64,000 nucleotides of DNA, taken from an uncultured Veillonellaceae bacterium. GTDB lineage: Bacteria > Bacillota > Negativicutes > JARBTT01. The notes beneath the pieces are model-generated. The model saw only the letters and a program-made list of their open reading frames with translations. It was not told where the DNA came from and searched no databases. The translations under genes and the position numbers were made by a program. Location of the stretch: NCBI GenBank assembly GCA_963805085.1, contig CAWDTA010000002.1, positions 704,001 through 768,000 on the forward strand. Direction: 5' to 3'. How positions within the stretch are numbered: position 1 is the first letter of the stretch; each line of letters begins with the position of its first letter. Of the stretch, positions 1 to 64,000 are shown in pieces.

Positions 1-130
1 AGCATATTACAAAATTTATTTTGATCAGGCATCTATAAATTCAACTAAAAACTATTCCGCACTAGAAAATTTTGCGAAAAAATGTTATTATTTTATCAAA
101 CTCTTAACTAAATGTAAAAGGATGTACACT

Positions 131-1072
131 ATGCGCGAATTTTTTACCAAAGAAGAAACGGTTGCTTTCGGCAAAGCACTCAGCTCCGATTTACGAGTAG
201 AAATGCTGCAATATATTTATAAAAATCGAGGAACAAGCCTCAATGATCTAGCCGAAGCACTCCATGTAAGCCGTGCTGGCATTACACAACATATGAAAAT
301 ATTAACTGAGACTGATTTAGTTGAAGTTCGGCAAGTAAACGGACAACGCGATGCTCGTAAAGCCTGTTTCCTCAAAGAAAATCGCTTTGTTATTAGCCTT
401 GGGCGTCACTTTGATTCCGGAAATATGTATACTGCCGAAATCCCGATTGGACAGTATACCAACTATCAGGTAACGCCAACCTGTGGCATTGCAACAACTA
501 CTGAATTAATAGGCAATGTTGATTCCCCTCGTTACTTCGATGATCCACTTCGTTTCAATGCAAGTATTCTTTGGTTCAGTTCTGGCTATATCGAATACCG
601 CCTACCAAATTACTTGCAAGAAAAGCATTTGCCCATCGAAATCCAAATTTCTTTTGAAATCTCTTCAGAAGCTCCTGGTATCGCAGAAAATTGGCCAAGT
701 GACATTTCTTTCTTTTTTAACGATATTTTGCTAGGTTCATGGACTAGCCCAGGCGATTTCGGTGCTGTACGTGGACTATATACACCTGAATGGTGGACGC
801 CTAATTGGAACCAGTATGGGCTACTTAAACTTCTCTCAATAAACGCGCAAGGCACTTTTATTGACGGGTTGATGATTTCTCCTGTTACAATTGATGCACT
901 AAATTTGAATGAGAAAAGCAACTTTAAATTTAGGATTTCAGCCCCTGCCGATGCCAAAAATGCGGGGGGATTTACTCTCTTTGGGCATAACTTTGGCAAT
1001 TACAACCAAGATATTAAACTACATGTCATTTATGATACAGATAAGAATGATTTCACCAAAAGTAAGCTATAA
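131..1072 (+). CDS. ArsR-family HTH transcriptional regulator with C-terminal beta-sandwich (sugar-associated type)
   Basis: N-terminal ArsR HTH (KALSSDLRVEML...ITQHMKIL); PTCG and WTSPGDFG motifs; RBS AAGGA favours ATG at 131. Confidence 0.8.
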   Translation: MREFFTKEETVAFGKALSSDLRVEMLQYIYKNRGTSLNDLAEALHVSRAGITQHMKILTETDLVEVRQVNGQRDARKACFLKENRFVISLGRHFDSGNMYTAEIPIGQYTNYQVTPTCGIATTTELIGNVDSPRYFDDPLRFNASILWFSSGYIEYRLPNYLQEKHLPIEIQISFEISSEAPGIAENWPSDISFFFNDILLGSWTSPGDFGAVRGLYTPEWWTPNWNQYGLLKLLSINAQGTFIDGLMISPVTIDALNLNEKSNFKFRISAPADAKNAGGFTLFGHNFGNYNQDIKLHVIYDTDKNDFTKSKL

Positions 1073-1079
1073 TAGAGAA

Positions 1080-1129
1080 AAAAATAGAACTACTTTCTAG
1101 GATTACACCTAAAAAGTAGTTCTATTTTT
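1080..1129. terminator. Bidirectional intrinsic terminator
   Basis: AAAAATAGAACTACTTT...AAAGTAGTTCTATTTTT inverted repeat between convergent genes. Confidence 0.8.
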
Positions 1130-1227
1130 GCTCTATCCACCTTGAATAAGACATTCTTCCTTCGGTAATAAAGGTCTGCAGAATGAAAACAGCAAGCATT
1201 TTCATTGCCTGCTGTTTTCTTCTGCCT

Positions 1228-2550
1228 TTATTTAGCTTCTGCTGTCGCCCGTACTATACTTTGTTCTAAAATCGTAAGCCCACGATCCAATTGTTCATCG
1301 GTAACAACGAGTGGGATTAATAAACGTATCACATTGCCAAATACCCCCGCACTGATTAAAATCACACCTTGTTCTAGGCATAAACGAATAACTCTTGCAG
1401 TTAATTCTTTTGCTGGTGCTTTGGATTTTTTATCCTTAACCATTTCAATCCCGACCATAGCGCCGAGACCTCTAACATCACCGATGGTTTCACAGCTTTC
1501 TTGTAGCGTTTTGAACCGACTCATTATTCTTTCGCCAATCACTTGTGCACGATGGCAAAGATCATTTTCTTCAATAAATTTCATTGTTTCGATCCCAGCC
1601 ACACAAGCCAATGGATTCCCACCGTAAGTTCCACCGATACTACCTGCACCTGGTGCATCCATATATTCTGCTTTCCCTGTTACTGCACTCAATGGTACCC
1701 CAGCCGCAATTGATTTTGCCGTTGTCATAAGGTCAGGTTCAACGCCCCAATTTTCAATCGCAAACATCTTACCACTTCTAGCAAAACCCGATTGTACTTC
1801 ATCAGCGATAAATAAGATATCATTCTTTTCACAAATTGTTTTCAAGCCTGGTAAAAATTCTTTTGGTGGAACAATAAATCCACCTTCTCCTTGGATTGGT
1901 TCAATAATCATTGCCGCAATATGATCGGCATCCATTTCAGTTGTAAAGAAACGTTCAATTCTTTCTAGGCAGGCCATACCACAACCTGGATACATCGATT
2001 TATAAGGGCAACGATAGCAATACGCGGATGGAACTTTATATACATCAGGAGCAAATGGACCAAAACCATATTTATATGGTTTTACTTTGCTCGTTAAACT
2101 CATTGTCATCAAGGATCTACCATGGAAGGCACATTCAAACGACATGATGCCTGTCTTCTTCGTTGCGTGACGCGCAATTTTCACTGCATTTTCTACAGCT
2201 TCTGCCCCACTATTGACGAACATTGTCTTTTTCTTTGATTCCCCTGGCATGATTTCATTCATTTTTTCTGCTAGTTCTACATATGGTTCGTACATGGCAA
2301 CGGAGAAAAAGGAATGTAATAATTTATCTGCTTGCTTTTGAATAGCTTTCACAACAGGTTTAGGACAATGACCGACATTCAAAACGCCTACCCCAGCATA
2401 AAAATCTAAATACTCTTTACCTTCTACATCGGTGATAACTGCTCCGCTGGCTTTTTCAACAAAAATCTCAGTGGAATGCGCAATCCCACTTGCTACAGCT
2501 GCCTGTTTCCGTTTTAATAATTTTTCTGTCCGAGTTTCTGTTCCACTCAT
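1228..2550 (-). CDS. gabT: 4-aminobutyrate--2-oxoglutarate transaminase (class III PLP aminotransferase)
   Basis: NSGAEAVENAVK, FHGR, EPIQGEGGF, DEVQSGFAR, PLP lysine in AKSIAAG, GGTYGGNP. Confidence 0.9.
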   Translation of the reverse strand: MSGTETRTEKLLKRKQAAVASGIAHSTEIFVEKASGAVITDVEGKEYLDFYAGVGVLNVGHCPKPVVKAIQKQADKLLHSFFSVAMYEPYVELAEKMNEIMPGESKKKTMFVNSGAEAVENAVKIARHATKKTGIMSFECAFHGRSLMTMSLTSKVKPYKYGFGPFAPDVYKVPSAYCYRCPYKSMYPGCGMACLERIERFFTTEMDADHIAAMIIEPIQGEGGFIVPPKEFLPGLKTICEKNDILFIADEVQSGFARSGKMFAIENWGVEPDLMTTAKSIAAGVPLSAVTGKAEYMDAPGAGSIGGTYGGNPLACVAGIETMKFIEENDLCHRAQVIGERIMSRFKTLQESCETIGDVRGLGAMVGIEMVKDKKSKAPAKELTARVIRLCLEQGVILISAGVFGNVIRLLIPLVVTDEQLDRGLTILEQSIVRATAEAK

Positions 2551-2585
2551 TTGTGAACGCCTCCTAAAATATATCTGATTCTCTA

Positions 2586-2674
2586 ATAAAAATAAAACCG
2601 CCGAAGTATCCTTTTGGGGATATTACTTCGGCGTCATTGCCAATTAGCTTCATAAAATTTTTAGCAACTTTGTG
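2586..2674 (-). promoter_or_regulatory. gabT leader: ANTAR-like hairpin GGC-AATGAC-GCC overlapping an intrinsic terminator
   Basis: Minus-strand hexaloop with A1/G4 at 2641-2630; its 3' arm overlaps the stem CGCCGAAGTA...TACTTCGGCG, followed by a U-tract. Confidence 0.6.
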
Positions 2675-2802
2675 TTTATTTGATTATGACCTCATAATAT
2701 CAGATATACTAGGCTGGGTCTATGTGCATATTGCCGTTATGTTTCATTGTTTTTAGGAACTATTCACAGTCGAAGATTCAGATCCCCGTTTATCTCCTAG
2801 CC

Positions 2803-3495
2803 TTATCCAAGCGATCTTGCTAGAAAAAATGCTACTGCTGAAGCTATACTCCCAATAACGGTAGTTTGAATAGCACTTTTCCAGGGTTTGTTTCCCATAA
2901 ATCTCCCCTTTAGATAGCCAAAGATAAATAAAGCGGAGACTGTGCAGTAGACAGACCAGGTTAGTCCATCCGTAATATTTGCAAACACCATATAAGGAAA
3001 CAGCGGCACAAAGCCACCAACAGCGTAAGCCGCAGAGATTGTCAGAGCGCTATATAATGCACGGCGCGGCTCAGGCCTTTCTAAGCCCAGCTCAAATTTC
3101 ATCATAAAATCAACCATAGCAGTAGGATTTTGCTCCAGTGACTTAATTAAAGGGAAGCTTGCTTCCTTTGAAACACCATAAGCAGCAAAGATATCCGCGA
3201 TTTCCTGTTTTTCATCTTCTAGCCGAAACTCTGTTTCCTGCCGTTCTCTCTGTAATTCACTGTCATAATGTTCGTTTTCACCGCGAGCCGCAAGATAACC
3301 GCCAAGCCCCATGGAAATAGAGCCAGCTACAATTTCCGCAAGTCCTGCAGTAACAACAAGCCCAGTGGATGAAGCGGCACCTGATATCCCGGCTGCAAGC
3401 GCAAAAGGCACAGTCAGCCCATCTGACATGCCGAGTACTATATCCTTAATAAAATCAGACGAAGTAAAATGATGTTCTCCATGCACTTCTGCCAA
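2803..3495 (-). CDS. VIT1/CCC1 family iron/manganese transporter
   Basis: DIVLGMSDGLTVPFALAAG, GSISMGLGGYLA, MMKFELGL motifs. Confidence 0.9.
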   Translation of the reverse strand: MAEVHGEHHFTSSDFIKDIVLGMSDGLTVPFALAAGISGAASSTGLVVTAGLAEIVAGSISMGLGGYLAARGENEHYDSELQRERQETEFRLEDEKQEIADIFAAYGVSKEASFPLIKSLEQNPTAMVDFMMKFELGLERPEPRRALYSALTISAAYAVGGFVPLFPYMVFANITDGLTWSVYCTVSALFIFGYLKGRFMGNKPWKSAIQTTVIGSIASAVAFFLARSLG

Positions 3496-3585
3496 GATAA
3501 TTCTCCCCTATCTAAAATATTCATTAGAAATTTTTATTTCGTAAAAATATAGAAAACTCCTGCAAAATTATCCATAAAAACAAAC

Positions 3586-3668
3586 AAAACAATAAAGAGG
3601 AATCCTAATTACTTCTACCAATTAGGATTCCTCTTTATTGTTTTTATTGAAAAATTTTATTTTTTTAC
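3586..3668. repeat. Hairpin-plus-tail repeat, copy A (others at 5723-5838 and 9615-9701)
   Basis: AAAGAGGAATCCTAATT...AATTAGGATTCCTCTTT; the 42-nt segment 3622-3663 matches 9654-9695 at 37/42 ungapped. Confidence 0.75.
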
Positions 3669-3903
3669 ATACTGCTGCTTTATATGATGAGTATATTATA
3701 AAAAAATATTATGATGATTGCCCTATTTAGTTACTGAAATAATGTAGCTATTTAAGACTTTATTTTTGTGGTAAAAAACAAGTCTGACGTTCCCTTTTTA
3801 ACAGCATGATCGTAATAAAAGAGACTATCAAGGTGGCGAAAAATTAAAAAAATACAATAAAAAACATGATCCTTGTGATAAAAAATCATGTTTTAGCCTA
3901 CTT

Positions 3904-3935
3904 TTGCTTGCAATCCCCAAGAAATGTAATATAAT
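3904..3935 (+). promoter_or_regulatory. Putative sigma-A promoter for a long structured leader
   Basis: TTGCAA (3908) N16 TATAAT (3930-3935). Confidence 0.55.
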
Positions 3936-3951
3936 AAAAAATAAGGTGGAA

Positions 3952-4049
3952 ATAAAAAAAGTCGCCGTGTCCCGAGAGTGTTGACGCACTCTCAGGCACG
4001 AGCAGGTGGTACGAGCACCTACACGTAACAGCTAGCTGTCTACGACGAC
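3952..4049 (-). ncRNA. Putative ~95-nt cloverleaf antisense RNA
   Basis: Own promoter TTGTAA-N17-TATAAT (4083-4055); closing stem, three hairpins and a U-tract; three A.C mismatches on + become G.U pairs on -. Confidence 0.65.
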
Positions 4050-4054
4050 AATTT

Positions 4055-4083
4055 ATTATACCGTGCTTTTCCCTTGATTACAA
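4055..4083 (-). promoter_or_regulatory. Sigma-A promoter of the antisense RNA
   Basis: Minus strand TTGTAA-17 nt-TATAAT; predicted +1 falls at the first base of the closing stem. Confidence 0.7.
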
Positions 4084-4165
4084 GGGAGATAGTCCGTTCG
4101 CTTGGTATAATACGATTGAAGTTTTGGCAGAGGCTTAGCGTCTGCATGCAATCAAGATGAAGTAT

Positions 4166-4206
4166 AGCGCATGTGTAGGTTGGAAAACCCACGCATGCGC
4201 TTTTTT
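4166..4206 (+). terminator. Leader terminator (attenuator candidate)
   Basis: AGCGCATGTGTAGGTT-GGAA-AACCCACGCATGCGCT followed by T-run. Confidence 0.75.
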
Positions 4207-4298
4207 AATTTCCCCTGAAACAAACTGTATGTTGGTTTTTTCTATCTGCATCAGCGGATAGAAGAAACCACGTGCAGAATGATGAAGGGGGAAATAAA

Positions 4299-4454
4299 TT
4301 GGTAACAGTACAAGGTAGTAAAAAGCTATGGGCAAGGTATCGCACCAGCGTGTGGCGAGGAAGCCTCCTCGCCACAACCAAGGGGAGAGGTTCGTTCTAT
4401 TTACAAGGGACAAGATATGTTTTTTGGGAAAACAGAGGTTCTATAAATGTATAG
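4299..4454 (+). CDS. Small basic hypothetical protein (51 aa)
   Basis: RBS GAAGGGGG then TTG at 4299; overlaps start of the next ORF. Confidence 0.5.
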   Translation: MVTVQGSKKLWARYRTSVWRGSLLATTKGRGSFYLQGTRYVFWENRGSINV

Positions 4455-4770
4455 AATCTTTAGAACACCAAAAGCCACGATTATTGCTCAGGAAGTAGAG
4501 AACACTGATTTTACAGTTAAATTGCTTACAGATTTAGATTGCAAAGAATATGTGATGATCAAATGGCAAGATACAGTTAATATATATAATTTTTCGCTAG
4601 TTGGTCAGGTCATTGAAATAGCTGACGAAATTTCATTAGAAGAGTTTAGAGAAATTACCTATGCGAAAATATATAAGGAATCATTAGAGCAGGAAATCAA
4701 ACCTAACAGTATGGATTCTCTAAAGTTCGGTTGGAAAAATTTTCTAGAAACAGACACAACTGGCAGCTAA
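4447..4770 (+). CDS. Hypothetical protein (107 aa, acidic)
   Basis: RBS GAGGT, ATG coupled to upstream ORF, strong terminator follows. Confidence 0.65.
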   Translation: MYRIFRTPKATIIAQEVENTDFTVKLLTDLDCKEYVMIKWQDTVNIYNFSLVGQVIEIADEISLEEFREITYAKIYKESLEQEIKPNSMDSLKFGWKNFLETDTTGS

Positions 4771-4792
4771 TACCTGCCAGTTGTGTTTTTTT
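4754..4792 (+). terminator. Intrinsic terminator
   Basis: ACACAACTGGCAG...CTGCCAGTTGTGT plus T-run. Confidence 0.8.
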
Positions 4793-4826
4793 ATGGACAA
4801 ATGAGAGACTTCATAAAATTTTGTGC

Positions 4827-5681
4827 AAAACAAGGGACAGGGGTTATGTTTCAAGCTTTCCAAATCCATGTTGACGACAGTCTCGTTATTCGCGCTATCT
4901 GGCGTATATTGGCACCATCAACTTCTTTCAGGGCTCTCAATATGTGATCTTGTTTTTCCCTCATTTCATTACAAATTTTTATCGCATCAATGCCGAATTG
5001 ATGTCTGACCATTTGTCGAAGATGGACATCACTCACATTTACTTTAACTTCCGGAATTTCCATACAGACATCGCTGTTCGTTTCCCGTAAAAACTGTACA
5101 AATCGTCCAATCGCTTCATCAGGTTTGTCAGAAAACATGTTTAAGGCATATTCCTTGTCAACGATTTGTGCGCCCTCTATATATTCACTATAACTACTCC
5201 ATTTATAAGCCTCTATATCGCTTGCGATTTTTGCCTTTATCGGGTTCTGGTGAATATAGCGCAGAACTTTCAAAAAATAGCTGTCTGTTTCTATAGCTTC
5301 GCTTTTAAATCTCTCTTAAAATAAATGACCGCATCGTTCATGCTTACGATTATACCATATAACGTAGCTTGAACTAACTCGTTGTATCATCATACTAATA
5401 GACTCTTGGGTTTCTTGTACCAAGATGTGTATATGGTTATCCATTAAACAATAGGCAAAAATTCGACATTGGCTGATTTCTTTGTATTTTGTGAGGTCTT
5501 CGATTAATTTCAGTCGATCTTCATCATCTTCAAAAAATGCTTTGCCGATTGATCCCGCGTAATATAATATGATATATTCCACTGTTACTTTTTTCTCTTG
5601 CTTTTCTTGCCAATTTCCTCACCTCTGAGAAAGTTATATCATTTCGCTTATGCCGAAACAATGTCCCTGTCCCCATGTTTT
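4827..5681 (-). mobile_element. IR-flanked HUH tyrosine transposase element (RAYT/TIRYT-like), copy 1
   Basis: Imperfect inverted repeats with GGGACAGG core at 4827-4852 and 5655-5681 flank the transposase. Confidence 0.7.
4851..5613 (-). pseudogene. REP-associated tyrosine transposase (Y1_Tnp) pseudogene
   Basis: TTG start MARKAREKSNSGIYHIILRGIN, frameshift, YCLMDNHIHIL (HUH), in-frame stop in GHLF*ERFKS, YIHQNP catalytic Tyr motif, C-terminal HTH. Confidence 0.85.
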
Positions 5682-5722
5682 ACGCTTAAAAAGCTAAGTT
5701 ATCAATAAAACCGACAACTCAG

Positions 5723-5838
5723 CAAAAGACGAATCGCAAGGAAGGTTTAAAACTTCCTGAGATTAAACAATGAGCATTTCTTTATACTAGTTAGGATTCG
5801 TCTAAATTACTTTTGGTGAAAAGTTTTATTTTATAACT
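5723..5838. repeat. Hairpin-plus-tail repeat, copy B (expanded loop)
   Basis: CAAAAGACGAAT arm; 5791-5832 matches 9654-9695 at 34/42 ungapped. Confidence 0.65.
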
Positions 5839-6158
5839 CAGCTAGTTTGGTTTAATCAAACTGATGCTAGACAAAAAGACCCGGTACATTGTCTTTAGAT
5901 AAGTGTTTTCTGCAATCTATAAGTGAATATATTTCTCTTTATCTAAATCTCTTTTATAATGTAGTTTATTTTTAGACTCATGTCGCTCAATGCTTTATTA
6001 ATCCTATATTAAGGCAATTTTTACATGTTATACATTTTTTTATATTAATTATATTTTTTATGAAAATTGACACAATATTCCACAAAGGATATAATTTAGT
6101 TGTAGTATATGAGCACATAATATTTCATAACTAAAATATTAAAAAGGTGGTTTTGTAT

Positions 6159-7478
6159 ATGGCATTACAAGAGTGTAAAAAATATAGGATATTAATTGCT
6201 CCAGAAGTAGAAGATTTAGCAGAAACACATCGAATGACAAGTTTTGCTAAGGCTTTTAAAAAGTTAGGGCATGAAGTCATAGTATTAGGAAGAGGAAGGT
6301 ATGATTATCTTTTTGCTGATGAAGGCTTTCAAAGAGTGTACATTGATTATGATGAAGAATGGATGGATGATGAAAAATTTAGAAAGATGCACACTCTTGA
6401 TAAATATGGATGGGATTTTCTTACAGAAAGTGAATTAAAGAAGTTTGTACAGCTAGAGGTGGAGCTCTTAACGGAGTTGAAGCCGGCAGTGGTTATCACT
6501 GGTTTTAGACCTACCATGAGCATATCAACTAAATTAGTAGGACTTCCTCTGGTTTGGGTTCTATCCGCCGTTTGTTCAGACATGTATTATGAGAATGGGT
6601 TAGCAACGCCATTAATGCTAACAAATGAAAAGACTTCTGAGTTAAAAAATTTTCCTCAAAAACATGAAAGGTTTATTACAAATAAAGTTGACTATTTGCC
6701 ATATAAGTTTTCTTCATGGAATAAGGTGATGAAAGAAATGAAGTTAGATAACTTTAGCAGTGCTGTTAACATTGTTAGAGGAGACTTTAACTTGATGTCA
6801 GATGCACCTGAGCTTTTTCCAGAATTTCAAAATATACCACCTTATTATGGTTTTTGTGGACCAATTTTGATGGAACATAATATAGACATGCCTGACTCAA
6901 TAAAAAAATACAAAAAAGTATCTGGACGACCTATAATATTTTTTGCAATGGGCTCATCAGGTGATCCTGAAATATTTAAGTCTATTATTGCTGGATTTAA
7001 AGATCAACCTTATGATGTATTTGCTGCATTAACAAATATTATTAGTAAAGAGGAGATACCATATATTCCTCCAAATGTGGTAGTTGAGAAATTTTATCCT
7101 GCGTTTGAAGTGACCGTGATGGCTGATGTGGCTGTAATACATGGAGGCCAAGGTACAGTCTATACAACCACAATGGCCGGTACACCTTTTGTTGGAATTC
7201 CTATGTTTACTGAACAGCAGTATAATCTTGAAAATCTTGCTAGGAAAGGCTGTGGCATTGTATTATCAAGATATAATCTTAGTTCAGAGATTTTAAATAA
7301 ATCAATTAATCAAATACTTAATAACAAAGAATTTAAAAATAATAGTTCAAAAGTTCAAAATGAAATCATCAAGTATAAAATAGATGAAAATTTCTATTCA
7401 CCGATGATAGGAGCTAAGCAAGTTATCAAATTTTTAAATAATAAAGTAGATTCTTATTTTAAAGTAAATGCACTATAA
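6159..7478 (+). CDS. GT-B glycosyltransferase, family GT1/MGT-like
   Basis: AMGSSG, IHGGQGT, PMFTEQQYN motifs of the UDP-sugar binding domain. Confidence 0.85.
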   Translation: MALQECKKYRILIAPEVEDLAETHRMTSFAKAFKKLGHEVIVLGRGRYDYLFADEGFQRVYIDYDEEWMDDEKFRKMHTLDKYGWDFLTESELKKFVQLEVELLTELKPAVVITGFRPTMSISTKLVGLPLVWVLSAVCSDMYYENGLATPLMLTNEKTSELKNFPQKHERFITNKVDYLPYKFSSWNKVMKEMKLDNFSSAVNIVRGDFNLMSDAPELFPEFQNIPPYYGFCGPILMEHNIDMPDSIKKYKKVSGRPIIFFAMGSSGDPEIFKSIIAGFKDQPYDVFAALTNIISKEEIPYIPPNVVVEKFYPAFEVTVMADVAVIHGGQGTVYTTTMAGTPFVGIPMFTEQQYNLENLARKGCGIVLSRYNLSSEILNKSINQILNNKEFKNNSSKVQNEIIKYKIDENFYSPMIGAKQVIKFLNNKVDSYFKVNAL

Positions 7479-8062
7479 TTTTTCTGTTTTTCACAAATTA
7501 ATTTATGAATATATATAGTGTCATATACTATCTGTTTTCATTAATTTGTAAACTGAGACTAAGCCACCCTTCATTATATTTACAGATTGTTACTGCAATA
7601 CTTTAAAATATATATTCTGTGTTTGTCAAATGAGTTGGCGTAAAAATTTTAAAAAATCATTTTGGTCACTCTTTTTTATTTTCCAACGGAAGGCATGATA
7701 CATAACAATTGCTTCCATAGTATGAACAACCTGCGATGAAGACGTTGCACCAGCGATAATATTAGCAATATGCTGATTTAATGGTCGAGAAAAGTAGAGA
7801 GGTAAATGCAATATTCAATTAAAATTGTGAATTGTTGAATCATCTATTAAAATAAATGTACGAGGCATAGACTCACTTCTTTGTTTAGATTTGTGTGGTA
7901 ACTTATTCTATATCATAGTTGTGAGTCTTTTGTCTCTATTTATTTTTACTGGAATTAAATGAAATAAAATTTAATTGTTTATAATTGTAAAAAACAAAGC
8001 AACTAAAATGGTATAATTAAACTAAAATTAATTAATTTGAAAAATCGCGGAGGAATTTTAAA

Positions 8063-8926
8063 ATGATTAAATTAATTGCATCTGATATGGATGGAACGTT
8101 ACTAGGAACAAATCAAAAAATATCAAAGGAAAATATAGAAGCTATAAAAGCAGCACAAGAAAAAGGAATTGACTTTGCTATTGTAACTGGCAGAGCATAC
8201 GCAGATGTTAAACCTTTCTTAGATGAGTATGGTTTGAAATGTCAATGTGTTGTACTAAATGGCGGGGAATACAGGGATATTGCAGGAAAAATAGTTGTAG
8301 GGAGTTATATTAATAAAAGAATAGCAACTGAAATTTTAAATATAATAGCAAAGTATGATATAATTGTTGAAATATATACGGATGATGGATATTATACAAT
8401 AAATACAAAGGAAGAAACAGTAAAAGGGATGATAAAAAGAGCAAAAATTTTTTGCCCAGATCTTACAGATTTTGATGAAATTTATCAAGAAGCTATTAAT
8501 CATCCTCAGTTTGTTAAGATGCAGTACATAACAAATTTGAATGAGTTCTTAAAAAGTGATTTGAATATAGGCAAATTTGTTTTTTTTGCAGAGTCGATTG
8601 ATGAAATCAATGCAATCAAGCAAGCCTTAAATGTATTGCACGGACTCGCTATATCTTCAAGTCTTCCTACGAATATTGAAGTGAATGATGTTAGTGTTAC
8701 CAAAGGACGTATATTAGTTAAAGTTGCTGAAAAAATGGGGATAAGCAAAGAAGAAGTAGCCGTTTTAGGTGATAGTTCTAATGATTATTCTATGTTCGTA
8801 GAGTTTCCAAATTCATTTGCTATGGAAAATGCAATACCCGAAATAAAAAAGGTTGCAAAATACATAACTACTAGCAATGCCGAACATGGTGTAGCAAAGG
8901 CAATCTATCGTATATTGGATCTTTAA
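8063..8926 (+). CDS. Cof-type HAD-IIB hydrolase
   Basis: DMDGTLL, VTGR, TKG, GDSSND motifs. Confidence 0.92.
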   Translation: MIKLIASDMDGTLLGTNQKISKENIEAIKAAQEKGIDFAIVTGRAYADVKPFLDEYGLKCQCVVLNGGEYRDIAGKIVVGSYINKRIATEILNIIAKYDIIVEIYTDDGYYTINTKEETVKGMIKRAKIFCPDLTDFDEIYQEAINHPQFVKMQYITNLNEFLKSDLNIGKFVFFAESIDEINAIKQALNVLHGLAISSSLPTNIEVNDVSVTKGRILVKVAEKMGISKEEVAVLGDSSNDYSMFVEFPNSFAMENAIPEIKKVAKYITTSNAEHGVAKAIYRILDL

Positions 8927-8965
8927 TAGATAGGATAGAACGTATGCCAATTAGAGTTTGCGCAA

Positions 8966-9593
8966 TGGGACAAGGGGACAGGTTTGCTGTCCCACTGATA
9001 AAAGAGAATAAAGAATCAATAGACCAAGTGATAAAACGAATTAGTAGTAGCTATGTATATTGGTATAATCAAAAATATCAACGGTGTGGGCATTTGTTTC
9101 AAGAGCGATATAAGAGTGAAGTTGTCGAGACAGATGCATATTTTCTTATGGTTTTGAGATACATTCATCAGAATCCGGTAAAAGCAGGAATTACCAAAAA
9201 TGTAGGTAGATATTTGTGGAGTAGTTATCATAATTATGTCGGTATACCAGGTATTACAGATATAGAGTTTGCGTTAGAAAATTTTTCGAGTGACAAAGCA
9301 GCGGCGACAAAATTATTTATAGAGTATACAAATGAAAACAATGCAGATGAATGTTTGGGTTGTAGAGAAAAAGTGATTGTATCCGATCAGAAAATAATGA
9401 AATATTTAAGTGAAATGGGAATAACAACGATTAGTCAATTGCAACGATTAAATAAAGAGCAACGGGATAATGTAATCCGAAAGATAAAAGAAAAGGATGG
9501 CATTACGATAAGGCAATTAGCAAGGATAACTGGAATTTCTAAAAGTGTAATTGATAGATTGTAGTGGGACAACAAACCTGTCCCTTTGTCCCA
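8966..9593 (+). mobile_element. IR-flanked HUH tyrosine transposase element, copy 2 (5'-deleted)
   Basis: 31-bp inverted repeats 8966-8996 and 9563-9593 (29/31) with GGGGACAGG core. Confidence 0.8.
8995..9564 (+). pseudogene. REP-associated tyrosine transposase fragment lacking N-terminus and HUH motif
   Basis: YVYWYNQKYQRCGHLFQERYKS and YIHQNP present; homology starts abruptly at the left IR. Confidence 0.8.
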
Positions 9594-9614
9594 ATTTCAC
9601 CCCAACTAAATCAA

Positions 9615-9701
9615 CAAAAGACGAATACTAATTGCTTTAAGCCCTACTAGCAATTAGTATTCGTCTTTATTTCTTTTATCGAAAAATTTTATTTTATCAC
9701 T
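9615..9701. repeat. Hairpin-plus-tail repeat, copy C (also the pucR terminator)
   Basis: AAAGACGAATACTAATTGC...GCAATTAGTATTCGTCTTT just downstream of the pucR stop. Confidence 0.8.
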
Positions 9702-9714
9702 TAATCGTTTTTAT

Positions 9715-10944
9715 CTACTCATGCATTAAAAAACCAAACTTCATTTGTTTCCCGACGATCACACCCAATTGCAATGTCAACCGATCATAGGGATTGGTTA
9801 GTTTTTTTCCGGTGATTTCTTCAACTTTCTTTAACCGATAATCGAGGGTATTGCGGTGTAAAAATAGGCGTTTTGCGGTTCTGACGACATTGCCATTTTC
9901 CTCAAAATACACAAATAAGCTGAGAACCAGATCCATTTTATATTTACGATCATATTCATTGAGCGGTTCGATAACCTCTTCATAATATTCTTTTAATTGT
10001 TCATTCGGTATTTCAAATAATAATTTATAAATTCCTAACTGCTCATACTCGTAAACAGACTTTACCGTTGCCGTAGACTCTGCTAACCACAACGCTTTAT
10101 TGCCTTGCATATAGCTACGCCTAACATCGCGCAAAGTTTTTGCTGTCCCGCCCAAGCTTGCCACAATGCCATATCTAGGAAATCTCGCATTTAATTTTTC
10201 AATAATTTCTGATACAAATACAAAATTACTTTGCTGTTTTGTCGTCTTAGCATCTGTTGGTAACAATAAAACTACTTTATCCATCCATAACGTTACCAGC
10301 AATTTTTTTCCTTGCATAACTAAAATATCACGAACAAGCTGCTCTAATTGCGTTTTTAAGGCAACGATAGCAAATTCGTCTTTGATCTCTTCTTCTTGAA
10401 CGTAATTTTCTAAATTTGCTGGGCTAAAAATTACGACTTGCTGTGGTTTTGATAAATCATAGCCATAGACCCCAGCACGCTCTACTAGATTTGGAGCATC
10501 CTCAACTGGTTGTAATAATAATTGTTCAAAAAAATGATAAATCAAATGTTTTTCCGTTTGCTTCAATACGATATAACTACAAATATCTTGCGTAACTTCA
10601 ACAAGTTTTACTTCCCACGGCAATTCAAATACAGGAAAATTTGCCGCATCGGCAATCTGGATAACTTCATCAGGAATTTTCTTGATATACGGTCCTACAT
10701 TGATGATAATCCCCGCAATATTTTTATGAATTAAGCCTTGCACAAGCGTTGTTAAACCGCGCATATCACCATTTAAAGCAATGCCTGTAATAATGAGCAA
10801 TTCTCCACCCTGTACCCACGGAAGCACATCGGGCAAATCAATAAAATGTACCCATCTTACTTGATGATACAGACCATCTTTTCCCCCTACAATCTTTAAC
10901 TTTGCTAATGAATGTAGATTGATAATTTCACGGCAACTAACCAT
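9715..10944 (-). CDS. PucR-family transcriptional regulator
   Basis: N-terminal PucR ligand domain (VRWVH...WVQGGELLIITG), C-terminal HTH LFLHRNTLDYRL. Confidence 0.92.
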   Translation of the reverse strand: MVSCREIINLHSLAKLKIVGGKDGLYHQVRWVHFIDLPDVLPWVQGGELLIITGIALNGDMRGLTTLVQGLIHKNIAGIIINVGPYIKKIPDEVIQIADAANFPVFELPWEVKLVEVTQDICSYIVLKQTEKHLIYHFFEQLLLQPVEDAPNLVERAGVYGYDLSKPQQVVIFSPANLENYVQEEEIKDEFAIVALKTQLEQLVRDILVMQGKKLLVTLWMDKVVLLLPTDAKTTKQQSNFVFVSEIIEKLNARFPRYGIVASLGGTAKTLRDVRRSYMQGNKALWLAESTATVKSVYEYEQLGIYKLLFEIPNEQLKEYYEEVIEPLNEYDRKYKMDLVLSLFVYFEENGNVVRTAKRLFLHRNTLDYRLKKVEEITGKKLTNPYDRLTLQLGVIVGKQMKFGFLMHE

Positions 10945-10971
10945 ATGCAAGACTCCTTTTAAGACTGATTC

Positions 10972-12390
10972 CTACAAATTGAAAACAATTAATTTCTCTT
11001 CAGTCATTTCTTTTACTGCGTAGGCAGGCCCTTCACGACCAATCCCACTTTCTTTTACGCCACCATAAGGCATGTTATCCATCCGGAATGTTGCACCATC
11101 ATTGATAATCACACCGCCAACTTCCAATTTTTCCACGCAAAGATGTACAATATCAAGCGCATTGGTAAATACCCCTGCTTGCAGTCCATAAATGGAATCA
11201 TTGACCTGGGCGATAGCGCCCTCAATATCATTATAAGGGATAATCGAGAATACTGGTGCAAAAATTTCTTTGCAGATCACTTTCATCTCAGATTTTGTAT
11301 TGGTTAAAATTGTTGGTCTCAGCCAAACTCCCTCACGTGTGCCACCTGTCAAAATTTTTGCGCCTGCATTGACAGCTTCATCAACCCATTCTTGGGCACG
11401 AATTGCTTCTCTTTCACTAATCATTGGGCCTACATCTGTTTTTAAATCTGCAGGATCACCAAAAATCATTTTTTCGGTAAACGCGACTGCTTGCCCGCAA
11501 AACTCTTCATAAATATCCTGATGTACATAGACTCTTTGACAAGAAATACAAACTTGACCAGCGTTAACGAACGCATATTTTGCACAAAGTTCGGCAACTT
11601 TTTGTACATCAGCGTCTTTATGCACGATATTCGCCGAATTGGAACCAAGCTCTAAGGCTACCCGGCGAAAGCCAGCTGCTTTCAATAGACCTTTGCCGAC
11701 CGCCGGGCTGCCAGTAAAGCTATATAAACGAATCCGTTGTTCTTCAGTTAACAATGCCCCTAAACTAGAACCTGAACCTGTAAGCAGGTTCAAATACCCT
11801 GCTGGTAAACCTGCTTCGCTAAAGATCTCGCAAAGTAGTACCGCGGATATTGGTGTGGTAGTTGCTGGTTTATAAATAACAGCATTTCCCGCAGCCAAGG
11901 CTGGTCCGAGTTTATGGCAAGCTAAATTCAATGGGAAATTAAATGGGGTAATCGCACAGACAATGCCAAGTGGCACACGCTTTGTATAGGCCAAACGATT
12001 TTCACAGTTCGGTGCGCCTTGAATCGGTACCATTTCTCCGGTCATGCTTTTCGCTTCTTCTGCCGACAGAATCAACGTTTGTTTCGCTCTTGATACCTCC
12101 GCCATCGCATCTTTCATCGGTTTGCCTACTTCAATGCAAAGTGCTGTAGCAACTTCCGCTTGTCTCTCCATTAAAAGATTACTTGCCTTCATCAGTATTT
12201 CATAACGGCGATATGGGGCAATTTTTTCTGCTTTTAAGGCTTTTTCAGCTGCATCCACAGCTGCTGTTACCTCTTGCTTTTCGGCAATGGAAATCGTCGC
12301 CGCTACCTTGCCAGTTGCTTTATTAAACACTTCACATGTTTTTTCTGTTTCTAGCCATTTTCCATCAATAAATAAACCATATTTCTTCAT
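10972..12390 (-). CDS. NAD(P)-dependent aldehyde dehydrogenase (succinate-semialdehyde/aminoaldehyde type by context)
   Basis: ITPFNFP, FTGS, LELGSN, GQVCIS catalytic Cys, EIFAP, PYGGVKESG. Confidence 0.9.
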   Translation of the reverse strand: MKKYGLFIDGKWLETEKTCEVFNKATGKVAATISIAEKQEVTAAVDAAEKALKAEKIAPYRRYEILMKASNLLMERQAEVATALCIEVGKPMKDAMAEVSRAKQTLILSAEEAKSMTGEMVPIQGAPNCENRLAYTKRVPLGIVCAITPFNFPLNLACHKLGPALAAGNAVIYKPATTTPISAVLLCEIFSEAGLPAGYLNLLTGSGSSLGALLTEEQRIRLYSFTGSPAVGKGLLKAAGFRRVALELGSNSANIVHKDADVQKVAELCAKYAFVNAGQVCISCQRVYVHQDIYEEFCGQAVAFTEKMIFGDPADLKTDVGPMISEREAIRAQEWVDEAVNAGAKILTGGTREGVWLRPTILTNTKSEMKVICKEIFAPVFSIIPYNDIEGAIAQVNDSIYGLQAGVFTNALDIVHLCVEKLEVGGVIINDGATFRMDNMPYGGVKESGIGREGPAYAVKEMTEEKLIVFNL

Positions 12391-12447
12391 TACACTATCT
12401 CCTTTTTACAATAAATATATGCTCGCTTGATTTTTGCTTTTGGGGAT

Positions 12448-12493
12448 AATAAAAAAGATCGCAGTCATCCTTAACTTACGATCTACCTTGATC
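12448..12493 (-). promoter_or_regulatory. ALDH leader: ANTAR-like hairpin GATC-AAGGTA-GATC overlapping a terminator
   Basis: Hexaloop with A1/G4 at 12493-12480; its 3' arm is the 5' arm of AGATCG...CGATCT, followed by a U-tract. Confidence 0.55.
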
Positions 12494-12542
12494 TTTTTTC
12501 TTTATAAAAGTGTGTTCCAAAAACACACAACAATAAAATTCA

Positions 12543-12663
12543 AGAGACTGTTACAAGATGCCCAAATGCTAGGCAGGGCGAGAACACGAGGGCGTACGAT
12601 GTAGTACGTTGAGCGAGTGCTCGCAGGATGAGCAACGCAGATGGGTATTTTGTAACAGTCTCT
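12543..12663 (+). repeat. 121-bp structured MITE-like repeat, copy 1
   Basis: TIR AGAGACTGTTACAA...TTGTAACAGTCTCT; internal motifs shared with 15952-16093. Confidence 0.75.
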
Positions 12664-12954
12664 ATTATAGCTTTAGAATACCAGTATCTATGGGTAGAGT
12701 CAATAAACTTCCTTCGGCATATTTCACAATAAATATAACCTATTTTAGGATTTTTTTATATTTCATCACAATCATTTTATTTGCTAAGCAGTACGCACAG
12801 GATTGTCTCAGCCAACTGCGTTTATGGTCTACTACTTGACACAAGGTAGTCTTTTTGTGATAATGGCAAGAATACTAGCCGCTATATAAACATACACATT
12901 ACATACTATAATGAAACAAACTTATCTTGATATTTCCAGAGGAGGCAAGCAAAA

Positions 12955-14559
12955 TTGAAAAAATTTTTCGCGTTACTGGTATGTATCAGCGCTTTCGCTT
13001 TAGCATTTTTTCTCTTGTCACCACCAGCGAAAACAAATGGAACAATCCATGTCATTGCCGAAGCAACAACCAATCAAAAAATGATTGATGATACAAAAAA
13101 AACTACTACTTTTTTCAAACAATTTCTAGCCGAGGACATGCATATCGAACTGACACGTGATGTTAAAATAGTGATTTGCCCAACCAAGGAAAGCTACAAT
13201 ACAGTTTTACAGCGAGACATTCATTTGTCCAAAGATAGCGCACTCCGGCAAGCTAAGCTATCGGCTGGAATATCCAATGATAAGTTTCATACCATTGCCT
13301 TGAATGGTACAGCCGAAAAAATGAAGACACCGCAAAATAGCACCTCAGCTATTGCACATGAGTTGTTCCACCAAGTACAGGCTCAATTATCTAATAATAA
13401 GGATGATAAAGCTCTCTATTGGCTAAAAGAAGGTACCGCTGACTTTATCGGTGCCGCCATCGCAGAAAAAAATGGCTATCAAAGTAGGGAGCAATGGAAA
13501 TTAGATACGATAAATACGTTGCGAACTGCTGCTAGCTACACTTCGGCCTCGGATATTTTACATATTGACCTTGAAGAATGGACCAACCTAATGGAACAAA
13601 ATCAATTTCCCTATCAAATATCTGACTTAATGGTTTGTTATTTAGTATCAGAACAGCCAAACGATAAAGCTTACGCTTCAATTGCCGAATATTTCCGACT
13701 TGTCGATCGACTGGGTGATGGCGATAAAGCTTTTGAACAGGCCTTCGGGCTATCAATCAACCAATTTCTCCTTAACTTTCAGCACTGGTTCCTCACTACC
13801 ATGAGCCAACCCGCCCAAATAGAAATCGTTCGTCAACCAGAGATCGCTCCAGATGTAGCTGCCGACGTTGAGCATGGCGCAGCTTTGACCCGTCAATTTT
13901 TTCAAAACAAATGGAATTCCGATTTGAAGGCTTCTCAACGAATCGTGTTAACTGGCAATAAAGATACCTATACCTCCACTATCGCAAAAGAATTTAATTT
14001 TTCTACAGAAGATGCCGCGCAAAAATCTCAGAGCAGTGTCTGGTGGGGCAATAATAGCACCACGGTAGTTGATATGAGCTCCCTTTCTACGAAACACCAA
14101 ATCATCTTTGCCACTGCTACGATTATGGTGAAACGCTACCAGTTACAGGTCACTTCTCAAAAAAGCTTATCAACACTCAGTTGGTTAACGAATGGTAGTG
14201 CCGATGTCATTGCAGCTCATACAGTTGAGCTGGCTGGCATATATACCCTAGAAAACTATAAAACTTCTTGGCGGAATAGCCTGCGTAACTCAGCAGTAAT
14301 CCCTAATCTAGCTGAGTTACAAACTGAACAAGACTGGACAAATGCCAATACAAAGTATGGCTTCAACACTGTCTCCCATCTATCGGCTTTGGCAGTTGCT
14401 TCTTTGATTGAAAAATATGGTTTTGAATCAATTCATGCTTGGCTCGAAGCGACGAAAGAGTACGGTGATGCAGAAAAAGCCTTCCAATCTGTTTACGGAA
14501 TATCCCCAGCCCAATTTGCCGTCGATTACAAAAAATCTTTAACCAGACAACTAAAATGA
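12955..14559 (+). CDS. Secreted protein with tandem peptidase-MA-like domains
   Basis: Signal peptide; domain 1 has AHELFH...WLKEGTA; repeated domain 2 has lost HExxH. Confidence 0.7.
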   Translation: MKKFFALLVCISAFALAFFLLSPPAKTNGTIHVIAEATTNQKMIDDTKKTTTFFKQFLAEDMHIELTRDVKIVICPTKESYNTVLQRDIHLSKDSALRQAKLSAGISNDKFHTIALNGTAEKMKTPQNSTSAIAHELFHQVQAQLSNNKDDKALYWLKEGTADFIGAAIAEKNGYQSREQWKLDTINTLRTAASYTSASDILHIDLEEWTNLMEQNQFPYQISDLMVCYLVSEQPNDKAYASIAEYFRLVDRLGDGDKAFEQAFGLSINQFLLNFQHWFLTTMSQPAQIEIVRQPEIAPDVAADVEHGAALTRQFFQNKWNSDLKASQRIVLTGNKDTYTSTIAKEFNFSTEDAAQKSQSSVWWGNNSTTVVDMSSLSTKHQIIFATATIMVKRYQLQVTSQKSLSTLSWLTNGSADVIAAHTVELAGIYTLENYKTSWRNSLRNSAVIPNLAELQTEQDWTNANTKYGFNTVSHLSALAVASLIEKYGFESIHAWLEATKEYGDAEKAFQSVYGISPAQFAVDYKKSLTRQLK

Positions 14560-14579
14560 ATTTCTCAGTCGATCCTATT

Positions 14580-14611
14580 TGCCAGCGTTTAGCGAACGCT
14601 GGCATTTTTTA
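14580..14611 (+). terminator. Intrinsic terminator
   Basis: TGCCAGCGTT...AACGCTGGCA plus T-run. Confidence 0.8.
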
Positions 14612-14693
14612 TTTCAAAGTATATTTACAAAGTATAGTTTCATACTATGGATAGAGCTGTATCGCTTGATTACATGTTGTGAAAGGAGAAGCT

Positions 14694-15920
14694 ATGCTTT
14701 CTAAAAAATCATTATCTATGATCCTTCTATTTACTTTCTTCATTGGAACCGGCACCTATTTTACCTTTGGCGAAAATTTGATAGGGCCAACGCCGCACTA
14801 TATCACGCAGACCATAACTGCCGATTCTAAAACAACACGTACGATTGCTTGGCAAACAACACCATCCGAGATAGATCAGTTTTTAGAATATAAAAAATTG
14901 AATACATCGCAAACCACACTACTCGTGGCAAACTCACAAAAATTGACGACAAACGCAGAGGACATGACGCTTCACTGCGTTACGCTTACTGGATTAACAC
15001 CTGGTACGAGCTATGCGTATCGTGTTGGTAGCCATAATAACTGGTCTGATTGGCAAGAGCTTACTACGGAAGGGCTCAATACAACAAGTTTTAAGGCCAT
15101 CATTTTTGGTGATTCACAAAGTTCTGACTATGCCGTTTGGAAACAAACCGCACAAACTGCTTGGTCTAAAAATAAAGATGCCTCCTTTTTTATTAATATG
15201 GGAGATTTGGTTGATATCGGCTCACACTATGACCAATGGAAATCTTGGTTCGATGGCGCAAAGGGTATGATTGATACGATTCCTGTCGCACCACTCAGTG
15301 GCAATCACGAAAATTACTTGCCAGGTGGCACCTTTTCACCAGCGTTTCTATACCTTGAATTATTTAACCTGCCCATGAATGGTCCTGATGATCTAAAAGG
15401 ACAAGCCTATTCCTTTGATTATGGTGATGTCCACTTTGTCGTTTTAGATAGCCAAGCGGAAGAACTTGATAAGTTTCAACCAGACTTACTCATGAAACAA
15501 AAAACTTGGTTGGAGCAAAATCTAAAAGCCACCGCAAAACCTTGGAAACTTCTCCTGATTCATCGAGGTTTATTTAGCCATCCGGACGTTGCCAATTTAA
15601 ACGAACTCGGTAAAGCTTTTGTTCCTATTTTAGATCAATATCATGTCGACCTTGTTTTCACAGCGCATATTCATACGTATGGCAGAACCACCCCACTCCT
15701 CAATGGCAATGTCGCCGAAAAAGGTACTATTTATATCTCAACCGGTCGGTCTGGTGATAAAACGTGGTCAGATTCTAAACAAAAACCAACCGAAATCGTT
15801 TATGATAATGCGCTGGATATGCCAAATTATTTAACATTAGAAACAACTGGCAATACACTCAAAGTTACCAATATAAAGCAAGATGGCACCTTAATTGATC
15901 AATTTGTACTGAAAAAATAA
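14694..15920 (+). CDS. Purple acid phosphatase-like metallophosphoesterase with N-terminal FN3 domain
   Basis: FGDSQ, GDLVD, GNHE, AHIH motifs; YAYRVG FN3 region; signal anchor. Confidence 0.9.
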   Translation: MLSKKSLSMILLFTFFIGTGTYFTFGENLIGPTPHYITQTITADSKTTRTIAWQTTPSEIDQFLEYKKLNTSQTTLLVANSQKLTTNAEDMTLHCVTLTGLTPGTSYAYRVGSHNNWSDWQELTTEGLNTTSFKAIIFGDSQSSDYAVWKQTAQTAWSKNKDASFFINMGDLVDIGSHYDQWKSWFDGAKGMIDTIPVAPLSGNHENYLPGGTFSPAFLYLELFNLPMNGPDDLKGQAYSFDYGDVHFVVLDSQAEELDKFQPDLLMKQKTWLEQNLKATAKPWKLLLIHRGLFSHPDVANLNELGKAFVPILDQYHVDLVFTAHIHTYGRTTPLLNGNVAEKGTIYISTGRSGDKTWSDSKQKPTEIVYDNALDMPNYLTLETTGNTLKVTNIKQDGTLIDQFVLKK

Positions 15921-15951
15921 AAATGTTCGTTCCACTTGTAAACTAGTACGA

Positions 15952-16093
15952 AGATAGGTCGCCGGTTGGTGAGAAGTGCTTAGATGCAAGGCGCAGTAAG
16001 AGCCTGTGAAGGAGTCGTACTTGTGTACGTTGACGAGCAGCACCTTACTGCAACGCCGCAGATGAGTGCTTATCGCCGACCCGCGATCTATCT
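15952..16093 (+). repeat. 142-bp structured MITE-like repeat, copy 2
   Basis: Long terminal stem AGATAGGTCGC...GCGATCTATCT; core GATGCAAGGC / CGTAC..GTACGTTGA / GCAACGC..AGATG. Confidence 0.75.
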
Positions 16094-16279
16094 GTCCATA
16101 GTTTGTCTACAACCTCCGACATTACAAGTGTAACTTTGTAATGTCTTTTGTGTTTTTGCAAAGTATTTTGAATTCATTTTGCAAACAAAAGGAGACTTTA
16201 TAAAGTGAATCGAAGTGATACCCTTATAAAAAAATCAAAATCTATTGATTGGCTAACATTAAGGAGTGATCTGGATATT

Positions 16280-17218
16280 ATGAAAAAAAATAAAGTGGCT
16301 ATCATTGGTGCAGGCGCAGTAGGTTCATCTATTGCTTTTGACCTGATTATCCAAGGTATTTGTGATGAAATTTTAATCATTGATATTAATGAAAAAAAAG
16401 CCTTTAGCGAAGCCTTGGATTTAAACCATTGCATGGCTTATTCTAAACATACAACTAAAATAAAAGCGAGTAACTATACGGAATGCGGCGATGCTGATCT
16501 TATCATTATTACTGCCGCCGCCCCTTATATTCAAGGGCAATCACGCTTGGATATGCTTGCTACTGCAAAGAAAATTGTAAAATCGATCATAGAGCCGATC
16601 ATGGCAAGCGGATTCGCTGGGCATTTCGTCGTCATCACAAATCCTGTCGATATCATTTCTTACTACATATACAAATTATCTGGTCTGCCTAAGAATAAAG
16701 TAATTGGAACTGGTACTGCACTTGACTCCGCTAGACTTAGAAGTATCTTAGCTAACTTAATCGGCGTCGAATCAAATAGTGTTCAGGCATACACAATCGG
16801 TGAACATGGTGATTCACAAATGATCCCTTGGAGTACTGTCAATATTGCTGGCAAAACCTTTGCCGATATTTTAATAGATAATAAAGATCGACTTGGCACA
16901 ATAGACCTCAACCAAATTCTAGAGGAAACAAGACGTGCTGGGTTTGAAATTGCTGCCGGTAAAGGTACGACGAATTATGGAATTGCCGCAACCACCGTTG
17001 ATATTGTGAAGGCCATTCTAAATGATGAAAACAAAATTATTCCTGTTTCCGCGTTACTTGAAGGTGAATACAATCAAACCGATGTTTATGTTGGCGTTCC
17101 AGCTATCGTAAATGGTAAAGGCGTTTCGGAAATTGTTGAACTTCACTTAACCGCAGAAGAAGCCGAAAAATTTGATCAATCCGTGACCATTATCAAGAAT
17201 TATATTGCACAGCTATAA
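16280..17218 (+). CDS. ldh: L-lactate dehydrogenase family (L-2-hydroxyacid dehydrogenase)
   Basis: GAGAVG, TNPVD, GTALDSAR, GEHGDS; RBS AAGGAG before ATG 16280. Confidence 0.85.
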   Translation: MKKNKVAIIGAGAVGSSIAFDLIIQGICDEILIIDINEKKAFSEALDLNHCMAYSKHTTKIKASNYTECGDADLIIITAAAPYIQGQSRLDMLATAKKIVKSIIEPIMASGFAGHFVVITNPVDIISYYIYKLSGLPKNKVIGTGTALDSARLRSILANLIGVESNSVQAYTIGEHGDSQMIPWSTVNIAGKTFADILIDNKDRLGTIDLNQILEETRRAGFEIAAGKGTTNYGIAATTVDIVKAILNDENKIIPVSALLEGEYNQTDVYVGVPAIVNGKGVSEIVELHLTAEEAEKFDQSVTIIKNYIAQL

Positions 17219-17351
17219 GCTCTAACGACGAAAGCTTCAAATAAAAAAATCGGGTGGCTATCCTTTTTTCATTTTGTTACGCCATAAGTGTAGACAAAAT
17301 TTGAGCATCTGCACTTATTTTTTAAAGTATAAAGTTTATTGGTCTAACTAA

Positions 17352-19331
17352 TCAAACTTTAAATTTCTTAATTGCATCTTGCAAATCAATTGCCATTTTT
17401 GATACATACTGGCTAGACGATGCTATTTCTTCCATTGCCGCCGATTGTTCTTCTGTAGCTGCCGAAATTGTTTGGGTTTGTTCTGCTGTATTTTTACTTT
17501 CGTGATTCATATTTTGTGCCGCATTAACTACACTTTGCGTACCACTTGTCAATTGTTCACTAGCCGCTGAAATTTCATGAATCTGATCTGATATTGCTTT
17601 AATCATTTTCAAAATCTCCCTAAAGCTTTGACCTGCTAGATTAACCACTTTTGCACCTATATCGACTTCTTTTTTACTTTCTTTCATAAAGGAAACAGCG
17701 CTATCGGTTTTAGCTTGTACTTCACTAATCAAGCCAGTAATTTGTTTTGCCGCTCCACTTGATTGTTCCGCAAGTTTACGAACTTCTTCAGCAACAACAG
17801 CAAATCCTCGTCCGGCTTCGCCAGCTCTAGCCGCTTCAATTGCAGCATTTAGCGCTAATAAATTCGTTTGCGCCGCGATGCTAACGATTACCTCAATAAT
17901 TTGTCCAATCTGACTTGATTTTTCTTCTAATATAGCAATGACAGTTACTGTATCATTGGTTTTTTGTTCAATAACACCCATTTGGGTAACAACTTTTTCT
18001 ACTGCTTTTTCACCATTACTGGCTGAAACTGCTGTCTTTGCAGTCGAGGTTGCCACCACCATAGTATTTTCTGCAACTTGATTAATTCCTTTTGCCATTT
18101 CAGCTACAATATTACTAGTGCCATTTGCCAATTCAAGTTGATTTTCAGCACCACTAGCCACTTCAATAATTGAACCAGCTACTTGATTTGACGCTTGTGC
18201 CGCTTGTTCTGCACTCGCCGTAAGTTGCTGCGTCGAAGCAACAACCTGTTCAGATGTTACATTTACTTTGGCAATTAATTGCCGAAGCTGATATACCATT
18301 TTATTAAAACTGCTTGCTAATTTCGCGACTTCATCACTGCCAGTTACTATCGCTTGAATTGTCAAATCTCCGCCAGATACAATATTGGCTTGATCAGCTA
18401 ACATTTCTATCCGCCTTGTTATTCGTTTTGCAATAAAATTAGTTGCAATAAAAATTACTATTATCGCAAAAAATGCCGCCAATCCAAATAACCATTTTAA
18501 TTTTACAAGAGGTGCGTACACAATCGCTTGTGGCACACCAATCGCCAAAATCCATCCCGTCGTCGGTACTTTTTGATAAGCTATAATTTGATTTTCATTA
18601 TTATAACAAACATTCATTAATCCTTGATCTTTAATCCGTGCCGTCTTGAAGAGGTCTGCTAAAACGTTTAGCTTTTGATCCTCAAGAATATTTTTCGACA
18701 TCAAATCAGCATCAGGATGTGCCAAGATTACACCTTTGGCGTCAATAAGAAAAGCATAGCCCACTCCATGAAAATTAATATTGCTAACATTATCCAGCAA
18801 TGTTTGAAGTAATATATCTTCAGCAAGAACTCCACGCACTTGTTCCGTTGAACTTTTTAATGGCACCGCCACCGATACCGCCATTTTATTGGTACCTTCA
18901 TCCAAATATGGATCAGTAATGATAAGCTTTTCCTTCTCATGTGCCTCTTTATACCAAAGGCGAGAACGCGGATCAAAATCGGGCCCCGCAATCCAGCCAC
19001 TACCATCAACCATTTTTCCATCAGAAGAACCGAAGTACATTGTAAGTAGCTCTTTATCAAAAAAATTATATCCTGCCACCATCGGCGTTGTTATTTCTCC
19101 ATCGCCAACTGTAGTTTGTATAGTGCCGGCTACGATTTCCAGCATATCTACTTTTCCGATTAACCAGCCATTAATAGTATTCACATGCGAGCTAACCGTA
19201 GCATTCATTTCTTGCTTAATCCCTTCCGACACTTGTTTTTCAGAAAATAAATAACCAATAATGGAAAACACTAAAATGATTGTTACCATTAATAACGAAA
19301 AGATTAACGTTAATTTATTCTTTAAGTTCAA
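17352..19331 (-). CDS. Methyl-accepting chemotaxis protein (dCache_1-HAMP-MCP)
   Basis: Two TM segments, [13 protein letters not shown] Cache motif, [27 protein letters not shown]. Confidence 0.95.
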
Positions 19332-19668
19332 AATCGTCTCCTCCTAAATTTTCACTACATGAAAAACTAAATAACCTCTAGCTTTTTAGCTATTTATTAA
19401 AAAATTATGAATATTTTTCTCATTTTATAAATGATATTAATAGTCACGATTTCATAGGTTTATACTTATACAGTATCGTTGCTTTTTTATCAATAACATA
19501 CTATAATTATGTAATATATGTGGTATTTATAATTGATTTCACTGTAGTAATTCGTGCAGAATCATCATTGCATCGCTTATAGTCTTAATTTTCATACACA
19601 TAAAGACATTCTTAACTGCAAACCCTAATTCGGAAGTTACTAACTACTACTAAGAAGGAAGTTGTACT

Positions 19669-20478
19669 ATGGACGATATCAAAAATAATATCATTAATGA
19701 ACTGACCAAAATTGGATTGACTAAATACGAAGCTATGGTATATATAGCTTTATTAAAAACCCCCCGGATTACTGCTTATGAACTCAGTAAACGTTCCAAT
19801 GTCCCACAATCCAAAGTATACGCTACTGTCAAAGATCTTGTTCGTAAACGCATAATTACATTGTCCGATCAGCTATCTCCCAGCAAATATATCGCTATTC
19901 CCCTAGAAGATTTTTTAGAAAACTATAAAAAAGAAACCGCATCCCGTATAGAATACATAAAAGAAAATACTAAACATATAAATGATAGTACGGAATATGA
20001 TTATTTTCTGCACTTTTATGGTACAGATGAAATAAACACTAAAGTCAAAGATATGATCATTAACAGCAAAAAGAGTATTTATTTAGACATTTGGGCAGAG
20101 GATTATGAGGCGTTATATAATGATTTGCTTTCAGCGCATAATAGAGGTGTCAAGATAGTTTCTGTTATTTATGGAAAAGTCAACAATGAATTAGGCACTG
20201 TATACTATCATGAAATGGCGGGTATGAGGGAAGATGCTAATGAAAACGGCAAGTGGCTATCGTTAGTCATTGATTACTCTCAATGTTTATTCAGTATCCT
20301 AAAAATTAAAGATAGCTGCGCTGTCTGGACACAAAATGAGTCTTTTATGCTTGTTACCGAATGTTTTATAACGCATGATATACTTATTGCAGAAATATAC
20401 TCTAAATTTAGGCCTCTGCTAGATAAAGAATTCGGCTATAATTTGGCAAATATAAGAAAAAACTTATATATAGGATAA
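19669..20478 (+). CDS. TrmB-family transcriptional regulator
   Basis: GLTKYEAMVYIALL...VPQSKVY wHTH plus PLD-like effector domain. Confidence 0.88.
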   Translation: MDDIKNNIINELTKIGLTKYEAMVYIALLKTPRITAYELSKRSNVPQSKVYATVKDLVRKRIITLSDQLSPSKYIAIPLEDFLENYKKETASRIEYIKENTKHINDSTEYDYFLHFYGTDEINTKVKDMIINSKKSIYLDIWAEDYEALYNDLLSAHNRGVKIVSVIYGKVNNELGTVYYHEMAGMREDANENGKWLSLVIDYSQCLFSILKIKDSCAVWTQNESFMLVTECFITHDILIAEIYSKFRPLLDKEFGYNLANIRKNLYIG

Positions 20479-20520
20479 GTCTAATTTATCTACTTCTTAT
20501 TTACATAATCTTAGACCTCC

Positions 20521-20566
20521 TTAAACCTCCTTAAACCTCCATTGTGCTAAACAATGGAGGTTTAAG
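20521..20566. terminator. Terminator between trmB and arcC
   Basis: TTAAACCTCCATTG...CAATGGAGGTTTAA, preceded by a 10-bp tandem duplication. Confidence 0.6.
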
Positions 20567-20578
20567 ATATTCACTACA

Positions 20579-21517
20579 CTATTGCGTTATAATTGTTCCG
20601 GCATTCCCAAGCAATGCATTCTTTGCACTTTCTAAGGAGGCAATTATTGCTTTTTTACTAGGATTTGCAGTAACGAACTTAACAGCTGCTCGTATTTTAG
20701 GAAGCATGCTCCCAGTACCAAATTGCCCTTCCTTAATATATTTTTCTGCATCATTTACCGTTATGACATCTAAATTTTTTTGATTGGGCTTTCCAAAATT
20801 TATGGCAACCTTTTCTACTGCTGTCAAAATGACTAGTATATCTGCATCTAATTCATCTGCCAACCTTGCAGAGGCTAAATCCTTATCGATTACTGCCGCT
20901 ACACCTTCAAGGCTATTATCTTCTTTTTCAATTACAGGTATTCCACCGCCACCAGTAGATATAACAACTTGACCAGCATTTACCAACCTTTTGATGGTAT
21001 CAATTTCAACAATTTTTTTAGGATCTGGAGATGCCACAACTCTTCTGTATCCCCTCCCCGAATCTTCCATCATGACATATCCTCGCTCTTGACTCAAGTT
21101 TTCTGCTTCATCTTTTTTATAGTAAGGACCAATTGGTTTTGTCGGGTTTTGAAAGCCACTGTCATTTTTATCAACAACAGTTTGTGTAATAAGAGTTACC
21201 ACCGATTTATTTATATTCTTTTTCTTCAATTCTTCTCCTAGTGCTTGCTGAATATGATAGCCAATCATTCCTTGGCTCATTGCACCACAAACATCAAAGG
21301 GCATGGATGGTGTTACTTGCTTCGCACATTCATTTTGCACAACCAGTCTTCCTACTTGAGGACCATTCCCATGGACTATAACAATTTGATTACCACTTTC
21401 AATCATATTTGCCAAATGTACGGCTGTGCTTCTGATTGTTTTTAATTGACATTCTGCTGTTGCTGGTTGTCCTTCTGCTTGTAAGGCGTTTCCACCTAAT
21501 GCTATTATTGCTCTCAT
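20579..21517 (-). CDS. arcC: Carbamate kinase
   Basis: ALGGNAL, HGNGPQVG, PTKPIGP, RRVVASP, GSMLPK. Confidence 0.95.
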   Translation of the reverse strand: MRAIIALGGNALQAEGQPATAECQLKTIRSTAVHLANMIESGNQIVIVHGNGPQVGRLVVQNECAKQVTPSMPFDVCGAMSQGMIGYHIQQALGEELKKKNINKSVVTLITQTVVDKNDSGFQNPTKPIGPYYKKDEAENLSQERGYVMMEDSGRGYRRVVASPDPKKIVEIDTIKRLVNAGQVVISTGGGGIPVIEKEDNSLEGVAAVIDKDLASARLADELDADILVILTAVEKVAINFGKPNQKNLDVITVNDAEKYIKEGQFGTGSMLPKIRAAVKFVTANPSKKAIIASLESAKNALLGNAGTIITQ

Positions 21518-21591
21518 AATGATTCTCCCTTCTTTTTCTTAGTAAAATTCGTCCAAAATATTGTTCGTTAAACATTTACAATCGATCTGAA

Positions 21592-23013
21592 TTACCCTAA
21601 ATTACCTGTAGCCATCATTACTAAAGCACTGATCCCAGCTACAACAAATACAATTGCTAATAATTTTTCAAAGGTCGAAAATACCTTTTGACCTTTTTCC
21701 TTTTTAGCCTTAACAAAAACTACTATGCCCGCTGCATAAAGAATCGTAACCATCAAAACATAGCTAAGCCCTGCCGCATAAACAAGCCATGCCGCATAAA
21801 CGCTAGATATTACCGCACAAATAAGATCATTACTTTTTCCTTGTGGATTAATGTCATATGTTTCTCCGGTATACGCCAATTTCCAGCCATATAGTCCGCT
21901 AAACAAATACGGAATCAATATAGCAGAACTCGCAATTGAATATAAAGCCTGATATGTACTACTTGAAAATAAAGTTATAATAAGTGAAATCTGAACTAAT
22001 ATGTTCGTGAATGTCAATGAAATTACGGGTGCGCCATTACTGTTTTCCTTTGCAAATACTTTGGGGAATATACCATCTTTTGCAGCTACATAAGGAACTT
22101 CGGCCGATAAAAGCGACCATCCCAATAGTGCTCCAAACAGCGAAACGACTAGACCAGCGTTTATAATAACAGCCCCCCACTTGCCAACAAGAAATTCAAG
22201 AACGTACGCCATAGAAGGAGTCTCTTGTTGCGCTAAATCTATTTGATTCATTACCCCCAAAGACAGTACTGATATTAAAACATATATTGCAAGCGTTCCG
22301 ATTAAGCCCACAACTGTAGCTATTCCTACGTCTCTTTGAGTTTTAGCTCTTCCAGAAAAAACAACAGCGCCTTCAATTCCGATAAACACCCATAAAGTTA
22401 CTAACATCGTGCTTTTTACTTGATCAACTACACTGCCTAATTCTGGATTTGATTTGCCCCAAAAATCCAGCGAAAATATATCAACATTAAAAAATACAAT
22501 ACATGCAATGATAAAAAGAAATATAGGGACAAGTTTAGCAACCGTTGTTAGAACATTGATAAATGCTGCTTGTTTGACGCCTCGTGATATTAAAGCTTGA
22601 AGCCCCCATATAAGAATTGACGCGCAAATGATTGATATTAAATTATTTCCTTTACCAAAAACCGGGAAGAAATATCCTAATGCGCCGAATAACATCACTG
22701 CATAAGATACATTGCCAAGCAATCCACTCAGCCAATAGCCCCAAGCCGAATTAAATCCGATATAATCTCCAAATCCGGCTTTTGCATAACTATAAATTCC
22801 GCCACTTAATTCTGGTTTTCTCGCCGAAAGAGTTTGATATACCAACGCAAGAGCTATCATGCCAATTCCTGTAATTAGCCAACCGATAAGAATGGCACCA
22901 ACACCTGCTCCTTTAGCCATATCTGTCGGTAACGCAAAAGCGCCACCGCCGATCATCGAACCAACAACCAATCCACCAAGTGAAAGCACTCCTAATTTAC
23001 CATCTTTTTCCAA
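21592..23013 (-). CDS. arcD: Arginine-ornithine antiporter
   Basis: [27 protein letters not shown]; within the ADI operon. Confidence 0.92.
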
Positions 23014-23092
23014 GGGAAGTCATCCCCCTTCTATTTTTATTGCGATATTGTCACGCTTATATAAGAGTGACAATATCGCCTAAATAGTTACA

Positions 23093-24094
23093 TTATTCTC
23101 CTAATGTTGCAACCATAATAGCTTTAATTGTGTGCATTCTATTCTCTGCTTCATCAAAAACTACTGAATGTTTACCTTCAAAGACTTCATCCGAAACTTC
23201 CATTTCTTTCAGGCCAAATTTTTCATAAATTTCTTTACCAACTTTAGTTTTTAGATTATGGAAAGCAGGCAAACAATGTTCAAATATCACCTTTTCATTC
23301 CCTGTTAATCTAATCATCTCACTGTTTATTTGATATTCTTTTAGTAATTTTATCCTTTGTTCCCATACTTCGTTTGGTTCGCCCATTGATACCCAAACAT
23401 CTGTATAAAGGACATCTGCGTTTTTAACGCCTTCGGCAACGTTATCAGTTATGGTAATTTTAGCACCGGTGTCTCTTGCTACTTCGCGACATTTATTCAA
23501 TAAATCTTCGGTTGGAAATAGTTCTTTGGGTGATACAATTCTAAAGTCCATGCCCATCTTTGTGGCTCCGATCATAAGTGCATTGGCAACATTATTCCGT
23601 CCATCACCAATGTAGGCAAACACCATCTCGTTATACGGTTTATTTAGATGTTCTTGTGCTGTTAAAAAATCAGCTAATACTTGAGTAGGATGATCAGCAT
23701 CTGTAAGACCATTCCATACAGGGACACCAGAATATTTCGCCAAGTCATCAACAATGGATTGATCAAAACCTCTGTATTCAATACCATCATACATTCTACC
23801 AAGAACTCTTGCCGTGTCAGCAATTGATTCTTTTTTCCCCATCTGGCTTCCCGTTGATCCTAAATACGTAACATGAGCACCTTGGTCAAGAGCTGCCACT
23901 TCAAAAGAACACCTTGTTCTTGTAGAATCTTTTTCAAAAAGCAGCACAATATTTTTCCCTTTAAGTTTTTTTTGTTCAGTTCCCATATATTTAGCTCGTT
24001 TTAAGTCTCTTGCTAAATCAAGCATGTATTGTATTTCTTTTGGTGAAAAATCCATTAGTGTTAAAAATTCTCTATTTCTTAAGTTAAAACCCAC
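23093..24094 (-). CDS. arcB: Catabolic ornithine carbamoyltransferase
   Basis: STRTR, HPTQ, DVWVSMG, HCLP. Confidence 0.95.
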
Positions 24095-24130
24095 TTTAAT
24101 CTCTCCTTTATTTTCTATTAATGATATAAT

Positions 24131-25432
24131 TTAAAGATTTTCCCGGTAAAGAGGCATACTCATACATCTTGGACCGCCTCTTCCTCTTGACAATTCTGAC
24201 GATGGAATAACATGAAGTTTTACGCCATAACTTTCTAAAATTTGATTTGTAATATGGTTTCTTGCATATACTACAACCTCACCTGGTGCAATTGCTAAGG
24301 TATTAGCACCGTCATTCCATTGCTCTCTTGCTCCGTGAATCTTATCACCATTACCGCATCTTATAAGAGTGACTTTCCTATCTAAATGTTTTTCTAAGAT
24401 ATCTTCTAATTTCATATCTTGCTTTTCAATTTTTATTTTTAGCCCATTTCGAATATCTTCATGTTTGGTCATCTCATAAACTGTTAACGGCCCTTCGATT
24501 TCAGAATGAATAGTAAACTTATCATAATCAACCATTGTAAACACAGTATCCAAATGCATAAAAGCTCTTGATGATGGGATATGAAAAGCTAATACCGTTT
24601 CAAATTCAGAATTGCTTTCAAATAATTTTCTACATACTTTTTCTACCGAAGCTGAATCAGTTCTTTGAGAAATGCCTATAGCTAAAACCTTATTATTTAA
24701 AATTAATTCATCTCCGCCTTCTATAGATGTTTTTTCTTCTCTATTAAACCATAGGGGAATATCAGCATTTTTAAATCTTGGGTGATTTTTAAATATATAT
24801 TTTGCAAAGATAGTTTCCCTATTTCTAGTTTGAGTCCGCATATGATTAAGAGTAATCCCATTTCCAATAGTCGCAAATGGATCTCTGGTAAAATATAGGT
24901 TTGGCATTGGATCACAAATAAATGGATAAGAATTATTTACTTGATCATTAAGAGAAGAACGGTTAAAATTCGTTAATTCTTCTCGCCTTACTCCAGCCAT
25001 CATTTTATCAATCATGTCCTTCTCTGAAAAGCTATAAAAGTATTCAGTCAAAGCCGCTTTTAAGCTTTTACTTTCAATAAAAGCCTCATCAATAAACCGA
25101 CTTACAAACTCATTTTTTACACTTGCATCTGCAATTGCTTCGGATGCAAGTTTTTCTAAGTAAAGAACTTCGACTCCATTATTTTTTAAAACACCTGCAA
25201 AAAAATCGTGTTCTTTTCTCGCTACCTCTAAATATGGAATATCATCAAATAATAATCTCTCTAAAAGTTCAGGCGTTAAATTTTCTACTTCTTCTCCTGG
25301 CCTGTGTAGTAAAACCGTTTTTAGTTTCCCAATTTCAGACGTGACATTTAGACATTTACTCTTCAACCCGCTTAATTTTTCACAAGATTCAGATGATTCA
25401 TTTAATTCATATTTCAAGACAGTGTTTTTCAT
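24131..25432 (-). CDS. arcA: Arginine deiminase
   Basis: SEIGKL, FTRD, EGGD, HLDTV, GGPRCMS. Confidence 0.96.
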
Positions 25433-26063
25433 ATTTCACCCTTCCTATCTCTTATAAAGTTTTAAACTATTGTGCAATTTATAATCTATACAATCAGAAA
25501 AGTAAATCACATAAAGAACTGGAAAATTGTTGCTCCAAAGTAAGTTCGTAGCTTTATATCCTATAACAGAATAACTAAACCTACTTCTTCTTTCCGAAAA
25601 ATTTGATTGATTCAGCATGCTAAGTGATAAAGTATATTGCATTCAAAAAAACAATATATTAAATACAATATAATATAATAACCCCCCGAGTGGTTACTAT
25701 ATTATAAATATAAAAAAATTATTGATTTTTGTCAAATATCATATTTTTATGTTTTAATCATTTAGGTTCAAAAAAGAATAAATATTTAACGATTAAAAGA
25801 TATTATGCAAAATCCAAATATCATAAATACTTTAAATTGTTGACTTTATTGCAAAATATTACAAATAAAAAAAATAATTATTCATTTTAAAAATTTTTTT
25901 ATTTTTTATAGACAAATACAACAATTTGTTACATTTCGACTTAATTCGACCAATATATTTAGAAAATAGATATTTAAACCAAAACTGACACCATATGAAA
26001 TATGATGTCAGTTTGCATAATTTTATAATATTGAGTTATAGAGCTCTTATACTTAGTATTTCT

Positions 26064-26615
26064 TTAATAACAGTTTATAATATCTTTATAATTTCCAATA
26101 TCATCTATCGAAATAGTTTTAAAGTTATCACTTAAAGTATCTTCACTCAAAGATTTATTATCTAATAAAATTCTAAATTTAGTAATAACTTGCTTGACTA
26201 TATCCGCTGATGTAATTACTACAAAAATAGTATTAGCACCAGCAATAGTGCCAATTATCTCTGGCCATTTTACATAATCAATGAAAAAAGCAACTGCTTC
26301 AGCCGTACCAGCTAATGTTTTAATTACAACAATGTTTCCGCTAAAATCAACAGATATAATAGAATCCTGAAAAATTCTCAACCGAGTTTGAGCATAAGCA
26401 GCATTTTGACCTACTGGAAGCGAGTATCGGTACCGTCCATTGCCGATTGGCAGTTTAAGTAACATTAATCTTCTAATATCTCTTGACACTGTGGCTTGAG
26501 TTACTTCAACACCTTCTTGTTTTAATGCTTCTGCCAATTCTTCCTGAGTATCAATAACCTGCTGTTCGATAATTCGTTTAATTTTCTCAAGTCGTAAATT
26601 TTTCACAAAATCCAC
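26064..26615 (-). CDS. argR: Arginine repressor ArgR
   Basis: TQEEL, TQATVSRD, IIGTIAG; short C-terminal extension. Confidence 0.9.
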   Translation of the reverse strand: MDFVKNLRLEKIKRIIEQQVIDTQEELAEALKQEGVEVTQATVSRDIRRLMLLKLPIGNGRYRYSLPVGQNAAYAQTRLRIFQDSIISVDFSGNIVVIKTLAGTAEAVAFFIDYVKWPEIIGTIAGANTIFVVITSADIVKQVITKFRILLDNKSLSEDTLSDNFKTISIDDIGNYKDIINCY

Positions 26616-26928
26616 TCCTTATTTCATTTATTCATAATGACTAGCAAGAGCCCTTAACACCAATTTAAATTCAAAATCTAATCCACCAGCTTTTAAAATC
26701 ATAGTTTTATATTAATTTACTACTATATTCAATTTCCGAATATAAGGCATTATGGAAGTATGTTACTAAATTTACTTTCATGATATAACTAAAACAGTTA
26801 ATTAGTCAACCAAGTATATTTCTGTAATGTTTCTTGACGCTTTGTCACTGATTAATATACTACTGCCCATAATATCTAACTTTACATCCAAAAATTTTCC
26901 TGTTGAATAGTTTTAGTAGGAAAACTTC

Positions 26929-26965
26929 TCAGTATAAATATGAATAAAATGCATATTTATAAACA
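26929..26965. promoter_or_regulatory. ARG-box-like sites upstream of argR
   Basis: Overlapping TGAAT/TGCAT AT-rich palindromic half-sites; imperfect. Confidence 0.35.
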
Positions 26966-27407
26966 AGTATGTCAATCAATCTGTTTATAATTGAATCTTT
27001 AAAACCTAGCAATAAATGTTAGAAATTAAGGAGATAGTATTTGTTATCGACGAGAAATTCACTCTAAAATGAGAGCATCGTTTGAATTGACTGCAAATAT
27101 TTAGTTACTGATATTGTCAAATGGAGCAGGACTAAAAAGCGTAGAAAAGCTTATATTGCAAAAAAAAATTAACATTATAGTTCTCATGCGATTGTGAACA
27201 TAACTTATCCCTTGATTGTTAATTTTAGTTCAAAAAATATAAAAATTTTTTTTAGAATTAATAGAAATGTCAGACAATAAACCTAAATGAATTCTACGCA
27301 AGACATAGTGTACATTTTTTATCAAAACAAAAAAATGGTAGGATGCCAGTTAACCGTGGCTTATATTTGAATATTTATACACGTACAGCAATGAAATTTT
27401 CTATATA

Positions 27408-27470
27408 AAAATAAAAAATAATCGGGTGGCTATCTTTATAAAAAAGGATAACCACCCGATTATTTTATTT
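27408..27470. terminator. Bidirectional terminator downstream of yitT
   Basis: AATCGGGTGGCTATC...GATAACCACCCGATT with A/T tracts. Confidence 0.8.
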
Positions 27471-27483
27471 ATTTCATCCACAA

Positions 27484-28380
27484 TTAGTGAATTGCTTTCT
27501 TTTTAAATCGTCCACCCATAATATCGTGAACCTCGTTGATAGTTACGAACGCTGCATCGTCTTTTTCCATAACAATCGCTTTCATTTTCTCTACTTCCAA
27601 ACGCGTAATCACGCAATATAAAACTTTCTTTGATTCCCCTGAGTAACCACCTTCACCATGAAGAATTGTCACTCCACGACCAAGTCTTGCCATTAATGCA
27701 TCAGCAATTTCTTCCGGTTCACTGCTGACAATCATTATTGCTTTCGATTCATCAATACCAGCAATTACAGTATCCATCATCTTGGAAATGATAAAATAAG
27801 CAACGAGCGAATACATCGCCTTATCCCACGTGAAGACTAACCCCGCACTACTTAAAATAAATAAATTGATAAACATGACGATTTCGCCAACGGAGAATCC
27901 ACTTCGTTTATCAAAAATAATGGCCACAATCTCTGTACCATCCAGCGACCCACCACTACGAATAATCAACCCAACACCTAGTCCAACCAAGATCCCCCCA
28001 AAAATAGTTGCCAAGAACAAATCATGCGTCAGTACTTCTACCGGATGAAATTGATTGGTCCAAAAAGCCAAGGAACAAATAGCAAACGTTGTCGATATCG
28101 CAAACGTTTTACCAATCTGCTTATAACCTAAATACAAAAAAGGAAGATTCAATAGTACTATAAATAAGCCAATGGATTGCCCTGTCAAATAACTTGCCAT
28201 AATAGAAACGCCGACAACGCCACCATCAATAATATTATTAGGCACTAGAAACATCTCTAACCCAACTGCTGTAATAATGGAGCCAATAAACATAAAGAGA
28301 TATTTTCTGATATACTCCCATGTTTTCTTTTTCTTTGGTTTTGGATTACTAGGTTGAAACTTAGGCTTATCATCTACCAT
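27484..28380 (-). CDS. YitT family membrane protein (DUF161/DUF2179)
   Basis: IIDGGVVGVS, GGSLDGTE, RGVTILHGEGGY, DDAAFV. Confidence 0.9.
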   Translation of the reverse strand: MVDDKPKFQPSNPKPKKKKTWEYIRKYLFMFIGSIITAVGLEMFLVPNNIIDGGVVGVSIMASYLTGQSIGLFIVLLNLPFLYLGYKQIGKTFAISTTFAICSLAFWTNQFHPVEVLTHDLFLATIFGGILVGLGVGLIIRSGGSLDGTEIVAIIFDKRSGFSVGEIVMFINLFILSSAGLVFTWDKAMYSLVAYFIISKMMDTVIAGIDESKAIMIVSSEPEEIADALMARLGRGVTILHGEGGYSGESKKVLYCVITRLEVEKMKAIVMEKDDAAFVTINEVHDIMGGRFKKKAIH

Positions 28381-28678
28381 AGATTCACACTCCAATCTTT
28401 AATGTAAAAAATTTTTTCTACACGAAATGCTAGGATATCATTTACAAAGACATTTAGTTAGATAACCTATATTTTCTTTCTATACATATATTATACACAT
28501 ATTATACAACCCATGGCAAATTGAGCTTAAATAAAAATGATGTAATACTCTAATTTTAGCATTCTTTGTATAATAAAGTATTTTCGTGAAAAAGATAATA
28601 TTGTTTATCCTAAATTGATATTTTTATTATAAATTTAAGACAAAACTTCCTGGAATAAATTTCATTTATAAATTTATG

Positions 28679-28733
28679 TGACCGATTGTGATTATTTGCA
28701 TGATTTTCGTGATTGACTTTGACTGTTTGTGAT
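28679..28733 (+). promoter_or_regulatory. FruR (DeoR) operator: phased TGAT/TGAC direct repeats over the promoter
   Basis: TGAC/TGAT units about every 10-11 bp upstream of fruR. Confidence 0.55.
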
Positions 28734-28755
28734 GGTACTCTAGTCATGAGAGGAC

Positions 28756-29511
28756 GTGATTACTATATTAACAGAAGAACGTTATGCAACTATATTGAAA
28801 ATACTAGACGAAAAAAAAGTCGCAACCGTCCTTGACCTAACCAAATTACTCAATTCTTCTGAATCAACGGTTAGACGTGATTTAACCGTGCTTCATAATA
28901 ACGGAAAGTTATATAAAGTCTACGGTGGAGCAACTTCCATCGATAATAATTACAGCACCCGCGAAGAAGATATTGTCACAAAAAAAGATCTTCATACCGA
29001 AGACAAATTGGCCATTGCTCGCTGTGCTGCAAACTTAATTGAACGCAATGATTTTGTCTATATCGACGCCGGAACTACCACCGATTTAATGATTGATTTA
29101 CTTACGGAAGTAAATGCGAATTATGTTACCAATGGCATTAACCATGCGAGTAAATTAGCTGCTCGTGGCTTCAATACTTTTATATTAAGTGGCAGGATTA
29201 AAAGCGCTACAGCAGCTGTCATCGGCACTGAAGCAATGGATAGTTTAAACCGCTACAATTTCACCAAAGGTTTTTTTGGCGTAAATGGGATAAGTACCAA
29301 GTCCGGTTTTAGTACACCGGATGCAGCAGAAGGTTCGATAAAAGCAGAAGCGTTATCCCGGTGTAAAAAAGCGTATGTACTCTCGGACACTTCAAAATTC
29401 AATAAAATTTCACCGATTACCTTTGCTAATATTTCATGCGCGACTATCATTACCAATCAATTACTTGATAAAAAATATCGTGATTATACAACTATTATAG
29501 AGGTGGAATAA
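28756..29511 (+). CDS. fruR: DeoR-family fructose operon repressor
   Basis: SESTVRRDL, YIDAGTT; precedes fruK-fruA. Confidence 0.9.
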   Translation: MITILTEERYATILKILDEKKVATVLDLTKLLNSSESTVRRDLTVLHNNGKLYKVYGGATSIDNNYSTREEDIVTKKDLHTEDKLAIARCAANLIERNDFVYIDAGTTTDLMIDLLTEVNANYVTNGINHASKLAARGFNTFILSGRIKSATAAVIGTEAMDSLNRYNFTKGFFGVNGISTKSGFSTPDAAEGSIKAEALSRCKKAYVLSDTSKFNKISPITFANISCATIITNQLLDKKYRDYTTIIEVE

Positions 29512-29515
29512 AAAT

Positions 29516-30421
29516 ATGATTTATACAGTTACTTTTAACCCATCATTAGATTATATCGTAAAACTAGATACGTTTAAAACAGGTGAGGTTAACCGTACAA
29601 AAACAGAAATACTCTACTGCGGCGGTAAAGGGATTAACGTTTCGATCGTCTTAAAAAATCTTGGTTTTACGAGTAAGGCTCTTGGCTTTATTGCCGGCTT
29701 TATCGGTAAAGAGATTGAAAACCGCTTAAACATACTTGGCTGTGAAAGTAATTTCATTGAACTGACAAATGGTCTTTCGCGTATCAATGTAAAAATAAAA
29801 GCTGAAGAAGAAAGTGAAATTAACGGTCAAGGACCATTAATCGACGAAGCTGCTTTAACTACATTATTTACACAATTAGATACACTAACTGCTGGCGATA
29901 CACTTGTACTAGCTGGTAGCATTCCGAATACTTTACCGAGCGATATTTACGAAAAAATCATGGCTCATTTAATGGATAAAGACATTCATATCATCGTTGA
30001 TGCAACCTGCTCTTTATTATTAAATGTTTTAAAATACAAACCATTCTTAATTAAACCTAACAACCACGAATTGGGTGAAATGTTTGGTGTTACATTAAAG
30101 AGCGATGATGAAATCATCACCTATGCTAAAAAGCTTCAAGACCTTGGTGCACAAAATGTTCTTATATCCATGGCTGGTGCTGGAGCAATTCTCCTAACTA
30201 GCAATAAAGATGTTTATAAAAGCCAAGCTCCTCGAGGTACAGTCATAAATTCTGTTGGCGCAGGTGATTCTATGGTAGCAGGCTTCTTAGCGGGTTATCT
30301 AGAAAGTGGCGATTTACAAAAAGCTTTTAAAATGGGCGTAGCCACTGGTAGCGCTAGTGCTTTTTCCGAAGAACTAGCAACAAAAGCCGAAGTTGAAAAA
30401 CTTTTAAATTCTTTATTATAA
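29516..30421 (+). CDS. fruK: 1-phosphofructokinase
   Basis: TVTFNPSLD, GGKGINVS, KPNNHEL, NSVGAGDS. Confidence 0.95.
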   Translation: MIYTVTFNPSLDYIVKLDTFKTGEVNRTKTEILYCGGKGINVSIVLKNLGFTSKALGFIAGFIGKEIENRLNILGCESNFIELTNGLSRINVKIKAEEESEINGQGPLIDEAALTTLFTQLDTLTAGDTLVLAGSIPNTLPSDIYEKIMAHLMDKDIHIIVDATCSLLLNVLKYKPFLIKPNNHELGEMFGVTLKSDDEIITYAKKLQDLGAQNVLISMAGAGAILLTSNKDVYKSQAPRGTVINSVGAGDSMVAGFLAGYLESGDLQKAFKMGVATGSASAFSEELATKAEVEKLLNSLL

Positions 30422-30433
30422 GGGGGATATATT

Positions 30434-32317
30434 ATGCGTATTACTGATTTATTAAAAGCTAATGGGATTGCTTTAAATGCACAAGTAACATCAAAATCTG
30501 AAGCAATAGATACATTAGTTGACCTAATGGTAACTACAGGAAATATCTCGGACAAAGAAGAGTATAAAAAGGCTGTACTCGCACGCGAAGCAAGTAGCAC
30601 AACTGGTATTGGTGAAGCAATTGCAATTCCGCATGCGAAAAGTGCAGCGGTTAAATCCGCAGGTCTTGCTGCTATGATAGTTAAAGATGGTGTTGATTAC
30701 GAATCTTTAGATGGCCAACCAGCAAAACTGTTTTTCCTAATCGCCGCTCCTGATACTTCTGCTGATTTACATGTGGAAGTCTTAAGTCGTCTAGCTACCA
30801 TTCTTATGGATAGCAACTTTAAAAATGGTTTAATCAATGCCACGAGCACTGCTGAATTCTTAAAATTAATTGATGAAACAGAAACAAAAAAATTCCCCGA
30901 TGAAGCGCAAGCACCCGCTACTACTGCAGCAAAATCTGGTTATCAAGTACTTGCTGTTACTGCTTGTCCAACAGGCATTGCTCATACTTTTATGGCAGCA
31001 GAAAAACTGGAACAAACAGCAAAAGAAATGGGTATCTCAATTAAAGTCGAAACAAACGGCTCCGGCGGTGCAAAAAATGTGCTGACAGCCGCAGAAATTA
31101 GAAATGCTGATTGCATCATCATCGCTGCTGATAAAAATGTGGAACTGGCTCGTTTCAACGGCAAGCCAGTTATCCAAACGAAAGTCGCCGATGGGATTCA
31201 TAAAGCCAAAGAATTATTAACAAGAGCTACAACGTCTGAAGTTCCTATTTACCAAAGTGGCTCAAAAGCATCCGTGACTGAAGACGATGCCAATGAAAGT
31301 GTCGGTCGTACAATCTATAAACATTTAATGAATGGTGTTTCACATATGCTTCCATTTGTTATTGGTGGCGGGATCTTAATTGCGCTTGCTTTCTTATTTG
31401 ATGATTATACAATCGATCCTTCAAAATTTGGTTCTAATACGCCAACTGCCGCTTTCTTGATGAAGATTGGCGGCACAGCGTTTGGCTTCATGCTTCCTGT
31501 ACTTGCTGGCTTTATCGCAATGAGTATTGGTGATCGCCCTGCACTTGCTGTCGGCTTTGTTGGTGGCGCCCTTGCTAATATGGGTGGTTCTGGTTTCTTG
31601 GGTGCGTTAATCGCTGGTTTCGTTGCCGGTTATATCGTACTAGGCCTGAGAAAAATATTCTCCGGTCTACCTCAGTCCTTAGAAGGCCTCAAACCTGTTC
31701 TCCTCTATCCTTTCTTCGGTGTTCTTCTTATTGGTGCTATTATCATATTGGTTATTAATCCACCAGTAGGTGCTATCAATGCTTGGATGGCAGCTAGTTT
31801 AAACTCCTTAGGATCTGGCAGTAAAATTTTCCTTGGTATTTTACTAGGTGGTATGATGGCTGTCGATATGGGTGGCCCAGTGAATAAAGCCGCTTATGTA
31901 TTCGGTACAGCATCGCTCGCAAATGGTCAATATGAAATCATGGCAGCCGTTATGGCTGGTGGTATGGTTCCACCTCTTGCAATCGCACTTTGCACGACCT
32001 TCTTTAAAAACCGCTTCACAGAAAGCGAAAGAAAATCTGGTGTAACCAATTACATCATGGGGCTTTCCTTTATCACAGAAGGCGCGATTCCTTTTGCTTC
32101 GGCTGACCCAGTTAGAGTTATCCCTGCTTGCATCCTCGGTTCCGCAACAGCTGGCGCTTTATCTATGGCCTTTAGCTGCGCATTACGGGCACCGCATGGC
32201 GGCTTGTTTGTAGTACCAGTTATCAGTAACCCATTTGGCTATTTAGCAGCATTAGCAATTGGTTCCATCGTCGGGATGATTGTTCTTGCTGTTCTAAAAA
32301 AACCACTTACTAAATAA
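30434..32317 (+). CDS. fruA: PTS fructose-specific EIIABC
   Basis: IAIPHAK (IIA), ACPTGIAHT (IIB), DMGGPVNK and FITEGAIPF (IIC). Confidence 0.95.
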   Translation: MRITDLLKANGIALNAQVTSKSEAIDTLVDLMVTTGNISDKEEYKKAVLAREASSTTGIGEAIAIPHAKSAAVKSAGLAAMIVKDGVDYESLDGQPAKLFFLIAAPDTSADLHVEVLSRLATILMDSNFKNGLINATSTAEFLKLIDETETKKFPDEAQAPATTAAKSGYQVLAVTACPTGIAHTFMAAEKLEQTAKEMGISIKVETNGSGGAKNVLTAAEIRNADCIIIAADKNVELARFNGKPVIQTKVADGIHKAKELLTRATTSEVPIYQSGSKASVTEDDANESVGRTIYKHLMNGVSHMLPFVIGGGILIALAFLFDDYTIDPSKFGSNTPTAAFLMKIGGTAFGFMLPVLAGFIAMSIGDRPALAVGFVGGALANMGGSGFLGALIAGFVAGYIVLGLRKIFSGLPQSLEGLKPVLLYPFFGVLLIGAIIILVINPPVGAINAWMAASLNSLGSGSKIFLGILLGGMMAVDMGGPVNKAAYVFGTASLANGQYEIMAAVMAGGMVPPLAIALCTTFFKNRFTESERKSGVTNYIMGLSFITEGAIPFASADPVRVIPACILGSATAGALSMAFSCALRAPHGGLFVVPVISNPFGYLAALAIGSIVGMIVLAVLKKPLTK

Positions 32318-32351
32318 TTTTGCTTACAAAAGCTACCCCTCACCTTTAAAT

Positions 32352-32409
32352 AAAAAACGCCCGCATGAATATTACTTTCTACCAAGTAATTCATGCGGGC
32401 GTTTATTTT
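32352..32409. terminator. Bidirectional terminator
   Basis: AAACGCCCGCATGAAT...ATTCATGCGGGCGTTT. Confidence 0.85.
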
Positions 32410-32418
32410 AGTATGCAA

Positions 32419-33078
32419 TTAATTAATATCCACACTATGTACACCTTTGAGCTTCATCAAGGCTTCTGCGATATCAGCTGACTTTACGCAATGAATATTT
32501 AACGTATCAATATCAATAAAAACAGTTTTTGCGGTATTTTCTTTAATTTGCAGCCCCTTAGTCTTGATATGAAAGGCTTCTAAACATTTGCCAATTTCCC
32601 CTATTTGACCTGGCGTATCATCTGATTCAACAGAAATAAGCATATTTTTTTCATGGGTCACCCAATCATCCAAGCGAGATAACGTCCCTAATGTGGCAAA
32701 AACTAAAAAAGAAGTAAATAATGCCCCCACATAGAAACCAGCGCCAACGGCGAGCCCCACTCCAGCTACTACCCAAAGACAAGCCGCTGTAGTTAACCCT
32801 TTTATCGTCAAGCCCTCTTTCATAATCGTACCTGCACCTAAAAACCCGATTCCACTAACAACCTGAGCCGCAAGACGGGCTGGATCAGCATTGGTCAGCC
32901 CTTCAACCTGTTGATAAATATGTTGCGATAACACCATAATTAAACATGATCCCAAGCATACTAATATATTGGTACGAAGACCAGCTGATTTTCTCCTTGA
33001 CTGTCGTTCATAACCAACTAGCCCACCTAAAAAGCACGCCAAAATCAATCGTAATAATAACTCCCATTCTGAAACCAT
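32419..33078 (-). CDS. MgtC/SapB family protein
   Basis: AGLRTN, RLAAQVVSGIGFLGAG, GLTTAA; C-terminal ACT-like domain. Confidence 0.92.
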   Translation of the reverse strand: MVSEWELLLRLILACFLGGLVGYERQSRRKSAGLRTNILVCLGSCLIMVLSQHIYQQVEGLTNADPARLAAQVVSGIGFLGAGTIMKEGLTIKGLTTAACLWVVAGVGLAVGAGFYVGALFTSFLVFATLGTLSRLDDWVTHEKNMLISVESDDTPGQIGEIGKCLEAFHIKTKGLQIKENTAKTVFIDIDTLNIHCVKSADIAEALMKLKGVHSVDIN

Positions 33079-33324
33079 AATTCCACCTCATATCTTTTAG
33101 CAAAGATTATTGCCATATCACTTTCTGAATATATTCTTTTTCCCTATTGTTTAGAATAAATCCTGCTATATTAAGACTATTTACCTAGCGTAAACTTACT
33201 GATCATATAGCTTTCTTCCCTATTTTAATGTAAAATAGTACTATATTACATAGAAATTTTTTAACAAACTTTATCTACAATTTACAATAGCTATCATTGT
33301 CTGATACTAGGAAGGTGATATACA

Positions 33325-34248
33325 ATGGCAAAAAAAGTTAAAAAGAGACGGAGTACTCCACCTAAAACATGGTTTGTTTGGCTAATGTTACTTTTATTTT
33401 TTCCTATCGGGTTATATCTTTTATGGAAACATAAGCTCTATGCTTTGATTCCAAGAGTCACAATCACGATATTGGTTAGCTTTTTATTGTTCACGGCTAT
33501 TTTTACTGCTATACTATATAAACATTCTTTAGACAAAAAAGCTGAGGAAGCAAACGCGGAGCCAACTACCGCGCAGCAAGCAGATCCGCTTGAAATTGCA
33601 GCTGAACATTATAATCCACAGCAATTGGCTTTTCTACAATTTTCTCAAGATTTAAACCAGGAAATAAAAATCTATACCTCAATTCAAGATGAATATAAAT
33701 TGTTAATATCCGGCATCCAAAAAAATAAAACTCCTGCGCCTGGCATAGCAGCAGCTTATATTGATACGTTCAATCGTCGCTTAGAGCAATCCAAAGAACG
33801 TATTTTAGCAATGCAACCACCAGCGACCCTCAATGATTCTGATAAACAGCTTTTATCCAGTAACCTTCAAAGCTATGCTATCTTTCTTACTGACCTTGAA
33901 GCATCTTTTATGCTAATGCAAGATAGCTTGGTTCGTTCTGATGTCGAAGCCAGTAAACTCTCTGATCAAAATCTTGAGAAAGCAAAAAATAATCTGGAGC
34001 TTATTAAAACTGATTTAACTACAGTAGCGACGGCATTAAACGTCCCTTATGACGTACGACTAGAATTTAAAAATTTAGCTAAAATTCCACCAATCAACGA
34101 AATAGTCCAACTGAATAGTGACCCAATCCAAAAACCGACTATTACAGAAAATGAAAAAACAACAGCGACCATACAATCATTGCCACAAGGTAGCGTTGAG
34201 GGAGCCCCAATTGAAATAAAAGGCGATATCATTACCATCGGCGACTAA
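33325..34248 (+). CDS. Hypothetical membrane-anchored helical protein
   Basis: FFPIGLYLLWK TM hairpin then a coiled-coil region; RBS GGAAGGTG. Confidence 0.7.
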   Translation: MAKKVKKRRSTPPKTWFVWLMLLLFFPIGLYLLWKHKLYALIPRVTITILVSFLLFTAIFTAILYKHSLDKKAEEANAEPTTAQQADPLEIAAEHYNPQQLAFLQFSQDLNQEIKIYTSIQDEYKLLISGIQKNKTPAPGIAAAYIDTFNRRLEQSKERILAMQPPATLNDSDKQLLSSNLQSYAIFLTDLEASFMLMQDSLVRSDVEASKLSDQNLEKAKNNLELIKTDLTTVATALNVPYDVRLEFKNLAKIPPINEIVQLNSDPIQKPTITENEKTTATIQSLPQGSVEGAPIEIKGDIITIGD

Positions 34249-34315
34249 AAAGCGGGCTGTTTTAAATACATATTTTTTCAGAAAAACATCTAACTGATAT
34301 AATAAATTGCATAAA

Positions 34316-34366
34316 AACAAAAGTGGTATAAATAGTAGCGAACGGCTAAATTTATACCACTTTTTC
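34316..34366. terminator. Bidirectional terminator
   Basis: AAAAGTGGTATAAAT...ATTTATACCACTTTT. Confidence 0.75.
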
Positions 34367-34407
34367 CTTTATTTACGTTCCTTTTCCAGATTATTTTCCC
34401 TTAAAAA

Positions 34408-35325
34408 CTACTCTGAACTAACTCCATCATAAACAACGCTGCAATTCTTACCACTTTCCTTACCTTGATACAATGCAGCATCAGCAAAAGAAATATTTTT
34501 TTCCATTGTCAAATTAGGTGAAATTTGTACTAACCCAAAGGTAATGGTCACGCTAAAATAATTTTCCTTATATTTTATCTTTTTCTGGGCAATTTCTTCG
34601 CGAATCGTTTCAATAAAGATCTTTGCCGTATCAACAGTAACATTAGGGAAGAAAATAATAAACTCTTCACCACCCCACCTAGCGACAATATCATTCGCAC
34701 GGCAGACCCCATTCATAATACTCGCAACAGAATTTAAAACTTGATCCCCCATAGAATGGCCATAGGTGTCATTTATTTTTTTAAAGTTATCAATATCGCC
34801 CAATGCAATGACCATATTATCGGTATAACTATCTAATTGCATTTTTAATTTATTGGTAAAGTAACGTCGACTATAAATTTTAGTTAAGTAATCATGATTT
34901 ACCATCTTAGTCATTTCTTTAATTACCATATTGAGCTCGTTTTTGGCCCTTTGATTTTCTAAATGAACCATTACACGTGCCTTTAATTCCATCGGTACAA
35001 ATGGTTTGGCAATATAATCAACCCCACCATATTCAAAACATTGAATAATAATGTCACTATCTTGCTTTGCTGTAATAAACATAATAGGAATATTAGCTGT
35101 GATTGGAGAGGTTTTCAATTGTTTACATATTGCAAAACCATCGGTCTTCGGCAATATGAGATCAAGCAAAATTAAGTTCGGCTGTAACTCCGTCGCTAAT
35201 TTTAGTCCTTCTTCGCCAGTATGTGCTTTTACAATATCTAAACAATCCATCCTCAGGATATCTTCAACGATTTTACAAATTAAGGCACTATCATCTATCA
35301 CAAGTACTGTTTCTTTGCTTACCAT
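34408..35325 (-). CDS. Response regulator diguanylate cyclase (REC-GGDEF)
   Basis: REC domain (LVIDD, LLD, KP); RxxD I-site and GGEEF. Confidence 0.93.
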   Translation of the reverse strand: MVSKETVLVIDDSALICKIVEDILRMDCLDIVKAHTGEEGLKLATELQPNLILLDLILPKTDGFAICKQLKTSPITANIPIMFITAKQDSDIIIQCFEYGGVDYIAKPFVPMELKARVMVHLENQRAKNELNMVIKEMTKMVNHDYLTKIYSRRYFTNKLKMQLDSYTDNMVIALGDIDNFKKINDTYGHSMGDQVLNSVASIMNGVCRANDIVARWGGEEFIIFFPNVTVDTAKIFIETIREEIAQKKIKYKENYFSVTITFGLVQISPNLTMEKNISFADAALYQGKESGKNCSVVYDGVSSE

Positions 35326-35717
35326 ATCCAAACCTCCAATCGTTGCAAAATACTGATTGACTACAACGAATCTACTTATAATGCATAGATTCTACATGGA
35401 TATCCTTGTATCCTTTTCGTTTTAGCCCCTGTTTACTAGTTTAGACAAATATCTTTTTTATCTTTTATCATAATACTAAATTACAATAACTGTGGATAAT
35501 GTGTATAACAAAGTGCATAACTACACCTAAATATAAAATAACTATCAACGTTATTAGATCAAGAATACCGCAAATTAATACTGATTTTGTCATCTACCAC
35601 TATTTTTATGTAACACATTGCACTTTATTTTCATAAGCTACCACAAATAATAAAAAAAAAGTTAGCTCCGGGTAATAGACTTACCTTACACTAACTCTTA
35701 CTTTGGAGGTTGATTTG

Positions 35718-35963
35718 ATGAATACAAATGCAATGCCAATCCCAACTCTTGCACAACTAAATATCGGTCAAACTTGCCACATTAATACAATAGAACTGAC
35801 TGGTTTATTAAAAAGGCGCATTTTAGATTTAGGTCTAGTTCCTGGCACCTTAGTAGAGTGCGTTCGCCGTAGTCCCTCAGGAAACCCCAGCGCTTATCAC
35901 GTTCGCGGTACCACGATTGCCCTCCGTAATGAAGATGCAGATTTTATTAAAGTAAAGCTGTAA
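35718..35963 (+). CDS. feoA: Ferrous iron transport protein A
   Basis: RRILDLGLVPG...SPSGNP...IALR. Confidence 0.92.
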   Translation: MNTNAMPIPTLAQLNIGQTCHINTIELTGLLKRRILDLGLVPGTLVECVRRSPSGNPSAYHVRGTTIALRNEDADFIKVKL

Positions 35964-36002
35964 GGAAAGTGAATCCTTTCCTATTATCTAGGAGGAAAGA
36001 AC

Positions 36003-37946
36003 ATGCTTGAAAATCGTATGAAACACCTAGCACTTTTAAAAAACCGTTTTCATATTATCGCTAGCCCCCAACAGTTCATTGTCGCACTGGCCGGTAACCC
36101 CAATGTTGGTAAAAGTACTATCTTTAATGAACTAACCGGACTAAGACAACATACTGGCAACTGGCCGGGAAAAACCGTCGATAACGCCCAAGGAACCTTT
36201 CATTACTTTGAACAAGAGTTTCTACTCGTTGATTTACCAGGAACTTATTCGATCATGGCCCATAGCGTAGAGGAAGAAATCGCCCGTGATTTTATTTGTG
36301 ATGCAGAGCCAGACGCAACACTCATCGTAATTGACGCCTCCTGTCTCGAGCGCAATCTAAACTTAACCTTACAAATCATGAACATTACTTCTAAAGTTGT
36401 CGTCTGCGTCAATCTCCTTGATGAAGCCAAACGGAAAGGCATTGAAGTTGATCTCAAACGATTAAGCAAAGAACTTGGTGTTCCTGTCGTGGGTACAACG
36501 GCACGTACAGGTGAAGGGCTAGATAAATTAAAAGAAACGCTATTCGAAGTTGCCAATAACGAATTACTTATTATTCCTCGTAAAGTGAAACAAGATCAAC
36601 CCCCTTATGATGATCTTGCAAAAGATGAAGATAAAATCGTTGCCGCACTGTATCAGCAGGCCGAACAAATCAGTGAACATGTCGTTCGTAAAACAGAAAC
36701 ACTCAAAAAGTCCATCGAGCACCGCCTTGATGATTTATTGACCTCACGTTGGTTTGGCTACCCTACCATGCTATTACTACTCTGCGGTATCTTCTGGCTT
36801 ACGATTGTAGGGGCTAACCTACCTTCTGAGGTACTTGCCAGCGCGTTGTTTGCTTTACAAGATCGTTTAACCGAATTATTTATAAAACTAGATGCACCAA
36901 CTTGGCTACATGGTCTCCTCGTGCTTGGTATGTACCGTTCGCTTGCCTGGGTCGTCGCCGTAATGCTTCCACCAATGGCTATTTTTTTTCCACTCTTTAC
37001 CCTCTTAGAAGATTTGGGCTACTTACCACGCATCGCTTTTAACTTAGATCATGCTTTCAAGAAATGTCACTCTTGCGGTAAACAGATTCTTACCATGTGT
37101 ATGGGCTTTGGCTGTAATGCTGCTGGCATCGTTGCCTGTCGCATTATCGATTCACCACGGGAACGTCTCATTGCGTTGATCACCAACAATCTGGTTCCTT
37201 GCAATGGTCGTTTTCCTACCCTCATTGCCATTTCAACCATCTTTATCGCGGGAATGTTCGAACCAGAACTATCCTCCGTGATTACTGCCATTAGCATCAC
37301 AGTTATCGTTTTGCTGGGGATTTTACTTACCTTTATCAGTGCATGGGTTTTGTCTCATACCATCTTAAAAGGGGAACCGTCCACCAATATCCTAGAGCTC
37401 CCTCCCTACCGCATGCCACAATTCGGTGCCGTTATTTATCGATCCATCATTGACCGCACTTTATTTGTCCTAAAGCGCGCCGTCATCATGGCTGCACCTG
37501 CTGGTGCAATTACTTGGCTACTTGGCAACATCATCGTCGGTGAGTATAGCTTATTACAACACCTCGCCGAGCTGTTACAACCATTGGCTTACTACCTCGG
37601 TTTAGATGGTGTCATCTTGCTTGCTTTTATTCTCGGTTTACCAGCAAATGAAATCGTCATACCAATTATCCTGATGACCTATCTTTCTACCGGGCAAATA
37701 ACCGAAGCAGCCAGCTTAAGTGAGTTAAAAGATATTCTCCTCGCCAACGGCTGGACCTTACTGACCGCCATTAACACCATGCTCTTCTGCCTGCTTCACT
37801 GGCCATGTACAACAACTCTTCTCTCCGCCTACAAAGAAACCGGCAGTGCAAAATGGACCGCCGCAGCCTTCGCACTGCCAACGATTCTCGGTATTATTTT
37901 ATGCGCAACACTTGCCTTCACCACGAGAATTTTAGGGCTTGCCTAA
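36003..37946 (+). CDS. feoB: Ferrous iron transport protein B
   Basis: GNPNVGKS, GNWPGKT, DLPG, MGFGC gate, LELPPY. Confidence 0.95.
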   Translation: MLENRMKHLALLKNRFHIIASPQQFIVALAGNPNVGKSTIFNELTGLRQHTGNWPGKTVDNAQGTFHYFEQEFLLVDLPGTYSIMAHSVEEEIARDFICDAEPDATLIVIDASCLERNLNLTLQIMNITSKVVVCVNLLDEAKRKGIEVDLKRLSKELGVPVVGTTARTGEGLDKLKETLFEVANNELLIIPRKVKQDQPPYDDLAKDEDKIVAALYQQAEQISEHVVRKTETLKKSIEHRLDDLLTSRWFGYPTMLLLLCGIFWLTIVGANLPSEVLASALFALQDRLTELFIKLDAPTWLHGLLVLGMYRSLAWVVAVMLPPMAIFFPLFTLLEDLGYLPRIAFNLDHAFKKCHSCGKQILTMCMGFGCNAAGIVACRIIDSPRERLIALITNNLVPCNGRFPTLIAISTIFIAGMFEPELSSVITAISITVIVLLGILLTFISAWVLSHTILKGEPSTNILELPPYRMPQFGAVIYRSIIDRTLFVLKRAVIMAAPAGAITWLLGNIIVGEYSLLQHLAELLQPLAYYLGLDGVILLAFILGLPANEIVIPIILMTYLSTGQITEAASLSELKDILLANGWTLLTAINTMLFCLLHWPCTTTLLSAYKETGSAKWTAAAFALPTILGIILCATLAFTTRILGLA

Positions 37947-37947
37947 G

Positions 37948-38197
37948 TCATAACTACCCGTCCAACGGGTAGTTTGCACGTAGGCTGTAAGCCGCTATTA
38001 CTAGCCAGCCTCTAAAGGTGCTGCCTTTCACTTTGTTCACGCCACTATGTTTTTGTCATCTTTGCTATCCCTCAAGGGATATTTGTATTATTTTACTTTT
38101 TACCCTTAAAAGGGTCTTTATATTCTCTAACACCTAATTTATCTAATTCCTGATCCTGTTTCTCTTGCTCATGTATATATTTTTTATAGTGGCTTCA
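37948..38197 (-). mobile_element. IS200 remnant (tnpA 3' end and right end)
   Basis: Colinear with 44303-44553, including the ACCCGTCCAACGGGT hairpin and ATIKKYI...DPFKGKK codons. Confidence 0.85.
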
Positions 38198-38261
38198 ATG
38201 TGTATCCCAAATTTTTAAACTAGATGTCTTGATATTTTCTCTACATAATTCGGCATATATG

Positions 38262-39224
38262 TTAATATTTAATACCTTTCCAATAAATAGGCGTGCATAT
38301 TTCCGCGATTGCTGGCAAATGAACATCTTTCAAAGCCCATTTTTTGAATTCTTCAAAACCCGTTCTGTCCACAATATACCCGATATGTTCTTTACCCCCG
38401 GGCGCAAATGAATCTATATAATTTTTCACATAGTCGTAGGTATTGCAGATGATTTTAATAATGCTATCTTCATCCGCCCATTTTATAAAGTCTTCGCCCA
38501 AACGGGGATTTTTCTTACCGGTTCTGCCGAAAATAGTTAAACGGAAGTATTTATCATGGCTGCGCGTCCAAGCTCCAGTTGGGCAATTCAACACACACTG
38601 ACCGCAACCAATGCACTTACTGGCGTCATGTACTACCTTAAAGTTTACTGTTTTCAAAGCGCTTACTGAATTTTTGGTACAGGTTTTTACACAGGCACCA
38701 CAACTGACACAGCGTTCCTTGTCATATTGAGGCAAGGTCATACCCATAATACCAAAATCATGCATTCTTACTTTTGCGCAGTCATTAGGACAGCCAGTAA
38801 GAGCCACCTTAAAATGCAGGTCATTGGGGAAAATTGTCTTTTCAATCTTCATCGCAAATGCAGAGGTGTTATAACAAGCGTAAGGGCATACATTGTTTCC
38901 AACACAGGCTGTAACATTTCTTGTACCAGAAGAAGTATACCCTTGTCCCAAAACTTCTTGATTAATATCCAATCCCTCAATAATCGGTTGAATCAGCTCA
39001 TTTACCTTAGGCATATCTTCAAATTTAATACCCGGAATTTCAAATCCCTGCCGGGTTGTAATATTGACGATACCGTTGCCATAAGTTTCTGCAATATTTT
39101 GAATCATCCCTAAGTATTTTGCTTCCAAATAACCACCCGGAACACGAATACGGGAAGCAGTAAAACCTCTATGTTTTGTCACACGAAATGCATTCTTTTT
39201 TAGTTTTTGGGTATTAACGTCCAT
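38262..39224 (-). CDS. asrC: Anaerobic sulfite reductase subunit C
   Basis: RIRVPGG, TTRQG, ACVGNNVC, GCPNDC siroheme motifs, two ferredoxin motifs. Confidence 0.95.
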   Translation of the reverse strand: MDVNTQKLKKNAFRVTKHRGFTASRIRVPGGYLEAKYLGMIQNIAETYGNGIVNITTRQGFEIPGIKFEDMPKVNELIQPIIEGLDINQEVLGQGYTSSGTRNVTACVGNNVCPYACYNTSAFAMKIEKTIFPNDLHFKVALTGCPNDCAKVRMHDFGIMGMTLPQYDKERCVSCGACVKTCTKNSVSALKTVNFKVVHDASKCIGCGQCVLNCPTGAWTRSHDKYFRLTIFGRTGKKNPRLGEDFIKWADEDSIIKIICNTYDYVKNYIDSFAPGGKEHIGYIVDRTGFEEFKKWALKDVHLPAIAEICTPIYWKGIKY

Positions 39225-39239
39225 TTGATACCATCCCTT

Positions 39240-40034
39240 CTAATCAAGCAATTGACGGCCTTTTACAAAATTGAATACAGGTCCGTCCAGACAAATATAG
39301 GTGTCATTAATTTTACAATGGCCGCATTTTCCTATGCCGCAGCACATTTTTCGTTCATAGGAAATCCAAATATTTTTCTCGTGGAATCCTCTTTCTAAAA
39401 GCCCTTGTGTGGTAAATTTCATCATCATCGGAGGCCCAACGACAATTGCAGTCGCTTCGTTGACATTTTTAAAATTCAACCGCGGAATATATTGAGTGAC
39501 CAACCCAATTTTGCAGGTAGTATCGTTCTCCGCACTGTCTACAGTCAAAATGACATCCATCTTTTGCTTCCAGCGGCCAAAATCTTCACGAAACAAAATA
39601 TCCTTTGGTGTCTTAAACCCTGCAATCAGCGTCATGCCTTTTGTTTCTTCGATTTGGCTACAAAAATAATCGACTATACCCTTTACCGGGGAAAGACCGG
39701 TTCCTCCGACAATCACAACAAGTTCTTTTTCTTTGTAGTTGCCTATGTCAAAGCCATTGCCGTAAGGACCGCGCATAAATAGTTTATCACCAACGTAATG
39801 CTCAAAAATTTCATTGGTAACTTTACCAACGCGGCGGATGGTCAAATCCACTGTGCCATTGCCGATACCGCTTACAGATATAGGAGCTTCACCATACTTT
39901 GGGATTGATACTTCAAAAAACTGTCCGGGTCTCACATTCCCCTTATAAGTAAGACGAAAGGTATATTCAAGGTCTGTATGTTTAATGACATCCTTAATTT
40001 CAGACAAGAAGGGAAGGTACTCATTTGACTGCAT
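39240..40034 (-). CDS. asrB: Anaerobic sulfite reductase subunit B
   Basis: GEAPIS, RGPYGNGF, GGTGLSP, MCCGIGKCGHC...CLDGPVF. Confidence 0.95.
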   Translation of the reverse strand: MQSNEYLPFLSEIKDVIKHTDLEYTFRLTYKGNVRPGQFFEVSIPKYGEAPISVSGIGNGTVDLTIRRVGKVTNEIFEHYVGDKLFMRGPYGNGFDIGNYKEKELVVIVGGTGLSPVKGIVDYFCSQIEETKGMTLIAGFKTPKDILFREDFGRWKQKMDVILTVDSAENDTTCKIGLVTQYIPRLNFKNVNEATAIVVGPPMMMKFTTQGLLERGFHEKNIWISYERKMCCGIGKCGHCKINDTYICLDGPVFNFVKGRQLLD

Positions 40035-41043
40035 TGCCAGACACCTCCTTAATTGCTGCATCTAGTTTATTTATGGAATTAGAAAAAGATATATACTCAG
40101 GGCAGATATCGTCGCAGCGTCCGCATCCAACGCACATATGATACCCGTTTCGTTTTTTGTAATCATACACTTTATGCAGTACTTTAAAACGCATTCGCTG
40201 TCCGTTTTTTTTGCGGTAGCAACCACCGCCTGCAACATCAGTAAAGCCATCCACCATACAAGATGCCAATACCCGGCGGCGTTCTCCAACTTTTCCGTTA
40301 TCTGTATAGAATATATCCTGCATAGTGAAGCAGGTACAGGTGGGGCAGACAAAATTGCAGCGTCCGCAGTTAATACAGCGACTGTCATACTCATCCCATA
40401 TTTTCGAGTTCGCAATATCCGGCGTGATTCCATCTGGTATATGAACATGCGTCTTATTTTCAGTTACATATGATGGAACTACATCAGGTGTTCTAATGCT
40501 ACAGGCAGTAAAGAGTGCTTTCCACGCATCATTATGATTATCCACATATATCTCGCCGTTCTTAATTTCAATGTAAGCATCATAATTATCGGTACGGTTA
40601 GTTCCCATATCGACACAAAAACAGTTTTCAAATGAATTCTGACAGCCAATTAAGATAAACTTTACTTTATCCCGCAGACGTTTATAATAGTAATCTTCAC
40701 AGCCGTTTTCAAGATAAATTGCATCCAGCCGTTTCACCGCATGAATATCGCAGCTGCGTAATAAGATAATTGTCCCTTTTGGGAGAAGCTCAGCTTCTTT
40801 TACCATGTCTTCGGTAAAAAAGAATAAAGTCTGCGACAGAGGCAGCAATATCTCCTTAAATGAATAATCTGATTTACGATCAAAAATAATTTCTTCAACT
40901 GTATGAATTTCTCCATAACTGATACGATCAGTATCTGAGAAACTTCCCCCATCCTTAAAAATCTTGGGAGCATAAACGATATATTCTTTTGACCATTCAT
41001 TTAATACCTGATTGAATCCATACTTATCTAGACAATAGCCCAT
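40021..41043 (-). CDS. asrA: Anaerobic sulfite reductase subunit A
   Basis: CINCGRCNFVCPTCTCF, CVGCGRCDDICP. Confidence 0.95.
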   Translation of the reverse strand: MGYCLDKYGFNQVLNEWSKEYIVYAPKIFKDGGSFSDTDRISYGEIHTVEEIIFDRKSDYSFKEILLPLSQTLFFFTEDMVKEAELLPKGTIILLRSCDIHAVKRLDAIYLENGCEDYYYKRLRDKVKFILIGCQNSFENCFCVDMGTNRTDNYDAYIEIKNGEIYVDNHNDAWKALFTACSIRTPDVVPSYVTENKTHVHIPDGITPDIANSKIWDEYDSRCINCGRCNFVCPTCTCFTMQDIFYTDNGKVGERRRVLASCMVDGFTDVAGGGCYRKKNGQRMRFKVLHKVYDYKKRNGYHMCVGCGRCDDICPEYISFSNSINKLDAAIKEVSGNAVK

Positions 41044-41210
41044 GTTTACACCTCTTTCTCTTTTGATGTGACGTAGTTATGGAATGTCAATGAAAGAAAT
41101 TGCATCAACTATATTCTCTAACGTGACAAGAGTGATGTTAGAGAAACATCCTTTTTTCCATATACATAAGAAAATTCTCCTTGTTCAAATTTTTTTATCT
41201 TATTATATAA

Positions 41211-41254
41211 ATTATATAATAAGATAAAAAAAACTGCCGTGATAGCACTCACGG
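41211..41254 (-). promoter_or_regulatory. Crp/Fnr-type site with class II promoter geometry for the asr operon
   Basis: CCGTGA-N6-TCACGG at 41237-41254, centred about 41.5 bp upstream of a +1 predicted from TATAAT (41216-41211). Confidence 0.6.
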
Positions 41255-41941
41255 TAGCTTAAAATATTTTGATAATTCATCGCGGTCTTTTATCGTAATT
41301 TTGCCGTCATGCATCCTAATCAATCCTCGTCTAACCAAATCTTTTAACTGACGCGAAACAGTCTCGCGTTTAGAACCCAACATGTCTGCAAGATAGGTAA
41401 TACTTAAATCCAAATTGATTTTAGTTCCATCTTCACAAAGAACTCCGTAATCGCTGGATAGTTTCCATAGTTTGGCAGCAATGCGCTTATCTCCGCGCAC
41501 AGAATTGGAGGTATTTTTTAGTTGCCGATAAAGCTGTCTCACTTTTATGGAGAGGGAATCTAAAACGATTTTGGTAAGTGCAAAATCATTCTCCATAACG
41601 CGCAGAAAGTCTGTTTTATCAAAGCAGACAATTTGTGCGTCATCAAATGCTTCGCAATTGATTGAAGCAGGGAGACCCTGCAAAATCACCTCATTTATAA
41701 GCTTTCCTTGGTCTAAAATAAAAATGACTTTTTTCTCCCCATGAGAGTTGACTTTATAGAGTGAAACAAGACCGCTTACAACAATATAAACCATCTCCAC
41801 TGGTTCTTTATCAAGAAATAAATGTTCCCCCTTAGATAGGCAACGCATCGTTCCACAGGATGACAAAGCTGTAATAGAATTGGGGGTTACTTGCCGGAAT
41901 ACTTCAAGAGGTGCAAGTGCCTCGCTTATACTTTTATTCAT
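41249..41941 (-). CDS. Crp/Fnr family transcriptional regulator
   Basis: cNMP-binding fold plus HTH LADMLGSKRETVSR. Confidence 0.92.
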   Translation of the reverse strand: MNKSISEALAPLEVFRQVTPNSITALSSCGTMRCLSKGEHLFLDKEPVEMVYIVVSGLVSLYKVNSHGEKKVIFILDQGKLINEVILQGLPASINCEAFDDAQIVCFDKTDFLRVMENDFALTKIVLDSLSIKVRQLYRQLKNTSNSVRGDKRIAAKLWKLSSDYGVLCEDGTKINLDLSITYLADMLGSKRETVSRQLKDLVRRGLIRMHDGKITIKDRDELSKYFKLP

Positions 41942-41986
41942 AATCATCACCAATGTCTCTATTGATTTCGAAGCAACTTAAAACTG

Positions 41987-42460
41987 CTATTCTCCAATAA
42001 CTTTCCCTTTAAACACAAAGGTCCTATAACATTTCCAATTAACTTTATTAAACACTGGGTTCTCATAATACCGTCGTAGCCCATTTATATCAAGGATAAT
42101 AATCCGCCGTTCATCTCCTCCTAGCACTTTGCCTTTTTTCATAACACTGAACACGCGACTTACAGTCTCCCTAGTGGTTCTCGCTAAATTAGCAATATCC
42201 TTCCTAGTAATGTCAAGGTCTAGCCCACGGCAGCTTTCTCTACCATGACGACGAGTCAAGCTCTCTACTTCCTTGGTTATTTTTGCGTAACTGCCGGAAA
42301 ACGCAAGTGATTTCACCTTTTTCTGAATGAACATCAGTTTTTTGCTCATAACCTGAATGACGCTCATAGCAACCCGAGGATGATTGATAATTACCGTTTC
42401 AAGTTCACTAAAGTGTTTGAAAGAAAATACATAAAAACCGACGTTGTAAGGATAATCCAA
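41987..42460 (-). pseudogene. Crp/Fnr regulator C-terminal fragment
   Basis: ITRKDIANLARTTRETVSR HTH without an intact N-terminal domain. Confidence 0.7.
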
Positions 42461-42702
42461 GAATGAATCGCAAACAAAATCCAGGAACTAAAACAAGAAT
42501 AAACTTAGCATAGAGCGGATGTCGACAAAATGCATAAAATCCTTCTCGATAAAGAAAACCCAACTTATATATTGTAAAAATCAAGCGAATTGGACTCTTT
42601 TACTCACATCACTTTATATGCTGCTACCATAATGAAAAAATATTGAAATAAGTCCGTATCACCTTTTTTGCGTGCTACGGACTTATTTTTTTGGATTGCT
42701 AA

Positions 42703-42969
42703 TCAATCACTTATTTTTTCTATTTTAAATATGTTTATAACCTTTGGGTCCGGACAACAAAATACACCTGTGTCGCCTTCTTCACCTGGAATACTGCCGC
42801 CATATCTTAAAATATCGATATACGGAAATGCTACATGCAAAGCCATTGGGCACATAGCACCTCTTTCTGTATCAAAATTAAACGTATCGCCAATTTTGTG
42901 ATTATAATGACATACTCCACTCTCTTTTTTCTCTATTAGGGTTAATTTTATCCTAGGTTTTCTTCCCAT
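42703..42969 (-). CDS. TIGR04076-like Cys-rich small protein
   Basis: GVCHYNHKIGD, MCPMA, CCPDP pattern; RBS GGAAGGG. Confidence 0.75.
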   Translation of the reverse strand: MGRKPRIKLTLIEKKESGVCHYNHKIGDTFNFDTERGAMCPMALHVAFPYIDILRYGGSIPGEEGDTGVFCCPDPKVINIFKIEKISD

Positions 42970-43009
42970 ACTATTACTGCCCCTTCCAATTAATTAAGTC
43001 AATGTAAAC

Positions 43010-43348
43010 TCACTTTAATAGAGGATATAACGATAAATCTTCCTTTCTGATTCTTTCATTAAGTGCAGAAAAACCTTTCTTTGATTCAAGCAAAAAGGGC
43101 ACAGCATCTTCGGTAATCTTACTTGCACCTAAATATTTTATTTTATATTCATCAAAGACCTTTGCTAACTCACCCATTTCATTGACAAAGGCTTCAGCAG
43201 CAGTTCTGATTTTAATATCTTGATGCCTACTAAAAACCGGATAAACAAATTTATCTTCCGATGCTATTAGTGGGATTTCCAAATCTAGTATACCGGTATC
43301 CGGCCTCAGCGTCAGAAAAGATTCTTCCACCTTGCTCGGCTGAATCAA
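43010..43348 (-). pseudogene. Degenerate hemerythrin-domain protein fragment
   Basis: SEDKFVYP and RIRKEDLSLYPL motifs; His ligands and N-terminus missing. Confidence 0.5.
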
Positions 43349-43744
43349 GCAGGAAGGTTGCGGTTCGATAAATCAACGTAGCAGTTGAACCTGTAATATT
43401 CTTTTTATTTCTAGCATGTATCGTGTTCAATCAGAGTTGTGAAGAAAGTCGCGGCCGTAGTTTCGTAAGCACTGACTTCATAGATTTCCTTCAATTTTCT
43501 CATCCCCTTCCGGGTTCTCTAGCATCATTCGTGAATTACAGCGCACGGTCCATGTTGCCCATACTGCAAAAAAACGCTGTTCGTCCGCACGAGGGGTGCT
43601 ATCTTATTTCAATATTGATACGACCTACTTCTAACTATGATATAAAAAAAACATTTATTTGTCTGTGAACCGAATTATGATTTAGTTATACAAACTGGAG
43701 TACATACAGTTTCAAATAGCGAGGAGGAAACCATAATGAGTCAA

Positions 43745-44143
43745 TTATTTCTCAATCAGGCGCTGATGAAATATGCAAGCCTTGGTACAGGAGTGCATAA
43801 CCTGATCAAACGGCAAAAATAAGATTTTTGCGTTCGCCGCAGCAAAAAAAGTTACCGTAGAGAGAATTCTGCTGTCGCAGGCAAACGTTTCACCGAATAA
43901 TTCTGTCTTTCTTATAAATACAAGTATGCTCTTATTTCCCCATAAATCTTCTTTGATCATATGCACCATACCGTCTAAAACGATGCCGACGCATTTCATG
44001 GGCTCACCGGAAAGCGATATGAACTCGCCCTTATTGTACGTTTTCACATAACTGCCAATACAGTCCAACATAACCTCAAAATCTTCTTCTTTGATACCCG
44101 CGAAAAGCGTCATACTAGAGATTGTGCTAATATACTCCTTCAT
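43745..44143 (-). pseudogene. Crp/Fnr regulator N-terminal fragment
   Basis: cNMP-domain (GIVLDG, LFGETFAC) ending before the HTH. Confidence 0.75.
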
Positions 44144-44302
44144 GTTACCACCTCAAAGCAATTATAACGGAGCAATACGCACGTTACAACTGTAACCTTT
44201 ATCCCTTGATTAAGCTTCAGGAGGCGTAAAAATACCCGCTGCAGTAAATCTTCATTAATCGCTATACAGTTCCGCCAATACGGCGGTGTGCCAAGCAGAC
44301 AA

Positions 44303-45046
44303 TCAAAACCACCCGTCCAACGGGTGGTTTGAACTGAGGCTGTAAGCCTCTATTACTAGCCAGCGTCTAAAGGCGCTGGCTTTCACTTTGTTCAAGCCAC
44401 TGTGGTTTTGTCATTTTTACTATCCCTCAAGGGATATTTGTACTATTTTACTTTTTACCCTTAAAAGGGTCTTCATATTCTCTAACACTTAATTTATCTA
44501 GTGCCTGATCATGTTTTTCTTGCTCTTGTATATATTTTTTTATAGTGGCTTCATTCAATCCTACTGTACTTACATAATATCCTTCTGCCCAAAAATGTCT
44601 GTTCCCATATTTATACTTTAGGTTACTATGCTTTTCGAATATCATCAGTGCACTTTTTCCTTTTAAGTATCCCATAAATGCAGATACACTAATTTTCGGT
44701 GGTATTGACACTAACATATGCACATGGTCTACCATCAAATGCCCCTCTAATATTTCTACCCCCTTGTAACTACATAATCTCCTTAATATTTCCCCTATAC
44801 TTTCTCTGTATTGCCCATATATTATTTTTCTTCTATACTTCGGCGTAAATACTATATGATACTTGCACATCCATTTGGTATGTGCTAAACTTTGAGCCAT
44901 AAACTCACCGATCCTTTCTTGTAATAGTGGCCTGAACACCCTCTATTATAAGAATCCGGTGAGTTTTTGTATAACTTCTGTCGCGCACCTGCATAGCAGG
45001 TGGTTTTTTGTTTCGTTCGCTTCGCTACCTCAACAGACTAAAGTCT
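44303..45046 (-). mobile_element. IS200-family insertion sequence
   Basis: tnpA with subterminal hairpins; leader hairpin AAACTCACCG...CGGTGAGTTT masks the RBS; ends approximate. Confidence 0.88.
44448..44900 (-). CDS. tnpA: IS200/IS605 transposase TnpA
   Basis: YHIVFTPKYRR, DHVHML (HUH), KGKS, FWAEGYY, IKKYI. Confidence 0.95.
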   Translation of the reverse strand: MAQSLAHTKWMCKYHIVFTPKYRRKIIYGQYRESIGEILRRLCSYKGVEILEGHLMVDHVHMLVSIPPKISVSAFMGYLKGKSALMIFEKHSNLKYKYGNRHFWAEGYYVSTVGLNEATIKKYIQEQEKHDQALDKLSVREYEDPFKGKK

Positions 45047-45258
45047 AAAATAACACATAAATAAAAAGGCCACGGATTTTTATTTATGCTGACTTTTTCC
45101 TGAATCCATGCCTATATCATTTATCCAGCAAGGTGCGTTTAGCTATTTTGGGGGCTTGCCCGAAAGGTGCTCGACGTTTATCTTGATAACTTTGTTTTTT
45201 TTCGCTTGCGTTTTTGATAACACTTGCCTTCACCGCGAGAATTTTAGGGCTTGCTTAG

Positions 45259-45318
45259 AAAAAACAAAAATGCTACTAACTCCGTTTTAAAGTTAGCTGC
45301 ATTTTTTGTTTTTTTTAT
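45259..45318. terminator. Bidirectional terminator (ancestral feoB/xylB)
   Basis: AAAAACAAAAATGC...GCATTTTTTGTTTTT directly after the displaced feoB stop. Confidence 0.7.
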
Positions 45319-46838
45319 AATTGAGCCAATTGATGATACTGCTCTTTTAAACTTTGATAAATCGACTGATATAATTTTTGACCTTTTTCATAATAAGCGC
45401 GATTTTGCGGAATCGGCTGGCAATAGTCTTTAGTACAAACAAAACGTTCACAGGCTTCTTCAACACTGGAAAATAGTCCTGCACCAACCCCAGCAAGAAT
45501 TGCTACCCCAAGCGCTGGTCCTTCTTGTGCGGCTACAGTCTTAACTTCACAACCGTACATATCCGCGAGCATCTGCCGCCAGATCGGACTTTTGCCACCA
45601 CCACCACAGGCCATCATTTCATTTACTTGAATTCCCATTTCGATAAGAATATCATTGCAGTCTTTAAGCGAATAAGATACGCCTTCCATTACAGCGCGAA
45701 TGAGATCTTCCTTGGTATGCATTGCAGAAAGGCCAAAAAATACACCACGACATTCTGGATTTAAATGAGGCGTCCGTTCTCCCATAAGATACGGCAAATA
45801 CATGAGACGGTTACTTCCGATTGGTACCTTTTGTACAGCCGCATTCATTAGATCGTATGGATCGACTCGTTTTATTGCAGCCTGTTCTTTATAGTCACTA
45901 CAAAAGTTATCACGGAACCATTTCAGTGACAGCCCCGCAGCTTGCGTAACGCCCATCACATGCCAGCAGCCTGGAACCGCACAACAAAACGTATGCACCC
46001 GCCCCTTTGGATCAATTTTCACCTGGCTGCTATGTGCAAATACAACCCCACTCGTACCAATCGTTGTAAATGCACGGCCATCTTTAACAATACCCGTACC
46101 AATCGCCGCCGCTGCATTATCACCAGCTCCACCAACCACAACAGTCGCAGTCGAAAGGCCCGTTTTATCGGCAATTTCCTTTGTAATCGAACCCGTAACC
46201 TCTGGTGATTCATAAACCTTAGCCAACAAACATTTATCGATTGCAAGTTTTTCGAGAACTTCATCTGACCAACAGCGCTTTGGAATATCAAGCAGCTGCA
46301 TACCACTCGCATCCGAAACTTCTGTTGCATATTGACCGGTTAATTTAAAACGAATATAATCCTTCGGTAAAAGAATATGCCTGCATTTTGCATAATTTTC
46401 TGGCTCGTGATTTCGCACCCACAGAATTTTTGATGCTGTAAACCCAGTCAATGCTGGATTTGCTGTGATCTCGATCAACCGCTTAGCACCAACTTTTTCT
46501 GTAATTTCCGCACATTCAGCAGCCGTTCGCTGATCGCACCAAATAATCGATGGGCGAATGACCGCGTTATTCTCATCAAGCATAACGAGTCCATGCATTT
46601 GGCCAGAAAGACCAATGCCTTTGACATCCGCACCACGTACGCCTGCCTTTTGTAACACCTCTTGCAGCGTACTAATTGTTGCTTCATACCAATTCGCTGG
46701 ATCTTGTTCTGCCCAGCCATTTTGCGGCTGATATAGCGGATAATCCCGCGATGATGCCGCTATTATAGTGCATGATTCATCAAAAAGTACCGTTTTCGTC
46801 GCTGAAGTTCCGATGTCAATCCCGATTAAATAGTTCAT
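45315..46838 (-). CDS. xylB: Xylulokinase
   Basis: GIDIGTS, GLSGQMHG, WCDQR, PYLMGERTP. Confidence 0.93.
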   Translation of the reverse strand: MNYLIGIDIGTSATKTVLFDESCTIIAASSRDYPLYQPQNGWAEQDPANWYEATISTLQEVLQKAGVRGADVKGIGLSGQMHGLVMLDENNAVIRPSIIWCDQRTAAECAEITEKVGAKRLIEITANPALTGFTASKILWVRNHEPENYAKCRHILLPKDYIRFKLTGQYATEVSDASGMQLLDIPKRCWSDEVLEKLAIDKCLLAKVYESPEVTGSITKEIADKTGLSTATVVVGGAGDNAAAAIGTGIVKDGRAFTTIGTSGVVFAHSSQVKIDPKGRVHTFCCAVPGCWHVMGVTQAAGLSLKWFRDNFCSDYKEQAAIKRVDPYDLMNAAVQKVPIGSNRLMYLPYLMGERTPHLNPECRGVFFGLSAMHTKEDLIRAVMEGVSYSLKDCNDILIEMGIQVNEMMACGGGGKSPIWRQMLADMYGCEVKTVAAQEGPALGVAILAGVGAGLFSSVEEACERFVCTKDYCQPIPQNRAYYEKGQKLYQSIYQSLKEQYHQLAQL

Positions 46839-46896
46839 TTTTCACCAGCTCCATTTCAAAAAAATTTAATTTAAAGCAGTCTATAAACTTTTATTT

Positions 46897-47922
46897 TCAA
46901 TTAATATTTTCTAATATCTTAATTTCATTTTTTAAAATATGTTGCACTTTAGTTGGTTGTAATCCATTCACCAAATAATTAAATACTACATCAACCGATT
47001 TATGACCTTGGGAATAAGGATGCTGATAAATCGTTGCCTGAATGATCTGTTTTTTTAGCATCTCTACTGTCGTAGGCACGCTATCAAAAGAAATGATTGT
47101 CAATTTACTTTGCAGTCCTAACGATAATACAGCCCTGCAAACACCATAAACTCCACCAGCAACAATAAAAATTGCATTGATTTTAGGATGTTTCACTAAC
47201 ATTTCTTTCGTTATCTCAAATGCCAAAATATCATCATCATCATTTTCTACATAATCCACAATATGTAATTCTGGATATTTCTGCTTCATCACATGCTTAA
47301 AGCCCTCCACTCGTTGTTGATGTCCCAACGCTTTGAACGAACCCGTAACAATGCCAATTTCTGCTTGACCTCTTGTCAACAATCCCATAATTCCACAGGC
47401 CGTTTCACCGCCATTGAAGTAATTACTTCCAACATAACAAGCACGGCGACTATTTTCTATGTCATTATTTAAAGTTACGACAAAAATGCCAGATTCTACG
47501 AGTTCATCAATCTTAGCTTTAATCCTTTCATCACTGATAGGATTTAAGATTAACGCATTGATTTCACCTTTCATTGCGTCAATGATTTTACATTGTTTCT
47601 CAACATCATAGCCCTTCATGCTCTTTAACTCGATTTTCATACCGTAAACACTATACTCTTTTTCTGCTGCGCGGATTCCACGGATAACATCATCAAAAAA
47701 TGGATTTCCCTCCGCTACAAGCAAAACACCAATCACAAGATTTTTTCTTTTCGCCGAAAGCGCTCGTCCAGCTGGATTTGGTTTATAACCAAGCTCACTG
47801 GCAACTTTTTTTACTAATTCTTCTGTTTGTGATTTTACTTTTCCACGATCATTGAGTACTCGATCAACGGTTCCCCTTGAAACACCACAAATTTCTGCTA
47901 TTTTTTTAATTGTTATTGTCAT
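46897..47922 (-). CDS. LacI-family regulator with sugar-binding domain
   Basis: TIKKIAEICGVSRGTVDRVLN HTH. Confidence 0.92.
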   Translation of the reverse strand: MTITIKKIAEICGVSRGTVDRVLNDRGKVKSQTEELVKKVASELGYKPNPAGRALSAKRKNLVIGVLLVAEGNPFFDDVIRGIRAAEKEYSVYGMKIELKSMKGYDVEKQCKIIDAMKGEINALILNPISDERIKAKIDELVESGIFVVTLNNDIENSRRACYVGSNYFNGGETACGIMGLLTRGQAEIGIVTGSFKALGHQQRVEGFKHVMKQKYPELHIVDYVENDDDDILAFEITKEMLVKHPKINAIFIVAGGVYGVCRAVLSLGLQSKLTIISFDSVPTTVEMLKKQIIQATIYQHPYSQGHKSVDVVFNYLVNGLQPTKVQHILKNEIKILENIN

Positions 47923-47989
47923 TTTTATTTATCCTTAATCTATACTAAAATCACTTTTCACAACATCTCCATTAATTGATATCATCCTA

Positions 47990-49210
47990 TCATTTCTTTG
48001 CTTGGTTGTAAATGTCAAAACCCACTGCGATCAAAAGTACAAGCCCTTTGATTCCCATCTGCCAGTCGATACCAATCCCCATAATGGACATACCATTATT
48101 CAAAACCCCCATAACAAGCCCACCAACAATTGCTCCTACAATCGTTCCGACCCCGCCTGTTGCCGATGCACCACCGATATAACAAGCCGCAATTGCATCA
48201 AGTTCAAAACCATTACCAGCGGTTGGTCCTGCACAATTAAGCCGCGCTGAAAAGACCAATCCAGCAATTGCAGCCAACAGTCCCATATTAACAAAAACAA
48301 GGAATCTTATCCACTTTGTCTTAATACCAGAGAGCTGTGTTGCTCGTTCATTTCCGCCTAATGCATAAATATGCCGCCCTAACACAGTTCTATGTGTCAC
48401 AAAAGAATAGATTATAATCAAGGCTGCGAGTAGTAGCAAAATGATTGGCATGCCCTTAAATTGATTCAACCAATAGGCTGCATATAAGCAAACAAATGTG
48501 ACTAAACTTAGTTTCGCTATAAAAGCTTCTTTACTACTCACTTTCACTCCATATTGCATATATTGTTTGCGTGCATTTATTTCTGATATTACATAGCAAA
48601 TAGCAACGATAATCCCGACAAGCATCGTGCTATAGGGAATAGCGCCAATCAGCGGAATATCAGATAAAAACTTTTGCGCTACAAACTGATAAGACTCTGG
48701 AAATGGTGACAATGTATTTCCATCAAGAATAACCATCGTTGCTCCACGAAAAAGAAGCATGCCTGCCAAAGTTACAATAAAGGATGGAACCTTAGCAAAC
48801 GCAACCCAAAAGCCTTGCCAAGCTCCAATTAAAAGCCCCACAACCAAACAAACAACAATGGTTAGTCCAACTGACATATTCATGGAAATGAGCATTGTCC
48901 CCGCAATAGCGCCAACTACGGCAATGACCGAGCCAACAGACAGATCAATATCTCCAGTCAAAATACAGGGTAACATTCCTATTGCCAGAATTAAAATATA
49001 ACTATTTTGCATGATAAGTTTGGATACATTCATTGGTGCAAGTAAAATTCCTTGTGTAAGCCACTGAAATAGCAGCGCAATAACAATAAGGGCAATAAAC
49101 ATCGCATATTTTCGAATTGCCATTTGAATTATGCTTTTCTTAAATACACTACTAAAAGGATTGGTATCGGTAGTTTGATGATGAATTCCAACGGTACCTT
49201 TGCTCAACAT
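47990..49210 (-). CDS. mmsB: Multiple monosaccharide ABC transporter permease (GguB/MmsB type)
   Basis: DIDLSVGS, FIVTLAGM, ELDAIAACYIGG. Confidence 0.88.
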   Translation of the reverse strand: MLSKGTVGIHHQTTDTNPFSSVFKKSIIQMAIRKYAMFIALIVIALLFQWLTQGILLAPMNVSKLIMQNSYILILAIGMLPCILTGDIDLSVGSVIAVVGAIAGTMLISMNMSVGLTIVVCLVVGLLIGAWQGFWVAFAKVPSFIVTLAGMLLFRGATMVILDGNTLSPFPESYQFVAQKFLSDIPLIGAIPYSTMLVGIIVAICYVISEINARKQYMQYGVKVSSKEAFIAKLSLVTFVCLYAAYWLNQFKGMPIILLLLAALIIIYSFVTHRTVLGRHIYALGGNERATQLSGIKTKWIRFLVFVNMGLLAAIAGLVFSARLNCAGPTAGNGFELDAIAACYIGGASATGGVGTIVGAIVGGLVMGVLNNGMSIMGIGIDWQMGIKGLVLLIAVGFDIYNQAKK

Positions 49211-49223
49211 TATATCATTCCCC

Positions 49224-50756
49224 CTAGTTATTACTTTGCATAATGCACTTCATAATACTCTCTTGAGATGCGTCAGCTTTGGCAAGCTCGCCTACAAAAC
49301 GCCCCTCATTCATTACATAAATCCGATCACTGATACCCAGTACTTCTGTCAACTCAGAGGATATAACAATCACCGACTTTCCTTGTGCTGCCAAATCATT
49401 GATAATACAATAAACTTCATATTTTGCTCCAACATCGATCCCTCTTGTTGGTTCATCAAGGATAAGTACATCTGGATTAGCATAAATCCATCTGGCAAGC
49501 ATAACTTTCTGTTGATTGCCACCCGATAGATTTCCAGTATTTTGATAAATTCCCGGTGCCTTTATTTTCAGCCGCGTCAAATATTCTTCTGACACCTTTA
49601 CTTCTTCATTTTCATTTACTACACCATGCGCCGAAAGTTTCTCTAAACTCGGCAAGGTTGTGTTAACCCTGATATCATTAATTAAAATAAGTCCTTGTTT
49701 TTTTCTATCCTCCGTAACATACGCTATGCCATTCTGAATCGCATCAGATACACATTTTATCTGAAGCTCTTTACCATCTTTCATCATTACCCCGGAAATA
49801 TCAGTACCATAAGATCGCCCAAAAATACTCATTGCAAGCTCTGTTCTCCCGGCTCCCATTAGACCAGCTATCCCAACAACTTCACCTTTTCTTACATTAA
49901 AGCTCACATCGTTGACTGCAAGTTTCTCTAAAATTTCTGGAGAATGAACCGTCCAATTTTTCACTTCAAAGCAAACATCACCAAGATGACTTTCCCTCAT
50001 TGGATAACGATGGGTGATATCACGACCAACCATCCCGCGAATAATTCTATCTTCTGTAATCTTTTCAACATGGGTATCAATCGTTTCAATCGTCATCCCA
50101 TCACGAACTACTGTGATTTTATCCGCTACTTTCGTCACTTCATTTAATTTATGTGAAATAATAATTGCCGACATATTACAATCTTCACGTAATCTTAATA
50201 ATAGTTCTAAAAGTTTTTCACTATCCGCATCATTTAAGGCTGCCGTCGGCTCATCAAGAATCAGCAGCCTTACATTCTTGGATAAAGCCTTCGCAATCTC
50301 TACAAGCTGCTGTTTGCCAACACCAATTTGATTGATCGGCGTATCTGGATCTTCTTGCAGACCGACAGTTTCCATAAGTTTCATCGCGTCAAAGCGACAT
50401 TTCCCCCAATTTACGATGCCATGGCTGGCTCTTTCATTACCTAAAAAAATATTCTCTTTAATTGATAAATAAGGAATCAGCGCTAATTCTTGATGAATAA
50501 TTACGATTCCTTCATTTTCGCTTTCTCTTATATTTTGGAATTTGCATTCTTTATCATCATAAATAATATCTCCGGTATAAGTACCGTATGGATATACCCC
50601 ACTCAGAACATTCATCAACGTTGACTTTCCTGCACCATTTTCTCCAACAAGTGCATGAATCGTTTTTTCTTCTACCTTAAGCTGTACATTATTCAAAGCC
50701 TTTACGCCAGGAAATTCCTTTGTAATTTGTCGCATCTCCAATAAGACCTTGCTCAT
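49224..50756 (-). CDS. mmsA: Multiple monosaccharide ABC transporter ATPase (GguA/MmsA type)
   Basis: [28 protein letters not shown]. Confidence 0.9.
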
Positions 50757-50941
50757 TTTAGTGTTTCCTCCTGCCTGCTGAATGTACATAAGTAATGGAT
50801 ATCAGCGCAGGTGCCCCGCACCGCTATCCCTACTCATTCACTGCTTATCTCTATATAACGAATTAATACCATATGAAAATCGTCAGAAAGGGACTAACCC
50901 TATAGCCCCCTTCTGGCAGACTGATAATTGGTATCAATTCT

Positions 50942-52033
50942 TTATTTCAAATCATTTTCTTTATAATACCCTGAATCAATGAGTAACGTTTTGTAATTTG
51001 ATTTATCAACAAATTGAGGTTTACATAAATAGGATGGTACAACTTTTTTACCATTATTGTATGTGGTTGTATCATTGACTTCTGGTTCTTGTTTGTTGAC
51101 CATTGCTTCAACCATTTTAACAACTTGATCCGCAAGAGCTCTCGTATCTTTAAATACTGACATAGCTTGTTGCCCCGCAACAATTGCCTTTACATTTGCA
51201 ATATTCGCATCCTGCCCAGTAAGAATTGGCATTGGTTTATCAGCAGAACCATAGCCAGCTGATTTAAGCGCAGACTGTACCCCTAATGAAGTAGAATCAT
51301 TTGAGCATAACACTGCATCAATTTTATTAGCCGTATAATTTGCCGTAATAATATTATCCATACGCTCTTGTGCTTTTGCTTCATCCCAATTTGGCGTTGC
51401 ACATTGTTCACGAGTCGTTTGACCGGATTTAATAACTAACTGTCCTTTGTCAATATATGGTTTTAATACTTCCATAGCACCCCCAAAGAAATATACAACA
51501 TTATTATCATCTAACGGGCCAGTTGCAATTTCAAAGTTATATGGACCTTTGCCTTCTTTTAGCCCCAATTTTTCTTCTATGTATTGTCCCTGAATTTTAC
51601 CAACGCTAAAATTATCAAATGTTGCGTAAGCATTTACAGCATCCGTATTCATGATTAATCGATCATAAGCTATGATTGCACAACCTGCTGTTTTTGCTTC
51701 ATCCAAAACAGACGATAAGGCACTACCATCAATCGCACCTACAACAATAATTTTAGCTCCTTTTGTAATCATATTTTCAATTTGTGCCACTTGTGTTTCT
51801 ACTTTATTTTCCGCGAATTGAAGATCTACTTGATATCCCTTTTCTTTTAGCTTAGCTTCCATATTGGATCCATCTTGATTCCACCGTTGTAACGATTTTG
51901 TTGGCATCGACACACCAACTTTAATAGACTTTTCATTACTTGAAGTAGTAGATTGAGCTCCTCCACAGCCAACCATTATAAGTGTTGCTGCTAGCATGGC
52001 ACCCGCCAAAATTAATGCCAATATCTTTCTCAT
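50942..52033 (-). CDS. chvE: Sugar-binding lipoprotein (ChvE type)
   Basis: Lipobox MVGC; SMPTKSLQRW, YDRLI, ATFDN. Confidence 0.88.
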   Translation of the reverse strand: MRKILALILAGAMLAATLIMVGCGGAQSTTSSNEKSIKVGVSMPTKSLQRWNQDGSNMEAKLKEKGYQVDLQFAENKVETQVAQIENMITKGAKIIVVGAIDGSALSSVLDEAKTAGCAIIAYDRLIMNTDAVNAYATFDNFSVGKIQGQYIEEKLGLKEGKGPYNFEIATGPLDDNNVVYFFGGAMEVLKPYIDKGQLVIKSGQTTREQCATPNWDEAKAQERMDNIITANYTANKIDAVLCSNDSTSLGVQSALKSAGYGSADKPMPILTGQDANIANVKAIVAGQQAMSVFKDTRALADQVVKMVEAMVNKQEPEVNDTTTYNNGKKVVPSYLCKPQFVDKSNYKTLLIDSGYYKENDLK

Positions 52034-52055
52034 TCGCTTATCTCTCCTTTTTTCG

Positions 52056-52110
52056 TGTGCTCAGGCACATTTAATGACTAAAGAATATCACCGAATTTTT
52101 CCCTCGTCAA
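52056..52110 (-). promoter_or_regulatory. Promoter and operator of the ABC/xylB operon
   Basis: TTGACG-N17-TATTCT; operator TGTGCTCAGGCACA at 52056-52069. Confidence 0.7.
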
Positions 52111-52306
52111 TATGTTATTTTCAGTTTTATTAGATTTTTCTAATTATTCAGTTATATATTGCGAAAGCATGCATAAATTATAGTATCCAAGCCATTTCTC
52201 ATATCAGACAAGTCTTTAATATATTTAATTATTATGTATGCAACCTAGATATATAATGATTATTTATTTGTTATTAAATGTCGAACTTTATCATTATAAA
52301 TTTTAT

Positions 52307-52362
52307 TTGACAAGAATAATTAGCAGTGCTATTCTTTAATCATCGTTTTGTGCTCCTGCACA
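52307..52362 (+). promoter_or_regulatory. Promoter and operator of the galM/isomerase operon
   Basis: TTGACA-N17-TATTCT; operator TGTGCTCCTGCACA at 52349-52362. Confidence 0.7.
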
Positions 52363-52408
52363 TTTTATTAAAAAGCAAAAAAAATAAATTTTTATGGAGG
52401 AATGTAAC

Positions 52409-53461
52409 ATGAGTTTAGTCAGTAAGCAAACCTTCGGGACAACCAAAGATGGCTCTCAGATTGAGCTTTACACCCTTACCAACAAAAATAATATGCAAGT
52501 CATAATCTCGACCTTTGGTGGCACTATTGTATCGATGAAAGTTCCCGATAAAGACGGCAAATTTATTGATGTCGTTTTAGGATATGACAAATTAGAAAGC
52601 TATGAATCACAGGACAAATACATCGGTGCTTTAATAGGGCGTCATGGCAATCGCATAAAAAAAGGTCATTTTACCTTAAATGGAAAAGAGTATCAGCTTT
52701 ATTGCAATGATGGCAATAACCATTTACATGGCGGTAAAATTGGCTTTGATAAAAAAGTATGGTCTGCTAAAGAGACCGATCAAGGTCTTGCATTGACTTA
52801 TATTAGTGCCAATGGCGAAGAAGGTTATCCTGGAACATTAACTGTGGAGGTACTCTATTCTTTAACTAGCGACAACACCTTGTATATCAATTACAAAGCG
52901 ATTTGTGATAAAGATACCGTTTGTAACCTCACAAACCATACATATTTTAACCTAGCAGGCTATGATAGCGGCACGATTCTAAATCAAAAAATTCAGATAT
53001 TTTCGAATTATTATACCGATGCTGATAAAGAATCCCTCCCAACGGGAAAAATTGTTTCAGTAGTAGGAACGCCACTTGACCTTCGCCAGCCAACAATCAT
53101 TGGTAATCATATTGATGATTCCTTCGAACAACTACAATTTGCTGGCGGTTACGACCACAATTGGGTCATCAATGACTATGATGGCACACTTAAAAAAGCT
53201 GCTTTTGCTTCTGATGATAGTACTGGCATTACACTCACAACCTCAACAACATTGCCAGGCATTCAATTTTACAGCGGCAATTATCTTGATGGTGCACCTG
53301 AAGGAAAAAATCATTCTCATATTTACAAGAGATGCGGCTTTTGTCTCGAAAGTCAATATTTCCCAAATGCTTTAGAACATCCTAACTTCGAGCAGCCGAT
53401 TATCAAAAAAGATAAGCTTTGGCATGCCTTAACAACCTACCAATTTGGTTTAAATAAATAA
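52409..53461 (+). CDS. galM: Aldose 1-epimerase
   Basis: GRHGNRI, HLHGG, NLTNHTYFNL, GYDHN, FCLESQ. Confidence 0.93.
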   Translation: MSLVSKQTFGTTKDGSQIELYTLTNKNNMQVIISTFGGTIVSMKVPDKDGKFIDVVLGYDKLESYESQDKYIGALIGRHGNRIKKGHFTLNGKEYQLYCNDGNNHLHGGKIGFDKKVWSAKETDQGLALTYISANGEEGYPGTLTVEVLYSLTSDNTLYINYKAICDKDTVCNLTNHTYFNLAGYDSGTILNQKIQIFSNYYTDADKESLPTGKIVSVVGTPLDLRQPTIIGNHIDDSFEQLQFAGGYDHNWVINDYDGTLKKAAFASDDSTGITLTTSTTLPGIQFYSGNYLDGAPEGKNHSHIYKRCGFCLESQYFPNALEHPNFEQPIIKKDKLWHALTTYQFGLNK

Positions 53462-53498
53462 AAATTAAAACTATGATATATAAAAGGAGTGTATAACT

Positions 53499-54989
53499 AT
53501 GACTATGACAAATATTCCACAAGTAAAATTCGGTATCATTTCTGTAAGCCGTGATTGTTTTATCATTACCTTATCAGAAAACAGAAGGAAATCAATTGTT
53601 GAAGCTTATACCAAAGAGCATGGTGATATCTATGAAACACAAACAACCGTAGAAAATGAGCAAGATATGCTGAAAGCCGTCCAAGAAGTTAAAGAGGCCG
53701 GCTGTAACTCGCTGATTGTCTTCCTTGGTAATTTTGGCCCTGAAACACCGGAAACCCTTATTGCTAAAAACTTTGACGGACCGGTTATGTATGTAGCTGC
53801 TGCTGAAGAATCTGGCAAAGACCTCATCAATGGTCGTGGCGATGCGTATTGCGGTGTTTTAAATTGTTCCTATAACCTCGGACTTCGTAAAATCAAAGCG
53901 TTTATTCCTGAATATCCGGTAGGAACAGCTGACGAAATTGCTACGATGATCCATGAATTCGCGCCAGTCGCTCGCACACTCATCGGTCTTTCCAGCCTCA
54001 AAATCATTGCCTTCGGACCTCGTCCGCAAGATTTTTTTGCTTGCAATGCACCGATTAAACCACTATATGATATCGGTGTCGAAATCCAGGAAAATTCAGA
54101 GCTTGATCTGCTTGTTTCCTACCGCGCCCACGCCAATGACCCTAGAATTAAAGACGTAACTGCTTCAATGGCTGAAGAACTTGGCCATGACGGCAATAAC
54201 TATCCTGATCTATTACCACGTATGGCACAATATGAACTTACGCTTCTCGACTGGATCGAAAAAAATAAAGGTGCTAGCAAATACGTTGCCTTGGCAAATA
54301 AATGCTGGCCAGCTTTCCCATCTGAATTTGGCTTTGAACCATGTTATGTCAACAGCCGTCTCGTTTCTCGCGGTATTCCTGTTGCTTGCGAAGTCGATAT
54401 CTATGGAGCGCTTAGTGAATATATTGGTATGTGCGTAAGCGAAGATACTGTAACACTACTTGATATTAACAATTCCGTACCAAAAGATCTTTTTGAAGAA
54501 AATATCAAGGGCAACTTTGACTATGAATTAAAAGATACTTTCATGGGCTTCCATTGCGGTAATACACCACTTTGTAAACTTGCCAAAGGTGCTGTAAAAT
54601 ACCAGTTGATTCAAAATAGATTGCTTGAAAATGGCGGTACTCCTGATATCACTAGAGGCACACTTGAAGGCGATATCGCTGCTGGACAAATTACCTTCTT
54701 CCGTCTTCAAAGCACCGCTGGCGCACAGCTTCGCTCTTATATCGCCCAAGGTGAAGTCCTTCCCGTAGCCACTCGTTCTTTCGGCGGGATTGGCATTTTT
54801 GCAATTCCTGAAATGGGACGCTTCTATCGTCATGTTCTAATCGAAAAACAATATCCGCATCATGGCGCTGTTGCTTTTGGTCATTATGGCAAAGCTTTAT
54901 TTTCAATCTTTCAATATTTAGGTATCAATGACATTGCCTTTAATCAACCAAAAACAATGCTCTACCCAACTGAAAATCCATTTGCATAA
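53499..54989 (+). CDS. L-fucose-isomerase-fold sugar isomerase, probable non-classical xylose isomerase (XylA-II type)
   Basis: VSRDCF, GNFGPE, GRGDAYCG, CEVD, FHCGNT, YPHHGAV; sits with xylB and xynB. Confidence 0.8.
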   Translation: MTMTNIPQVKFGIISVSRDCFIITLSENRRKSIVEAYTKEHGDIYETQTTVENEQDMLKAVQEVKEAGCNSLIVFLGNFGPETPETLIAKNFDGPVMYVAAAEESGKDLINGRGDAYCGVLNCSYNLGLRKIKAFIPEYPVGTADEIATMIHEFAPVARTLIGLSSLKIIAFGPRPQDFFACNAPIKPLYDIGVEIQENSELDLLVSYRAHANDPRIKDVTASMAEELGHDGNNYPDLLPRMAQYELTLLDWIEKNKGASKYVALANKCWPAFPSEFGFEPCYVNSRLVSRGIPVACEVDIYGALSEYIGMCVSEDTVTLLDINNSVPKDLFEENIKGNFDYELKDTFMGFHCGNTPLCKLAKGAVKYQLIQNRLLENGGTPDITRGTLEGDIAAGQITFFRLQSTAGAQLRSYIAQGEVLPVATRSFGGIGIFAIPEMGRFYRHVLIEKQYPHHGAVAFGHYGKALFSIFQYLGINDIAFNQPKTMLYPTENPFA

Positions 54990-55005
54990 TACAAAAATTC
55001 TATAC

Positions 55006-55057
55006 GAGCTTGTTCAACATTCTCATCATGATATGCCTGAACAAGCTCTCTTTTTTA
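55006..55057 (+). terminator. Intrinsic terminator
   Basis: GAGCTTGTTCA...TGAACAAGCTC plus T-run. Confidence 0.7.
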
Positions 55058-55206
55058 AGTGCAGAAAAAAGAAGATATTGTAGCTTAAGTTTACAATATC
55101 AAAGTCAATGAGTTTTTGATCGCGTCGACTAGTGAAAATTTTCAAAATGTTTTATTTAGCTTCCATGGAGTTCTTAATAAAAAATTTTAAGGAGCGAATA
55201 TATATT

Positions 55207-56625
55207 ATGGAATTAAAAGCACAAAGCGAATACAAATTAACTATGCAAGAAAAAATAGGATATTCTATGGGTGATTTAGCCTGTAACTTTATTTATACAA
55301 CAGTTTGTACCTATTTACTTTTTTTCTATACGAATGTCTATGGATTGGGAGCGGAAGTTGTAGCTACGATGTTTTTAGTCGTACGTGTAATGGATGCCAT
55401 TGTTGATCCCATTGTTGGAACTTTTGTCGATAAACATACTTATAAACATGGTAAATTTCGTCCCTATTTATTATATGGAGCAATTCCCTTTGCAATATTA
55501 GGTATCTTATGTTTTTCTACTCCTTTATTTGACGATAGTCTTAAAATTATTTACGCCTACGCCACTTATGTTGGGTTATCCTTGGTTTATACAACAATCA
55601 ATATCCCTTATGGAGCATTAACAGCAGCGATGACTCGTGATAATAAGGAAGTTGTAAGTTTAACATCTATTAGAATGCTTTGTGCTAATTTTGGGGGTTT
55701 ATTAGTTGCTTTTGGTGTACCGGTCCTTGTAACAATGATCTCAGGAAGTTATACCGGTGAAAATTCCCGATATGGCTGGCAAGTGACTATGGGAATTTAT
55801 AGTGTCATTGGCGCCTTGTTGTTATTATATTGTTTTTCGAAAACAAATGAACGTGTAAAACTAGATCCACAGAATGATGAAAATGTAAAATTTGTAGATG
55901 TCATTCATCAATTTCAGGTAAATAGACCCTTGGTGATATTGAGTTTATTTTTTATCATTATTTTTGGTATGTCGGCAGTCATGAATTCCATTGGTGCATA
56001 TTTTATTACCTATAATTGTGCAAGACCGGATTTGGTACAATGGTACGGATTATTAGGCAGTATACCAGCCTTTTTTTTACTGCCGCTGGTTCCTTTTTTT
56101 AATAAACTAATTGGAAAAATCAAATTATTAGTCGTTTCTCTATGTTTAGGCGTTTTTGGCGCATTATTGACATACATTGTTCCAGCAGATAATATTACAG
56201 CAATACTTATAGCTCGCTTTATAGCCTCCTGCGGGACCATTGTTGCTGGCGGCTTCATGTGGGCATTAATTCCTGAAACAATTGAATATGGCGAGTATAA
56301 AACAGGTAAACGATTGAGTGGTATGATTTACGCGATCATAGGCTTTTTCTTTAAATTTGGTTTGGCTCTTGGGGGAATAATTCCGGGATTTATGCTGGCA
56401 AAGTTTGGTTATGTTGCAAATCAGGTACAAACGCCAGAAGCCTTAGAAGGCATTTTATTAACGACCACAATTATTCCTATCGTTTTCCTCATTATTGCTA
56501 TCATCGATATCGCTTTTTATAATTTAGATGATAAAAAATATAAGGAAATTATTGAGGTACTTGAAAGTCGCAAACTCAGTGAAGCTGTCCATATAACTGA
56601 AACAAAAAATAGTGTGACTTTATAA
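55207..56625 (+). CDS. GPH-family glycoside:cation symporter (xyloside permease)
   Basis: EKIGYSMGD, DAIVDP, GKFRPY, NIPYGAL; upstream of GH43. Confidence 0.88.
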   Translation: MELKAQSEYKLTMQEKIGYSMGDLACNFIYTTVCTYLLFFYTNVYGLGAEVVATMFLVVRVMDAIVDPIVGTFVDKHTYKHGKFRPYLLYGAIPFAILGILCFSTPLFDDSLKIIYAYATYVGLSLVYTTINIPYGALTAAMTRDNKEVVSLTSIRMLCANFGGLLVAFGVPVLVTMISGSYTGENSRYGWQVTMGIYSVIGALLLLYCFSKTNERVKLDPQNDENVKFVDVIHQFQVNRPLVILSLFFIIIFGMSAVMNSIGAYFITYNCARPDLVQWYGLLGSIPAFFLLPLVPFFNKLIGKIKLLVVSLCLGVFGALLTYIVPADNITAILIARFIASCGTIVAGGFMWALIPETIEYGEYKTGKRLSGMIYAIIGFFFKFGLALGGIIPGFMLAKFGYVANQVQTPEALEGILLTTTIIPIVFLIIAIIDIAFYNLDDKKYKEIIEVLESRKLSEAVHITETKNSVTL

Positions 56626-56653
56626 AAAAATATCATTAGGAGGCCTTTTTATT

Positions 56654-58282
56654 ATGTTAATTCAAAATCCTATATTAAAAGGTTTTAATCCAGATCCGAG
56701 CATTTGTCGTGTTGGTGATGATTATTATATAGCAACCTCAACATTTGAGTGGTTCCCAGGAGTTCAAATACATCATTCTAAAGATCTTGTAAATTGGCAT
56801 TTAATAACACATCCATTAAATGAACTTTTATACTTAGATATGAAGGGTAATCCAGATTCAGGCGGGATATGGGCACCAGATCTTAGTTATGCTGATCATA
56901 AGTTTTGGCTAATTTATACTGATGTTAAAGTTGTAGATGGAATTTGGAAAGATTGTCATAATTATCTTACAACTTGTGATACGATTGATGGTAAATGGAG
57001 TAACCCAATCCTATTAAATGGTTCAGGTTTTGATGCATCATTGTTTCATGATACCGATGGGAAAAAATATCTGATCAATATGTATTGGGATCAAAGAGTG
57101 TATCATCATAATTTCTATGGAATAGCATTACAAGAATATTCACCTAAAGACAAAAAGCTTATAGGAAAATCGCAGATTATTTATAAGGGAACGGATATCA
57201 AATATACAGAAGGACCACATCTATATCGTATTGATGATATGTATTATTTATTTACGGCTGAAGGAGGGACAACATACCAACATTCAGAAACGGTGGCACG
57301 ATCTAAATTTATCAATGGAGAATATGAAATTCAGCCATCCTATCCGCTCTTGACTGCTTGGAATACACCATATAATCGTTTACAAAAATGCGGGCACGCC
57401 TCTCTTGTTAAAACACAAAATGGCGAGTGGTATTTAGCACACTTAGTAGGAAGACCTTTGCCAACTGGCAATAACCCAATCCTCGAACGAGAGCAACATT
57501 GTTATTGTCCATTAGGTAGAGAAACAGCTTTGCAAAAAATTGAATGGATAGATGGATGGCCTAGTATCGTTGGAGGAAAACAAGGATCAATTACGGTGCA
57601 AGCACCAAATCTTCCAGAGAAAAAATGGGAGCCAACCTATCCGATAAAAGATGATTTTGACACTAATACACTTAATATTAACTTTCAATCTCTCCGCATC
57701 CCTCTAACAGAAGATATTGCCTCTCTGAAAGCCAGAAAAGGTTATTTACGACTTTATGGAAAAGAATCATTACTTTCAACATTTACGCAAGCATTTGTTG
57801 CTAGACGATGGCAAGCATTTTCCTTTGATGCTGCAACTAGCGTAGAATTTTCTCCAGAATCTTTTCAGCAAATGGCGGGATTAACCTGCTATTATAATAC
57901 AAAAAATTGGTCTAGTATCCATCTTACATGGAAAGAAAATATCGGGCGCGTTTTAGATATTGTTGCAGCAGATAATTTTGTATTTTCTATGCCTTTAGAA
58001 GATCAAGAGATTTCCGTCCCCGATGATGTGGTAACAGTTCATTTAAAAGTGGAAGTTCGCGTTGATAAGTACCAATATTTATACTCTTTTGATGGAAATA
58101 CCTATCATAAAATTCCTGTGATATTTAAATCATATCAATTATCAGATGATTATGTCAGCGGTGGGGGATTCTTCACAGGGGCATTCGTTGGCATGAATTG
58201 TATTGATATCAGTGGGACAAATAAACCGGCAGATTTTGATTACTTCTATTATAAAGAAATAGATGAAAACGAAAAAGTTTAA
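56654..58282 (+). CDS. xynB: GH43 beta-xylosidase
   Basis: GFNPDPSI, STFEWFPG, WAPD, GFDASLF, TEGPH, FFTGAFVG. Confidence 0.93.
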   Translation: MLIQNPILKGFNPDPSICRVGDDYYIATSTFEWFPGVQIHHSKDLVNWHLITHPLNELLYLDMKGNPDSGGIWAPDLSYADHKFWLIYTDVKVVDGIWKDCHNYLTTCDTIDGKWSNPILLNGSGFDASLFHDTDGKKYLINMYWDQRVYHHNFYGIALQEYSPKDKKLIGKSQIIYKGTDIKYTEGPHLYRIDDMYYLFTAEGGTTYQHSETVARSKFINGEYEIQPSYPLLTAWNTPYNRLQKCGHASLVKTQNGEWYLAHLVGRPLPTGNNPILEREQHCYCPLGRETALQKIEWIDGWPSIVGGKQGSITVQAPNLPEKKWEPTYPIKDDFDTNTLNINFQSLRIPLTEDIASLKARKGYLRLYGKESLLSTFTQAFVARRWQAFSFDAATSVEFSPESFQQMAGLTCYYNTKNWSSIHLTWKENIGRVLDIVAADNFVFSMPLEDQEISVPDDVVTVHLKVEVRVDKYQYLYSFDGNTYHKIPVIFKSYQLSDDYVSGGGFFTGAFVGMNCIDISGTNKPADFDYFYYKEIDENEKV

Positions 58283-58322
58283 ACTATTAAATTGCGCCTA
58301 TGCCGGGCCAACGAAATAAAAT

Positions 58323-58382
58323 AAAATGTACCCTATAAAGAACACACTTTTTGTGTCTTCTTTATAGGGTACATTCTATTTT
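58323..58382 (+). terminator. Intrinsic terminator
   Basis: AATGTACCCTATAAAGAA...TTCTTTATAGGGTACATT. Confidence 0.75.
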
Positions 58383-58731
58383 ACAGCAATCACTATTAGC
58401 TAAGTAAAAAAGCCTCACTCCCCAGCAAACGAATTGCAAATATTTTTGGAGAAGCTGTAGCTATATGTATGATATATTTAAAATATTAAAATAACCGATT
58501 GCTCTTTTGGAAAAGCTACTTAAAGGGTAAGTTGGATTGAAAAATGAACATAACTACAAGAGCTTGTTTATAAAATCAATATCAAGTACAATGGATATAT
58601 TAGTTGTGAGCGGATAGTCTACTCTTTAAACACTTAGATGAGATTGACCACCTTTTGATAAATTGGTTAATTTATGGAACATATTATTACGGAGTATTGA
58701 TACACAAACTCAAATAATGGAGGTATTTTTA

Positions 58732-60405
58732 TTGGAAAAACAAAATAAGCTCGCCATTATTCCACTTGGTGGACTTGGTGAAATAGGTAAGAATATGACA
58801 GTTATTCGCTACGGGGATGACATCGTCGTACTTGACTGTGGTTTAGCATTCCCCGAAGATGACATGTTAGGTATTGACTTAGTGATACCGGACATAACCT
58901 ATCTTCTTGAAAACAAGGATAAGATACAGGCAGTCGTTATCACGCATGGTCACGAGGATCATATTGGATCATTATCCTATTTCTTAAAACAGATTAATGT
59001 TCCAGTATATGGTACCAGATTGTCGCTTGGAATAGCCGAATGTCGACTAAAAGAAAACAGTTTAGAAAATTATACATTAACTCCAATAAAGCCAGGAGAT
59101 GAACTGTCTTTCGGCAGTATTCAAGTAGGATTCATTCAAGGAAATCATTCTATTCCTGATTCTGTAGGAATATATTTTCGAACACCTGTAGGTATCATTG
59201 TCCATACTGGTGACTTTAAAGTTGATTTTACGCCAGTGGATGGCAAAGTAATAGATCTTCATAAATTTGCTGAACTAGGAAGTGAAGGTGTACTCGTCTT
59301 AATGTCAGACAGTACCAATGCTCCACGCCCCGGCGTTACTAAATCAGAACGTACGGTCGGCACGGCTCTAGACGAGGCCTTTAGCGGTGCGAAGGGTAGA
59401 ATCCTTTTGGCAACCTTTGCATCAAACGTCTTGCGCGTTCAACAGGCAATTAACTCTGCTTGTAAATATGGTCGAAAAGTTGCTATTATCGGACGTAGTA
59501 TGATAAATGTTATGAATATTGCCAGAGAACTTGAATACTTATTTGTTCCCGAAGGAGCATTAATTGACATTGATGAGATTAAAAACTATCCAGACAACCA
59601 GCTATTAATTTTGACAACTGGCAGTCAGGGGGAGCCTATGTCAGCCTTGACGCGGATGGCAATGAGCGAGCACCGGAAAGTTGATATTTGTCCAAGTGAT
59701 ACAATTATCATTTCTGCTACGCCAATACCTGGCAACGAAAAGTTAGTATCAAAAACAATTGATGCATTGTTACGTTTGGGTGCAAATGTTATCCATGAAC
59801 GTTCGGCAGGTATTCATGTTTCTGGTCACGCTAGCCAAGAAGAACTAAAATTAATGTTAACTTTAGTTCGACCTCAATATTTAATACCAGTACATGGAGA
59901 ACATCGAATGCTGGTCACTCATAGTAAACTTGCACAAGAACTAGGATTGCCGAAGGAGAATATTTTTGTTGGTGCAAATGGGCAGGTTTTTGAATTTTCG
60001 CAAGAGGCTGGTGAAGTAACCGGAAAGCTAGCTGGGAAAGTAACCGCAGGTAAAATTTTTGTCGATGGCTTGGGTGTTGGTGATGTCGGAAACATCGTTC
60101 TTCGCGACCGTCAACTGCTATCTAAGGATGGACTTATTATTGTGGTCGTCACCATGGATAAAGGATCAGGTCGTGTTGTAGCTGGACCAGATTTAGTTTC
60201 ACGTGGCTTTGTCTATGTACGTGAGGCTGGAGATTTAATGGACGAGGTCAAGCAAATTGTTATTCTTGCTCTTGATAAATGTGAGGCTAATCACATTACT
60301 GAGTGGGCTGCTATTAAATCTGATATTCGTAATGCGCTAGGTAGATTTATTTATGAAAAAACACATAGACGTCCAATCATACTCCCAATTATTATGGAAG
60401 TATAA
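58732..60405 (+). CDS. rnj: Ribonuclease J
   Basis: PLGGLGEIGKN, THGHEDHIG, HTGDFK, HVSGH, PVHGE; RBS GGAGG before TTG 58732. Confidence 0.95.
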   Translation: MEKQNKLAIIPLGGLGEIGKNMTVIRYGDDIVVLDCGLAFPEDDMLGIDLVIPDITYLLENKDKIQAVVITHGHEDHIGSLSYFLKQINVPVYGTRLSLGIAECRLKENSLENYTLTPIKPGDELSFGSIQVGFIQGNHSIPDSVGIYFRTPVGIIVHTGDFKVDFTPVDGKVIDLHKFAELGSEGVLVLMSDSTNAPRPGVTKSERTVGTALDEAFSGAKGRILLATFASNVLRVQQAINSACKYGRKVAIIGRSMINVMNIARELEYLFVPEGALIDIDEIKNYPDNQLLILTTGSQGEPMSALTRMAMSEHRKVDICPSDTIIISATPIPGNEKLVSKTIDALLRLGANVIHERSAGIHVSGHASQEELKLMLTLVRPQYLIPVHGEHRMLVTHSKLAQELGLPKENIFVGANGQVFEFSQEAGEVTGKLAGKVTAGKIFVDGLGVGDVGNIVLRDRQLLSKDGLIIVVVTMDKGSGRVVAGPDLVSRGFVYVREAGDLMDEVKQIVILALDKCEANHITEWAAIKSDIRNALGRFIYEKTHRRPIILPIIMEV

Positions 60406-60743
60406 CTAAAAAAACTTTAGCAAGTAAATAGACTATAGATAAATGTATATGGAGACTTATGGAGGAGCCTGTCCCCGACGGGCTTCTTTTATTTCCGCTG
60501 TGAAATGTTGCATTTCCTTTAATGCTATTGTCTATTATGATTTCTAGCCTATATATCTATTTAAAATATCTTCTCTAATTTTGGTATAATATACTTTTAA
60601 AATATGTAATCAAACCCACTGCATAATGAAAGAAAGTTTGAATAGAATTTGCTAAAAAACAATTTCTGTCCAAACTTTCTTTTAATTTTACAATCTATAT
60701 TATTCCGAAGCATAATAAGCGTTAAATTTTTATTGCTAATTTT

Positions 60744-60929
60744 TTATTCAAAGCGTTCTTTTAAATTTTTATAATAATTTTTTATACTCTTATCGCCTTC
60801 ATTGTCAAGGAATAAGCAGTAGGGTAAACTATCTGTAGTTTTGTGTTTTATTACACAAGCGCAACACTTGCCATTGTTTGGACAGGCCTTTTTCGGGCAA
60901 GCACATTCCTTTACATTTGCACAACTCAT
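60744..60929 (-). CDS. Small Cys-rich protein (DUF6485-like)
   Basis: CACPKKACPNNGKCCACVIKH...LPYC; RBS GGAGG. Confidence 0.7.
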   Translation of the reverse strand: MSCANVKECACPKKACPNNGKCCACVIKHKTTDSLPYCLFLDNEGDKSIKNYYKNLKERFE

Positions 60930-60963
60930 CTTTCTACCTCCACTATTTTACAAATTGCCTTTT

Positions 60964-61711
60964 TTATAATAATATACCGCTTAAAATATTAAATGTATAG
61001 CCACTAATGATGATCCCAATCGCAACAATCCAGACAAATATACCAAGTTGTTTTGGTTTCAATACATTGCTCAGCATGATCATAGATGGTAAGGACAGTG
61101 CTGTAATTGCCATCATCAATGCTAAGATTGTACCAGCTGGCACGCCTGCCAGATAAAGGGCTTCGGCTATCGGCAAAGCACCGAAGATATCTGCGTAAAT
61201 TGGGATCCCAACAGCGGTCGCAATCAATACCCCAAATGGATTATCGGGACCAAGGACTACTAGGATGGCTTCTTGCGGCACCCAATTATGAATAAAGACA
61301 CCGACGGCAACACCAATGAGTAGTCATGCTCTGGTGAAGCAAAAAAAAATCGGCATACTGGAACAAGAACAAAATGGTGTAACTGTCCCCAGCAATGCTG
61401 CTATGATATTACCACCAATTCCATCAAACTTTGCCAGAATCTTCTTCGTCACTTCTGGTGATAAGATCTGCTCGAAGGCAGCTGGTCTAATCTTATAAAA
61501 ATTCCATTTACCTGTAGGAACTACATCGATCAGTTCCGCCTCTAATAACATTTTCAGATGATAGGATAACTTACTTTGCAGCGTACAAATATGTTTTGTG
61601 AGTTCACAATCACACACTATCCATTTCATTGATTGTTCTTAGCAATCGAATCCTTAATGGATCTGACAAGGCTTTAAAAATCAATAATTCTTTCACTACA
61701 TCATTCATCAT
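60964..61711 (-). pseudogene. Decayed ArsR regulator fused to ArsP/DUF318 permease remnant
   Basis: FKALSDPLRIRLL, frameshift, LSYHLKML, then direct junction into SPEVTKKIL...TPFCSCSS and GIPIYAD...LSLPS. Confidence 0.75.
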
Positions 61712-62336
61712 AACTGCTCCTGCATACAATATTCTCTATGCCTATTGTATCACAAATAAAAACTCTTTAATTAGCATGATTACTATTTTCATTCAAAAAC
61801 TGTTTAAATTTCACCTTTGTATTGGGATAGAGGGAATTTAAAGGCACTTGGTAATATATTGGTTATTGTTGTAATTTTACCTAATTTGTATTATAATGAC
61901 ATTTGTGTCCAACAACACCAGTAGAATAGACAATTTTATATGCCAATGGCTAGTAAACTCTACGCTTATACGTCAATTTTTAGAATGATAATATTAATTT
62001 TACTGGTACGCTCACTACGAGTATAAAGGTCTAAAAACACGGGGTGATAAATGAAAATATTCTGTTACCTGGAAGGTTACGTTAATGACGTAATTGATTT
62101 CCCAGGTTAATTTTAAATCTATTTATATAGAAGCTCCTTTTATACAAAATTTTTCTTTCATATATTATATCAATTGAGGGGTTTCCATATGTATAGAAAC
62201 TTATTTTGGGTTTACTTATTCTTTATTCTTCAAAGCCTATAAATTTCTTCAGTTTGCAAAAGTTTGAGATATTAACTGTGAATGATTACTTTCTGAAATT
62301 AGTGGATAAAAATCGGACTTAAAAAAGGAGGACTCC

Positions 62337-63039
62337 ATGGACATTTTTCGTACAAAAAGATATGCCTATTGGTATTATTGGTTCCTTAGCGGTATCTACC
62401 TTGCTGTATACTGCAGTAGCTGCCGTAATGACAGGGGCAGTGCCATATCATCAATTAAATAACGCTGAGCCAGTAGCCTTTGTGTTACGCAGTCTTGGTT
62501 ATAATTTTGGATCAGCACTCGTTGGTACAGGTGCTATCTGTGGACGTCCTGCTGTCTTACTAGTAATGATGTATGCACAAACTAGGGTTTTATTTACAAT
62601 GTCTCGTGATGGGTTGATTCCAGCTGTAATTTGCAAAGTTCATCGTAAATACAGCACTCCTTATGTCATTACTATAATTGTCGGTGCTGTTATCGCACTG
62701 GTTAGTGGCTTTACTTCTATTGGAGTTGTTGCAGAAATGTGTAGTATAGGTACGCTATTTGCCTTTGTAATAGCAGTGATTGGTCTAGTTGTATTACGCA
62801 TTACAAAACCAGACATGGAGCGTCCATTTAGATGCCCCTCTGTCAAAATTGTTGCTACGCTGGCTATACTATTTTGCTTGTATATTATGTACAATTTATC
62901 ATTTGCAACATGGATACGTTTCATTGTCTGGAGTGTCATTGGTATGGCCATATACTATTGCTATGGCTATTCCCATAGCATCTTAAATAAAAGATTAAAC
63001 TCTATAAATATGTCACATTCATCACAAAAAAGCCTATAG
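62337..63039 (+). pseudogene. APC amino acid permease with large internal deletion
   Basis: RBS AAGGAGG plus MDIFRTK start joined out of frame to the C-terminal half (MPIGIIGSL...RPFRCP...YGYSHS). Confidence 0.75.
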
Positions 63040-63305
63040 TATAGAATTTTTCTAACTATTTAAATTTAGCAGACTAAAAAACACTTGTGAGCTACCCAAT
63101 ATAAGTATCCCCTAGCATTTTGAAAATAGACCGAGTACCATCTCAAATAAAGTGACAATAGATCTATGAATACAACATGGGGTACGTGACAGCTTCGCTG
63201 GTACGTACCCCTAACTAAGCAATTTTGTCACACTCTTTATAATCTAATAGTGTTAAGTAAGATTGCAAAAGTTATTTTAAAATCATTTTTAAAGGAGTTG
63301 TAATA

Positions 63306-64000
63306 ATGTCATCACTAGCTAATTCATTAACAATCAGCCAAGGAATTGCAATGACTGTTGGATCGGTTTTAGGCCCAGCTATATTGATATTACCGGCCTT
63401 AACAGCAGAAATAGCTGGGCCAGCCTCACTAATTTCCTGGGTATTAATGTCAATAATCGGAATATTTCTCGCCTTTTCTTTGGGTTGCCTTGGTTCTAAG
63501 TATCCAGATGCCGGAGGTATTGCAACCTACGCTAGTCTAGCATTTGGACAACAAATAGGTCGAATTACCGGATGGTTGTTTTTGGGTATAATTCCCTTCG
63601 CTGTTCCCGTTGTTGCTTTATCTGCTTCAAATTACTTGGTGAACCTTATGAACATAGATAGTTGGGCAGTAATAGTATTTGCGGAAAGCATGATAATGGT
63701 ATCGATATTTTTGAACTGGCGGGGTATTGAGACATCAGGTAAATATCAATTAGTTATTACCGGAATGATTGTTTTGATGCTTTTAATTGTGTCATTTTTA
63801 GGTTTTTCTAATATACAGTCTTCACATTTTCGGCCATTCTTGCTTCATGGTTGGCATTCTGTTGGAAGTGCCGCTGTCGTAATTTTCTGGTCATATGTAG
63901 GTTTCGAAATGATCGTGAGTCTTTCAGAAGAATTTAAAAATCCAGCTCAAGATGTACGTATAAGCTTGATTATTGGTTCGATTCTAGTTTCAGTGCTCTA
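63306..64000 (+). CDS. APC-family amino acid permease (YjeH-like), runs off the window
   Basis: RBS AAGGAG; MSSLANSLTISQGIAMTVGSVLGPAILILP...YPDAGG...FWSYVGFE, open to the window end. Confidence 0.85.
   Translation, partial: MSSLANSLTISQGIAMTVGSVLGPAILILPALTAEIAGPASLISWVLMSIIGIFLAFSLGCLGSKYPDAGGIATYASLAFGQQIGRITGWLFLGIIPFAVPVVALSASNYLVNLMNIDSWAVIVFAESMIMVSIFLNWRGIETSGKYQLVITGMIVLMLLIVSFLGFSNIQSSHFRPFLLHGWHSVGSAAVVIFWSYVGFEMIVSLSEEFKNPAQDVRISLIIGSILVSVL

Follow-up and report, generated by a model that had tools for sequence, protein, structure and literature searches.

A gene-accretion hot spot marked by directly repeated palindromic units between pucR and VIT1 in a Negativicute genome

The interval between the pucR and VIT1 genes of the 64-kb stretch of DNA analysed here (the window) is a real gene-accretion hot spot. 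Small palindromic units of one family are largely restricted to this locus, lie in direct orientation at the joints between cargo segments and exceed these segments in number by one. The cargo differs in relatives, and duplications extend past the hairpin of the unit. The preferred reading, to which about an even chance is given, is that segments accrete at the pucR terminator by Campbell-type events that duplicate the unit, while TIR elements home to its flank. The intermediate would presumably be circular, and the joining agent could be RecA, using short homology, or a Y1 TIRYT enzyme supplied in trans.

The interval is flanked on the left by a VIT1/CCC1-family gene (nt 2803–3495, minus strand; Pfam VIT1, E 6e-70), 89% identical to its counterpart in metagenome contig L013 (12649–13414), and on the right by a pucR-family regulator (nt 9715–10950, minus strand; Pfam PucR, GGDEF_2 and HTH_30), the product of which shows 92–93% amino acid identity in contigs L013–L015. 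The layout described in the initial annotation, with cargo followed by a transposase between inverted repeats and then by a repeat, is real for both cassettes of the window. The first runs from the X module (nt 3817–4800) through a decayed Y1 gene (nt 4851–5582, minus strand) to unit B, and the second from a glycosyltransferase gene (nt 6147–7478) and a Cof gene (nt 8063–8926) through a 5'-deleted Y1 gene (nt 8944–9564) to unit C. Unit A (nt 3571–3671, plus strand) has a left flank (nt 3571–3585), a perfect 25-bp hairpin (nt 3586–3644) and an AT-rich tail to nt 3663/3671. It scores 73.9 bits with CM R1, is closest to C and L013_H4, and is kept beside VIT1 in run contigs as far as nt 3663. Unit B (nt 5693–5845, plus strand; outer TIR AGCTAAGTTAT.../...ATAACTCAGCT) is a full-length, though divergent, copy of a 183-nt MITE (56.6 bits, E 7e-18, against the classic-MITE HMM), and is 93% identical over 159 nt to C2:550930–551088 of the same genome (G000). 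Unit C (nt 9593–9703, plus strand; hairpin nt 9617–9668, tail to nt 9695/9703), the putative resident terminator of pucR, scores 100.6 bits with CM R1 and is orthologous to L015_H1 and L013_H1.

A repeat search of the window gave a direct three-copy family (nt 3612–3671; nt 5781–5840, 73%; nt 9644–9703, 83%). Recounting of the ungapped 42-nt matches reported earlier gave the same values against nt 9654–9695, i.e. 37/42 for nt 3622–3663 and 34/42 for nt 5791–5832; A and B likewise agree at 34/42. The quoted stems, GAGGAATCC/GGATTCCTC and GACGAATAC/GTATTCGTC, occur once each at the positions given for them, and the hairpins are stable. As ssDNA, A folds with –26.9 kcal/mol (z –10.8) and C with –21.2 kcal/mol (z –9.6), while B forms a long MITE-type hairpin (–18.7 kcal/mol, z –3.2). 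The threefold direct recurrence holds, but B, as a divergent full MITE copy, is not a simple hairpin, and the repeat extends beyond the 42-nt matches: the actual unit is about 90–120 nt and comprises a conserved left flank, a perfect stem of 19–25 bp closed by a conserved loop, and an AT-rich tail. Identity between A and C and between B and C is only 76–79% over 57–87 nt (gapped for A–C), with short identical runs, and the best 45 nt of A and C are 89% identical. The unit is a lineage-specific palindrome distantly related to the 183-nt MITE, and it reads as a predicted two-way intrinsic terminator.

That A, B and C are three unrelated AT-rich intrinsic terminators, similar by chance or convergence, is extremely improbable. 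Each of the three does sit at the end of a gene, in AT-rich DNA, and Rfam gave hairpin A only a weak, sub-threshold match to an Enterococcus antisense RNA (34.4 bits vs a 49-bit gathering score). Their likeness, however, covers the non-stem flanks, loop and tail, and no further 42-mer on either strand of the window agrees with copy C at 30 or more of its 42 positions. An HMM trained solely on eight units of the metagenome loci, and searched against all of G000 (4.2 Mb), recovered C (67 bits, E 4.5e-18), A (31 bits, E 8e-7 genome-wide), C4:12844–12925 (24 bits), C2:550978–551066 (21.6 bits) and B (17.6 bits), the next match having an E of 0.24. Together with the units of relatives (below), these E-values and the 42-mer scan refute a chance likeness. 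The family has five members in the 4.2-Mb genome, three inside this 6-kb gap and two elsewhere. Among 150 other Negativicutes genomes CM R1 found no comparable match; five of them had a single weak one each (41.6–43.6 bits), and the same-genus MAG G001 reached just 30.9–35.4 bits. A GTDB-wide scan with the exact pattern gave nothing beyond three unrelated matches. On this census the repeat is limited to a Massilibacillus-like lineage and is not a common dispersed terminator, the case that the initial annotation had named as contrary to its proposal.

The comparison drew on three independent arrangements and on run contigs, which are fragmentary. The strain variation predicted for the pucR–VIT1 interval was found, as cargo number and content differ among L013/L014, L015 and G000, and all three metagenome contigs have a directly oriented unit at each cargo joint. 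From pucR to VIT1, L013/L014 carry six units separated by five cargo segments that are unrelated, and L015 has two units around the same GT-Cof cargo as in G000, so that n cargo segments go with n+1 units throughout (2/3 in G000, 5/6 in L013, 1/2 in L015). All 11 units of the three arrays point in one direction, and every strong R1 match in the roughly 50 kb of DNA covered from relatives falls within the pucR-adjacent array. Both array ends meet the conserved flanks exactly at unit edges (nt 3567/3571 and 9601–9603 of the window): homology to L013 stops at nt 3567, 4 nt short of unit A, and that of the relatives ends at nt 9601–9603, the left edge of unit C. Units around one insert are mutual closest relatives. 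L013 H5 and H6 form a direct repeat of ~120 nt with segments 86–88% identical, and L015 H1 and H2 match at 134/182 (74%) with a 26-nt identical run, reaching 53 nt into the pucR coding sequence. The left-hand unit of GT-Cof differs, being B in G000 and C-like in L015, which indicates that the cassette does not own its site. The arrays also contain gene fragments, namely pucR' in L015 and a 3' piece of VIT1 in L013. All L013 cargo ORFs with a Pfam match, except an IS fragment, lie on the pucR strand, and a unit follows each group.

These arrays also bear on the possibility of a passive hot spot, in which strains would swap a variable islet through double crossovers within the conserved genes on either side, the units being independent MITE derivatives or terminators, or imported with operons. 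In keeping with this, B is a genuine MITE variant whose nearest copy lies at another genomic site, and A and C come second and third, in the correct register, when searched with the classic-MITE HMM. Moreover, units act as predicted terminators behind cargo genes, the gene groups of L013 each ending in one, the gene fragments would reflect recombination within flanking genes, and other mobile debris occurs throughout the region. Such a swap is nevertheless unlikely, as it sits poorly with the common direction of all units, with arrays whose first and last units abut the conserved flanks precisely, with the mutual nearest relationship of insert-flanking units, and with just two family members outside the gap in 4.2 Mb, from which it follows that cargo genes elsewhere do without a unit.

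The cargo of the window is heterogeneous. The X module (plus strand) comprises a 5' hairpin, a promoter (TTGCAA/TATAAT, nt 3908–3935), a conserved, structured RNA of ~265 nt (nt 3944–4207) with a terminator at its end, ORF51 (nt 4299–4454), ORF107 (nt 4447–4770) and a further terminator (nt 4752–4788). The RNA belongs to no Rfam family, the ORFs have no Pfam, NCBIfam or PHROG match, and relatives of ORF107 are limited to this lineage. What the initial annotation described as an sRNA module and two ORFs is itself a multicopy repeat, present in at least 14 copies in G000 (79–96% identical, upstream flanks unrelated). The block from X to B resembles C2:555181–550930 (X 96%, B 93%). The GT1-family UDP-glycosyltransferase (plus strand; Pfam UDPGT and EryCIII-like_C; 91 bits with the NCBIfam macrolide-family model, under its 260-bit cut-off) is single copy in G000 and 92.8% identical to L015:12422–14003. 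The Cof-type HAD-IIB hydrolase (plus strand; TIGR00099, 188 bits, above cut-off) is 94.3% identical to L015:11438–12430 and has a paralogue at C2:487977–488874 (84.6%). Between them lies a 389-nt insertion (nt 7548–7936) that is without counterpart in L015 and has TIR-b-like ends; within it lies nt 7905, to which a solo TIR is joined in run contigs.

TIRYT-1 (nt 4819–5692, minus strand; TIRs of ~35 nt at 4819–4852 and 5650–5692) is a decayed Y1 element, IS200-like/REP-type, with its gene in at least two pieces (nt 5316–5582 and 4851–5273). It matches Pfam Y1_Tnp (E 4e-9) and, under cut-off, NCBIfam REP_Tyr_transpos, and by tblastn is split over frames and 48% identical to an intact TIRYT. TIRYT-2 (nt 8966–9593, plus strand; TIRs at 8966–8996 and 9563–9593, a 31-nt inverted repeat of 94%) is a copy of an 854-bp TIRtron with an internal deletion. 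It is without about the first 63 codons, HUH motif included, and five copies in other parts of the genome match it at 93.8–98.2% identity over ~599 nt. A transposase element is not a regular component of a cassette: no Y1 gene occurs in any of six cargo segments of the relatives, and both local genes are broken. TIRYT-1 and TIRYT-2 are missing from the relatives (TIRYT-2 specifically from L015 and L013), which have solo TIRs at the corresponding flank. A small solo TIR-like hairpin, read from the sequence, lies at the left edge of GT-Cof (nt 5868–5898), and L015 has a comparable one at the matching edge. The elements and solo TIRs are best read as homing to the left flank of the unit and driving further rearrangement, rather than as built-in cassette parts. 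The indel breakpoints between G000 and near relatives (nt 4825/4830 and 7905; run contigs) lie at TIRYT inverted repeats and outside any hairpin unit, which speaks in part against the initial annotation, as it had placed strain breakpoints within the repeat.

A more active role for these enzymes is possible, though rather doubtful: the folded ssDNA unit would be an attachment site, next to which a trans-acting Y1 HUH enzyme (TIRYT) inserts unit, cargo and TIR. A TIR end (a solo TIR-b, or an end of TIRYT-1 or TIRYT-2) adjoins the left edge of 8 of 13 units (G000 4/5, L013 3/6, L015 1/2), and the leftmost unit of the VIT1-anchored arrays (A, H6) is without a TIR, as such insertion predicts. Three of the eight TIR-b cores of G000 adjoin unit-family members, different TIR families share one position, three homology breaks lie within 5 nt of the tail end (nt 3662/3663 and 5837), and five full-length copies elsewhere, four with an unbroken 252-aa match bearing HUH and Tyr motifs, could act in trans. 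The TIRs bear the GGGGWSAS motif described for TIRtrons in the available text of PMC3733652, and classic MITE copies, like elements moving as ssDNA, change strand at the replication origin. Against this, only 1 of 10 TIRYT-2-type copies adjoins a unit, the remaining flanks being unrelated; three of eight cargo segments (L013 Trx, L013 SEC-C/PRiA4, L015 GT-Cof) have no unit-edge TIR; the L015 duplication takes in pucR coding sequence; both local TIRYT genes are dead; and in the same available text TIRYT action on substrates is only proposed for assay. 

Under Campbell-type accretion, copy C would be the resident terminator occupying the space from the stop codon of pucR to the region upstream of VIT1. 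Most simply, a circular or otherwise unit-bearing segment would recombine with the resident unit, and segments so joined in succession would each deposit one extra unit. The order unit–cargo–unit through to a last unit, all co-directed, is what such additions would leave. Strand orientation on C2 accords with this. At the GC-skew origin, close to 0.8 Mb, the strand switches for nine of ten X copies and for 20 of 22 MITE matches, X and B of the window being among the exceptions, and the island has a positive GC skew within a negative-skew replichore. This anomaly would be expected if recombination at a resident unit, not ordinary transposition, had set the orientation. The likeness of the X–B block to C2:555181–550930 is also in line with the scheme. 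No recombinase was found in any array. Several observations weigh against the scheme. Units of different subtypes all have perfect stems, which excludes crossovers between arms of unlike units, and the low identities and short identical runs noted above make A–C and B–C poor RecA substrates today. The sole strain indel mapped to near the nucleotide (nt 4825/4830 to 7905) ends at TIRs and not at units, and solo TIR-like hairpins edge GT-Cof in both G000 and L015; the latter, with the frequency of TIRs at unit edges, points to Y1-type elements as active players. The pucR and VIT1 fragments suggest that some events used flanking genes and not the unit. No circle or empty site was seen in the three arrangements and run contigs.

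The initial annotation had favoured an integron-like accretion site possibly served by RAYT/TIRYT enzymes, and homology-assisted capture at one terminator, which it named as the alternative, fits at least as well. The hot spot and the units at joints survive from the former; integrase, attC boxes and a cassette-owned site do not. Sites of the attC type have extrahelical bases and R/L boxes, and are conserved at the level of structure. As in integron arrays, co-directed folded palindromic sites separate mostly unrelated genes, content varies between strains, and the L013 cargo genes are co-oriented with a site after each group. Unlike integrons, G000 has no integron integrase (best 46 bits vs a 265-bit cut-off), the perfect stems lack attC-type boxes and bulges, sequence and not structure alone is conserved, GT-Cof has no site of its own, and some of the cargo consists of mobile elements or of multi-gene segments that bring their own promoters. 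On these points, as on the 53-nt pucR duplication and the breakpoints at TIRs, the analogy fails. As in CALINs, described as clusters of attC sites without an integron integrase (PMC4889954), the array has no integrase beside it. Like the units, MITEs and terminator-like palindromic repeats of the Correia, RUP, BOX and ERIC kind are small non-coding multicopy palindromes, capable of termination and substrates for rearrangement; unlike them, the short units are not dispersed (three of five in one 6-kb gap) and keep a fixed direction at cargo joints. TIRtrons/TIRYT and REPtrons/RAYT each combine Y1 HUH transposases with a family of repeats (Di Nocera et al. 2013, PMC3733652; bioRxiv 10.1101/279083). 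Both local elements are TIRtrons, with a Y1_Tnp domain, the GGGGWSAS motif (as GGGGACAG) in the TIRs on either side, and solo TIRs scattered over the genome. The triplicated hairpin unit differs in being a separate, larger palindrome and not a TIR, and the TIRs gather beside it; TIRtrons bounding cargo segments at one locus go unmentioned in the available text of PMC3733652. IS26 regions and translocatable units, as far as outlined in PMC4196232 and PMC4676283, differ in that IS26 is an 820-bp IS with its own transposase, while the unit is a ~100-nt non-coding palindrome encoding no enzyme, arrayed at one chromosomal terminator of a Negativicute. As in IS26-interspersed resistance regions, one directly oriented repeat encloses unrelated cargo with repeats numbering cargo plus one, and, like an IS26 translocatable unit, the proposed mobile unit would be one repeat with adjacent DNA, inserting beside a resident repeat.

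The interval between a VIT1-family gene (nt 2803–3495, minus strand) and a pucR-family regulator gene (nt 9715–10950, minus strand) is occupied, in the genome under study (an assembly of 4.21 Mb, 37% G+C, 5 contigs, with the window at C2:704001–768000), by an array region at about nt 3571–9703, in which three direct copies of a palindromic unit (A, B and C) alternate with cargo. An ArsR-type regulator gene, followed by a class-III aminotransferase gene (nt 1228–2550, minus strand), lies to the left of the array, and an aldehyde dehydrogenase gene lies beyond pucR. The cargo of unit 1 is a repeated module, X (nt 3817–4800), which is followed by TIRYT-1 (nt 4819–5692), a decayed Y1 transposase element. 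Further to the right are a glycosyltransferase gene (GT, nt 6147–7478, single copy in this genome), a Cof hydrolase gene (nt 8063–8926, with an 84.6% paralogue elsewhere in the genome) and TIRYT-2 (nt 8966–9593), a deleted copy of an 854-bp element. The GT-Cof cargo has a G+C content of 27–34%, and the island displays a positive GC skew within a replichore of negative skew. Between GT and Cof is a 389-nt insertion with TIR-like ends (nt 7548–7936). These ends resemble a solo TIR type, TIR-b, found elsewhere in the genome, and the segment, absent from the related metagenome contig L015, carries a 61-codon ORF without a family match; nt 7743–7984, which takes in part of the segment, is 82–85% identical to two sites in a genome of another family (G034).

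A repeat search returned one three-copy direct family, at nt 3612–3671, 5781–5840 (73%) and 9644–9703 (83%). The match counts of the initial annotation were reproduced exactly (37/42 between A and C, 34/42 between B and C), A and B also match at 34/42, and the stems it quoted occur once each, at the places it gave. The copies are real, but the unit, when aligned with those of relatives, exceeds the 42 nt assigned to it. On both strands of the 64 kb window, no other 42-mer matches copy C at 30/42 or better. Folded as ssDNA, A and C reach -26.9 kcal/mol (z -10.8) and -21.2 kcal/mol (z -9.6), and B forms a far longer hairpin (-18.7 kcal/mol, z -3.2). Across 10 units from this genome and its relatives, standard pairs fill 90.2% of the pair cells, against 30–48% when the partners are slid, and compensatory changes are present in 3 of the 19 pairs. 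Chance similarity is a very improbable explanation of the family.

The unit is non-coding and about 100 nt long. A conserved left flank (CCATCCAYAAACCCAACTAAAYCAGCAAAAGACGAAT...) is followed by a perfect stem of 19–25 bp with a conserved loop starting with TTTAAAC, and then by a tail, GAAAAATTTTATTTT, which in some units is extended to ...AACTTAGCTAATTTGCTCTAAT. The perfect stems measure 25 bp in A, 20 bp in C, and 23 and 19 bp in units H4 and H5 of the metagenome contig L013. Units have the stable stem-loop and the T-run on the transcribed strand that characterize intrinsic terminators. Because each strand has a T-run after the stem, as seen in C and in the relatives' units, the unit reads as a predicted two-way terminator. 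A consensus terminator scan reports A as a minus-strand terminator, the 14-nt loop of C being over its limit. An E-value scan of nt 1–13000 against Rfam gave no family at its gathering score; the sole match on a unit, RefA9 at hairpin A, was rejected at 34.4 bits against a gathering score of 49 bits.

In whole-genome BLAST searches A and C matched only each other (45 nt, 88.9%), and B matched C2:550930–551052 (94%) on its own contig and C4:12869–12915 on another. An HMM built from 8 units of metagenome relatives, and containing no sequence of the genome under study, was run unfiltered over the 4.2 Mb. It ranked C first (67.0 bits, E 4.5e-18), followed by A (31.0 bits, E 8e-7), C4:12844–12925 (24.1 bits), C2:550978–551066 (21.6 bits) and B (17.6 bits, E 0.012), the sixth-ranked match having an E-value of 0.24. 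Short units are clustered in this search rather than dispersed, and the match list gives a family of five genomic members, three of them in the 6-kb gap; the concern of the initial annotation that the repeat might be a common dispersed terminator was not borne out. A covariance model of the unit (R1), run over 151 Negativicutes genomes, gave strong matches in the genome under study only and one weak match in each of five others (41.6–43.6 bits); a MAG of the same genus (G001; 84% complete, 280 contigs) reached only 30.9–35.4 bits. Two weak R1 matches elsewhere in the window (nt 45254–45333, 33.4 bits, and nt 32345–32425, 24.9 bits, both minus strand) could be ordinary terminators, or else distantly related to the unit. 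A 21-nt degenerate left-arm pattern searched against GTDB species genomes was discarded, its 3 matches falling in unrelated taxa and being close to the number expected by chance.

A scan of metagenome contigs for PucR gave 13 loci, three of which (L013, L014 and L015) encode a PucR of 92–93% identity. In all three, homology to the genome under study extends through pucR and its unit and ends at the left edge of that unit (nt 9601–9603). The pucR-VIT1 interval of L013 contains six direct units and five cargo segments without a counterpart in the genome under study: a thioredoxin-like gene; a short segment with no Pfam match; SEC-C and DUF6933/PRiA4_ORF3 genes; a GGDEF-HD-GYP sensor; and a VIT1 3' fragment with TetR and alpha/beta hydrolase genes and an IS4 fragment. 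L014 has the same arrangement as far as its contig reaches. On the VIT1 side, homology with L013 ends at nt 3567, 4 nt short of the left edge of unit A. The VIT1 fragment in L013 (131 nt of the 3' end, L013:9828–9958) hints at import from a donor similar to the genome under study, since it is 93% identical to VIT1 of that genome as against 89% for the full VIT1 of L013 itself. In L015, pucR is followed by a unit, Cof (94.3%) and GT (92.8%). Next come 53 nt from the 3' end of pucR together with another unit, then a solo TIR and the gene for a chemotaxis receptor; L015 lacks TIRYT-2, the 389-nt insertion and VIT1. The direct repeats flanking its GT-Cof cargo match at 134/182 positions, with 53 nt of pucR coding sequence included and an identical run of 26 nt. 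A pucR paralogue beside an MCP gene, considered as the source of the pucR fragment, was not found in the genome under study.

Units exceed cargo segments by one in each of the three arrangements (3/2, 6/5 and 2/1), all 11 units have the same direction, and every strong R1 match in about 50 kb of the relatives' DNA lies within an array. In G001 the contig starts inside pucR and VIT1 has no match, leaving the gap unreadable. Public sequencing runs contained at best 22% or less of the sampled words; metagenome contigs of four soil/groundwater runs (about 85–99% likeness) were used, their uncovered parts being uninformative. These keep VIT1 and A up to nt 3663, followed by 71 differing letters and then the start of X, and they join nt 4825/4830 to nt 7905 through a solo TIR of 34–39 nt. 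The latter joint implies a putative relative in which X, a solo TIR and Cof are present and TIRYT-1, B and GT are missing, though X is multicopy and this is perhaps not the copy beside A. Four other joints (3647>4834, 9592>9648, 9003>5679 and 8935>3881) were set aside, as their shorter sides are 33–47 nt and may come from paralogous loci. From three independent arrangements and the fragmentary run contigs, the accretion site proposed in the initial annotation, with a repeat at each joint and content that differs between strains, is real. Its placement of breakpoints in the repeat stands for the relatives, where homology ends at unit edges, but not for the best-mapped strain indel, which ends at TIRs. 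A passive variable islet, whose palindromes would have arrived independently, is an improbable account of these arrays.

The enzymes of the TIRYT elements are Y1_Tnp/RAYT-like proteins (Pfam Y1_Tnp) with an HUH motif and a catalytic tyrosine; an intact 252-aa copy has NHIHLL and RYIHQNP, and the match to NCBIfam REP_Tyr_transpos is below its cut-off. Neither local gene is whole: that of TIRYT-1 is split into at least two pieces, and that of TIRYT-2 has lost about the first 63 codons, so that it starts past the HUH motif. Five other copies of the TIRYT-2 element are 93.8–98.2% identical; in four of them the 252-aa match is unbroken, and in the remaining copy the match covers 251 residues. An intact 252-aa protein is encoded at C2:248253–249008. 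The TIRs that flank TIRYT-2 are 31 nt long and 94% complementary, and they contain GGGGACAG, which corresponds to the GGGGWSAS motif. This motif is described for TIRtrons in the portion of PMC3733652 consulted, where TIRYT activity assays are proposed rather than reported.

A Y1 transposase in every cassette, as initially supposed, does not hold in the relatives, where none of the 6 cargo segments has a Y1 gene; a solo TIR is present at the flank of 4 of their 8 units. TIR ends adjoin the left edge of the unit in 8 of 13 units, which suggests a Y1 enzyme acting in trans, and 3 of the 8 TIR-b cores of the genome under study lie beside members of the unit family. Only 1 of 10 TIRYT-2-type copies is beside a unit, however, and a dedicated Y1-served system appears rather unlikely. 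The stretch AAATTTAYGC was dropped as a candidate TIR insertion target, as the alignment of the TIRYT-1 inverted repeats puts it in the outer end of the TIR itself. TIR homing to the X terminator was likewise rejected; two of the three X-TIR junctions have the same junction sequence and were counted as duplicates, leaving two independent events. A second mobile-element cluster (C2:544000–557000) harbors two PixA inclusion-body genes and three TIRYT copies or remnants, one interrupted by an IS (DUF772/DDE), together with an X copy and a unit (B2) that has a solo TIR beside it; the order X...B2 corresponds to X...B in the window.

Judged by sequence comparison, the unit is a relative of a 183-nt MITE, which has 27 HMM matches in the genome, 20 of full length. 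B is a full-length, though divergent, copy of this MITE (56.6 bits, E 7e-18). A and C score only 5.4 and 4.0 bits, but theirs are the second- and third-best scores of the 6.4-kb region, and both can be aligned in register to the right arm of the MITE. Both B and the 183-nt family are small and non-coding, have TIRs and belong to a set of many copies; no clear target-site duplication was seen in the 20-copy alignment. On contig C2, 20 of the 22 MITE matches switch strand near 0.8 Mb, at the minimum of the cumulative GC skew; of the two that do not, one is B. X shows the same switch in 9 of its 10 copies on C2, and for both repeats this may reflect ssDNA movement or co-orientation with replication. 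A second repeat, of about 235 nt, occurs at about 35 places in the genome (e.g. C2:1882370–1882603) and at L015:4697–4933 and 6296–6537. Its copies often have a 183-nt MITE about 60 nt away, so that the two repeats may represent halves of a single larger element.

X has at least 14 copies of 79–96% identity with unrelated upstream flanks. It comprises a promoter, a conserved structured RNA of about 265 nt that ends in a terminator, and a pair of small coupled ORFs followed by another terminator. It gave no match in Rfam, Pfam, NCBIfam or PHROGs, and all proteins returned by a search with its ORF107 were hypothetical ones from the same lineage. The RNA-like leader (nt 3944–4207, plus strand), with its own promoter and terminator, has copies at loci L050–L061, L003 and L004. 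It is near-invariant in 13 copies of this genome and in two other Negativicutes genomes, except that two hairpin loops (alignment columns 38–43 and 66–72) vary in almost every copy, and its core (about nt 3942–4085) is also present in several further families of the class. Two contig ends lie inside X copies (C1:1–573 and C2:1–388), and this repeat is one reason why the assembly is in 5 pieces.

Our preferred explanation, which has about an even chance of being correct, is a recombinational accretion that duplicates the unit, with TIR elements as secondary homers. Unit-bearing DNA would integrate into a resident unit in Campbell fashion, as suggested by arrays that obey the n+1 rule, have their units in direct orientation and end exactly at unit edges; such integration can be likened to that of IS26 translocatable units. 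The units flanking one insert are mutual nearest relatives (H5/H6 in L013, H1/H2 in L015), the X...B block parallels C2:555181–550930 (X 96%, B 93%), and X and B of the window depart from the replication-linked strand rule to which 9/10 X copies and 20/22 MITE matches on the contig conform. Such exceptions are expected where the resident unit, and not transposition, sets direction, and all three observations fit Campbell-type integration. RecA is a possible joining agent, but the units now have only short identical runs in common. If accretion of this kind holds, a non-coding terminator palindrome would act as the joint that recurs along a gene-accretion site of the chromosome, in a lineage of Gram-negative-type Firmicutes that has been little studied and with no recombinase encoded on site. 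The units would then also offer TIRYT enzymes a concrete substrate that can be tested. With the R1 model, metagenomes can be screened for further arrays and their cargo.

It is unlikely that the units are attachment sites of an undescribed cassette-capture system of Massilibacillus-like Negativicutes, in which the terminator palindrome of about 100 nt folds as ssDNA and a trans-acting Y1 HUH enzyme (TIRYT), or another enzyme encoded off the array, joins to it circles that bear a unit or segments of the form unit-cargo-TIR. Such a system would be functionally analogous to integrons, with HUH chemistry in place of a tyrosine recombinase.

The integron-like idea of the initial annotation is apt for the architecture, but weak as an analogy of mechanism, as there is no IntI, the stems are perfect and the cargo has no site of its own. 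A whole-genome search for IntI (TIGR02249) gave a best score of 46.4 bits against a cut-off of 265 bits, 14 control genomes likewise having sub-threshold matches only, and no recombinase was found in the arrays of the genome under study, L013, L014 or L015. Integron attC sites have R''/L''-L'/R' boxes (RYYYAAC...GTTRRRY) and an imperfect stem with extrahelical bases, and are conserved in structure and not in sequence. The box consensus was not found by eye in the unit alignment, and the units, in contrast to attC, have perfect stems and a sequence conserved through flank, loop and tail. Unlike integron cassettes, GT-Cof (93–94% identical between the genome under study and L015) lacks a site of its own, since the unit on its left differs, being B in the former and a C-like unit with a pucR fragment in the latter. 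The arrays recall those of IS26-type translocatable units, with the same direct repeats interspersed with cargo and the same n+1 count. The IS26-type repeat, however, encodes the transposase for a targeted conservative reaction, whereas the units described here are short and non-coding; if the accretion reading holds, the array logic of IS26 and of integrons would extend to a repeat that encodes nothing.

Follow-up and report, generated by a model that had tools for sequence, protein, structure and literature searches.

In the plasmid systems pT181 (RNAI) and pIP501 (RNAIII), an antisense RNA of 85 to 140 nt is made from a promoter in the middle of a long leader, and a pre-emptor in that leader pairs with the 5' arm of a terminator located just before the gene (PMC5703833). 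Antisense attenuation of genes other than rep is also known, so the lack of a rep gene is not in itself novel: at IRS1 of pCF10, Anti-Q and prgQ have convergent promoters, and a branched small RNA enhances leader termination ahead of non-rep genes at a single plasmid locus tied to PrgX and pheromone (PMC3181467). Among toxin-antitoxin (TA) systems of type I, Helicobacter aapA/IsoA occurs as several chromosomal copies, each with an antisense RNA over the 5' untranslated region; specificity for the cognate partner comes from two kissing loops, the Shine-Dalgarno (SD) sequence is under the control of long-range mRNA folding, and IsoA blocks translation of a 3'-processed mRNA for one family of hydrophobic peptides (PMC5416894). 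In hok/mok/Sok and ldrD/ldrX/RdlD, an upstream overlapping open reading frame (ORF) couples translation to the main gene, and the antisense RNA acts upstream (PMC8167048). SymR of Escherichia coli covers the ribosome-binding site and start codon of symE, which is under LexA control (PMC4147584, PMC8167048). In these two reviews, as searched, the word "termination" has 0 occurrences for type I antitoxins.

The whole stretch of DNA analyzed here, 64,000 nt long and called the window below, contains a cassette of ~900 nt with a leader at its head. The cassette resembles pT181/pIP501 attenuation and the hok/aapA-type multicopy modules combined and is a member of neither family. As in pT181 and pIP501, a predicted antisense gene with its own promoter lies in the leader, and the candidate pre-emptor lies inside the antisense-covered region, pairing in the nascent fold only. 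Unlike them, the cassette has no rep gene beside an origin (the cargo clusters contain no Rep), sits among chromosomal neighbors, occurs in up to 24 copies with distinct loops, has a separate anti-SD segment and a 5'-3' pairing, and has no match in Rfam or the plasmid collection. Whereas Anti-Q is one locus, the cassette is dispersed and cargo-swappable, with no regulator gene seen. It differs from aapA/IsoA in its leader terminator, its activating long-range pairing, and its soluble, unrelated cargos, and from hok/mok/Sok and ldrD in that no 3' fold-back element or processing step is seen, a terminator is present, and there is no membrane toxin. Its 5' element, predicted to free the SD by capturing the anti-SD, resembles tac/ucb of hok. 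With symE/SymR it shares a SymE-family cargo in 15 of 107 copies under a predicted cis-antisense RNA, but the antisense target lies 250 to 400 nt upstream (3952-4049, against an SD at 4286). Cis-antisense RNA against a small-protein mRNA, and an mRNA fold in which the SD is sequestered, are predicted here as in type I TA systems; unlike in the classical members, the ORFs are not small hydrophobic membrane peptides.

A sequence-only reading of the window had proposed an antisense attenuator of the pT181/pIP501 type. Conservation, covariation, and nascent-RNA folding support attenuation; the view of a single locus missed both a family of elements and a second, translational switch. The features of the cassette are as follows.

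3861..3894, strand not given: upstream inverted repeat with 10-nt arms, from the sequence and the 13-copy alignment
3908..3935, plus: sense sigma70-type promoter, TTGCAA-16-TATAAT (-35 at 3908-3913, -10 at 3930-3935), with a predicted +1 at ~3942
3944..3961, plus: 5' leader segment, predicted to pair in the ON fold with the terminator U-tract and anti-SD (~4199-4216), with one A·A mismatch here
3952..4049, minus: predicted antisense RNA of ~98 nt, a closing stem and three hairpins with a U-tract at the end
3981..3986, plus: hypervariable loop L4, proposed specificity address 1, with a YUNR motif in the window copy
4009..4015, plus: hypervariable loop L3, proposed specificity address 2, unpaired in the ON fold
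4017..4026, plus: candidate anti-terminator (pre-emptor), with its partner at 4171-4180, inside the antisense-covered region
4055..4083, minus: antisense promoter, TTGTAA-17-TATAAT (-35 at 4083-4078, -10 at 4060-4055)
4167..4206, plus: leader terminator, stem 4167-4200 and U6 at 4201-4206
4207..4216, plus: candidate anti-SD directly after the U-tract, with the ORF1 SD as partner across a long hairpin (4224-4279)
4286..4295, plus: ORF1 SD, paired in the OFF fold and free in the ON fold
4299..4454, plus: ORF1, 51 codons with a TTG start, basic (pI 11.4), without a membrane helix
4447..4770, plus: ORF2, 107 amino acids (aa), acidic (pI 4.6), its SD and ATG inside a hairpin (4434-4461) overlapped by the ORF1 end
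4752..4794, plus: 3' terminator and end of the cassette; similarity between copies falls off after ~4780

The inverted repeat at 3861-3894 is possibly an insulating terminator or an operator; at its site some copies have a different hairpin in the 13-copy alignment. In the window copy, the antisense -35 falls within an 18-nt palindrome (4070-4087), which also overlaps that -35 in close relatives and has a variable 4-nt center; the palindrome could be an operator or merely a hairpin of the sense RNA.

We think it quite likely that these features constitute an antisense-controlled dual switch. The sense promoter would produce a leader of ~360 nt. Without bound antisense RNA, 4017-4026 would grab the emerging 5' arm of the terminator and polymerase would read through; the leader 5' end would then pair with the U-tract and anti-SD, freeing the ORF1 SD, and ribosomes on ORF1 would open the hairpin covering the ORF2 start. 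A cloverleaf RNA of ~98 nt, made from the opposing promoter, would kiss the two variable loops and abolish both activating pairings. With the antisense RNA bound, the terminator would form, and any read-through RNA would drop into a stable fold in which the SD is sequestered. Copy-specific loops would leave each of up to 24 copies deaf to the antisense RNAs of the others, and the swappable cargo would most likely be growth inhibitory.

Within this genome, the stretch 3880-4800 recurs as 13 near-full copies with 80 to 100% identity, one further copy is split over two contig ends, and one is truncated; a search with model R1 likewise gives 15 antisense units. Similarity between copies starts near 3860 and fades beyond the terminator at 4752-4794. 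The element was found in 10 of 40 relatives by DNA search and in 27 of 151 genomes of the class by model R1, with between 1 and 24 copies per genome. In 150 genomes drawn from elsewhere in the phylum, model R1 gave 0 hits in a search of low sensitivity (26 candidates scored per genome, strict filters). An exact pattern search in GTDB returned 104 stretches; among the 80 listed by name were members of Sporomusa, Pelosinus, Propionispira, Propionispora, Anaerospora, and Massilibacillus, as well as Desulfosporosinus, Desulfitobacterium, and unclassified Bacillota. The same pattern matched once in IMG/VR, and blastn against plasmid and phage collections gave no match to the element. In the window, Rfam had 0 matches at the gathering score; the 18 subthreshold matches were at chance level by E value, and none was to a plasmid antisense family. 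A literature search of listings and abstract openings found no description of the element. SymE and Negativicutes are absent from the main text of Weinberg 2017 (PMC5737381), while its supplements or other motif catalogues could hold the motif. The element is a dispersed, cargo-swappable family rather than a single locus. We regard this family as real and apparently undescribed, its members being predicted dual switches under antisense control, with loops that differ from copy to copy and cargo that can be exchanged.

Some copies depart from the standard layout. Two matches 2.2 kb apart (L096) are tandem copies with the same cargo family and different loops. An orphan copy (G000:C2:1478955-1479135; L019, L226) keeps the sense promoter, cloverleaf, and antisense -10, lacks a terminator and cargo, and has a hydrolase gene after it. 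In a decayed cassette (G000:C2:798860-802139, L227), the leader remnant, 98% identical from the -35 palindrome to the terminator, lies directly against a RAYT gene, and between this remnant and ORF1-ORF2 sits the reverse transcriptase of a group II intron. Cargo genes or fragments without a leader, DUF6809-like or ORF2-like, were seen at G212:C1:11708-12175, G218:C1:4084669-4085060, and G000:C5:37059-37232 and 53989-54319.

Both promoters named in the sequence-only reading are present. A scan of 2.5 kb found 8 promoter-like sites against 8.2 expected; thus, each promoter alone is at chance level, and the support comes from conservation. Among 124 copies with full flanks (9 of 133 were dropped for short flanks or lack of a terminator), the sense -35 is TTGCAA in 101 and the -10 is TATAAT in 91 and TATACT in 13. 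The opposing -10 is TATAAT in 122, and its -35 starts with TTGT in 115; 112 copies have a 17-nt spacer, and the first base of the stem follows 4 to 7 nt beyond the antisense -10.

On the minus strand, the cloverleaf (4049-3961) with its U-tract folds at -45.1 kcal/mol (z of -4.9, 0 of 200 shuffles), compared with -36.6 kcal/mol (z of -3.3) on the plus strand. In alignment A1 of 131 copies, 98.6% of the cells of the antisense fold are paired, double changes occupy 169 cells against 33.6 after shuffling, and in helix P4, 7 of the 10 pairs show double changes. Because the search pattern fixed columns 8-36 of the alignment, the count was redone on 16 off-pattern copies plus the window copy, which gave 10 pairs with double changes, in all four helices, in an alignment that leans towards the model. 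The minus-strand cloverleaf ending in a U-tract stands as first read, with four rather than three G·U pairs. Minus-strand cells hold 517 G·U against 12 A·C (243 against 9 for pairs outside the pattern), an asymmetry that points to an RNA on this strand. The window copy scores 112.7 bits with model R1. In conclusion, the predicted antisense RNA is well supported by conservation and covariation. Among public RNA runs, four had shares of 0.04 to 0.06, as contigs only, which carry neither strand nor ends.

These results bear on a different view, that the element is a nonautonomous mobile repeat or a sense-only structured leader, in which the cloverleaf and inverted repeats would work at the DNA level or in cis, and lack of constraint would be all that makes the loops vary. 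The many dispersed copies would suit it, as would the RAYT gene found within 2 kb of 3 of the 15 copies here, compared with 2.6% of random sites. However, by the G·U/A·C asymmetry, the cloverleaf belongs to a minus-strand RNA and the long-range pairing to a plus-strand RNA, the opposing promoter retains both hexamers and their spacing, and the loops of near-identical paralogues diverge far more than the rest of the leader. We regard a mobile repeat or sense-only leader as very improbable. The extended -10 at 4103-4111, from which a second short RNA had been suggested, is present in 8 of 13 own copies and in 0 of 111 elsewhere, and its predicted folding partner is the complement of the antisense -10; we reject the second RNA.

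The leader terminator is present as a stem at 4167-4200 followed by six U residues, and its 5'-arm motif follows in 131 of 133 copies. The mean hairpin energy is -22.6 kcal/mol, and 122 of 124 copies have 5 or 6 U within the 8-nt tail. A terminator scan did not pick up the window's stem, probably because of a bulge and the loop. The proposed anti-terminator pairs at 10 of 10 positions (4017-4026 with 4171-4180, one G·U); a helix of equal length arises in 37 of 300 dinucleotide shuffles, so that the case from one sequence is weak. Loss of this pairing in homologues would have spoken against the original proposal; 9 or 10 of 10 positions pair in 124 of 124, with the upstream side fixed by the search pattern. 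In all four diverged copies fetched from G247, both sides have changed and 10 pairs are kept with a bulge. Since the helix is nearly invariant, it barely covaries.

With the full terminator present, equilibrium folding favors the terminator in 124 of 124 copies (mean P of 0.95 unblocked and 0.99 with the antisense region blocked). The anti-terminator dominates only when the 5' arm alone has emerged (P > 0.5 in 100 of 124 copies and 0.98 in the window copy); in 24 of 124 it is not dominant even in the nascent RNA, and in G247 P ranges from 0.01 to 0.94. For the window, the OFF fold, with the terminator formed and the SD paired, has -153.9 kcal/mol; the ON fold, fully nested with both activating helices and with the SD and both loops free, has -141.5 kcal/mol. 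As the terminator wins at equilibrium and the ON fold lies 12 kcal/mol above the OFF fold, the switch must be kinetic, and a route by which stored mRNA would be activated after gene loss is not evident. The anti-terminator of the sequence-only reading thus holds as a pairing and, as a competitor of the terminator, only kinetically. Conservation, covariation, and nascent-RNA folding support a predicted terminator/anti-terminator sensitive to the antisense RNA.

Two long-range sense pairings add a predicted second switch at the level of translation. Between the leader 5' end and the U-tract with the bases after it, 118 of 124 copies could be anchored and the other 6 could not; 98.0% of the cells in these 118 are paired, a level that shuffled partners, at 96.2%, reached in 0 of 1,000 shuffles. 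A-U to G-C changes occur in 9 copies. Sense-strand cells hold 46 G·U against 7 A·C, which points to an RNA on the plus strand for this pairing. The bases beyond the U-tract that pair with the leader 5' end are present in read-through RNA only. For the anti-SD and SD, 100 copies with assigned cargo comprise CCCC-GGGG (63), CCUCC-GGAGG (15), CCCC-GGAGG (8), CCUCC-GGGG (0), and other classes (14, partly via misanchoring). Own anti-SD/SD pairs average -12.3 kcal/mol against -11.7 for shuffled pairs (0 of 200). Because the copies are related to one another, shuffle tests, those on both pairings included, exaggerate significance.

The same data raise the question of whether the antisense RNA, though real, is limited to effects on translation or decay or to promoter interference, with the terminator as a constitutive leaky valve; binding would then change the fold of the leader so that the SD is hidden, as happens in pSK41 RNAI or aapA/IsoA. 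That equilibrium favors the terminator with or without antisense RNA, that the best sense-strand covariation belongs to the 5'-3' and anti-SD/SD pairings, and that some lineages have weak tails (4 or 5 U in 40 of 124) all speak for this view. Against it, the pre-emptor lies inside the antisense-covered region, and its complementarity to the terminator arm is kept across a variable spacer of 118 to 261 nt among the copies listed and recurs in compensated form in G247. We hold this view to be decidedly unlikely.

The pair of variable loops is unique in 15 of 15 own copies and in 24 of 24 copies of G259, and 127 distinct loop pairs occur among 131 copies. Among the 15 own copies, loop identity is 46% compared with 96% for the rest; of the 105 pairs of copies, 2 share L3, 3 share L4, and none share both. 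For the two nearest paralogues, the differences number 5 and 4 among 13 loop positions, compared with 3 and 2 among 335 other leader positions. In one orthologous pair (L024 and L274), the loops are identical despite 16 differences elsewhere, which, as a single case, argues against a mere mutation hotspot. Certain L4 sequences recur between genomes (16, 11, 8, 8, and 8 times), suggesting a limited repertoire or exchange between copies. The U-turn motif YUNR in the target loop, which we take to be a criterion for pT181/pIP501-type attenuators, is found in the sense L4 of 58 of 131 copies (19 of 55 distinct sequences against 9.1 expected); the antisense L4 likewise has it in 19 of 55, and L3 favors the antisense side. 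By analogy with aapA/IsoA, we infer that kissing of these loops confers specificity in the cassette.

In the sequence-only reading, the leader gates two unknown ORFs and no rep gene; this agrees with our searches, in which neither ORF has a Pfam or NCBIfam match, and PHROGs gave hits only at E values of 0.13 to 0.37. The best 19-aa hydropathy is 0.01 for ORF1 and 0.94 for ORF2, values below those of a small hydrophobic membrane peptide. Several relatives do not preserve the frame of ORF1. The SD and ATG of ORF2 lie within a hairpin overlapped by the ORF1 end in 16 of 22 anchored copies; together, these two observations suggest that ORF1 is probably a leader peptide coupling translation to ORF2, like mok. 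ORF2 has few relatives (8 representatives, 7 credible) and no Atlas match, and its dN/dS of 0.66 (12 own copies) or 0.50 (21 copies) indicates weak purifying selection. With an ORF2 model at pLDDT 59, no solved chain reaches a Z of 5 (best, 4.7); a MazF-like fold was set aside, as its rows at Z of 3.4 to 4.3 are not meaningful.

The same leader stands ahead of at least six unrelated small-gene families, SymE-family toxins included. Among 107 copies with enough downstream DNA, the cargo belongs to the ORF2 family in 25 (22 with a detected ORF1), is SymE-like in 15, and belongs to a 61-aa family in 13, to three helical families in 21, 16, and 5, and to a 55-aa family in 5; 7 are unassigned. Pfam SymE_toxin scores above its cutoff in all three SymE-like cargos tested; the window cargo is not SymE, which occurs only in relatives. 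DUF6809 matches three of three members of the first helical family below the cutoff, the second helical family has only sub-0.9 Atlas leads (DUF6664, DUF6809), and six other tested cargos had no Pfam match. No literature was found under "DUF6809." Unlike LexA-controlled symE, the cassettes have a Firmicutes SOS box, searched with what we take to be its consensus, in 0 of 124 copies. One locus (L243, G259:C1:2871750-2872900) carries a helix-turn-helix (HTH)-like protein behind the same leader; L109 and L039 have odd cargos, an ORF that resembles a regulator and whose start, as judged by eye, is of the ACT type, and a 64-aa protein of no known family.

Whether the switch with a toxin-type cargo makes up a self-contained, dispersed type I TA-like module, whose antitoxin would act by attenuation, we consider an evenly balanced question. 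Counted against a toxin-type cargo are the 92 of 107 cargos that are not SymE, the HTH-regulator-like one, and an ORF2 without known family, fold, or membrane helix and under only weak purifying selection.

Own copies are placed stand-alone among unrelated genes, with insertion sequence fragments near several. Judged by mean distance, there is no sign of a link to tRNA genes, the nearest of which is 5.3 kb away. Two copies lie beside phage lysis genes: one own copy sits between tail-collar genes and an amidase, and the IMG/VR copy, with a SymE-like cargo, has an amidase gene before it and a recombinase after it, names that were read from the sequences. At one locus of the Pelosinus group, the cassette is present in two genomes, and the downstream flank occurs without it in three others; the window locus has no congener flank synteny in G001 or G004. 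In the 13-copy alignment the element ends are ragged, no terminal inverted repeats or target duplications are seen, and empty-site junctions stay above base resolution. Directly 3' of the cassette, the window has a RAYT/IS200-like tyrosine transposase gene in two pieces (4851-5273 and 5316-5582, minus strand); a second partial RAYT gene lies 3.4 kb further on (8944-9564, plus strand), and the genome has ~25 RAYT loci. On the other side, a VIT1-family gene (2803-3495, minus strand) points away from the cassette in its transcription, and upstream of this gene, at 3592-3638, lies a long perfect hairpin rich in A/T. Directly upstream of another copy are genes for a family 2A encapsulin shell and its cysteine desulfurase cargo (L214:1295-3860; G000:C2 ~1989400-1991960).

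Placement and cargo leave room for a variant in which the same dual switch drives a nontoxin cargo: on entering a cell without matching antisense RNA, the element would release a burst of a small regulator or antidefense protein and then shut itself off, and loops would be diversified so that residents do not presilence a newcomer, following the logic of heteroimmunity. An ON fold reachable only during transcription suits expression on entry better than killing after loss. The cargos are diverse small proteins without annotation, many of them acidic or helical, with the HTH-like one at L243, and two copies adjoin prophage lysis genes. However, no integrase, relaxase, or rep gene was found among 64 of 105 flanking ORFs scanned with NCBIfam, 27 of them also with Pfam; apart from the one in IMG/VR, there is no plasmid or phage match; and SymE-family cargo recurs. 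We judge this entry-burst reading rather unlikely. Returning to the toxin role, we give it about the same chance as its alternatives, an entry-burst role or translation-only control, taken together. That the cassettes form an undescribed TA-like family, in which an RNA antitoxin would act through transcription attenuation and an anti-SD switch, with one regulatory frame reused for six or more unrelated small proteins (some of which could represent new families of toxins) and diversified at two loops into up to 24 mutually orthogonal channels in one chromosome, is a proposal that we make tentatively, at a little under an even chance.

Most known cases of antisense-driven attenuation are single plasmid loci, and a chromosomal, cargo-swapping family that joins attenuation with type I features would extend both classes. 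It would nominate the DUF6809-like, 61-aa, 55-aa, and ORF2 families as candidate toxins or entry-burst effectors and would hint at the way in which these Firmicutes control SymE-like genes. With their 127 distinct loop pairs, the copies are a natural library for studies of kissing-loop specificity and for orthogonal RNA regulators.
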